Assembly (NCBI GenBank): GCA_002269645.1
Contig: NIVC01001051.1
Coordinates: forward strand, 186,001 to 250,000
From: Macrostomum lignano
Lineage: Eukaryota
DNA length: 64,000 nucleotides
Direction of reading: 5' to 3'
Every line of letters begins with the position of its first letter. The stretch's first letter is position 1. This document shows, piece by piece, positions 1 through 64,000 of this stretch. The notes beneath the pieces are model-generated. The model did not search any database, had not been told where the DNA came from, and was given only the letters and a program-made list of their open reading frames with translations. Position numbers and translations under genes: made by a program.

Positions 1-1299
1 CGGCTTGGTGCTTCGCAGCTGTAGGCCCGGAATGATGCTGTCACAATCGCTGCAGATAGCTAGCAGGTGATGGATCTTAACTTCGATGCTTGATGCAATC
101 AACCGGGGGGAGACGTCCTGGATGATGAGGGGGGGGGGGGTTGTTGCAATCCGGGGATCAAGAGACGACGGTCGTGACTCCGGAATGGGAGCCGCCAACG
201 TAAAGTGGTTCGAGTCCCGGGAGCCCGAAGGTGTAGAACAGTGCGTGCCAAAAACATCGGTTTATATAGCCGCCAACTGGACTGCAATTTGTTAAAATGG
301 AACACCTCGACGCTGATTGGCTGAGCCGATTTGTTATAACTGATGTCGAATTTTCTGATTTGGCTGAGCTTGTTGCCATCCAACCTCACGTGACCAAAAG
401 ATCCTATTAGTTCCCTCGGGGCCATAAAATACGCCAGGTGTTGTCATAAACCACTCAAAATCGCTACATTATGATTTATGACCTTTCGCGTAGGAATGAC
501 AGAAATTAATGAAAAAATATGCATTAGAAAGATCTTCTTAAGTAGAAGGTGAAGATGGTGAAGAGAAATCGCTAATCGCTAATCCCAAAGTACTTTTAGG
601 GGTAAAACGCATAGCTGTCAGAGCTGTCACACGCTTGAGTGAACACGAACAATAGGCTCCAACTTCATAAATCTGATGGCCTGTCAAAAATGAAGAGAAA
701 AAAGCTACCGCCCGCATCCTCTCAGACCATCTGGCGCCAGCCTCAACACTGAGTGAAGCGCAGGTGGCTGTCAGACAAGCTCACAAGGAATGATTTATGA
801 CCCCAAAAGTAACGAAAACCGCGCCTATGTTATAGTGAATACAGGTATGGCAAAATCATAGCTACAGAAATCCTACTAGTATGAATTTTAGGAAAATTAC
901 ATAAAAAGAAGAAAAATGTCCATGCCTGCTCTTAGTAGGCTAACAGGCTTGGAACCCATGTGCGAGCGTGAGATTAGGGAAAAAGTGCGTCCTCATCACC
1001 ACATTTAGTTGGTCATACTGCCAAATTAAGCTATATAATATACAAGCTGTTGAAACCCGCGGATTTTGAACCCGGGGAATTCCAATAACCGGAACTACTT
1101 TTGCATGTATTCTGAAGTCTAAGGCCATACACAAACGAAAACTTGTTAATAGTTAGTAGGATAGAGGTAGACATAAAATGGAGCACATTCGTGTAAAATT
1201 AGGGTTTGAGACATTGTTGGCTGGGGTACTGCGCAGAATGTCAGGCAATGTCTGTCTGACTCTAAAACATATATTGCTAAACTCTGGTCTCTCCCTGAC

Positions 1300-2790
1300 T
1301 CTCCCTACGTCCCTTGGATCCTTTAAAATTTCTATCGTCTCTTTGTTTCCTCTCATCTCTCTCGTCCCTCGTCTCTCGTCTCTCCTCTCTCCCCTCTTCT
1401 CTCGTATCTTCCCTCATCTCTCTTCTCTTTCATCTCTCTTATCTCATCCCTTGTCTCTTCTTTTCTCTCTCCTCTCCTCTCTCCTCTCCTCTCTCCTCTC
1501 TCCCCTCTCCTCTCACCCCCTCTTCTCTCTTATCTTCCTTCTCCTTTATATTCTTTTCTCTCTTCTCTTAACTCTCTCCTCTGCTCTCTCATCTTTCCCC
1601 TCTTCTCTCGTATCTTCCCTCACCTCTCTTCTCTTTCATCTCTCTTATCTCATCCCTTCTCTTCTTTTCTCTCTCCTCTCCTCTCTCCTCTCCCCCTCTT
1701 CTCTCGTATCTTCCCTCATCTCTCTTCTCTTTCATCTCTCTTATCTCATCTCTTGTCTCTTCTTTTCTCTCTCCTCTCCTCTCTCCTCTCTACTTTTTCG
1801 TTTTCTCTCTCCTCTCCTCTCTCCTCTCTCTCTCCCTCTCCTCTCTCCTCTCACCCCCTCTTCTCTCTTATCTTCCTTCTCCTTTCTATTCTTTTCTCTC
1901 TTCTCTTAACTCTCTCCTCTACTCTCTCATCTCTCCCCTCTTCTCTCGTCTCTTCCCTCACCTCTTTTCTCTCTCGTCTTTGCTCTCTCATCTTTCCTTT
2001 CTCTTCTTTTATCTTTTCTCTCTTATCTCTTCTCATTTCTCTCTGCTCCCCCCTCTCTCTTTCTCTCTCTCTTCTCTGTCTTTCTCTCTTATGTATCCTC
2101 CTCTCTCTACTCTCTCCCCTCTCCATTCTCCTCTTTCCTCTCCTCTCTCCTCACTCACTTCTCTACCTTTGTCTCTCCTCTCTCCTCTCGTCTCTGTAAC
2201 CTCTCCTCTGTTCTCTCTACTCTCCCATCTTTTATCTGTTCACTCTCGTCTCTGCTCTCTCATCCCCCTCTTTAATCTGGCATCTCTGTCTTATATGTTC
2301 TCTCACCTCTCTCCTCTGTACTCTTCTTTCCCCTCTTTTGACCCCTCACTTTCCTTTCTTCTTTTCTCTTCTCTTCCCTTTTCTATACTCTGTCTCCCTC
2401 TCTTCTCTCACTCCACTCTCCTCTCTCCGTTATCTCTCATCTCTCATTTCTCATCTCTCCTTCCACCTCTCTTATCTCTACAACCTTAGAGATGTAGAGA
2501 TGTATCTTTATCTCTTCTCTCTTCCCTTTACTCTCTCATCTCTTCTTTCACCTGTTTCCTCTCTGCTCTCCTCTCTGCTGTCTCCTCTCATCTGCAGCTC
2601 TCTTCTCTCTCATCTCTACTCTCTCCTCTCGCTTTTCCTCTCTCCCCTCTTCTCCCCTCTCTCTCATCGTCCTCACCCCCTCATCTCTCCTATTATCTTT
2701 TATCTTTTCTTTTTTCCCCTCTGTCGCTTCTCCTCTCTTCGAATCGTCTATTCCTTCTTCTTTCCACTTTCATCTGCCCCTCAGCTATGA
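1300..2790. repeat. CT-rich low-complexity/simple repeat tract
   Basis: Almost pure pyrimidine (ctct/tctc) on the + strand with internal duplicated blocks; gives Leu/Ser-only pseudo-ORFs. Confidence 0.95.
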
Positions 2791-4501
2791 GCTGGATTCT
2801 TTATCTGGCCTTTGAGGTAAAAGTCTGCCCATCCCTGCTTGGAAAGCCAGTTTGTGGGACGTAGTACTCTCATGGTTGTTCTCATGATTTGATCACGTCA
2901 TCTTTCTTGCCAATTTGCAGCCCTGAAAGGAATTTGTGTATTTTCAGCTCCACTGCAGTCTGCATCAGTCTAACAACCAAGGAAATAAGCATTTCTTAGG
3001 AGGACATTTAAAATTTAAAGTACTTTTAAGAGAAACCTAAAATTTCCATGGTGTGACTAATTTAGTAGGGTTGTATTGCATTGCATCGCCTTTTCATAAA
3101 TCTTTCGCTTTTACAAATCATGCTGGATTCCCTCGATTTGCCAATTGCCATCCACTGTTAAACTGCTGCAGAGTTTGCCAATACAGAGGACAGTGGTTAG
3201 AGTTTCTCACTAAACTGTTATGGCTAAACGTAGCCTCTCCACTTTCGGGGTGCAGAGAAGGCTATAAATAAAGTTATTCCAAAACACTGTACATTTGCTA
3301 TGTACATTCAGTCCTATCGCCTGACCCTTCGTCTGGCTCTGGGGAAATGAGTGAGTGAGTGGCACAAACAACAGAAAAAGCAGACAAACTTCACATGCTT
3401 ACAGTTTCTTTTTCGGTTGAGTTACAGAGTTGAAACTTTACATTTAGACAGAGAATGGGTCAATGAAGAATTGTGTCAAGTTTGAAGTCAATCGCTTTAC
3501 GTGGAGCAAACTTATGGCAGCTGAAAGTTAGTCAATTTTGAAACCCTTTTACACATCTGGGCCCAGATCGGGAAAGAGAGGCAGGCGGGCGGAGGTTGGG
3601 GTGGTTGCTACGCTGAAAAAAACAGCCTAACTTTAAAAGTGCACAGCACCGCTCAGGATTAACTTTGAGATTTGAAAGTTTACACGATTGTGTCAAAATA
3701 GTTGAAAATTGATTGTGTCAAATTTAAAGAGAATCGGTAGAAGTGGAGCGGCGCTATGGAGGATTAAGTGAAAAAATCGCGCATTTTGAGCAGTTTTTTG
3801 TACTTTTAGGTAGGAAAACTCAAATTTAGGAAATTTTAAGGTAGCCTAAGACATTCTCCGTAGTAAGTTTAGGGTGGGTGTAAAGTTTGGTGTCATTTGG
3901 TTGAGCGGTTTGGGAGTCCATAGCGAAGTAATTGTCCACAGACAGACAGACAGAGTTTTGGTTTTTATAGGTAGAGATGTGACACGGTTTATAAAGTCTT
4001 CAAGAGTGAAATATTCTCGTATTAAAGAAAAAAGAGAAGAGCATCGCGCAGACTAAGTTAAGTGTGTGGTGAGAAAAATGCATCATGCAACGTCTCGCCA
4101 AGCTGGGTGTGGAGCCCACATCTATTGGCACAGTAATTATTCCAAATAAATCAATTATAATTGGCTCACCCATTACCTAATTACAACCACACAGCGGGGG
4201 GGGGCAGCAGGGGTTAAGTGCAGTCAGTGGAAAACACGGCTAGCTAAAGCCTTCGTGTGGTGGGGTGCTGACTTTGCCCCAGCCCCGAGAATAGTTTGAT
4301 TCTCGTCTCCTCCAGCCAATCATGGCGCGGCTAAGCCCAGCCCCCTTTTTGCCATTATCAAACCCAGCACCCCGCTTGTATTTTAGAATCAGCAGGCCCT
4401 AAACAAACCAATTGTCCAGCTTTCGATATCGCCAAATCAGTGGCTTGTTGACCGTATAAGCTCAGTTGAACACAGCAGCCCCAAGCGCGAGCAGCCCAGC
4501 C

Positions 4502-5698
4502 ATGTCTTATCGCTACTTTCATTCGCAGCGCCGCTCAAGCAACAACAACTGCTACTATGGCATGGCTTATCCGCAGCCGGAGCAGCCCATGCACTACACA
4601 CACAATGGCTACTTTATCTACCAGCATCCGCTCGAGATGGAGTACCAGAGAAGCCGACCGGCTAAGCTGTCGCCCCGCGTTCTGAACCGACGCTTCAAGA
4701 AAGTCACCATCCAGCTGAACGAGAACCGAGTCCTCGTGGTCAGCGTCGCTGTAGGCAAGGGCAACAAGCCGAGCTTGGTGTTCTCGCAGTGCGAGGGCTC
4801 CTACGAGAATCGAACTAGCTCGGTCAACATTCCGGAGGCCCTAGTCGTGCCGTTCATCCAGCAGCTGCACAAGCTGTCGAAGTGGCGACCGTCCACTTCT
4901 GGCAGCCTGCCAGCCAGCCAGGGCCTCAGCCACGAGGACACGGTGTTCAGAGCGCTGCTCGCCTGCCAGAGCGGACCGGAAGTGCCGCCAGAGTCCCGCC
5001 TGTACGCCATCCGGATCGTGGCGGAAGCTCGAGCTCGCGATCCGCACGACCGGAAAGAGCTCGCCGCGGTGTCCATCCCGCTGGAGACCAGCTACCTCAT
5101 GAAGGTGAAAGAGGCTCTCAATGATGTGATTGTGGCATCGGCCGAGTCGCCGCTCTACCACACCAAGTCGCTGCACTGTGCGGACGGCTCTAAATTCTAC
5201 CTAGACATGATCCGCGACGACGAGGCTCACTACCTGAAGGTGTCGCAGGTGACCCGCGAGTACCGGAGCATCATGCACGTGCCAGCCGAGGATCTGGACG
5301 CATTCAAGGACATTATCGAGGCCAGCGTCCGAGCGATGAAGAGCCACCTGGATGAGCACAAGGCCGGCAGCGCCAATTCGTCGGGCTCGTCCAAGAAGCG
5401 TCGCAATCGACAGAGTCGGCGTCGACAGAAGCGCTCGACGGACGGCAAGGGCGGCCAGGAGGCCGGAAACAACAAGGCCAGCGGCGGCAGCGAGTCCACT
5501 GCCAGCGACTGCGAGGAGATCGGCAAAGAGAACGCCAAGCCAAAGCCGGAGCGAAGCGACAACGACACGACGGTCGGCAAGGAGGATGCCGTGGTCGAAG
5601 AGTCGAAGAAAGATCAAGAAGAGCAGAAGAAGGCCGACGACAAAGAAGCGTCCGGCGACTTAACAGCGGCTCCTCCAGCCTCAGCCGCCAGCGAGTAG
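4502..5698 (+). CDS. Intronless Pur-alpha/beta (PUR repeat) family nucleic-acid-binding protein, 398 aa, divergent
   Basis: Open frame from gccATG at 4502 to TAG. Segment KFYLDMIRDDEAHYLKVSQVTREYRSIMHVPAEDLDAFKDII (~5192-5317) matches the PUR-repeat pattern (K-FYLD...FL(K/R)(I/V)S(E/Q)...R..I.(I/V)P.....F). Weaker repeats lie upstream, followed by a basic KKRRNRQSRRRQKR tail and an acidic tail. AATAAA at 6013. Confidence 0.75.
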   Translation: MSYRYFHSQRRSSNNNCYYGMAYPQPEQPMHYTHNGYFIYQHPLEMEYQRSRPAKLSPRVLNRRFKKVTIQLNENRVLVVSVAVGKGNKPSLVFSQCEGSYENRTSSVNIPEALVVPFIQQLHKLSKWRPSTSGSLPASQGLSHEDTVFRALLACQSGPEVPPESRLYAIRIVAEARARDPHDRKELAAVSIPLETSYLMKVKEALNDVIVASAESPLYHTKSLHCADGSKFYLDMIRDDEAHYLKVSQVTREYRSIMHVPAEDLDAFKDIIEASVRAMKSHLDEHKAGSANSSGSSKKRRNRQSRRRQKRSTDGKGGQEAGNNKASGGSESTASDCEEIGKENAKPKPERSDNDTTVGKEDAVVEESKKDQEEQKKADDKEASGDLTAAPPASAASE

Positions 5699-6271
5699 TG
5701 GAACCCGAGACTCCGAGAGGCTGAAGCTGCTCTGTCGCATATTGGCTGCCCACAGCAGCAGATCGAAGTGACACACAACAATTTTCTAGCTAAGCAATAC
5801 CGTACCGTAATTCAAAACCGGATTTCTCACTTTTGGCTGAATTGACAAAGCTTTTTATGACTATAGCCATCAATTTACCAACAATAATTTCAAAAGCACG
5901 CTAATTTAACTTTGTATTGTCAAGGGAAATGCAGGAACGATGCTTGCTAACTTTGCTTTTTCACAGCGCGTGTGTTTTTGTCTTAGCCGAAGCCGAACAG
6001 ACCTTACGATATAATAAATATCACTTTCAACTTTAAATAAAAACGGAAAATTAAAAAATAAAACGGCTGTCTTTTTCTTTGTGATTTCTCTAAAGAAGTA
6101 AATTTATTTTGGATCTTTGAAGTTTTGCTTGCTGAAGGCACCAAGTGAGCGACTAGGCTTAGGAAGTACGAGCGTACAAGCGTACATGCAAGTGAATAAG
6201 CAAAATTAGGACAAATTTTTCAGAGACAAATCTAGCAAGGTATTCGCTTCTTCGATACTTCAGAGGTGACT

Positions 6272-6450
6272 GCCTCTCCCCCCGTTCCTTCACGGGCACC
6301 GCTTCATCCCCCCGTTCCTTCAGGGCACCGCTTCATTCCCCCCCGTTCCTTCAGGGGCACCGCTTCATTTCCCCCGCTCCTTCAGGGGCACCGCTTCATT
6401 CCCCCCGTTCCTTTAGGGGCACCGCTTCATTGCCCGTTCTTTCAGGGGCA
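6272..6450. repeat. ~30-bp tandem repeat (caccgcttcatyccccccgttccttcagggg), ~5 copies
   Basis: Direct inspection of the repeating unit. Confidence 0.85.
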
Positions 6451-6937
6451 AAAGTGTAGTTAAATCAGTTTGCGCGTAAATTTGTCTTTTAAAAATCAGG
6501 AACGAATCACTAGTTACTACAAATTGCACTTTTAAAATAAAAAGTCGATAAACAAAAAACTAGCCGATTAAAATATTCAATTTGATTAAAATGTGTTTTA
6601 AAAATCAGAGTCGCAAGTGCGTGACACGAGACTTTGCGACTGTTTAAGTGAACACTAAATTGAATTGAAAACGGGAAAAAAAGTTAAATATCAAAGTGCA
6701 AATGAAATCTGCTCGATAAAATAGCATTAATATCAGTTTGAGTGACAGCAAAAAATGCCCAGCAGAAACCGACTTTGACTTATTGACAGCATTTCATTCT
6801 GTAGGCGACTACACGGATAACCTTGAATTTTCTATTAATACTTCTCAAAATTTCAATCATGGACAAGTATAGATTCTAAGGACTCCACACTAGCGAACAC
6901 CAGCATCCTACTGTAAGTAGCTTCAAGCGATCGCGAT

Positions 6938-9900
6938 CTACTCTTGATAAACGACAAACACGGTGGCCACAGCGTACAGCGAGTTGTTGTCAAACTGGCT
7001 GCTGACAAAATTGTCTACAGAATCGTCCCACAGACAGCGGCTTGCCATGCTGAGGCCGTGCGGGCCTCTGGCTCCGATGCTGCACAGAGAGATCACCTTG
7101 TAGCGTCCTGCCGGCGACTGCAGCTCCTTCATGCGGCTTCTGATTACCTGCGATGGCGGGGGGTTGGGATTCATCTGGAAGCTGTTGAGTTTCGGATATA
7201 AACTTGTTGGAAACAGCACACGGTTCAGATAAGAAAGTAGACAGTTGTGGAACAGATGGAAAACAGTAAACTCGGAAACAGTAAATTCAAACAAAGTAAT
7301 CCCGGAAATAAATGATTTTGAGACAGATGATCTGAAAACAGATGATTCGGAAACAGTAAATTCGGAAAAAGTAATTTAGACACGGTAATTCGAAATTTAT
7401 GACTCGGAAACTGTCGATTTGGAAACAGATGATCCGGAAACATTCGGAAACAGATGATTCAGAAACAGATGATTCGGAAACAGATTATTCGGAAACAGAT
7501 TATTCGGAAACAGATGATTCAGAAACAGATGATTCGGAAACAGATTATTCAGAAACAGATGATTCGGAAACAGAAGATTCGGAAACAGATGATTCGGAAA
7601 CAGTAAATTCGGAAATAGTAAACATTCGAACACAGTAAACCAGGAAACTGACGATTTTAAGCAGACGATTAAGAAAAAGCAAATTCTGAAAGATATAGTT
7701 AGAAGCAGACGATTTGGTTTGGAAACTGGAAAATTGAAAAAAACAAGTCCATAAAAATAGGAAAAAGCCAGTTCAAGCAGCGAACGTGATGAGTCAGAAC
7801 CGGTCTTAGCGACCGCAAAATCACAAACTCTAATTGGATTAGCAAATCGCCTGTCAAGCTCACCTGGCTAATGCTCTGGCTCATTGTTCGAGCGAATTCC
7901 TCCGCGTAGCTCTCCCGTCCAGGTAGTCCCTGAGAATTTGGCGCAGAACTCGGCCAGCCTGTCCGAGCGAGAACTGGCCAGTGGCCGAGGGGCCGAGCTG
8001 ATAGGTGTTTTCCAGGCGAACTGCGGGGCCCATTGACTGCGCCTGCTGCTGCTGCTCAGCTTCCGCTTGAGCTTGAGACGCGACGCTGATGGAGCTGCAG
8101 CCAGCGCAGTGAGGCGGGAGAATTGATTTTCTTAGACATGAGCTGAAGGCCGGTGGCCTTGGGTCGTCGGTAGGGACACTGGCTTAGTCAAGCAGGGGAT
8201 GTCATGGCCACCTATGACCAACATCCCAGAGTAGAATCCTGGTTCTACTCTCGGTGGGAATCGATGGATCAATTCTAAGTCTGACAAGATCTATACTCAG
8301 CAACAGTCAAAAGTTCCACCCTCCAAATTGCGAAAACTTCACACTCACAATTCAACCCTCAAGTTACGCAACTAAGCCGCCGCGAGGAAGGGAAAGTTGA
8401 TTGACTATCAATACTCGTAGTAAAATCATAAATTTTTTATGCAATATTTAGTTAGAATCGCGATGCGTGTGGGATCCCCTCGCACGCAGAAGTGCGACGA
8501 CTCTGCGGGGCATCCCAATGATGAGGCGGCGCAGAAAGTCCTTTTAGAAGCCGCTCCGAAGCGTTTTCAATGGCATGACGCAGAGCTCTCCGCAACATTC
8601 TATGGTGGATTCTCTTTTCGAATGCCACGTTTTAGGAAGTCCCAGACATACTCGATGGGATTCATGTCGGGGGACCGGGAAGTCCAGCGCAGAGTGCGCA
8701 GCTGTAGCTGTTCCTACAGTTGTTGACTAACAGCATCGGCTTGGTGTGGCGGGGCGTTGTTCCTGGGCTTGGGTCTGCTTAATGTCCAGGCCTGAACCAT
8801 TAAGCAGACCCAAGCCACCCCCAAGCGGCAATAAGCTTTGCGCGTGCCGTAGGTTGTGTCACTCGCAATAAGTGAAAAAATCATCTCGCTTAGTGGGGTG
8901 GAACTTTTGACTGTTGCTGAGTATATGTCTAGGCCATGAGGGTCCATTTCATAGGGCGTGTAGGATCCTTTCTAATTTTTCATGATCAACTCCATAGGTC
9001 ATTCAGGATCAACTCCATAGGTCATTCAGGATCAACTCCATAGGTCATTCAGGATCAACTCCATAGGTCATTCAGGATCCAGTCTAGGTCATACAGGATC
9101 CAGTCTAGGTCATACATGCTCAACGCCGTAGGTCATACAGGATCCACTTCATAGGTCATACATGCTCAACTCCATAGAGAGTATGCACAAATCAAAAATA
9201 TTCATGCATTAAAAACTTCAAGATTGCATTTTATAGACTGTAATATCAAAGAATGCAGGAAATTTTAGATGACCAAAACTTTTGCTAGAAAATAAAAGAT
9301 TTCAGTAGTAGAAGTGCTCAGAAGTTTGACTAGATTCAAGCTAACAAATAAACAAAAACTTCTCTTGTAGTGCAAAACAAAATTAAATAATTGCCCAGAC
9401 TGAACATAAGAATGCAAGACCAAAATAATGAGCAAGTTACAAAACATAACAAAGCATTAAAGACTAATTAAAGAAATGATAAAAACATCATACATGCTTT
9501 TTATTTTAATTGTCACCAAAACCAAAATAGAAATTTTCACTTACTGCAGGCACCCTTTATTATTAAGGGATAGGAGTGTGGCTGAAAAATATTAGCAGTT
9601 CAATTTTAAATAGCAAAAAGCAAGGAACTTAAAATTAGGTATTATGTAACAAAAGCAGATATGCTACTTATAGTCTGTTTACTGGTGTCGAATCTACAAA
9701 CAGGTGTTAGCTGGGCCTTGTTTCTAGTACAATTAATATGTGCTTTGGTTTTGTTAAAAAATGGATTCTTATTGGGTTGTTTATATGAAATAAAAGCCAT
9801 TCAGGCGTTACAATTCAACAACCTGCTATCACTATCATAATCCTCACTGATGAGGCTCCCATCTCTGTAATAGTTAGTTAATCACAAGATTAGTTGGGGA

Positions 9901-10082
9901 TAATGGGGAAATGCACTTTTAAGAAGCTTTGCATACTACACTATAGAAACTTGGGCAACTCACTGCTTGTATTTTCCGCCACCGAAGTGCTTCAACTGTA
10001 CGATGGGTCCCCCTCCTGAAGGAAATGAACTCTGCTTCCTGAGATTTCGAGCAGCTCGATCCTTAGCCAAGTCAGTTGCCAT
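6938..10082 (-). CDS. TCTEX1D1: Tctex1-domain dynein light chain (TCTEX1D1/DYNLT5-like); exons 10082-9964, 8142-7864 (one base missing near 7914-7916), 7147-6938
   Basis: Spliced product MATDLAKDRAARNLRKQSS...VRLENTYQLGP...YLDG[E]SYAEEFARTMSQSISQ/VIRSRMKELQSPAGRYKVISLCSIG...SRCLWDDSVDNFVSSQFDNNSLYAVATVFVVYQE. ENTYQLGP, RYK and SRCLWD..D are Tctex-1 family motifs. Canonical GT-AG sites with matching phases (2, then 0). Confidence 0.88.
7240..7640. repeat. 15-bp minisatellite (ttcggaaacagatga) in TCTEX1D1 intron 2
   Basis: Repeating unit visible; translates as SETDD repeats. Confidence 0.9.
8450..8830 (-). mobile_element. Decayed Tc1/mariner-superfamily transposase fragment (C-terminal DDE region)
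   Basis: Minus-strand translation NNAPPHQADAVSQQL*EQLQLRTLRWTSRSPDMNPIEYVWDFLKR, then after frameshifts LRHAIEN...RRVVALLRARGSHT. This matches the Tc1 motifs DNAxxH, WPxxSPDLNPIE and the terminal 'xRGGHTxY'. It has a stop codon and frameshifts; no TIRs were found. Confidence 0.8.
8985..9175. repeat. 23-bp minisatellite (attcaggatcaactccataggtc)
   Basis: About 8 degenerate copies. Confidence 0.85.
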
Positions 10083-10088
10083 GGGAAT
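10075..10088. promoter_or_regulatory. RFX X-box-like motif GTTGCCATGGGAAT overlapping the TCTEX1D1 start codon
   Basis: 13/14 match to GTTNCCATGGNAAC at the 5' end of a ciliary dynein light-chain gene; function is inferred. Confidence 0.45.
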
Positions 10089-11179
10089 AGATTAATTTAA
10101 ATGCTGCAATAGAAAAGGAACTGTTAGACGTTAGTTTGATTTATTTTAGGAATCACATTATAATACATATGCAGTATAATTGGAGCCATTAGAAGACATG
10201 AAAGAAGTTTTAAAATAAATTATTCTAATTAAAGCGACATGAGCATGAGGATGAGAACATGGACACGACACCATTAATAGAATTGTAAAATACACAATTA
10301 TGAATTATCAAGTAAACAATTCAGTCAAGCTGAGTTCCCATTTAAAGATTTTTTGGCTTTCAGCTTTCAAAAATAATAATTAGAATGCAATGAACTAGAA
10401 ATTTATAAACTGGACAACCGAGTGCCAATACTTAAAAATTTCTGCGATTACTACAAAATTTAGAGAAAAATGGCTAGATTAAATGTTATCAATAGAATAA
10501 TCTAAAACAAGCTTTCAAAATACAAGCAAGAGCTTATAGATGGCAGTACTGTGGTATTAATAGGTCAAAATAATTGCAGGCAGTAGATGCAGTTCTACTT
10601 CTCAGGGCGAATGTTAAATGACAATCGGATGTTACGGTTCAGTAGTAAAAACCAAATCAGGAATAGGCTATTCTCAGATCTAGCCAGTCAAGCTTAGATT
10701 TAAAATCTGCGTTAAATTGTAGTGCAAAATAGGACAATATTGAATTGAGCGCATAGAAGCAAAGTATTGAATTACAAAATTGAATTACGATCGTATATTG
10801 TAAAAAGTATACAAATTTCACACTTAAACTCGTTCCTTATACTTATTTACCTTATCAAAACATAAAAGCAAAAACAAAGTTTTTAGAGAAGTTTTAACTA
10901 TTATTTTTTTCTATTAAAACTAAAATAATAACTTATTGTCAACAAAGTGTTGTTTTTATCAATAGTTATGTAACTGTATTTGTTTTAAGCTACTAAAAGT
11001 TTAAATGAAAGCCGCAGTAAAAATATTTATTTCTGCTTTTTCGTCGACAATATTAGAACTTTATTTGACTTTCGACACTAAGAAACACGTTACTTTAACA
11101 ACAATGTGTTTTTATGCGGATTTAAGTTCGTAGATGGGTCCGATGCATGGTTTCTGTTATGAAAGGATGTACGTACAAA

Positions 11180-11365
11180 CAGTGGCGGATCCAGAGGGGG
11201 GCGGGGGAGCGGCCGCGCCCCCTCTTTTGCCATGGCTGAACTTGCATATAAGGGGGGAGTATTGCAATTTTGGGCTTATTTAGGGCTTATTTTGGGCCAA
11301 CCCAAAAAGTTAGGCCAATCCGCCCGGGACCGCCCCCTTCTTTGAAAATCCTGGATCTGCCACTG
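11180..11365. mobile_element. 186-bp non-autonomous hAT-type MITE
   Basis: 15-bp TIRs cagtggcggatccag / ctggatctgccactg (14/15 match), flanked by a perfect 8-bp TSD cgtacaaa (11172-11179 and 11366-11373). Confidence 0.92.
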
Positions 11366-13298
11366 CGTACAAATTATGTAAGAGACGAACTACATGATTG
11401 CCATGGCTGTGTTTGTGTACCTTTAATGAAAAGTATGGACATTGCATGTAAACAATGTTTTATAGAATTATTTATAGGCGGCTAGAAAACAAAAACAAGT
11501 AAATTTTCACAAACATACATGTACACATGGAATCTCAGTTGTAAAATTTTCTATTTCATGCACGGCTGCTATTTTCCCCAACTAGATCCGATGGACTGCA
11601 ATGATAGGTACTAGCTCTAGCCGCAGGACTTATGCAATGGGTATCCTGCTGGCCGCAGCTCTGCTGGTGCTCGGCGGCCCAGCTCGGTGTCAGGCCAGGC
11701 CGACCCAACGCCGGTGTCTCCAACGCCGCGAATGAGCCGAGCAATTGGCAATTATAAATACGTTTCATTAAGTCGACTCAATGTTTTGCATGTATGAATT
11801 CGATCGAGGATCTGAAAACGGAGTGTTGTGATTAGCGATGCGCGATGCTCTAAAGTCCATATAGCGCTTCATTTCATTCCTGTTGTTTGTTCAAACGTAT
11901 TTTAGGGTTTTGCTGAAGCAATCGGGCTGAAAAAGATCACTTTTTTGTTTAAACCGAAGAAGGGAACTGTAATTTGATTCAAAAAGTTGGGGATTAATTT
12001 GGGACGAGGTGAACAGTATAGTAGTAATAATTTATTTTTTATTAATTGACAAGCCGGTTTACAATCCAAAGGGGCAGTAGTTCTGTAGTAAGTCAACCGC
12101 AATATATGATGAAGGGCCTTCAGTCTAGCATGTAATAGATTGAGTTTGATTGGTCATAAGACCATGCTAGAGCCCCGCAGGAAGATGCGGCCAAAAATAG
12201 ACACAATTAATACGCTTCAAAATAATTCATTTTGAGATACAATTAAAACAAACTTAAGTATTGATTACATTAGATATGAATATATCAGGTTAATTAATTA
12301 ATATTACATTAAAAACTCACAAATGTTATGCTCGAATAATCCATAAAGTATTTGAACGAACTTAACACCGTCACAGCACTATTACTAATTAACAGGATGA
12401 TTTTAAATATTTGCACGTTCCCTAGGAATCTGCGTGGTTACAAAACGTACGTCACATGTCAAAAGAATGCAAAAGTTCTTAAATCGGGGGTCGTGCATTT
12501 TCCGAGAAACAGTGTTTTGTTCAAAAGTCTACTTCAAACGGTCCAATTGACTCTATATCTGTAACAAGGGTATGAAGCGCAAAAAGTTCCATATTCCAAG
12601 CAATGCATACGTATACAGCCATAAATTCTTCCTAGAGAGCTGCGCGCCTCGATTTCCGCATTTCAAGTGCAGAAGCGGTGCAGATTCCAGCAGCATCTGC
12701 ACGCCATTCCATTCCACCTCGGACCTCCTTGGTTCCGAAAACATGACGCGACCCGCGGGTGACTAAAATTAGCGTCAGCCCCCCCCCCCCCCCCCCAGTA
12801 GTTGCGCGAACCTCGGCAGATATAAATTCCTTGCTAAACGCGCAGACACGTGATAAAAGCACCCAGCTGCCGCATGATGCCGGAATTCGGACCCCCTTCG
12901 TGCAGCTGCCTCGGGAACGTCGATCCCCGCAAGTGGATTGGCCGATAAGGCAGTCACGGGACTGCGATCGGCTCTAGAAAGCAAATAAGTCTTCTAAAAG
13001 AGCAATGGGTACTATACAGTGTAATACAAGCGAGTAAAGGGTGACAGAAGAAGCTATTGCACTACAATTTGCACTGTACTGGCTGTGGAGTTGTACATCC
13101 CACACGCCCTTCCAATATCTATATATATATGTAATAGCTTACGTATATTCGACCTATTTTTATACCTATTCTTGCTTACAGAACCGACCCTGCAGATCAG
13201 CTGATTCTCGCGGCTCCCAACCTCACCAGCCAGCCCTATATATCTGCATGCTCTTAGCCAGCAAATAGGGGAGTTCATAGAGCGAACCCATCGTAACC

Positions 13299-13837
13299 AT
13301 GGCGCCAGTTCTTAACGCCCTGCTGCTGCTCCTCACTGGTGTCTCCGCCACCTTGGCCGCTGAACAATTCGTTGAAGCCGGCGACAGCGGCAACTGTACT
13401 AGGCCGAGCCCCGGCCTGCTGCGCCACTGGACCACCCTGGAACTCGCCGGGGTGCCCGTGTTTGTGCACCAGCGCCTGGACCGGCGCGGCCACTTCCTGC
13501 TGGAGCCGCTGCTGTCCCTGCCAACCACCGAGCCCGTCGAGGCCATCATCAACGCCTCGTGCGTCCGGTTCGACCGGCTGACCGGAGTTCACTACCTGAG
13601 CTTTCCCGTGGCTCTGCGAGATGACGAGCTGCTGCACCAGGCCAGGGAGAGGCTGCGGCATGCCGCGCCTCGGTCTGTGGCCTTCCTGCGGCCGGCCGGG
13701 GCCAGCCTGCCGCCTGCGGAGGCCGAGGGACGCCTGCCTGGCGGCTGGAAGATGGAGAGCCTCCGGCTCAGCTCGGAGGGCCAGCTGGGCTACCTGCGAA
13801 TCAACTGCCCGCACCAGCGGGCCTGCGTGGAACTCAG
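13299..13837 (+). CDS. Exon 1: signal peptide + repeat domain 1
   Basis: NCTRP...[11 protein letters not shown]...[10 protein letters not shown]...YLSFPVAL...[14 protein letters not shown]; ends at AG|gcatgt. Confidence 0.85.
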
Positions 13838-16800
13838 GCATGTCCGCGATTATGAACTGCATCCCAATGCCTCATCATGAGGGATCTCGGATCGCAATCT
13901 CAAAAAATCTCTCAGATCTCCCCTTATTCCAACACGGATCCCATCGCAAGAAATCCCAGATACCAACTTAGAAACTCCTATCTCAGGAAATTTCGGACCC
14001 CATCTCAAGAAAATCCATCACGAGTAATCATGGATCATCTAGGATCATCTCAGGAAATCCCAGATCCCATTATGAGATGTCCAAGATCCCATTATGGGAT
14101 ATCCAAGATCCCATTATGGGATATCCAAGGTCCCAATATGAAATATCCAAGATCCCAATATGGGATATCCAAGATCCCATTTTAGAATATCCAAGATCCC
14201 ATTATGGGATATCCAAGATCTCATGATGGGATATCCAAGGTCCCAATATGAAATATCCAAGATCCCAATATGGGATATCCAAGATCCCATTTTAGAAAAT
14301 CCAAGATCCCATTATGAGAAATTCAAGATCCCAGTATGGGATGTCTAAAATCCCATTATGGGACAACTCAACTCCCATAAAAATCGATGCTGAAAAATTT
14401 TTCAGATCCCAGCTGTTGAGTGGCAGCGTTGGGATCTTTGAGCGCTTCCTGCTCCGCCTGGACTCCGCCGTGTCGCCCGACGGCTGCGCCTCCGTTGCAA
14501 ACCTGACCAAGCCGGTGGTGGTGCCCGCCGCCTCGCAGATCGACGTCGCGCACTTCGCCCGCCGGAGCGTCGGCGACGCGTCCGGCCCGCCCGATGTCGA
14601 CGACAGCCGTAACTTGACGGCCTGCTCCAAGCCGGCGCCCCAGCTGGTGCTGTACCGGGATTTCTACATCAAAGGCAGGCCGGTGTTTGTGCTGACGAGG
14701 CGCGAGTCCGTGGCGGCCAGGGCGCCGAGCGAGTTCTGGCTGGAGCCGCTGCTCAGCCTGCAGACCGGGGAGGCGGTCACCGCCCGAGGGTTTCGGAACG
14801 CCAGCGGCTGGTGAGACTTAACTGCTGCATTCGAGATCCCAAATCCCAGATTGACAATTCAGATCATCAATCCTACGTTCTTATCGTAGAATTTTAGTAC
14901 CCAAAATCCTAGTTCCCAAATCCCAGTTCCCAAATCCCAGTTCCCAAATCCCAGTTCCAAAGTCTCAGTCCCCAAATCCCAGTTCCCAAATCCCAGTTCC
15001 CAAATCCCAGTTCCAAAGTCTCAGTCCCAAATCCCAGTTCCCAAATCCCAGATCCCAAATCCCAGATCCCAAATCCCAGATCCCAAATCCCAGATCCCAA
15101 ATCCCAGTTCCCAAATCCTAGTTCCCAAATCCCAGATCCCAAACCCCAGTTCCCAAATCTCAGTCCCCAAATCCCAGTTCTCAAATTCCAGATCCCAAAT
15201 CCCAGTCATAAAACGCTAAATCAATGCTCTGATTTAATTAAAAATCCCAGATCCTAGCTGTAATACCAGATCCTACAGTTTCAAGATCTCTGATCCCTTC
15301 AGCTCCTGAGTTGAAAAATTTGCATAGATCCCCAGATTACTCAATGTGCTGGTAACAATGACATTAGAAAAGGTCTCCCCAAAGTTTACCTGACCCAGTG
15401 CACCGCTCCGCAGGCCCTACGTGCCCCTCCGCCTGAGCCTCCGCCAGTCGGACATCAGAAGCGCCGCAGTGAAGCGGCTGCGACAGCCCAACAGGCCAGT
15501 TCCCAGTCTGCGCTACCTGCACCTCGTCGACTGGCGTCTGGAAGGCCGCAAGCGCCTGCCCGGCTTTAAAGTGGACCGACTGCGGCTGTCCACCAACCGG
15601 GAGGTCGCCCATATCCGGTTGATGGCGCCGAACGACACAGCAGCGGGTGCCAAGGCTGCTGAAGTGCTGAGGTGAGCATTCTCGCGCTTCCTACGAGTAC
15701 TCAGGGGTCCAGCTGGATCGCTAACCCTACCCTAACTCTAACCCTACCCTAACCTAAACCCTAACCCTAACCCCAACTCCTGCCTCGATAGTGTATTTTC
15801 CCGAAAAGCCTACACCTTTGAAGTGTTTTCTAAGAAACGAAATTTAAACCGTTCCACTTGATTTGATGTTGCAAAGCATTTGAAATATTTCAGCCTGCTT
15901 GATACTAACAGTAGAGTATTAGGGTTTTGACTCGAAATTCGTATGTTAAAATAAAAAAAAGTTTTGATTTGAACATTAAGAGGCCAATACACACTCCTTG
16001 TACTTTAGATTTTCGATCATCTCACTCCACACATGTATCTCTGATCTGATTGGATACGCATCAAAGTCAAAGGACACCCACCTCACGCGTCCTGAAATCA
16101 TCTCTAATCTGATTGGATAAGCGCCAAAGTCAAAGGACACCCACCTCACGCGTTCTGAAATCATCTCTAATCTGATTGGATAAGCGCCAAAGTCAAAGGA
16201 CACCCACCTCACGCGTCCTGAAATCATCTCTAATCTGATTGGCCGAGAGCGAACACAGACTAGATTGATCACAGAAACCCCTCCCGAACATCCCAGGCAG
16301 CAGATCGCCGCCAATCCAACTCTGCTATTCGACGCGCTGCAGTTCAGCTTTGCCTTCTCGCCGGACGAGGCGCCTGCCTCCTCTGCGGCGTCCTCATCGT
16401 GCGAGGAGTCGCCAGTCTACTGGGTGCAGCGCAGGCCCATTGTACCGCACCTGTCCCAGTTCCCAGTGTCCGAGCTGCAGCGCCACTGGCAGGCAGATCG
16501 GCCTGGCAATGAGTCCCGCTGTCGCCTGTCGATGCAGCCGCAGGTGGCGAAGGTGGTGAGCTACCGGGGCCAGCCGCTGGTGCTGTGGAAACGGCAGGAC
16601 CATCCAGGCAGTCATTCATCTCAGCTGGATGACTTCCTAATCGAGCCAATCTTCCTGCTGCGCAACGACGGTCTTGAGGCGGCGTTCAGCGTCGGATTCG
16701 ACTACGCCAGATCGGCGCATTTCGTCAGCTGCCGGGTCGACCTGCAGAGCGACGACGCGTTGGCGTTAATTAGGCGGAATTTGACCCACTTGGACAGGTT

Positions 16801-19800
16801 CCGCTCGGTTGCGTTCGCCATGATTGGCAATCTCAGCATCTGGCCGACTGCCAACATCAGCGGCGTGACGGCCGTGGAATTCTACGCCTCCTACAACCAG
16901 CGGGACGGCTTTCTGCGGCTCTACTGCGACCGGCTGGCCGCCTGCGCCGGGCTTAGGTCGGTTTTAAACTGGCTTCCATAGTTACTGGCTCCGATTACAT
17001 TGCCTAGCAACCTGGTATCCTAGCAACCTGGTATCCTAGCAACCTGGTATCCTAGCAACCTGGTATCCTAGCAACCTGGTATCCTAGCAACCTGGTATCC
17101 TAGCAACCTGGTATCCTAGCAACCTGGTATCCTAGCAACCTGGTATCCTAGCAACCTGGTATCCTAGCAACCTGGTATCCTAGCAACCTGGTATCCTAGC
17201 AACCTGGTATCCTAGCAACCTGGTATCCTAGCAACCTGGTATCCTAGCAACCTGGTATCCTAGCAACCTGGTATCCTAGCAACCTGGTATCCTAGCAACC
17301 TGGTATCCTAGCAACCTGGTATCCTAGCAACCTGGTATCCTAGCAACCTGGTATCCTAGCAACCTGGTATCCTAGCAACCTGGTATCCTAGCAACCAAGC
17401 AATCTAGCTCAGAGATTGGATATAACTGCTGTCAGTGTCTGAAAAGTTAAGCAAAATTCGCTGCGGTTAGTGCAGGCTGCTTTTTTTAACCTGACTTTCT
17501 CAACTCTCGACTTGCTTAACTAATCTCCAGGAACTACCTGTCAAAGTCCAGCGAACTTCTGCTCGAGCGCTTGCAAATCAACATCACCATGGCAACGCCT
17601 GACGACGGCTGCCTAGCACCGGAGCCCATTGGCAAGCTGATCCTGGCCAGGCGACATCTCGTAGACCTGGCCTACCTCAGGGAGAAGTCGCCGCCGCGGC
17701 TGGTGTGCGCCGAGGCCGCCTATCCCCGGGTGCAGGCACCGGTGCAGCCGACCGGCTCCTGCCAGCTGGTGCTGCACCGGTCCCGCAACCTCCTGGGCGG
17801 CCAGAGCCTCTTTGTCGAACCGGCCTTCTGCCTGGACCGGCAGCCGCCCACTCTGCACTTTGACTACGTGCGCAACCTGCCCTACCTGAGTCTGCGAATG
17901 GCGCTGGCGAACGATTCCCTGCTTGGCGAAGTTCGCCGAGGCCTCGCGGACTCCGGCGGGACCAGCGACACCGCCGACATCCCGGCGGAGGACACCATCG
18001 ACTTCATGGAGCTGTGGAACCTCCGGCTGAGACCGAGGACCCGGCTGCCGGGACTCGAGGCCGGCGATTTCAAAGTGGCCTTCGATAGGAGCGAAGCCGA
18101 ACTGCGGATTCACTGCCTGAGCGGCAGAGTGTGCAGGACTCTGCAGTGAGCCGGCGCTACCCACTAAATTGTCCTCAATCCAGACCGCTGCGTCTCGAAC
18201 GCCTGGGATGCGGATTCTCGATCCATGGTCCATCGATTATTTTCCTGATCCCTGATCCTTAATTCCTGATCTCTGATCCCTGATCTCTGATCCCTGATCT
18301 CTGATCCTTGATCCCTGATCCCTGATCCCTGATCCCTGATCCCTGATCCTTTATCTTTGATCCCCGATTCGTGATCCCTAATCCCTGATAACCCGATCCT
18401 TGATCTTGATACCGATCCTCTTTCCTGATTTAGATCATCCCGATTCTCCTGATCCCCAATCTGATCCTTGATCTCTATTCCTTGATCCCAATCCTTTATT
18501 CTTCTCAATCAGTCACCATTGGCCCCTGCTCCGCAGCTCGAACATGCTGCAGAACAGCACCCTGCTGCTGGAGAACTTCAACCTCGAGATCACGGCAAAT
18601 CTGCCCAGCTACGATTGCTGGATGCCGCAGCTGTTGCGCAAGCAAATTTTGAGTCGCAGCGCCTCCTACTTCGATTTGAGCTACCTGAACGGCAAAACCC
18701 GCCGCCTCCCCGGCTGCCCTCGGCCCCTGCCGATGCGCCTGTTCAGCGTCAAGTCGGTGGACGGTTGCACCGCCGTGGTGCACAAGCGCGAGGACACCAA
18801 GGCGGAGTTCTACATCGAGCCGCTGTTTTGCTTCAACGGCAGGGTTGAGCTGGGCTTCAACTACCTCACGGGCAGCCCCTACGCCAGCCTGGGCGTCGAC
18901 CTCAGCCGCCAGTCCGTGCTGGACACCGTGACCGCCCAGCTCGCCAATCTAGCGCCCAAGCGGGTGTCATTTCTCCAGGTGCGCAAGGTGAACCTGACTC
19001 GGAGGGACTTGGGCAGCGAGGCCTACCAGCTGGACAGCTTCTCCGCCAGCGTGGACAGGAGCCGGGGCCAGTTCCGGGTGCTCTGCCAGACCTGGGCTGC
19101 CTGCAGGGACCTCAGGTAAGCTGGTGTGGTCTCGGATTGGGATCTCGGATTGGGATCTCGGATTGGGATCTCGGATTGGGATCTCGGATTGGGATCTCGG
19201 ATTGGGATCTCGGATTGGGATCTCGGATTGGGATCTCGGATTGGGATCTCGGATTGGGATCTCGGATTGGGATCTCGGATTGGGATCTCGGATTGGGATC
19301 TCGGATTGGGATCTCGGATTGGGATCTCGGATTGGGATCTCGGATTGGGATCTCGGATTGGGATCTCGGATTGGGATCTCGGATTGGGATCTCGGATTGG
19401 GATCTCGGATTGGGATCTCGGATTGGGATCTCGGATTGGGATCTCGGATTGGGATCTCGGATTGGGATCTCGGATTGGGATCTCGGATTGGGATCTCGGA
19501 TTGGGATCTCGGATTGGGATCTCGGATTGGGATCTCGGATTGGGATCTCGGATTGGGATCTCGGATTGGGATCTCGGATTGGGATCTCGGATTGGGATCT
19601 CGGATTGGGATCTCGGATTGGGATCTCGGATTGGGATCTCGGATTGGGATCTCGGATTGGGATCTCGGATTGGGATCTCGGATTGGGATCTCGGATTGGG
19701 ATCTCGGATTGGGATCTCGGATTGGGATCTCGGATTGGGATCTCGGATTGGGATCTCGGATTGGGATCTCGGATTGGGATCTCGGATTGGGATCTCGGAT

Positions 19801-22800
19801 TGGGATCTCGGATTGGGATCTCGGATTGGGATCTCGGATTGGGATCTCGGATTGGGATCTCGGATTGGGATCTCGGATTGGGATCTCGGATTGGGATCTC
19901 GGATTGGGATCTCGGATTGGGATCTCGGATTGGGATCTCGGATTGGGATCTCGGATTGGGATCTCGGATTGGGATCTCGGATTGGGATCTCGGATTGGGA
20001 TCTCGGATTGGGATCTCGGATTGGGATCTCGGATTGGGGATTGGGATCTCGGATTGGGATCTCGGATTGGGATCTCGGATTGGGATCTCGGATTGGGATC
20101 TCGGATTGGGATCTCGGATTGGGATCTCGGATTGGGATCTCGGATTGGGATCTCGGGATCATTGATCGGATCGGATCTCGGACACACACTCTCCATCTCC
20201 CATCATCCCGCAGCTCCAATCTCTCCGCGCAGCCCTGGCTGCTGTTCGAGCGAATCCAGCTGACAACCTTCATGGCTAACGTCGCCGACTGCGAGCTGTC
20301 GACCGCCATTTACCAGCAGCCGACCTCTGCAGCCAGTGACTTCCGCCTGCCGCTCAAGGCCCTCCGGTTGAAGCTGCCAGCGGTGGGCGAGTGCCCCGCC
20401 GACGAGGCGCCGCGCCTGCTGCGCATCCTGAGCATCGACGGGTGCCCGGTGGCGGTCTACCAGCAGCCCGGCGAGCTGCCACATCAGCGCCGCCTTCTGA
20501 TCGAACCGCTGCTCTGTTTCCATGGCAACAATGCCAGTTCGAGTCTGAGCCGGGGCCGCGACTTTCTCAGCAGCGAGGAGTTCGTCAGCGTCCGGCTGAT
20601 GCTGCGAAGCCACGGCGTGCTGGCCGCGGTGCAGGAGCAGCTGTCGCTGTCCACCTTGGAGGCCGGCTCCCTGCTGCGCTTCGCCGAACTCTGGGACGTC
20701 GGCGTGGCCGAGGAGAGCACTGCGGCGGGATTGCGGGTGGCTCGGCTCGGCGTTGCCGCGCGTTGTGACGGCGAGACAGCGGAGCTGCGAGTAGCCTGCA
20801 GCAGCCGGGCGGCCTGCGAGGCGCTGGTGTGAGATGCGCCGGGTGGGAGCTTGGCTTGATATGGGGGATGATGAAGCTCAGCATCTGTGTAGTGGGATGC
20901 GGAATCTGAGCACATAATGTGAGGTTCGAATTGTGGGATGTGGGGTCTGAGCATAGGATGTGGGGTCTGAGTACAGGATGTGGGATATGAGCACAGGATG
21001 TGGCCCGATCTGAGCATAGGATGTGGGGTCTGAGTACAGGATGTCGGATCTGAGCATTGGATGTGGGGTCTGAGTACAGGATGTCGGATCTGAGCATAGG
21101 ATGTGGGGTCTGAGTACAGGATGTCGGATCTGAGCATAGGATGTGGGATTTGAACACAGGATGTGGGATCTGAGCACGGATGTGGGATATGAGCACAGGA
21201 TGTGGGATCTGAGCATAGGATGTGGGATCTCATCGTAGAATGTGGGATCTGAGCACAGGATGTGGGATCTGAGCATAGTAAGTCGGATCTGAGCATAGGA
21301 TGTGGGATCTGAGCATAGGATGTGGGATCTGAGCATAGGATGTGGGATCTGAGCATAGGATGTGGGATCTGAGCATAGTATGTCGAATCTGAGCATAGGA
21401 TGTGGGATCTGAGCACAGGATGTGGGATTTGAGCACAGGATTTACTGTAGTATTATCCTGTAGTACTATATGTACGTTCGTAGGTTGTTGGATATTTTTC
21501 GAATAAAAAGAACTTTCCGGATGACACGAGAAAGATGAACGACTTCAAGGGATTATCATTAATCCCAGGGTTTGATCTTCGGTTCGGATTAAAAGGAACG
21601 GTGCATCACCCTAACGGATCGCGAACCCTTTACTCTTTAGGATTCTTTTCTTTGAAGCTTAGGCTTCAGACTTTTCAAGTTAATAATTAGATTTCTTTTG
21701 CGAAAACAGCAATTCCGTTGACCGCGTAAAGGTTCTAAAGACCTAATGAACTATAAATATCTCTCGCCATTTCTCTCGCAGTCAAAGCCTCACGGAGGAG
21801 CCCACCGACTACCTTCGGTCGGTGCTGTTCTCGGTGTCCAGCCTCACGCCTTCGCGCAGCTGCTACTTCAAAGCGCCCGCCGCCAAACGGCCCCTCATCA
21901 TCGGCTACAGCTGGGACCGGCGCTGCCGCTACGACAGCCTGGCTGAGTCCGGCGGGACCGCGAAGCGCAATGCCAGCCTCCAGTTGTGGACTGGTGAGAC
22001 CAACTTTGATCTACGAGGGCTGTCCCAAAAGTACCTGCCTGTCACCTGCCTGTCATCTGCCTGTCACCTGCCTGTCACCTGCCTGTCATCTGCCTGTCAC
22101 CTGCCTGTCACCTGCCTGTCATCTGCCTCTCACCTGCCTGTCACCTGCCTGTCACCTGCCTGTCATCTGCCTGTCACCTGCCTGTCATCATCTACTTGTC
22201 ACCCATCTGAAATCTTGCTGTCATTCACCTGTAATCTAGCTGTCATCTATCTGTAGTCTAGCTGTCATCTATCTGTAGTCTAGATGTCATCTATCTGTAG
22301 TCTAGCTGTTATCTATCTGTAGTCTAGCTGTCATCTATCTGTAGTCTAGCTGTCATCTATCTGTAGTCTAGCTGTTATCTATCTGTAGTCTAGCTGTCAT
22401 CTATCTGTAGTCTAGCTGTCATCTATCTGTAGTCTAGCTGTCATCTATCTGTAGTCTAGCTGTCATCTATCTGTAGTCTAGCTGTCATCTATCTGTAGTC
22501 TAGCTGTCATCTATCTGTAGTCTAGCTGTCATCTATCTGTAGTCTAGCTGTCATCTATCTGTAATCTAGCTGTCATCTATCTGTAGTCTAGCTGTCATCC
22601 TCCTGCATTTTAGCTGTCATCCTCCTTCATTTTAGCTGTCATCCTCCTGCATTTTAGCTGCCTTCTATCTGTAGTCTAGCTGTCATCTATCTGTAATCTA
22701 GTTGTCATCCTCCTGTAATCTAGCTGTCATCCTGTAATCTAGCTGTCATCTATCTGTAATATAGCTGTCATCTATCTGTAATATAGCTGTCATCTATCTG

Positions 22801-23572
22801 TAATATAGCTGTCATCCTTCTGTAATCTAGCTGTCATCCTCCTCTAATCTAGCTTTCATCTATCTGTAATCTAGCTGTCATTCTCCTGTAATCTAGCTGT
22901 CATCAACCTGTAATCTAGCTGTCATCTATCTGTCCTCTAGCTGTAATCTAGGTGTCATCCTCCTGTTAATCTAGCTGTCATCTATCTGTCCTCTAGCTGT
23001 AATCTAGCTGTCATCAACCTGTAATCTAGCTGTCATCTATCTGTCCTCTAGCTGTAATCTACCTGTTATCTACATGTTACCTGTAATCTAGCTATCATTC
23101 ATTTGTCGCATACCCGTCATCCACCCGACGTCCCACAGTGCATCGCTGCCACCCGGACGAGTGGACGGCCTGTGAGGTGTCCCGCTCCGGCCGGTCCGCC
23201 TATTTCTTCAGCCGAGGCCTCTCTGACTGGGCCGACGCCCGGCGAACCTGCCGATCAATGGGCGCCGACCTGGCCGTGATTGACAGCCCGGAGGAGAACG
23301 CGGAGGTGTTCGCGCACCTGGTCGGCGCCAGCTGGATCGGCATGTACAGATCCGGCGGCCGGTTCGTCTGGGTGGGCGGGCCGGTCGCTCGCAGCGAAGG
23401 CTACCGGAACTTCGCGGCGGGGACCGAGCAGGCGGAGCTGGACTGGCAGTTCAACTGCGTGGCCATGAGCGGCGTCTCCAGCCTGAGCGGCGCTGGCGGC
23501 GGCGGCAGCGGCGGCTGGCTACCGGCGGCCTGTCACCGACACCTCCGCTTCGTGTGCCAGTATTCCGCCTGA
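13299..23572 (+). CDS. Secreted 1438-aa protein: signal peptide + six tandem ~190-200 aa unrecognised domains + C-terminal C-type lectin-like domain; join(13299-13837,14406-14810,15414-15671,16297-16956,17531-18145,18537-19115,20214-20828,21782-21993,23139-23572)
   Basis: All nine exons join in frame (4317 nt = 1439 codons including the stop) with matching phases (2,2,2,2,2,2,2,1). accATGG start and hydrophobic [20 protein letters not shown]. The same motif series recurs six times. Intron 1 needs a GC donor. Confidence 0.85.
13900..14360. repeat. 22-bp minisatellite with palindromic unit (atccca-tta-tgggat core)
   Basis: Unit atccaagatcccattatgggat recurring every 22 bp. Confidence 0.85.
14406..14810 (+). 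CDS. Exon 2: N-terminal half of repeat domain 2
   Basis: ttcag| acceptor and TG|gtgag donor; ACSKP...IKGRPVFVL...[10 protein letters not shown]. Confidence 0.85.
14890..15210. repeat. 14-bp minisatellite (ttcccaaatcccag)
   Basis: Repeating unit visible. Confidence 0.9.
15414..15671 (+). CDS. Exon 3: C-terminal half of repeat domain 2
   Basis: ccgcag| acceptor and AG|gtgagc donor; PYVPLRLSL...[18 protein letters not shown]. Confidence 0.82.
16040..16240. repeat. 63-bp tandem repeat, 3 copies
   Basis: caaagtcaaaggacacccacctcacgcg... recurring every 63 bp. Confidence 0.9.
16297..16956 (+). CDS. Exon 4: repeat domain 3
   Basis: 660 nt, phase 2-2; RCRL...[11 protein letters not shown]...[10 protein letters not shown]...[14 protein letters not shown]. 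Confidence 0.85.
17003..17397. repeat. 16-bp minisatellite (cctagcaacctggtat), ~24 near-identical copies
   Basis: Homogeneous tandem array. Confidence 0.95.
17531..18145 (+). CDS. Exon 5: repeat domain 4
   Basis: 615 nt, phase 2-2; LFVEPAFCL...PYLSLRMAL...[14 protein letters not shown]. Confidence 0.85.
18235..18500. repeat. 7-bp degenerate repeat (gatccct)
   Basis: Repeating unit visible. Confidence 0.8.
18537..19115 (+). CDS. Exon 6: repeat domain 5
   Basis: 579 nt, phase 2-2; [11 protein letters not shown]...[10 protein letters not shown]...[14 protein letters not shown]|gtaagc. Confidence 0.87.
19130..20160. repeat. 13-bp minisatellite (ctcggattgggat), ~79 copies
   Basis: Almost perfectly homogeneous array filling intron 6. 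Confidence 0.97.
20214..20828 (+). CDS. Exon 7: repeat domain 6
   Basis: 615 nt, phase 2-2; [11 protein letters not shown]...LLIEPLLCF...[14 protein letters not shown]. Confidence 0.85.
20890..21440. repeat. 20-bp minisatellite (aggatgtgggatctgagcat)
   Basis: Repeating unit visible. Confidence 0.92.
21782..21993 (+). CDS. Exon 8: tail of repeat 6 + linker
   Basis: ctcgcag| acceptor and G|gtgaga donor; bridges phase 2 to phase 1. Confidence 0.75.
22035..23095. repeat. Composite array: 11-bp (cctgtcayctg) then 22-bp (tagctgtcatctatctgtagtc) units
   Basis: Repeating units visible in intron 8. Confidence 0.9.
23139..23572 (+). CDS. Exon 9: C-type lectin-like domain, terminal exon
   Basis: C..W...C, AYFF, W.DARRTC...[20 protein letters not shown]......FVC: the long-form CTLD pattern with six Cys. 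Confidence 0.92.
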
Positions 23573-23769
23573 GGACGGCCAGATGTGCATGACTCAGCCG
23601 CAGCTCGACTCGAAACTCACAGCTGTGTGTGTTGTTTCTTTTCTGAATCAAAAACTTGCGACTTAAGTTTATGCGTGATCGACACTTTGGGGGTTCGCGA
23701 AATCCGCCGCACTGACTTCGCGGGACTAAATAATTCACGTATTAGTGGTGTTTTTTAGTTCACCGAAAC

Positions 23770-24285
23770 CTTGATTCACTGATTCTTGGGGATTCACACA
23801 TTCTTGGAGCATTCACTGATTCTTAGGGATTCATTGATTGTTGGGGATTCACTGATTCTTGGATATTCACTGATTCTTTGGGGATTCACTGATTCTTGGG
23901 GGATTCACTGATTGTTGAGGATTCACTGATTCTTGGGGGATTCACTGATTGTTGAGGATTCACTAATTATTGGGGATTCACTGATTTTTGGGGATTCACT
24001 GACTCTTGGATATTCACTGATTCTTGGGGGATTCACTGATTGTTGAGGATTCACTGATTGTTGGGGATTCACTGATTATTGGGGATTCACTGATTGTTGG
24101 GGATTGTTGGATATTCACTGATTGTTGGGGATTCACTGATTGTTGGGGATTGTTGGATATTCACTGATTGTTGGGGATTCACTGATTGTTGAGGATTCAG
24201 TGACTGTTGGGGATTCACTGATTGTTGGAGATTCAGTGATTGTGGTATTCACTGATTTCTGGATTCAGTGATTGTTGGATTCTGT
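23770..24285. repeat. ~20-bp degenerate minisatellite (ggggattcactgattgtt)
   Basis: Repeating unit visible. Confidence 0.88.
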
Positions 24286-25739
24286 TAAGATTTTTTATAG
24301 TTATCAAGTTCACACTTTTCTAGACCTTTCGATTCACGAAATATTAAGCTTCAAAAATTTCAATGCTTCATTGAGTCACATATTTTTTGTTTCGGGGTTC
24401 TAGAATCACAGCAGACTGTTTCATAAAAATTGTTGAAAGCTATAAAAAGAATTTTTTATTCATTTGTCTGTTTTAAAATGATTTTTTCCCCGACAATCCT
24501 CTCGCCAGTTAAAACAATTTTTGTTTCCTGCACGAATCATAAAATTTGGGCTCTTGCATTCTTTTCAGTTGTTGATTTTCAGCCTCAAAAGTTATTAAAA
24601 ATCTTCCATTGATCTCATTTACATTCATCACAGCCAGCTAAAACTTTTATTATAAAAATCATTTTTTGTTAAAACTATTTTTATTTTTTTATCGCTCGCG
24701 TGCACTTATTTTAAGTTGCAGTCTGCCGGTCGCAATGTACACATTTTTTCCAACTCTTTAATTTAAAGCTGTTTTTTATCTGCATGCTTTTCTGGTAATG
24801 TAAAAAACTAAAATTAAAAACATTAAAAAAGCGTTTTGAGGAAAATAATTGTTTGCGCAAGTCTAAAAGCGAATAGCAAACCCGGAAAAACATTAGCTAT
24901 TTTTCTTTATTGCCGCCATGCAGTCACAATTGCTGTTTGAATTGCTGACAATGTGGATTTCGAAGACTTTATTCTAGGAAATACCCTCGTAATTCACTAC
25001 AGCCCCACAAACTAGGGTTAACCTTGGCTAAACTGAAGCTAAAATTATTTTCTATTTACAAAAATATGTGCTATTTTTGATTAAATAAGTAGGGTGGTTG
25101 AGAACTGACTCCACCAGCTTGGTAATTGAAAATACAAAAAATATTTGTTAAAAATAAAGCTTTTAAAAGGAGACAAATGACTTGGTCCATTGTTACCAAT
25201 GCTTTAGAAAACAGAACAGCACAGTCCTATTATGTGTTCTGACATAACAACATATTCTAAGTTTTTTTACCTCAAACGTACATGTACAGTTTATTTATAG
25301 ATAATAAATTTAACAATTCACCCGAGCACAGTAAATAAAATGGTATTTAAAAAAGAGAATTACTTCAGTGATTAAAATACATATAAAAATGAATTTTGAT
25401 GTCAATTTGTTACTCCCAACAGCTATGTTAGATAAAACAATACGAAAATGTGTTAAATATTGTATTAATATGCCGTGATTCTCCGATTCTCAATAAAACA
25501 AGCATAAAACTGTTATTTACAGACCCTTAGTACTTTTATAAAGATTTTCACAAATGAGGAATGTTGCGGAAGTACTTTTGACGCATGGCCTTAGATGTCA
25601 GTGAGCGACTACCAAATTTTATTAGTTACCTAAACAACTAGTTTTCATTTTTGGCGTAAATTATTTTGGCCATAATGGGAGAACGGATAGATAAATATGG
25701 CAGCCAGATAGAGGCTAGATAAGGACAGCGGTAGCCAGA

Positions 25740-25955
25740 TAAAAATCTAGATAAAGACAAGGGTGGCCAGAGATAAAGTCAGATAAGTACAAGGGTGGTC
25801 AGATAAAGGTCAGATAAGTACAAGGGTGGTCAGATAAAGGTCAGATAAGTACAAGGGTGGTCAGATAAAGGTTAGATAAGGACAAGGGTGGTCAGATAAA
25901 GGTTAGATAAGGACAAGGGTGGTCAGATAAAGGTCAGATAAGGACAAGGGTGGCC
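25740..25955. repeat. 31-bp minisatellite (agataaaggtcagataagtacaagggtggtc)
   Basis: About 5-6 copies. Confidence 0.85.
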
Positions 25956-26023
25956 AGGTACTAATGAACTTAGCGCTCCATATAAAACTAAAATCAAACC
26001 CGATTAGTCAGGAGTAGCAGCTG

Positions 26024-26494
26024 TTACACCTGATGCGATGAGTAGCTCGGGCGGCCATACGGCATGCTGGCATAAGCTGTGTTGTCCGCCTGCCTCATGG
26101 ACGGCGGCTGCTGCTGGAAGGTGCCCTGTGGCACCGCCGAAGCGTACGTGGGATTCAAGTTTGATTGCACCTGCGGATGCTGCGGTGGCGGCGGCCCGCC
26201 AGCCAGGTTAATTCCCCTGGCCGGGTCCAGGTAAACCGGGTCCATGTTTACGTTGGTCTGATGACCGGTTGGCAGGTAGGCCTGCTGCATCCCCGGCTGC
26301 CTCTGGAACATCAGCTGCCTCTGCTGCTGCACCGCCCACATCCGGTTCTTGCCGGCCCCGCCGCCTCCGCCGCTTCTGTCTAGGCGATACTTGCGGCAGC
26401 AGATGATGCCCAGGGCGATGGCAAAGATCAGGGCGACTCCGCCGCCAAGCATCGCTATGAGCAGGCGCTCCTCGTACGGGTCAAGGCCGACCAT
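26024..26494 (-). CDS. Single-pass membrane protein of 156 aa with Gln/Pro/Tyr-rich cytoplasmic tail (may have further upstream coding exons)
   Basis: LLIAMLGGGVALIFAIALGII hydrophobic segment followed by CCRKYR (stop-transfer and possible palmitoylation). GC-rich coding-like composition; ttgcag| acceptor 7 nt upstream of the ATG (exon begins 26501). Confidence 0.7.
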   Translation of the reverse strand: MVGLDPYEERLLIAMLGGGVALIFAIALGIICCRKYRLDRSGGGGGAGKNRMWAVQQQRQLMFQRQPGMQQAYLPTGHQTNVNMDPVYLDPARGINLAGGPPPPQHPQVQSNLNPTYASAVPQGTFQQQPPSMRQADNTAYASMPYGRPSYSSHQV

Positions 26495-26509
26495 TTGCGG
26501 TCTGCAATT

Positions 26510-27060
26510 TGGTCACGGAAAGATTTGGTCATAGGGAGATTTGGTCATGGAGAGATTTGGTCATGGAGAGATTTGGTCATGGATAGATTTGGTCATGGAG
26601 AGATTTGGTCATGGAGAGATTTGGTCATGGATAGATTTGGTCATGGATAGATTTGGTCATGGAGAGATTTGGTCATGGAGAGATTTGATCATAGGGAGAT
26701 TTGGTCATGGAGAGATTTGGTCATGGAGAGATTTGGTCATGGAGAGATTTGGTCATGGAGAAATTTGGTCATGGAGAGATTTGCTCATGGAGAGATTTGG
26801 TCATGGAGAGATTTGGTCATGGAGAGATTTGGTCATGGAGAGATTAGGTCATGGATAGATTTGGTCATGGATAGATTTGGTCATGGATAGATTTAGTCAT
26901 GGATAGATTTAGTCATGGATAGATTTGGTCATGGAAAGACTTGGTCAAATGAAGATATGGTCATATGGTTATTTGGTCATATGAAGATTTGGTCATGGAT
27001 AGATTTGGTCATGGAGAGATTGGTCATCGAGAGATTGGTCATCGAGAGATTGGTCATGGA
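26510..27060. repeat. 16-bp minisatellite (tttggtcatggagaga)
   Basis: Repeating unit visible. Confidence 0.93.
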
Positions 27061-29199
27061 GAGATGGTTACATAGCGGTTAGGTTAGGGACATGTCTAAA
27101 CACAGCATAGGTCATATACTAGTGAGATCTAGGGATAATATCCCATCAAAAGTACATCAAAGTCATCTTAAAAAGCTTTGATGTCAGTCTATCTGGCTGC
27201 CTATCGATCCGCAGCTCAGGTAAGAAGTGTGCCAGCAAACTTAATTATTAGCTCTAGTGGGTAAGACTTCAATTCACTGAGAAAACTTACTTCAGCCTCT
27301 TGGTTGCCCTTTGAATAGCGGAAGGAAAAAGAAGGCAAGGCTCTCCTCAGAATTGCCGCAGGATTTTGTTGTTACGCGAATTTCTGCTCAAATTTATGCT
27401 TTCACGAGCGACTTCCGGTTTGGAGAGGCCTTTTCTGTCTACTGGCTTGCTGGCTGCAAAATTAATTAAGAAGAGAAAGAAGAGAAAGAAAGGGTTACAG
27501 AGGGTAGAAGAGGTATTGCACACTGTACAGCACTCAGCAAAGCCAAGTTTTGCAAGCTTCTGTTCTCTCTCTTGAGCCAGTCCGAGTTCAGGCCGTGCAC
27601 CCACCCACCCCGGGAGTGTACATTGAGTTGACACAGCCCCAGAGGTAACTGTTGTTTGGCTGTGTGCTCAGCCGCTCAACCCCTCCAGTGACTCAGAGAA
27701 AATAGAAAATGGAATGGCAAGATGGCGATGCATTTTAATGCTAACATTTAAAGCGGGTCTCTACGCTGACTTCGTATAAAGTTGATCAGCGCAAACGTCT
27801 GATTATAATGACCGGTCATTAATAAGTAAGCCGGTTTCGGCCATAGACAATTCAATCAATGGATAAATACCGGCGCGAGCCATAGACAAATCGTTGTCAC
27901 GTGCTGCGACCGCTGATTCTTTGCATTGTTTTTCTGCTTGACGATCCTACAGACAATGCATTGTTTGTAGTAATGGATTGTTCTGCATTAAAAATGTGAA
28001 TAATTATCGTCAAATTGCTAAACAATGCAACTACGAGCTAATATGAAGCGAGAATTTCAGTTAATGGCCAAATTGCCACTTCGTGCGCGCAATAAACTGA
28101 GAATAGGGGTTGCTATGTGGCATAAAAATAAGCTAGATGTAGATGAGAAGTAGACTGAAGGTCGACTGAGAAGTAGAGTAAGAAATAAACTGATAAGTAG
28201 ACAGAAAAGTAGCCTGAGAAGTAGCCTCAGAATTGGGAGAAGTAGCCTGAAAAGTAGACAGTTGAATATAGAACTGAGAAGTAGAACTGAGTAGACTGAG
28301 AAGTAGAATGAGAAGTAGACTGAAAAGTAGACTAATAGACGGCGGAGACAGAAAGTTCAGAATAATACGCTTCTAGCTTTCATAATTTAATTAGAGTTTT
28401 ATCGGAGCAAATAAGTTATTGTAGTGAATAATTCCTTGCTTTGGTGTTCAGTCATATTAGCTTAAAACTTACACTGCTTTGTGTGTGTCTGCATATTGGA
28501 TAGATATGCATAGAGCAGATAGAGATAGACTACAGGTAACTGTCTGGCAGCTACTCAAGGGGGGGCTGATTAGTTGTCCCCAGATACAGCAGACGCAGAC
28601 TCTGTCTCAAGTCGGCTGCTGGGGCGTGGGGGGGGGGCAAGCGGTCCCGTCTCTACTCTCCCTCTCCCTCTCTATTTCTCTCGATTATGCATTGAACTTC
28701 TTCACGGGCTGTGCTGGGGAGGGGGGTTGCTGCCCAATCCACAATGCAGCTATGCTCTGTCTGTGCAGGCGACTCAACTCAAGGCCCAGCCTAAGTCATG
28801 GAGTACTCGACCGAGAATCTGGACCAGGAAGTCTGGTCAGCCAAGTCTTCTTATTCGTTGCAGGTCTCCTTGGCCAGCACAGCGCCTTCCTCCCTCCCTA
28901 CTTCTCTCTTTCGTATCAGCTTAGCATTGCTTTGGTTTCTTTAGCGTCTTTCTCTCGCTGTCTCACCCCTCTGCCCCTCTTAGTAACCAAAAGCAGTACC
29001 TCTAATCGTAAGCATATTAGATTTAAAATGCTATTTGATGAAGGATTTGAGCTAAATAGTTTGTATTGGAGGACCTAATGGCCAACTGGTCAAATGCGTT
29101 AGTAAAGTTTTCCAGTTGTAGCTTAATTATTAACTAAAAAATTGCAATATCTCAAAACAGCCAAGTCCATTCATTAGGTTGATCAAGGTAAGCGAAGAA

Positions 29200-29766
29200 C
29201 TCTGCATACTGAAAGAGAACATGATCTGTGAGTCTCTAGGCTGCTCTGTATACTGAAAGAGAACATGATCTGTGAGTCTCTAGGCTGCTCTGTATACTGA
29301 AAGAGAACATGATCTGTGAGTCTCTAGGCTGCTCTGTATACTGAAAGAGAACATGATCTGTGAGTCTCTAGGCTGCTCTGTATACTGAAAGAGAACATGA
29401 TCTGTGAGTCTCTAGGCTGCTCTGTATGCTGAAAGAGAACATGATCTGTGAGTCTCTAGGCTGCTCTGCATACTGAAAGAGAACATGATCTGTGAGTCTC
29501 TAGGCTGCTCTCTGCATACTGAAAGAGAACATGATCTGTGAGTCTCTAGGCTACTCTGCATACTGAAAGAGAACATGATCTGTGAGTCTCTAGGCTACTC
29601 TGCATACTGAAAGAGAACATGATCTGTGAGTCTCTAGGCTACTCTGTATGCTGAAAGAGAACATGATCTGTGAGTCTCTAGGCTGCTCTGTATGCTGAAA
29701 GAGAACATGATCTGTGAGTCTCTAGGCTGCTCTGTATACTGAAAGAGAACATGATCTGTGAGTCTT
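29200..29766. repeat. 44-bp tandem repeat, ~12.5 copies
   Basis: ctgaaagagaacatgatctgtgagtctctaggctgctctgtata recurring every 44 bp with no spacers. Confidence 0.95.
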
Positions 29767-30210
29767 TATATTGCCTGCAAGCGTGATACAGTCAAGCGAA
29801 TGATCACGGATCACGCAGTCTGCAGGATAAAAACTGGAATGCCAAGAAAAACTGATACGAGAACGAACCCAATTATAAAATCTGAGGGGTTTGGAATCTG
29901 TAAGCCTTGGTTTAACTGTCAAAGCTAAGCTATGGCGGAGACTGCTACAGAAGCACGCACATGAGCTTGAGCAGATCAATTTCATAAAGAGACAGAGAGT
30001 CTTGTTTCCTAGCAAAACACTATCAAGGACCACTGAAGTCTTCTTAAGTAGTCCTTGATCAATGATCAGTTTTCAAACGTACAGCCTGTTTCTTCAATTA
30101 CAAGTACAAAACGATCTATAAATATCCGAAGTTGGCTTTATTAAATTCTTATTTTATACATGCCTGATCTAAGGACTACCAAAGTAGAAGGACGAGAAAC
30201 TATATTTCTT

Positions 30211-30635
30211 AGAAAATGTTAAGGAAGGCTGGTTTTCGCCTAAAAATACACTACGAAGATAGGAACATTTCACTTTTTTCATATTAAAATATGTACACTT
30301 ACTTAGTAGTTTTGATATGTACAATTAAACATGTCATGTGCCTAAAAACCATTAATTAAAATGGCACGGCTGGGTCCTTGATTTTATGAATCTATTTTGT
30401 CATTCTTAGCCGACTGTGTAACAATATGTGTAACAGAGATGATAAAATAGATTCATAAATTTTTAGGTACAGGAAATGTACGTAGAATAAAAATATGACA
30501 TAGAATTCTAATTTTGTAAACGAAAAGCTCTATGAATATCGATAAAGCTAAAAGAAAGGCAGAACATATCAAGAAATAAACATTTTTCTATATAGGTTCT
30601 GCCTCCTATCGAAAGCAATAACAATTTTAATATGA
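30211..30635. mobile_element. Truncated/diverged copy of the MITE family at 38372-38898
   Basis: 30211-30265 resembles the left TIR (gaaaatgtt..gaagg...ttttcgcc.aaaaa.acactac..agatagga). 30455-30630 resembles 38650-38830 (tttttagg.acagga.atgt...gaaaagct.tatgaatatc...ctgcctcctatc). The right end is lost at the 9-bp array. Confidence 0.6.
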
Positions 30636-30641
30636 AAAAAT

Positions 30642-31340
30642 CTGTCTATCCTGTCTATCCTGTCTATCCTGTCTATCCTGTCTATCCTGTCTATTCCTGT
30701 CTATCCTGTCTATCCTGTCTATCCTGTCTATTCCTGTCTATCCTGTCTATCCTGTCTATCCTGTCTATTCCTGTCTATCCTGTCTATCCTATCTATCCTG
30801 TCTATCCTGTCTATTCCTGTCTATCCTGTCTATCCTGTCTATTCTGTCTATCCTGTTTATTCCTGTCTATCCTGTCTATCCTGTCTATCCTGTCTATCCT
30901 GTCTATCCTATCTATCCTGTCTATCCTGTCTATCCTGTCTATCCTGTCTATCCTGTCTATCCTGTTTATTCCTGTCTATCCTGTCTATCCTGTCTATCCT
31001 GTCTATCCTATCTATCCTGTCTATCCTGTCTATCCTGTCTATCCTGTCTATCCTGTCTATCCTGTTTATTCCTGTCTATCCTGTCTATCCTGTCTATCCT
31101 GTCTATCCTGTCTATCCTGTCTATCCTGTCTATCCTGTTTATTCCTGTCTATCCTGTCTATCCTGTCTATCCTGTCTATCCTGTCTATTCCTGTCTATCC
31201 TGTCTATCCTATCTATCCTGTCTATCCTGTCTATCCTGTCTATCCTGTCTATCCTGTCTATCCTGTCTATCCTATCTATCCTGTCTATCCTGTCTATCCT
31301 GTCTATCCTGTCTATCCTGTCTATTCCTGTCTATCCTGTC
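30642..31340. repeat. 9-bp repeat (ctgtctatc)n
   Basis: Repeating unit visible. Confidence 0.95.
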
Positions 31341-31650
31341 TGAATATAGATAGAGAGGAGAAAGGCAGACACAGGGGAGGCAGAGAAACGATAAAAAATA
31401 TCCCAGGACGGAGATGCGAACGGTGAAACTATAGGCACCCGCCCGCATCGCAGGCCCTCCGACTCTCTCTCTCTCTCTAATCCTACATGCCAAGCCTTTG
31501 CTTATTGAATAATTGAATAAAGGCGGCCCCCGAAAAGCCATTATTAAATCTCCATTCCCACCTCCGCTCAAGCGGACGGCCCCCTGCGCTTCAGTCTGTG
31601 GTTTTCTCCCCCCAATATTTTCTGTTCCCCCCAACGCGCCTTTCTACCAG

Positions 31651-34600
31651 ATCGCTGCGGCAAGCTGGCGGCCTCTGAGAGCCACGACGGAATCGGCAGT
31701 CAGCCGGCGGAGCTGACAGAAGACGATGCAGCGGCGTCAACTTCGGCTGAGGCGGCGGCGCCTGAAGAGACCGCCGACTCGGCTGGCAACAGCCGCGAGA
31801 AGGCCAGCATATTTGTAGCGTACAGCCCGGAGGCTGATTTCCTAGAGAAGCGCTTCATCGCCCGCCTGGTGAAGGAGCTCAAGGCCGTTGGCCTGGCTGA
31901 CAGCGTCTGGTTCGACAAAGACGAAGGCCTCTTCGAGAGCAGCGCCTGGGTGGCCTGCAGCCTGGAGGCGGCCGAGAAGTGCTTCGCCGCTGTGCTGTTC
32001 CTGTCCGAGTCCTTCTTCTCCAGCCGGCTGGCGCTGCACACCATGCGCACCCTGGCGGAGCGGCTGCACGACAATCGTGCCTCGCTGCATCTGTTCGCCG
32101 TACTGCTCGACGCCGAAGGTCAAAGCGGCCTCGAGCGCCAGTGTCCCCCAATCCTGGCCGAGGCGATACGGCGCGGCGACGGCGATGCGTCAGCGGCGTC
32201 GCTGGTCGACATTGCCGAATCGCGTCGCCGCGGAGCGGCCGAGTATGAGCTGATTGCCCAGTGCTCAGCCAGACTGGCGCCCCAGCTGGAGCGATTCGCC
32301 ACCGACTTCCGGCCGCTGCTGCCGGAGCCGCTGCTGGCGCCGGGCTACACCGGACAGTTCGCCAGCAAGCGCTTCCTGGCCTGGACTGTCAACGATCTGC
32401 AGGAGTGGCTGCACAGTCTGGACATTCGCGAGTTCTACAGGCAGCAGTTTGCCGAGCAGGGAGTGGACGGCTTCCTGGCCTACAGCCTGACGGACGCTGA
32501 CCTGGCCGGCTCCCTTCGGGTGGACGTGCAGCTGTCTAGGAAGAAGCTGACGAGAGAGATTCTGAACCGCCTGCAGGCTGAGCAGCGTGACAGCTGGAGC
32601 GGCCGGTGCCGCCTGACGAAGCCGCGCCCCGGCTGCGTTTTTCTCGTCTGCGATCCGCGCCGGGACGCCAAAACTCGGGACGCGTTGAAACTCGCGCTAG
32701 AGCGTCGCCGAGTTCGCGTTAGCCACGTTGAAGAGCTCGACGAGTCCAGGGACGACTTTCTGCGCAAGAACGGGCCCGCCATGGCCGCCTGCGGTCACGT
32801 GCTGGTGCTGCTCACCGAGCACAGCCCGAGATCGGCGGTGTTCTACCACTGCGTGATGTTCGCCGAATGGTTGGGCCGTCGGGTTATCGTGCTGTTCCTC
32901 ACCAACTGCTGGTTTCAGCTGCGGCCGGCGTTGCGGGCTCTGCTGTGTGAGTTGCTTTGTTGCCTGTGAGTGGTGTGTCGGCCTGGCTGGGTCTTGATGT
33001 TGCCACGAAATTGGCACAGCTCAGAAACCCCCATCAGATTCTGTGAGTCAGTGGAGACGGCAGAGGAGCTCAATGGTAAACGCAACGCGACCCTGCCTGA
33101 CGATTAGAAAGTCAAAGGGCCGTTTTACACCCTGTGTGAGCGTGTGTGTGCGTGCCCGCGTACAGTCGACGCAAGCAAACAATGTATTTGCGTACTAACC
33201 GTCTCCTGATCTGCTTAACTTTACGATGGCAAGCATCTTTAAGGCATTAGAAGGCTGTTCGCATTTTATTCTCCCTGTAGTTATATAATCTGTAATCCTT
33301 GTCTCATCCCCTGCATTTGCCTTTGTCCGTTTTGATTTGTTTCGACTGAAATCAAAGTGTCAATGCCAATTGTATGTTGGCATGTCAACCATTTGCAGGC
33401 GCTGCTTCAGCAAATACAAGAAATAGATACTGTGGAAAGGATTAATTGCGCGGCCCAAATTCTCAAGTTGCTTGCACCACTGACCCCCCCCTTTGGGCCA
33501 TAGACAATAAAAAGCAATTCTTCAACAGCTCGATTCTTCCGCTAAGAATTTAGCTTGGGCCATAGACAATGAAAAGCAATTCTTCAACAGCTCGATTCTT
33601 CCGCTAAGAATTTAGCTTGGGCCATAGACAATAAAAAGCAATTCTTCAACAGCTCGATTCTTCCGCTAAGAATTTAGCTTGGGCCATAGACAATGAAAAG
33701 CAATTCTTCAACAGCTCGATTCTTCCGCTAAGAATTTAGCTTGGGCCATAGACAATGAAAAGCAATTCTTCAACAGCTCGATTCTTCCGCTAAGAATTTA
33801 GCTTGGGCCATAGACAATGAAAAGCAATTCTTCAACAGCTCGATTCTTCCGCTAAGGACGAAACCGTTCGCTCCTGGGCTCAAATTTGCTGGGAAAATGC
33901 AATATAGTCTGTGGTAACCCCCCCCCCCGATGTCAGGCGGGTAACTTGGCATATATGACAGGGGAACAAATTGCACTTCTTCCATATCAAGTTTTGTCTA
34001 TGGCCAATCCCACTCCAAACCGCATTCCCACCCAGAAAGCTCACATCGAGGTTGAAAGTGATGCCTAAGTACACTTTTTTACCTCCTATTTTGAACGTGA
34101 AACGTCTAGCTCCTGTCCTCAAGTAGGAGAGGGTTTTCCTTTCAAGTTAAATCGGTTAGCAACACGCAGGTTTGTCATGGGGATATGGTAGCAAAGTCTA
34201 CGAGCATGTTGCATATTGCTTGCAGAAAGTCGATCAAGACAAACACTCCTACGGGTGCATCTTAACGTCATTCAGATGATGTTCCTTTGCCTCATTCTCT
34301 TCTTTCAGACGATGCCCAAGGCTTGGATTTCAGCGGCCAGCCGGTGGCGGACAGCTTGGACGAGCTCGGCTCGGCCATAGTGGCGCCCGAGCGGACTCAC
34401 CCAGCCGTGGTACTTGAGCAGAGCTATGTGCGCAAGCTGGCCAGAAAGCTGCCACCTGCTGGCTACCTGGCGCACACCTCCGGTGAGCCGATGTACTCTT
34501 GCTGGGTTGTGAGAGCTGGTAGAGAAAGAGATCGTATGTGCATCTCCATTGACATTCACTACAACTTTGAAGCGACATTGGCTTTGTTTATTAATTTCTT

Positions 34601-35710
34601 TGCAATTTTATTGGCTTGAAATCGCTTCTAGTTATTCTCTATAAAATTATACTTCTTTATACTTTTTGTAATAATTTATTGTAGATTGGGATGGAGATAC
34701 GCTAAGCTAATCCGACCTCTATAATTGGTCGCAAAATGTATAATGGACTGATTGATTATTTGATTGATTGATTGATTAATTACGAGCGTAATTGATTGGT
34801 TGCTTGATTGATGGATTGCTTGATAGATAGATAGATAGATTGATTGATTGACTGATTGTTAGACTAATTTCGTGATTGATTGATTGATTGATTAATTAAT
34901 TGATTGATTGATTGATTGATTGGTTAATCAATTGATTGAATAAATAATTGATTAATTCATTGATTGATGGATTGATTAAATAATTAATTTATTGACTGAT
35001 TGATTGATTGATTGACTGATTGATTGATTAATTGATTGATAAATTGATTGATTGATTGATTAATTGATTGATAAATTGATTGATTGATTGATTAATTACG
35101 AGCGTAATTGATTGGTTGCTTGATTGATGGATTGCTTGATAGATAGATAGATAGATTGGTTGATTGACTGATTGTTAGACTAATTTCGTGATTGATTGAT
35201 TGATTGATAAATTAAATGATTGATTGATTGATTGATTGGTTAATCAATCAATTGATTGAAAAAATAATTGATTAATTCATTGATTGATGGATTGATTAAA
35301 TAATTAATTTATTGACTGATTGATTGATTGATTGACTGATTGATTGATTAATTGATTGATAAATTGATTGATTGATTGATTAATTGATTGATAAATTGAT
35401 TGATTGATTGATTAATTACGAGCGTAATTGATTGGTTGCTTGATTGATGGATTGCTTGATAGATAGATAGATTGATTGATTGATTGGCTGATTGTTAGAC
35501 TAATTTCGTGATTGATTGATTGATTGATTAATTAATTGATTGATTGATTGGTTATTCAATTGATTGAATAAATAATTGATTAATTCATTGATTGATGGAT
35601 TGATTAAATAATTAATTTATTGACTGATTGATTGATGGATTGACTGATTGATTGATTAATTGATTGATAAATTGATTGATTGACTGATTGATTGATTAAT
35701 TGATTGATAA

Positions 35711-35743
<33 letters not shown>

Positions 35744-38700
35744 CTGATTTGATTGATCGCGTGCCTTCCTCCCCGCTGGCTGCGGATCGCCAACCAGACG
35801 CTACTGTAAAGTACATCCAACAACCACAATCACCGAACAAATCAAATTTCAATTGGAACTTCACAGCCGAGCTCTTCATGCACTACCTGATGGACTATGA
35901 AGCGTGGCTGAGACGCGAGTCCAGCTCGACGCCCCCTGACCCACCGAAAGCCCAATGACCTTGTTTGGTTTTTTTATATCAACACAGAAAATGCCTATAA
36001 AAGATCTTTAATTTTATTGACTCTATCCTTCTTTATTTATACGTGTGCGTGACCTGTCTCTCATTATTAGACTTTTGTTTTCCATGAACTTGCACCCCCC
36101 CCCTAATAGAAAGCGCCATTAACTCTCGGAGCAATTGAGTGGCAAGTGTGACTTCAGCGTTGGAAAATTTATAATCGAAATTTTGTTTCTAATCCAAGAA
36201 GTAATTTTTGACTAGTGGTGTTTCATGTATTGTGCCAGTATGTCAGATAGAATCTGTCAGCAATGATAGGATGTCAGATAGAATCTGTCAGCAACGATAG
36301 GATGTCAGATAGAATCTGTCAGCAATGATAGGATGTCAGATAGAATCTGTCAGCAATGATAGGATGTCAGATAGAATCTGTCAGCAACGATAGGATGTCA
36401 GATAGAATCTGTCAGCAATGATAGAATGTCAGATAGAATCTGTCAGCATTGATAGGATGTCAGATAGAATCTGTCAGCAATGAAAGGATGTCAGATAGAA
36501 TCTGTCAGCAATGATAGGATGTCAGATAGAATCTGTCAGCAATGATAGGATGTCAGATAGAATCTGTCAGCAATGAAAGGATGTCAGATAGAATCTGTCA
36601 GCAATGAAAGGATGTCAGATAGAATCTTTCAGCAATGAAAGGATGTCAGATAGAATCTGTCAGCAATGAAAGGATGTCAGATAGAATCTGTCAGCAATGA
36701 TAGGATGTCAGATAGAATCTGTCAGCAATGAAAGGATGTCAGATAGAATCTGTCAGCAACGATAGGATGTCAGATAGAATCTGTCAGCAATGATAGGATG
36801 TCAGATAGAATCTGTCAGCAATGATAGGATGTCAGATAGAATCTGTCAGCAACGATAGGATGTCAGATAGAATCTGTCAGCAATGAAAGGATGTCAGATA
36901 GAATCTGTCAGCAATGATAGGATGTCAGATAGAATCTGTCAGCAATGATAGGATGTCAGATAGAATCTGTCAGCAACGATAGGATGTCAGATAGAATCTG
37001 TCAGCAATGATAGGATGTCAGATAGAATCTGTCAGCAATGATAGGATGTCAGATAGAATCTGTCAGCAATGAAAGGATGTCAGATAGAATCTGTCAGCAA
37101 TGATAGGATGTCAGATAGAATCTGTCAGCAATGAAAGGATGTCAGATAGAATCTGTCAGCAACGATAGGATGTCAGATAGAATCTGTCAGCAATGATAGG
37201 ATGTCAGATAGAATCTGTCAGCAACGATAGGATGTCAGATAGAATCTGTCAGCAACGATAGGATGTCAGATAGAATCTGTCAGCAATGATAGAATGTCAG
37301 ATAGAATCTGTCAGCATTGATAGGATGTCAGATAGAATCTGTCAGCAATGAAAGGATGTCAGATAGAATCTGTCAGCAATGAAAGGATGTCAGATAGAAT
37401 CTGTCAGCAATGAAAGGATGTCAGATAGAATCTGTCAGCAATGAAAGGATGTCAGATAGAATCTGTCAGCAATGAAAGGATGTCAGATAGAATCTGTCAG
37501 CAATGAAAGGATGTCAGATAGAATCTGTCAGCAATGAAAGGATGTCAGATAGAATCTGTCAGCAATGATAGGATGTCAGATAGAATCTGTCAGCAATGAT
37601 AAGGATGTCAGATAGAATCTGTCAGTTATGATAGAATGTCAGATAGAATCTGTCAGCAATGATAGGATGTCAGATAGAATCTGTCAGCAATGATAGGATA
37701 TCAGATAGAATCTGTCAGCATTGATAGGATATCAGATAGAATCTGTCAGCAATCATAGGATATGTCAGATAGAATCTGTCAGCAATGATAGGATGTCAGA
37801 GCCGTGTAACATTGAAAGATGTGATGTCATGGCCACAATGACATGCAGTTGTTTTGCCTAGACTCTTACCAACCCGTTATGCAAGCTGGAACAACTCTGC
37901 AATCCAACATGGCAACGCTGCCGAACTTCTTCGCAGCCCCTGCGCGCAGTTTGGACTCTGCTGCATCATCCAGCCAGTCGCAGCAGCCTGACCCAGCCTC
38001 TCCTGGCTTCATCAGGACTCGAACCGGTACGCAGCTCAGCTTGGCACCATCAGTGCCCAGCCAGCAGCATCAGCAGCCCGCCGTGTTCATCTCCTATCAC
38101 TGGGACTCCACCGAGGCCGTGCTGGAGCTGAAGCGATTCCTGATTGCCCACGCAATCCGAGTGCAGCTGGACACCGACAAGAGTCCTGATGAGGGTAGCA
38201 TGAAGGTAATTGGAGTGACTTGATAGCTCAGCTTTGCCAATAAATTGAATAGCACTTCACTGCATGCGACACTCTGCATGCTATCACTTTCTTTGTAAAC
38301 CCCGTTGACCCTCTCGTCACGGCCATTCACGCCCATGAAGGCCAACCCTAAGGCGCGACCCTCGCGTTTCGTGGAAAATGTTTTGAAGGCCACTTTTCGC
38401 CGAAAAAAACACTACAGAGATAGGAGGTTTTCGTTTTTCAGCACAAAAATTGTTCGTTAGGTTAGGTTCACAAAATTAGGATTCTATGTTAATTTTATAT
38501 TCTACGTACATTTTCTGCACCTAAATACTCGTATCATTAAAATGATATTCAGCACAACTCGACTCTTTGGTTTTATGAAGCTATTTTATCATATCTGTTA
38601 CACATATTGCTACATAGCCAGCTAAGAATGACAAAATACTCGTAGAATCATAACGAGTTTTTAGGCACAGGACATGTGCAATTGTACGTAGAATAAGAAT

Positions 38701-39947
38701 TGAACATTGAATCCTAGTTTTCTGAACGAAAAGCTTTATGAATATCAATAGAGTTATAAGAAAGGCACAACATATCAAAAGAAGAACATTGGGTCTGCCT
38801 CCTATCAAAGGAATAACAGTTTTAGTGCTGAAAATATGAGAACTTCCCATCTCCGTAGTGTATTTTTCGGTGAAAAGTGGCCTTCAAAACATTCTCCATT
38901 GATTTAGTGTTGCGTCTTACTTATTCAACAGCGCGCTTCTTTAGTGTTTTAGCCTACGTTTCTTGCCAATACAAAATCATTCACAAGGGTTTTACAGCCA
39001 CTGCACAAAAAAACTAAAAAATAATTGGAAAGTTAGAGTCATTAAGTTAATGCCAGCAATTACAGTTAGTCAAATCAGAAGCTTTTGTTTATTCGCTTAG
39101 AAATCAACTCCATCATAGCTGTCGTAAAAAATCACAGTTCAATGTTTTTTCACCTCGCTGCTTTCTGGCAAACTTTCGACTTTTTTATTTTGCAGATCAT
39201 GAAAGGCGTTCGTGACGACGGCAGTCGAAAGGTTGGCAACCAAATTTGGTGTTTCTTTTAGAGCTGCACTTTATAATAAGCGCGTGCGGACTGCTGTGTA
39301 ACTAATAATTAATTTGAGGGTAATCCTTCGGTTAGAGTACATCAGATAAAATATTAACTGAGTGTGCTAAGCCGAGTGCCAGATGAGTGTGCTAAACTGA
39401 GTGCCAGATGAGTGTGCTAAGCTGAGTGCCAGATGAGAGTGAAAAAAACTGAGTGCCAGATGAGTGTGCCAAACTGAGTGCCAGATGAGTGTGCCAAACT
39501 GAGTGCCAGATGAGTGTGCCAAACCGAGTGCCAGATGAGGGTGCCAACAAAGGTTCTGCATGTAAATGAACTAAAACCCTTGCTTGCTAAATGCTTTGCC
39601 TCCCTATTACTAGATATCCCTCAATTTCCCATCCATTGAAAAACATTCCACAGGTGTTCATTGAAAAAGCTATGCGCGACTGTCACTGCGTTCTGCTGGC
39701 CGTCACGCCAAAATATCTGCGCAGCGAGAACTGCCAGTCGGATATTGAAGCCGCCTACAGGCAGCGCAGGCCGCTGCTGCCGGTGCTGCTGACCTTCTGC
39801 GCCTGGCCGCCCGACTCCAGCTGCGCCGCCGGACTGCGCAAACGGCTGGCCGCGATTCCGGCCATAGACATCGGGAGCGAGCGGCTGGCCAAGAAGAATC
39901 TGGCTCGGCTGGTGCAGCGGGTGCAGCAGATCTCCGGGCCGCCTTGA
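31651..39947 (+). CDS. TIR-SAM-TIR-(linker)-TIR protein, >=700 aa, 5' exon not identified; join(31651-32946,34309-34482,37862-38205,39654-39947)
   Basis: TIR1: IFVAYSPE...VWFDKDE...AVLFLSESFFSS. SAM: WTVNDLQEWLHSLDIREFYRQQFAEQGVDGFLAYSLTDADL. TIR2: VFLVCD...HVLVLLTEHS...VIVLFL. TIR3: VFISYHWD...VQLD...CVLLAVTPKYLRSENC...PLLPVLL. Splice phases 1,1,0 are consistent. Confidence 0.82.
33493..33855. repeat. 62-bp tandem repeat, ~6 copies
   Basis: ttgggccatagacaatRaaaagcaattcttcaacagctcgattcttccgctaagaatttagc every 62 bp. Confidence 0.95.
34740..35757. repeat. Degenerate (GATT)n microsatellite with higher-order duplications
   Basis: Repeating unit; the block ttacgagcgtaattgattggttgc recurs three times. 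Confidence 0.92.
35798..35958 (+). CDS. Candidate alternative terminal exon of the TIR-SAM gene (short isoform)
   Basis: ccag| acceptor in phase 1, the same phase as the 37862 acceptor; reads DATVKYIQQ...FMHYLMDYEAWLRRES...KAQ*. Confidence 0.45.
36241..37800. repeat. 31-bp minisatellite (gatgtcagatagaatctgtcagcaatgatag), ~50 copies
   Basis: Homogeneous array. Confidence 0.97.
38372..38898. mobile_element. ~527-bp MITE-like element with ~50-bp imperfect TIRs, in a TIR-gene intron
   Basis: Left end tggaaaatgttttgaaggccacttttcgccgaaaaaaacactacagagatagga; the right end is its near reverse complement (..cccatctccgtagtgtatttttcggtgaaaagtggccttcaaaacattctcca). No coding capacity; TSD not evident. 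Confidence 0.78.
39360..39545. repeat. 25-bp minisatellite (ctgagtgccagatgagtgtgctaaa)
   Basis: About 7 copies. Confidence 0.85.
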
Positions 39948-39949
39948 TT

Positions 39950-41080
<1,131 letters not shown>

Positions 41081-41444
41081 TGATTAATTTTTTTACGTTT
41101 CGGCTCATCAATTGATATATTTTTTATTCACTTTTGATTCACAACTTTACCTACAGAGTTTTCTTTGCTTTGAAAAAAAATTCAAAAAGAGCTTCACCGT
41201 CAAAATATTTATAAATTCAAGCTGAGAAATTAAATTATAAACAAATGTTCTCCGGTTGCCTCTCTTTGCTTTGAGCTGATATTTGAACCCAAGACACAAA
41301 GCAGGTTTACAGATTGCAATGTATTTACTTTGGTAAATTATTTCTTGAGCTTAAATCCTTCGTGCGACGGGGAAAAGATTTGCATTCATTTAGGATCGCG
41401 TGGATGGCTGGCGCTCAAAGAAAACAAACGTTGACCTTTGACGT

Positions 41445-42395
41445 ACTAACTCTCCCTCCCAACTCTCCCTCTTAACTCTCCCTCTTAACTCTCCCTCCCA
41501 ACTCTGCCTCTCAACTCTGCCTCTCAACTCTGCCTCTCAACTCTGCCTCTCAACTCTCCCTCTCAACTCTCCCTCTCAACTCTCCCTCTCAACTCTCCCT
41601 CTCAACTCTCCCTCTCAACTCTCCCTCCCAACTCTCCCTCTTAACTCTCCCTCTTAACTCTCCCTCCCAACTCTGCCTCTCAACTCTCCCTCTCAACTCT
41701 GCCTCTCAACTCTGCCTCTCAACTCTCCCTCTCAACTCTCCCTCTCAACTCTCCCTCTCAACTCTCCCTCTCAACTCTCCCTCTCAACTCTCCCTCTCAA
41801 CTCTCCCTCTCAACTCTGCCTCTCAACTCTCCCTCTCAACTCTGCCTCTCAACTCTGCCTCTCAACTCTGCCTCTCAACTCTGCCTCTCAACTCTCCCTC
41901 TCAACTCTCCCTCTCAACTCTCCCTCTCAACTCTCCCTCTCAACTCTCCATCTCAACTCTGCCTCTCAACTCTGCCTCTCAACTCTGCCTCTCAACTCTC
42001 CCTCTCAACTCTGCCTCTCAACTCTGCCTCTCAACTCTCCCTCTCAACTCTGCCTCTCAACTCTGCCTCTCAACTCTCCCTCTCAACTCTCCCTCTCAAC
42101 TCTCCCTCTCAACTCTCCCTCTCAACTCTCCCTCTCAACTCTCCCTCTCAACTCTCCATCTCAACTCTGCCTCTCAACTCTGCCTCTCAACTCTCCCTCT
42201 CAACTCTCCCTCTCAACTCTCCCTCTCAACTCTCCCTCTCAACTCTGCCTCTCAACTCTGCCTCTCAACTCTCCCTCTCAACTCTCCCTCTCAACTCTGC
42301 CTCTCAACTCTGCCTCTCAACTCTCCCTCTCAACTCTCCCTCTCAACTCTCCCTCTCAACTCTCCCTCTCAACTCTCCCTCTCAACTCTCCCTCT
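41445..42395. repeat. 13-bp minisatellite (caactctScctct)
   Basis: Repeating unit visible. Confidence 0.95.
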
Positions 42396-42884
42396 TTGGA
42401 CTCGCAACTCAAGCCTGCTCGAATCATGCTCGTGTTTTGCTACTTTATTAATTATTGTATTATCAATGAATTGTATTAAAAGCACTCTTTATAGGTGCAT
42501 ATAAAATTTTTCACCAAATTAACTCAAATGGCAATGTCATTTCGATTAGGACCGAGCCGTTTCTCTTCTATGCAAATACTGTTAATAATATAATTCAAGC
42601 TACTCACTTCTGATCAGCCCAGACTATAAAAGATAGGAAATGATATCTTCTAGATTTTGAAGCCAGAGCTTCACCAGCTGCTCTGGTTGGCTAACCTCTG
42701 CCAGCCAATACTCAACTTCCTGCTCAAACAAAGATGTTGCAGACTCTGAATGAAAAGAGCGGAGGGTCGGTTTTCTTGACAAAATCTCGACTGCTCGAAA
42801 TTCGCAAGTCTGCAACGCTTCTTGGCACCAGACTCTCAGGTAAGCTGTTTGTACAGTCAGAATAGTTCACAACTTCAATCTCTA

Positions 42885-43305
42885 ATCTCCAATCTTTAAT
42901 CTCCAATCTCCGAGTTCAAATATCGAATATCCAATCTCCAATCTCTAATCTCTAATCTCAAATATCGAATCTAAAACCTCCAATCTCCAATCTCTTATCT
43001 CTAATCTCTAATCTCAAGCCTCCAACCTTCAATCTCTAATCCACAATCTCTAATCTCAAACCTTCAATCTCCAATTTCTAATCTCCAATCTCTAATCTCA
43101 AACCTTCAATCTCCAATTTCTAATCTCAAATTTCAAATCTCAAACCTTCGATCTCCAATTTCTAATCTCAAATTTCAAATCTCAAACCTTCAATCTCCAA
43201 TCTCTAATCTCCAATCTCTAATCTCAAACCTCCAATCTTCAATCTCCAATCTCCCATCTCCAATCTCTAATATCTTATCTCTAATCTCCGAGTTCCAATC
43301 TCCAG
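42885..43305. repeat. Degenerate 7-bp repeat (aatctct/aatctcc)
   Basis: Repeating unit visible. Confidence 0.8.
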
Positions 43306-43525
43306 TCTAAAGACATGCTCATGCAAGCCTCATCATCATTTGTAAGACTCATAGCTGAAGCATTCCTTTTGATAAGACAGCTAGTCTTTATTCTTCAAGA
43401 ATTGTGAACTGAAAGAATGAGGCAGACGGAAGGAAAGCCTTGCAGAGATGAAGTTTCCGCCAAACCATTCCAGTTTTGTCGCAGAAGCTCTTGAAGCGCA
43501 ATAAGACACTCGGAACGGGTGCAGC

Positions 43526-55593
<12,068 letters not shown>

Positions 55594-55805
55594 CGTGCCG
55601 GGACGCTGCCGCTACGCACTGCCGCCCTGTGTCACCTTTTACTCGCACGACTTTACTAGTTAGTGAAACTAACTCGTACTAATGTATACAATTTGGCAAT
55701 ATAGAAAGTTTTTATTTTTCTGCGGACACTTAATCACTGTTGTTGCCAGTTATTTTCTCTTTTTTTCTGAAATGAGTCACCTTTCTCAACTCTCTCAAAA
55801 AAGTA

Positions 55806-56375
55806 GTCCCTGGTTCCAGGATGGTTCCAGGTGTCCCTGGTTCCAGGTGTCCCTGGTTCCAGGTGTCCCTGGTTCAAGGTGTCCCTGGTTCAAGGTGTCC
55901 CTGGTTCCAGGTGTCCCTGGTTCCAGGTGTCCCTGGTTCAAGGTGTCCCTGGTTCCAGGTGTCCCTGGTTCAAGGTGTCCCTGGTTCCAGGTGTCCCTGG
56001 TTCAAGGTGTCCCTGGTTCCAGGTGTCCCTGGTTCCAGGTGTCCCTGGTTCCAGGTGTCCCTGGTTCCAGGTGTCCCTGGTTCAAGGTGTCCCTGGTTCC
56101 AGGTGTCCCTGGTTCCAGGTGTCCCTGGTTCAAGGTGTCCCTGGTTCCAGGTGTCCCTGGTTCCAGGTGTCCCTGGTTCCAGGTGTCCCTGGTTCCAGGT
56201 GTCCCTGGTTCCAAGTGTCCCTGGTTCCAAGTGTCCCTGGTTCCAGGTGTCCCTGGTTCAAGGTGTCCCTGGTTCCAGGTGTCCCTGGTTCCAGGTGTCC
56301 CTGGTTCCAGGTGTCCCTGGTTCCAGGTGTCCCTGGTTCCAGGTGTCCCTGGTTCCAGGTGTCCCTGGTTCCAGG
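55806..56375. repeat. 16-bp minisatellite (gtccctggttcMaggt)
   Basis: Homogeneous array downstream of DUR3. Confidence 0.95.
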
Positions 56376-57239
56376 TTGATTGATAAGCGCTATCACCTTG
56401 AGATGCGCTACTTGCGGTGTTTTTGTCTGTTGTCATGGTTTTGTCGCAAATTTTATAAAGTTCGTGATTTTCTTTCCAATTAATAATATTGCACCTGCAC
56501 TGCAAATCCTAAGTGTGTTTATTACGTGCCAGTGCCGTACTTGCAGTGTATTACCTGCACGTTATAACAGTTTAATCATTACTGTCGATCTCTGTCAATA
56601 ACGCGATATTACAAATATGAGCTATATCTGATCCAATTTCATTGATTTCTTGCTGCGTTCCGACATAAATAGAAGCAACTTTGATGTTAATAGCGTCTGT
56701 GTTGTAATAAACTTCTTGTGTCACAAATATCCACTATTTCTCACCTATAAAGCAATTTCATTGTTCTCTAACTATTCCTACCTTTGCAACAGAATTGCGT
56801 CGCAATCGTAACGCTCTACTTTTACTCTGTTATCAGTAGGCAGTATCGAGCAGGCCACTATTCAATAACCGGATAAAAATGAAAAAAAGGCAGTGTTTTC
56901 ACTGGTGTATAAATAGATGCTATGCAGTCAGTGCTGCACTGAACTTAATTGAAATATATTTAATACAAATAATATTAAAATGGCATTTGTTCAAGTTCCC
57001 TCATTGAAAATACAACCAATGGATGATATGATGGAATTTTACGGTGCCTATGATTTCCATCATCAGGTGCACTTTATATTCGAAAGCATTTACCAAATGA
57101 GCCAACGGGATGAATACTAAACCAATCCTTGCTGGAATAAAAGCTTTTTTTAGAGAAAAATTTCTTATCTCTGGCTGACAAGCAAGTTAGTAAGCAGTTT
57201 ACGTGTATTTGCAGAGCACGCATCAGTGCGCGGAGCTCT

Positions 57240-57860
57240 AGTACAAAAGTACAAGAGTACAAGAGTACAAGAGTACAAGAGTAAAGGAGTACAAGAGTAC
57301 AAGAGTACAAGAGTACAAGAGTACAAGAGTAAAGGAGTACAAGAGTGCTAGAGTACAAGAGTAAAAGGGCACAAGGGTACAAGAGTACAAGAGTACAAGA
57401 GTACAAGAGTACAAGAAAACAAGAGTACAAGAGTACAAGAAAACAAGAGTACAAGAGTACAAGAAAACAAGAGTACAAGAGTTCTAGAGTTCAAGAGTAC
57501 AAGAGTAAGAGTACAAGAGTATAAGAGTACAAGAGTACAAGAGTACAAGAGTACAAGAGTACAAGAATTCTAGAGTTCAAGAGTACAAGAGTAAGAGTAC
57601 AAGAGTATAAGAATTCTAGAGTTCAAGAGTACAAGAGTAAGAGTACAAGAGTATAAGAGTACAAGAGTACAAGAGTGCTAGATTACGAGAGTACAAGAGT
57701 ACAAGAGTACAAGATACAAGAGTACAAGGGTACAAAAGTACAAGAGTGCAAGAGTACAAGAGTACAAGAATACAAGAGTACAAGAGTACAAGAGTGCAAG
57801 AGTACAAGAGTACAAGAGTACAAGAGTACAAGAGTGCAAGAGTACTAGAGTACAATAGTA
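57240..57860. repeat. 8-bp repeat (agagtaca)n
   Basis: Abuts the stop codon of the minus-strand orphan gene. Confidence 0.93.
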
Positions 57861-57870
57861 CAAGCGCTGG

Positions 57871-60495
57871 CTACTGCATTCGACATCCATTCAGTCTCGC
57901 CAGCACTGCATCCATGAAGTCCTCAGGCGATTCTTTCACATCGGCAAACGTAACCTCTTCCTCAGTTTTGCTGCTGCCTTCTTCCTTGACTCTGTCCGGC
58001 TTTACCGCGGGCACCCGCATAAGCCGGATGTCCTCCTGAGTGACGGCCGTCTCGGCCAGGGCGGCGTTCTTCCGCTGCTCCTGCACCAGAGCCGCCCAGT
58101 AGGTGGAGGCTGGGGGGAAGCCGATGAAGCCGTAGACCCGTTGGTGGCCCTTGAACGCGTAGCTGTGGTGCAGGCTGAGGTTCACGGTGCAGCTCAGGTC
58201 TTCCCTACCATCCAGTCGCCTCTGTCGGGTGTTGAGGTGCTGCCTGACGTAGCTGTTCATCGCCTGCAGCAGGCGGTCCAGGAACTTGATGTCTGGCTCT
58301 GGTGATCTCGATTCCAAGGCGTGCTTTGGGTGCTCAAGTGAGCCGAAACCGAGCATTGGCTGCTCCTGGTGCGGGATGAGCACAAAGTCCTCAAACAGGT
58401 CGAATTCTCCCCGCAGCTGCTTCGCGGGCTTCCGTTTTGCAACTTCCGACGGCGGGTTCCGGCGCGTCACCAGCAGCTCCGGCATCTTGACCAGCTGCAG
58501 CCTGCGAAGCACGTTCTTCTCGTACAGCTTCATTGTAAGACGGGGATCCTTGTCGCTCGAGCTCGAGCTCTCCTTGGAGTAGGTCCAGAACTCGGTCACG
58601 TAGCTCTTGTCGGGCCAGTTGGGGATCGCACAGCTGCTCTTTTTCTGGCGCACGCCCGGCTTTACAGGCGGATTGCAGACCTCGAAAATCTCCAGGTACT
58701 TGGTGTGGTCCGGAACGATGATGTAAGCGAAGAACGCCGGGTAGGCATTGGTGCGATACTTTCCGTGCGGTACCTGCAGCGTGCAGTGGCCAAGGTTGTA
58801 GCTTGTGGTGATGTCCGTGGCCGCCTTCACAAGGTCTTGCCGTTCCTCTGCGTCCAGGCAGTCGTACAGCTGCTTGTGGAACTTGTAGTGCAGCAGGAAC
58901 CTGGGCAGGCAGTGCACCAGATCGAATCGCACCGTGAAGCTGTCGTTCTTCCTGTGCGCAAACAGCAGATCGTAGTATCTGGCGGCCGACTGGCTCGTGT
59001 CGACATCAAGTGAGCCAGCCGACCCGCAGCAGTCGCACGGAAATCTACCACCATCTTCTAAGTCAACAGAACTGCCGTTTCGGTCGAGCAGACGGCTCTG
59101 AAGTATCTCGCGTTCTTCTGGACTGAGAGCGTCTGTCGGTGGCGACTCAACCAAGCCGTTCAGGAACAGTAGCTGAGCCCGACGCGTTTTCGCCTGCTCC
59201 AAATCATCCAGACACTCGCTGTGCACCCCCAGTGAGCTCGGCTTCTTGACTTGAAGAAACATGTTCACCCGCTCCTGAAAGTCGACGGTATCAGAGCCAA
59301 TTTTTGACGCATGTGTGTTGCCTTCGGTTGGTTTGTTTCCGGTTTCTACCATATTTGCTTCCGCTTGTGCATCGCCGGGCTTGTCATGTCCGACACTCAC
59401 TGCGCTGCTGCTCGCTGCTGCAGCGGGGCTCTTGGAAACGCGTTTTACAATCCAGGCAAACTCGTAGTCATCAACACTTTCACTCCGCACGCGGTGACGC
59501 CCATTGGGCTGCTTGTGTTTAAGATGCCGATCGCGCAGCTCCTGCTGCTCGTGCCTGGCTAGGCGGAACAGCCGCTGACTTGGCAGCAGGCCGGAGTCGT
59601 GATCCTCTCTGGACTGTACAAACGGGTTCATCGGCAGTTCAACGTTGCCTTGCTCGTCTGTCTCGGGTCCGGTTCGATTCTCGTGAAAGAAGTGCTTCAC
59701 CTGCTTCTTTATCACTGCTAAGGTGTCCTTTTTCTTACGCAACTCGTTCTTAGTAATCTGGATGCTCTGTGTTCTCATTCTTGAGAAGTCGATAGTCTGG
59801 ACTCGCTCGTCAATGGGAGCGAAGACGTCATCACCGTCGTCGCACTCGCTCCCGGTGAGTTCGTCTCGCTCGTCGATCCGGCCAGAGCGCGTCATCCCGT
59901 CGGAAAAATCCAGGCCGGCTGGCCGGGCGGATCTGGAGGCCGCGCCAACAGAGTCGATGCTGGGACGTCGCGATCCGGGCGGCAGCACCGACATGGAACG
60001 CTGCGGCGTCGGCGGTACCGCTTTAGAGGGTCCAGCTGGAGACGTCGCCAGCACGGACGCTGATCGAATCGGCCGCCTCGGTCTGGAGAAGCTCGCGTCC
60101 TTGATGCTGCTGTCATCGTCGTGATGCTGAGTTTGACCAGCAGATTGATACGAGGGCTTCTGAGAGCCACCTGAGTACCATTCGGACAAGTATATTTTGA
60201 AACACCCCGATAAGTTCAGAATTATGCTATGCTTGCAACATCACATTGCTAATTTCATGCTGCTCTAAATCTGCTCAGCCACAATTAAGGTTTCCCTACA
60301 GAGCAACTATTGCGTCAGCTCACCGAGTTCCTGCGGCTGCCACTCGCCGGGTCCGACGCTGGCGCACTTCCGGCGGCTCTCTGCCGCAATTGAAGAAGGC
60401 GTCTGCAGTTTGACAATGGCCGACCGTCTGGCATACCTGCAGCTGGCTGATGAAGCCCGTCTAGCCTCAGTTTTATGGAGGCCTAGAAAACTCAT
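57871..60495 (-). CDS. Uncharacterised protein, ~823 aa; exons 60495-60324 and 60170-57871
   Basis: A 2.3-kb uninterrupted non-repetitive ORF with coding-like GC composition. The actcag|gt acceptor (phase 1) matches the upstream CTCG|gtgagc donor (phase 1). No family recognised; the start codon is tentative. Confidence 0.75.
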
Positions 60496-62824
60496 GTTTG
60501 TAGCTGTACCGATAAACGCACCAAAATTCAAGTACGAAGCACGATTGCGACTACAAACGTTTTACAGAAACGGTCTTCCATATTTCTTGTAGAGCAGCGA
60601 ACTTTAATTGTTTTGACACCAGATTTATACGAAAACTTCTATTTTTAGAGCGGAAACGACAGCCAGCTTCTGTTGTTGTTATTAAGCGTTCCAATGCACA
60701 CAATCTCATGGCTATGTTGTGGAGACATTGTAAAGTCTGCGGCGAAATGACGGCAGTTCTTTATTGTCCGCCATCTCGGGCTAAAAATAGACTCACACTG
60801 ACAGCAAAAGCACCGCTTTCAGTTTTTGTAAGTAATTTACTTATTTACTAATTTACTAATCGGTAAATTTTGTAATTTACTTGAATTGAAGGTGGAATTT
60901 TAAATGGAGAGTTACATCATGATCTCATTAGATACCATCTACCGATGCCTCATACTGGTCCTCACCGTTCGTCATGTAGTAAAAGTAAAAAAATGCGCAA
61001 TTTAAGCGTAGATCAATCTCACATTAATACAGATCATGTATACTGTAGGGTCGAAACATTAACATATGTAGAAAGCGCGAATCACGTGATCGGGCTCTGC
61101 ATGCTGGGTAGTCCAAGTTGGAGTTGCTCACGGATATATGAATTGTTGTATCTACGAACTATTCTAACATGGGATTTGCGGTATCATAGCGCTACATCCT
61201 ACATATATGTACCTGGTGATGTTTATCATATGTACAATGTACAACGATGTACAAGAAAGTGTATACATCTACATGTTTGTACCAGTGCAGTGTTAAAAAT
61301 TGTGTGCTTATTATATCTGAACGGGGTCCAGATCAGCTAGGTGAGCGCAGCTTGGACCAGAAAATGAAGTCTTTACGATTGATCGCTATGTTTTTATGCA
61401 ATACATTTAGATGTACCTATAATTGGAGTGAGCCGCGGCGTGGCCTACATGTCACGCAGACTAGACCCTGTTTGAAGCAAACTGAAGAATTCTAGCCAGT
61501 CTATGTACATGTATTAAAAAAGGTGTCGTAAAGCCATTCTATATTTACATGAAGTTGCAAGCAAGATTGCCTTCCGCTGTAGGGCCGGATCGCTGAAGGC
61601 TATACATCTTATCTATTGAGTGTTTAACACTCAATACGGGTTTCCGAGTGATTTTTAATGCTTAATCCACTGTTCTCTACTCAAATAATTCCCTCTGTGT
61701 ATCAGATACGCTGCTGCAAATAATATTGGCTGCATGCCGGTCTGCACGACTTTACACTTAGACAGGCCACTGGACTATTACAGGTAGTTAAAAAATGAAT
61801 GGTTTTATTATGTACTTATACCAGTGATCCTTACTTTAAATCTTATGCATGCATCTAATACAGTATACATGTGTCCTACTAGATCGCTACTTCTAACATG
61901 TACATTAAAGAGGCGAATGTGTCACATACAACAATCATTCAAAAAGAGTCATTCAAAAAGGGAAATGAGGAATATATCGATTGATTCGGCTTTCTTTAAT
62001 CGGATGCTGGTCAGACCTTAGAGCAAAGAAATCTATCATTAATAATGCTAGCTGGCCTCCCCAAGCTACGTACAGCATGTCAGATACATGGTCAGCCCCA
62101 AGGTATAGCAAAGATATGTGGCGAACAGCTACGTCCTAAATGTATATAGCTTAAAAGAACATAGCGAGAGATAAGCAGGAAACTTTGAACAGCAGAAATC
62201 AACTAACCCGGAGATAAGGCTAATCTGCCGCCACCAGTACGTGAGCGCATGGCTTTCCAAACCAGCTCTTTGGAAATCGGGTGTCAGAAGGGCTCTGAAC
62301 TTAACCTACTAACTTGTGTCTTTTAGCTGTCAATCTACAAGTCATAGCCGATGATAAAACCGTGAGCGCTGAAGCGCTGACATCAGGTGTAAACGCCACG
62401 GCCGGGACTGCCGCTGTCTCCGCTTAAGCAGCCGCCTCGAACAACAATGCAGTCGGTGCAAAGCGTACCATACCCTTCAGCAATTCGGTGGTCGTATCAA
62501 AGTTAGCTCAGGATGGAACGGTCGTTGAAAGTATTTTGTATTGAACTCTCAGCAAATGGAAACTCGTATCATTGACAGTTCGGTTTAGCTCTATTTTCAG
62601 TCAAATTTTTAACTTTGTTAAACTGTAACTCTTACTCTTGTTCTACTTTAAGCCATAACTTGTAAGCTTGCTCATGTATTGACTGCATGCCCATATGCAT
62701 GCAGTAGTACTTCCAATCACCGTTAGTGAGGTTTCACAAGTCACCAATAGCCGCAACAGAAAAGCCATGCACTGACAAGCCATATCTAATTTTGGCAGAG
62801 GTGGGGAGGGCGGGAGAAGGTGGC

Positions 62825-63470
62825 AGCAGAGAGCGGGAGTGTGGCGCCGGAGAGCGGGAAGGTGGCGGTAGAGAACGGGAAGGTGGCGCCGGAGAGCGGG
62901 AAGGTGGTGGCATTGAGTGGGAAGGTGGCGGCGGAGAGCGGGAAGGTGGCGGTAGAGAGCGGGAAGGTGGTGGTAGAGAGCGGGAAGGTGGTGGTAGAGA
63001 GCGGGAAGGTGGTGGTAGAGAACGGGAAGGTGGCAGTAGAGAGCGGGAAGGTGGCAGTAGAGGGCGGGAAGGTGGCGGTAGAGAGCGGGAAGGTGGCGCC
63101 GGAGAGCGGGAAGGTGGCGGTAGAGGGCGGGAAGGTGGCGGTAGAGAGCGGGAAGGTGGCGCCGGAGAGCGGGAAGGTGGCGGTAGAGAGCGGGAAGGTG
63201 GCGGTAGAGAGCGGGAAGGTGGTGGTAGAGAACGGGAAGGTGGCAGTAGAGAACGGGAAGGTGGCGCCGGAGAGCGGGAAGGTGGTGGCATTGAGTGGGA
63301 AGGTGGCGGCGGAGAGCGGGAAGGTGGCGGTAGAGAGCGGGAAGGTGGTGGTAGAGAGCGGGAAGGTGGTGGTAGAGAGCGGGAATGTGGTGGTAGAGAA
63401 CAGGAAGGCTGCGGTGGAGAGCGGAAAAGTGGCGCCGGAGAGCGGGAAGGTGGCGCCAGAGTGGGGAAAG
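62825..63470. repeat. 21-bp purine-rich minisatellite (gagagcgggaaggtggcggta) with higher-order duplication
   Basis: Repeating unit; all frames stay open because the unit contains no stop codons. Confidence 0.92.
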
Positions 63471-64000
63471 GTCTGACCAAACGATTGTCTTATCGCTCTA
63501 ACAATGTGGCTGAGTTTGCAATACCTGCATTTTTATATTTTAGTTAAAATAAAGCATAAATTGGCTTGTAGGTATTCTCTTCGTGAACTCTCGTTTTTGC
63601 GACTGTTGCTAAGTCTTGTGGAAATTTTGTTAAATTGGATTCTCTGAGTTCTTTACTTTCTTTTTTTCAAAGTGCCTCATTGTGCCAGTTTTTAGCATAG
63701 CAAGACAAAGAAAACATGTACGAGCGTACATCTATCTTCAGATGTTTCTTCGAATGTTAGAAAATGGATTGAAATTCGGGAGGGACTATTATCAATAGCT
63801 TATTCGTACAAAACTTTATCACGCCCAGCGCTATGCAATCATTGAAAGATAAGGTGAAATGTTTTAGTGTACTTTATAGGTGCCAATGCAAGTGCGTAGA
63901 GAGAAGGGATCGTTAGGACTGGGAGTCACCAATGAAAGTACAGAATCTATTCTGAATGGTTTCAATGTAATTGCTTACATGTGCACACAACGGACGTCCG

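Follow-up and report, generated by a model that had tools for sequence, protein, structure and literature searches.

Six copies of a domain from a new, lineage-restricted family precede a C-type lectin domain in a secreted protein of Macrostomum lignano

The locus described here is a real Macrostomum lignano gene coding for a large secreted protein, in which six tandem copies of a ~190-aa unit are followed by a C-terminal C-type lectin domain (CTLD). The unit is a genuine domain that is a member of no described family and that constitutes a new, lineage-restricted domain family. The gene occupies positions 13299-23572 on the + strand of the window, the whole 64-kb stretch of DNA that was analysed, and belongs to the M. 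lignano locus family Mlig001894, whose sole annotation is hypothetical. As the initial annotation had proposed, nine exons join in frame to a 1438-aa ORF; the joined 4317 nt translate as 1438 codons and a stop, with no internal stop. The exons and the basis for their assignment are as follows.

Exon 1, 13299..13837, + strand: start codon, signal peptide (aa 1-21, 13299-13361) and unit 1 core (translation; unit HMM positions 4-146; only hydrophobic segment)
Exon 2, 14406..14810, + strand: unit 1 tail (helix, LLFE-type strand, Cys207) and initial part of unit 2 core (HMM 145-198, then 2-70)
Exon 3, 15414..15671, + strand: remainder of unit 2 core, C-x5-C pair missing (A/A) (HMM 66-146)
Exon 4, 16297..16956, + strand: unit 2 tail and unit 3 core (translation, unit HMM)
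Exon 5, 17531..18145, + strand: unit 3 tail and unit 4 core (translation, unit HMM)
Exon 6, 18537..19115, + strand: unit 4 tail and unit 5 core (translation, unit HMM)
Exon 7, 20214..20828, + strand: unit 5 tail and unit 6 core (translation, unit HMM)
Exon 8, 21782..21993, + strand: unit 6 tail (helix, strand, Cys1251) and conserved odd Cys1272 (HMM 146-197)
Exon 9, 23139..23572, + strand: long-form CTLD (six Cys, WIGM; QAE and WLP replace QPD and WND) and stop codon (Pfam, PDB alignment)

Seven introns have GT-AG ends and intron 1 is GC-AG, with GCATGT at the donor; introns 1-7 are in phase 2, and the intron after exon 8 is the only one in phase 1. Exon 1 carries the unit 1 core from Cys33 to the C-x5-C-x2-L motif at aa 179 and ends at a junction, ELR/SQL, that is the same in the NCBI gene model P0001 and in the ortholog P0002. 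The unit 2 core is the sole core interrupted by an additional intron, and the replacement of its C-x5-C pair by A/A bears out the earlier remark that repeat 2 has lost its terminal Cys pair. Each cassette exon is phase-2/phase-2 and joins the unit n tail to the unit n+1 core, with exon boundaries shifted by ~55 aa with respect to the structural domain; exon 8 contains the unit 6 tail and no linker. The equation of one exon with one repeat as a structural boundary was rejected because the C1-C6 cysteine pair crosses the exon junction and the six units are complete in the Cys-a to Cys-d phase.

A locus of this kind could be an artefact, in which exons of separate genes have been mis-joined or a pseudogene is decaying in a repeat-rich region. 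Satellites crowd the introns, the GC donor of intron 1 is non-canonical, and P0001 lacks the initial 151 aa. However, 1438 codons are read without a stop, and the independent P0001 model has junctions identical to those of the window gene from aa 152 on. In addition, P0002 is a full-length, colinear ortholog (51% identity) that is encoded as a single 1462-aa ORF on an intronless 4758-nt contig (SRR30276812) and covers both the unit 1 region and the signal peptide; judged by its absence of introns, this contig is probably a transcript. Because the ortholog is colinear on an intronless contig, the whole architecture belongs to one message, and the one-gene architecture assumed at the outset stands. 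Each unit is 44-60% identical to its positional ortholog, compared with 16-30% to its sister units. In a second comparison, the orthologous units share 50-63% identity, which points to sequence constraint; the CTLD, 42% conserved between the orthologs, falls below the units. The artefactual explanation is highly improbable and has largely been refuted already. A homolog search with aa 1-1294, which excludes the CTLD, returned P0001 and P0002 only.

The N-terminal signal peptide, recognized in the initial annotation, is the only hydrophobic segment of the protein; there is no TM segment, and the product is predicted to be soluble and secreted. The protein of ~157 kDa is Arg-rich and basic (pI 8.8) and contains 17 N-glycosylation sequons. 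Its cysteine count is even, and C88 and C1272 are conserved odd cysteines.

All motif strings quoted in the initial annotation are found in the protein, and its count of six tandem repeats was upheld. The six units match each other by blastp with pairwise E values of 3e-17 to 3e-4. An independent profile, built from paralogous proteins only and excluding the window sequence, recovers exactly six domains from the window protein, with i-E values between 4e-19 and 1e-36, and gives no match in 200 shuffles of the protein. The unit positions according to this profile are as follows.

Unit 1, aa 41-212
Unit 2, aa 247-430
Unit 3, aa 474-649
Unit 4, aa 680-854
Unit 5, aa 882-1056
Unit 6, aa 1078-1252

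With a rotated-phase HMM, all six units span HMM positions 2-198 of 198, and no additional unit was found beyond the gene in any of the six frames of the 64-kb window. The Glu-Pro of the central strand motif, [FL]x[LIV]EP, is invariant in 25/25 units and no other residue is. The units of the window protein conform to the family definition, with a query-free profile match, the [FL]x[LIV]EP motif and the C1-C6, C2-C3 and C4-C5 pairs. An origin of the unit by internal duplication was rejected on comparison of its N-terminal and C-terminal halves by hhalign (probability 0.3%).

Cysteine co-variation over the 25 units implies three putative disulfides per unit, C1-C6, C2-C3 and C4-C5: C2 and C3 are both present or both absent in 25/25 units, as are C4 and C5, and C1 and C6 are jointly missing in P0006a, P0007a and P0011. 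The AlphaFold2 model of unit 5 (aa 878-1070) is confident, with a mean pLDDT of 83.8, a pTM of 0.78 and all five models at 81-84, and predicts an alpha/beta fold with three helices. A model of units 4 and 5 together, computed from an alignment (A3) in which MAFFT had register-shifted some rows, has low scores (pLDDT 65.5, pTM 0.51), and its linker is disordered (inter-unit segment below 50).

The initial annotation had been unable to assign the repeat to a known family, and searches of sequence and structure databases agree. In the whole-protein Pfam scan, Lectin_C alone is matched. When the 25 units were scanned singly against Pfam, no significant match was obtained: the lowest E was 0.035, for an unrelated family, and no two units matched the same family. 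An hmmsearch of PDB sequences with the 25-unit profile (A2) gave 0 matches at E<=10, and a Foldseek search of PDB folds with the pLDDT-84 model gave no match (best E 0.053, TM <=0.22); the hits to LuxS, ribosomal protein S24e, Fab and kinase structures were set aside as noise (TM <=0.25, E >=0.05). That the unit lacks a known fold holds with respect to the PDB only; BFVD contains one borderline match, an uncharacterised Medusavirus protein (E 1.4e-4, TMq 0.46).

When 1.84 billion proteins (1.84e9 representatives) were searched exhaustively with a profile, the unit appeared in only 13 clusters. All clusters with a source name are from M. lignano and the others are unlabelled environmental or SRA contigs. 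The unit is known from Macrostomum alone, and the new extracellular domain family that had been suspected is real. The paralogs surfaced only through this search. A signal peptide and one or two units are followed by a fibrinogen-related domain (FReD) in at least six further gene families of M. lignano; Fibrinogen_C is matched by P0003, P0005-P0008, P0010 and P0011. Three paralogs lie in tandem on NIVC01000142.1 and have the identical phase-2 intron after C-x-x-L. Since the unit precedes a FReD in the paralogs and is followed by the same phase-2 intron, it is an exon cassette with alternative lectin-type heads.

The C-terminal domain was correctly recognized as a CTLD: Pfam Lectin_C (PF00059) is matched at aa 1324-1435 with 37.9 bits (cutoff 22.6, E 3.3e-9) over profile positions 4-106 of 107, and P0002 also gives a CTLD profile match. 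In PDB sequences, the domain matches CD23 and ASGR1, to which it aligns with cysteines 1332, 1401, 1426 and 1434, the long-form pair 1298/1306 and the WIGM core; the long-loop region holds a Gly/Ser-rich insertion. The canonical Ca2+/carbohydrate motifs (EPN or QPD, and WND) are absent: QAE aligns with the QPD of ASGR1 (1dv8) and WLP with its WND, and in P0002 the WND is replaced by WVK. Because the canonical sugar site is replaced, lectin activity cannot be assumed from the name of the domain and, judged from these motifs, is uncertain.

Taken as a whole, the locus is probably best explained as an intact, expressed gene for a cassette-built, secreted recognition or bridging protein of six units and a CTLD. 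The phase-2/phase-2 cassette may have permitted both tandem duplication to six copies and joining to alternative C-terminal heads, the CTLD here and the FReD in six or more families of paralogs. The protein would work extracellularly as a recognition or bridging molecule, whose C-terminal head would bind the ligand, for this non-canonical CTLD not necessarily a sugar via Ca2+. The six units, each held together by up to three putative disulfides (C1-C6, C2-C3, C4-C5), would line up as a long glycosylated array that acts as a spacer for the head and probably supplies further surfaces for binding or assembly; they are individually conserved rather than interchangeable. We infer a recognition or bridging role as the likeliest, on the same footing as the array role and any immune function. 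The new family and the single gene of the initial annotation stood, and its “multivalent recognition, adhesive or effector scaffold” is not established: the FReD fusion of the unit in paralogs speaks for recognition, and the missing canonical carbohydrate site, with QAE and WLP, speaks against simple sugar binding. The searchable literature and supplements hold no report of expression, localisation or binding for the gene or its paralogs; Mlig001894 and six paralog identifiers appear in no main text and not in the searchable supplements of four M. lignano transcriptome papers, and of the only two papers in which “fibrinogen-related” and “Macrostomum” both occur, neither has a title about a Macrostomum gene family.

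Alternatively, the protein could have a structural part in some secreted material (adhesive, mucus, eggshell or cement, or seminal fluid). The units would then supply cross-linkable bulk, and the CTLD would anchor the material to glycans or other proteins, without specific recognition. Its large size and its repetitive, glycosylated, Arg-rich and basic character would suit such a role, as would the Thr/Pro-rich, mucin-like repeat (DVPSATT) at the N terminus of P0002 and the possibility of inter-chain bonds through C88 and C1272; CTLDs also occur in known flatworm adhesive proteins (PMC6410801). However, the units keep their own identity between species, and the paralogs are small, with an architecture (one or two units and a FReD) that is typical of soluble recognition proteins. 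Many structural proteins have homogenised repeats, unlike these units. In addition, “lectin” and “fibrinogen” are absent from the main text of a prostate in situ screen. A structural role is unlikely, if still worth weighing. It is rather improbable that the unit itself is the functional module, a ligand or small-molecule pocket or an enzyme-like domain that the CTLD or FReD merely targets or anchors. The invariant Glu-Pro, the better conservation of orthologous units than of the CTLD and the six specificities that six non-identical units could provide are consistent with this proposal, but neither Pfam nor the PDB, searched by sequence and by fold, shows an enzyme or binding fold that the unit resembles, Glu and Pro do not make a catalytic-type set of invariant polar residues, and the pair could be structural alone.

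If the recognition or bridging interpretation is true, Macrostomum invented its own extracellular domain and used it as an exon cassette before two different lectin-type heads, a clean second case of the “accessory domain plus swappable lectin head” design, of which FREPs and CREPs in molluscs and collectins and ficolins in vertebrates are the examples so far. With a confident predicted fold that has no PDB counterpart, the unit merits a Pfam entry and a structure. Its function is directly testable, since M. lignano is amenable to RNAi, in situ hybridisation and transgenesis. The significance is bounded because orphan domains confined to one lineage turn up often where phyla are poorly sampled and because the function is one that we infer.

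Among known systems, the CTLD superfamily (PF00059) offers a comparison that spans only 10% of the protein. The C-terminal 144 aa retain the WIG motif and six cysteines in the long-form arrangement, with CD23 and asialoglycoprotein receptor 1 as the nearest solved relatives, and resemble CTLDs that do not bind carbohydrate. The M. lignano adhesive proteins Mlig-ap1 and Mlig-ap2 are, similar to the window protein, large, secreted and repetitive, and come from the same species; they are reportedly built of known modules (vWD, TIL, TSP-1 and Lys/Arg-rich repeats). The paper on these proteins associates them with C-type lectin domains (PMC6410801). Neither of the two is among the 13 unit-carrying clusters.

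Collectins and ficolins are soluble extracellular proteins in which a collagen stalk carries a CTLD or a fibrinogen-like head, with EPN/QPD and WND as the Ca2+/sugar ligands in collectins. Similar to these proteins, the Macrostomum genes pair a common N-terminal stalk module with either a C-type lectin or a fibrinogen-like head. The main differences are that the stalk would consist of globular disulfide-bonded domains, with no collagen Gly-X-Y run or heptad coiled-coil neck evident by eye in the 1438 aa and no Pfam collagen match, and that the window CTLD lacks the EPN/QPD and WND ligands of collectins.

The gastropod VIgL proteins (FREPs, CREPs and GREPs of Biomphalaria glabrata) are secreted and place one or two N-terminal accessory domains before a FReD, C-type lectin or galectin head (PMC5433772). 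As in VIgL, a single unit type stands before the head, which is a CTLD in the window gene and a FReD in the paralogs, these proteins are secreted with the head at the C terminus, and the FReD-type Macrostomum genes occur in tandem clusters. Unlike in VIgL, the accessory domain is not IgSF, with no significant Pfam Ig match for any unit and a predicted alpha/beta fold with three helices, and the CTLD-type protein has six units instead of one or two. The likeness is an analogy of architecture and not homology, and implies no somatic diversification, immune induction or pathogen binding. It is possible, though doubtful, that the unit is a genuinely new fold at the core of flatworm-specific humoral recognition receptors (unit plus FReD, six units plus CTLD), in which the non-interchangeable units would themselves add ligand specificity and which would be of independent origin but convergent with snail VIgL.

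The nine exons of the window gene, rebuilt from the raw sequence, join to 4317 nt and encode an open reading frame of 1438 codons in which the sole stop is terminal.

Exons of the window gene (reconstruction of the reading frame)
13299-13837, + strand, exon 1
14406-14810, + strand, exon 2
15414-15671, + strand, exon 3
16297-16956, + strand, exon 4
17531-18145, + strand, exon 5
18537-19115, + strand, exon 6
20214-20828, + strand, exon 7
21782-21993, + strand, exon 8, encoding the tail of unit 6
23139-23572, + strand, exon 9

Splice sites are GT-AG in seven of the eight introns and GC-AG in intron 1, whose GC donor (GCATGT) lies at 13838-13843 and whose junction (ELR/SQL) recurs in the NCBI model and in the ortholog protein sequence, which confirms it. 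Introns 1-7 are in phase 2 and intron 8 is in phase 1. The motif strings quoted in the initial annotation are all found in the 1438-aa translation. Since the only strongly hydrophobic 19-mer lies at the N terminus, a soluble secreted protein is predicted. Its mature chain has a computed mass of ~157 kDa, a pI of 8.8, 17 N-x-S/T sequons and 38 cysteines.

Between the tandem arrays, the exons form GC-rich islands. Seven of the eight introns each contain their own long array, with a repeat unit that differs between introns, and a further array follows the stop codon. Intron 5 (18146-18536) has short GATCCCT-like repeats by eye, under the score threshold used, and intron 3 carries a short CCCTAA-type run at ~15725-15775 (telomere-like, the complement of TTAGGG), distant from the contig ends.

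Tandem arrays of the window gene
14053-14363, intron 1, 22-nt unit
14904-15206, intron 2, 14-nt unit
16037-16242, intron 3, 63-nt unit
17003-17396, intron 4, 16-nt unit, 24.6 perfect copies
19130-20156, intron 6, 13-nt unit, 79.5 copies
20936-21441, intron 7, 20-nt unit
22033-23072, intron 8, 11+22-nt units
23773-24278, 3' flank, past the stop codon, 18-nt unit

Three other open reading frames were noted in the window. The first, at 4466-5698 (+), encodes 410 aa with a sub-threshold match to PurA (ssDNA/RNA-binding; 23.5 bits versus a cutoff of 25). Downstream of the lectin-like gene, the frame at 31869-32969 (+) has a partial TIR_2 match that stays under the Pfam cutoff (aa 3-82), then a SAM domain that exceeds it (aa 171-232), and is a possible exon of a TIR/SAM signalling gene. 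The third, at 57871-60189 (-), is an unbroken frame of 772 aa with no Pfam match at E<=1e-3, possibly a single-exon gene or else an ORF of a mobile element.

A homolog search with aa 1-1294 of the window protein returned two proteins. P0001 is the NCBI [quoted passage not shown], which UniRef lists as "C-type lectin domain-containing protein"; over aa 152-1438 it differs from the window model only by a 2-aa indel, and thus uses the same junctions, the GC-AG intron included. At this indel (20751-20756, the codons for R1202-C1203), unit 6 of the window protein has an extra Arg-Cys relative to P0001 (GVAARCDGE versus GVAADGE), an allelic or homeologous difference that adds an unpaired cysteine. 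The ortholog, P0002 (1462 aa, 51% identity), is colinear with the window protein from end to end and contains the signal peptide, unit 1, all junctions and the C-type lectin-like domain (CTLD). P0002 comes from a 4758-nt Logan contig of run SRR30276812 with one unbroken ORF and short flanks. Since the M. lignano gene has eight introns (~5.9 kb in total) and this contig has none, the contig is most simply read as an assembled transcript, from a related species. That the exons might belong to separate genes, the alternative named in the initial annotation, is therefore contradicted both by the single intronless ORF of P0002 and by the junctions shared with P0001. An artefact or pseudogene reading of the gene is essentially excluded. 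Between its signal peptide and unit 1, P0002 also carries a mucin-like, Thr/Pro/Ser-rich heptad-like repeat (DVPSATT x ~7; aa 28-95, ~280-480 of the contig DNA) that is missing from the window protein.

The repeat is a real structural domain. In blastp comparisons the segments defined by the exons hit one another at E 3e-17 to 3e-4, and tblastn recovers the repeat-to-repeat relations at the DNA level as well. When the register is shifted to start ~10 aa ahead of the first Cys and end just ahead of the next first Cys, six complete units result, each spanning positions 2-198 of a 198-position profile.

Units of the window protein in the shifted register
aa 22-243, unit 1
aa 244-465, unit 2
aa 466-671, unit 3
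aa 672-877, unit 4
aa 878-1070, unit 5
aa 1071-1294, unit 6

In a non-circular test, a profile made from paralog units alone, without the window sequence, made exactly six domain hits on the window protein (i-E 4e-19 to 1e-36) and none on 200 shuffles of it. The Glu-Pro of the strand motif is invariant in all 25 aligned units, and six conserved Cys columns (C1-C6) co-vary pairwise in the same alignment: 18 units have both C2 (G-C) and C3 (EPxxC) and the other seven have neither, C4 and C5 (C-x5-C) are jointly present or jointly absent, and three paralog units have lost both C1 and C6. This pairwise co-variation implies C1-C6, C2-C3 and C4-C5 disulfides. Each exon encodes the tail of one unit and the core of the next; C6 falls in the following exon, which puts exon and structural domain ~55 aa out of register. 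The unit as an internal duplication was considered and rejected.

AlphaFold2 modelled unit 5, with a 25-row alignment, at a mean pLDDT of 83.8 and a pTM of 0.78 (81-84 across all five models), giving about twelve strands and three helices, with pLDDT <50 only in the final 20 residues. Foldseek of this model against the PDB gave no match at E<=1e-3 (best E 0.053, TM <=0.22), and the unit profile matched no PDB sequence at E<=10; the modelled unit thus appears to have no known fold among solved structures. With Lectin_C as the sole Pfam family in the window protein (aa 1324-1435, 37.9 bits versus a cutoff of 22.6), these results support the earlier suggestion of a new domain. BFVD yielded a single borderline match, to a Medusavirus stheno protein that is uncharacterised (E 1.4e-4, TMq 0.46). 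For two units together AlphaFold2 reached a pLDDT of only 65.5, a low-confidence model in which the segment between the units is disordered.

Both fold and family make the C-terminal domain a CTLD, with a long-form six-cysteine framework and a WIGM motif; among solved structures, CD23 and asialoglycoprotein receptor 1 (ASGR1) are its nearest relatives. Alignment to ASGR1 shows QAE in place of the QPD sugar/Ca2+ motif, WLP in place of WND and a Gly/Ser-rich insertion in the long loop, so that the domain does not carry the residues that define Ca2+-dependent carbohydrate recognition. The P0002 CTLD likewise lacks WND.

An exhaustive HMMER search of the repeat profile against 1.84 billion representative proteins gave 13 clusters at E<=1e-3; those with a named source are all from M. 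lignano, and the rest are short Logan or JGI/IMG contigs. Seven clusters (P0003, P0005-P0008, P0010/P0022 and P0011) combine a signal peptide, one or two units and Pfam Fibrinogen_C, the fibrinogen-related domain (FReD). Three unit-plus-Fibrinogen_C genes stand in tandem on M. lignano NIVC01000142.1, and their introns match those of the window gene in site and phase, two nt past the codon after C-x-x-L. As an exon cassette of phase 2/2, the unit has thus undergone multiplication and fusion to two different lectin-type heads. Within an 18,012-nt stretch of that contig (301229-319240), the trio, with two units per gene, lies at about 1819-3998, 6046-8175 and 9976-12009 (mutual identity 80-90%); the flanking genes are a Rhomboid gene and one that matches the Pfam families NACHT (faintly) and AAA_16 (weakly). 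Units in the same position share 44-60% identity between the window protein and P0002, against only 16-30% for sister units, and the two CTLDs are 42% identical. By these comparisons the six-unit array is old and not homogenised, and the constraint on it is no weaker than that on the head.

Signals for secretion, modular units held by disulfide bonds and a CTLD or FReD at the end are most consistent with a soluble extracellular recognition or bridging protein. The head would supply the binding site, and the array would supply reach and probably also extra binding or assembly surfaces. Two odd cysteines, C88 and C1272, are kept in the ortholog, and covalent assembly could run through them. The size of the protein, its basic charge and the mucin-like N terminus of P0002 would also suit a structural component of some secreted material, a reading we consider unlikely. 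That the unit itself is an effector, as the invariant Glu-Pro and the higher conservation of units than of head might suggest, seems more improbable still. Judged from sequence, the multivalent recognition, adhesive or effector scaffold proposed in the initial annotation is plausible, with the soluble recognition or bridging role preferred here. A literature search found no expression or functional data on the gene.

The unit family merits a Pfam entry and a structure, and M. lignano allows experiments on it. Its closest analogy is the gastropod VIgL family, in which IgSF domains are followed by a fibrinogen, C-type lectin or galectin head (PMC5433772). Both share the logic of an accessory domain joined to a lectin-type head, but the accessory domain of the window protein is unrelated to IgSF, and the protein is therefore not a VIgL member. 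The idea of one stalk with two heads is likewise common to collectins and ficolins, which use collagen, whereas the window protein has none. The unit represents a new lineage-restricted extracellular domain family within a known kind of modular secreted protein.
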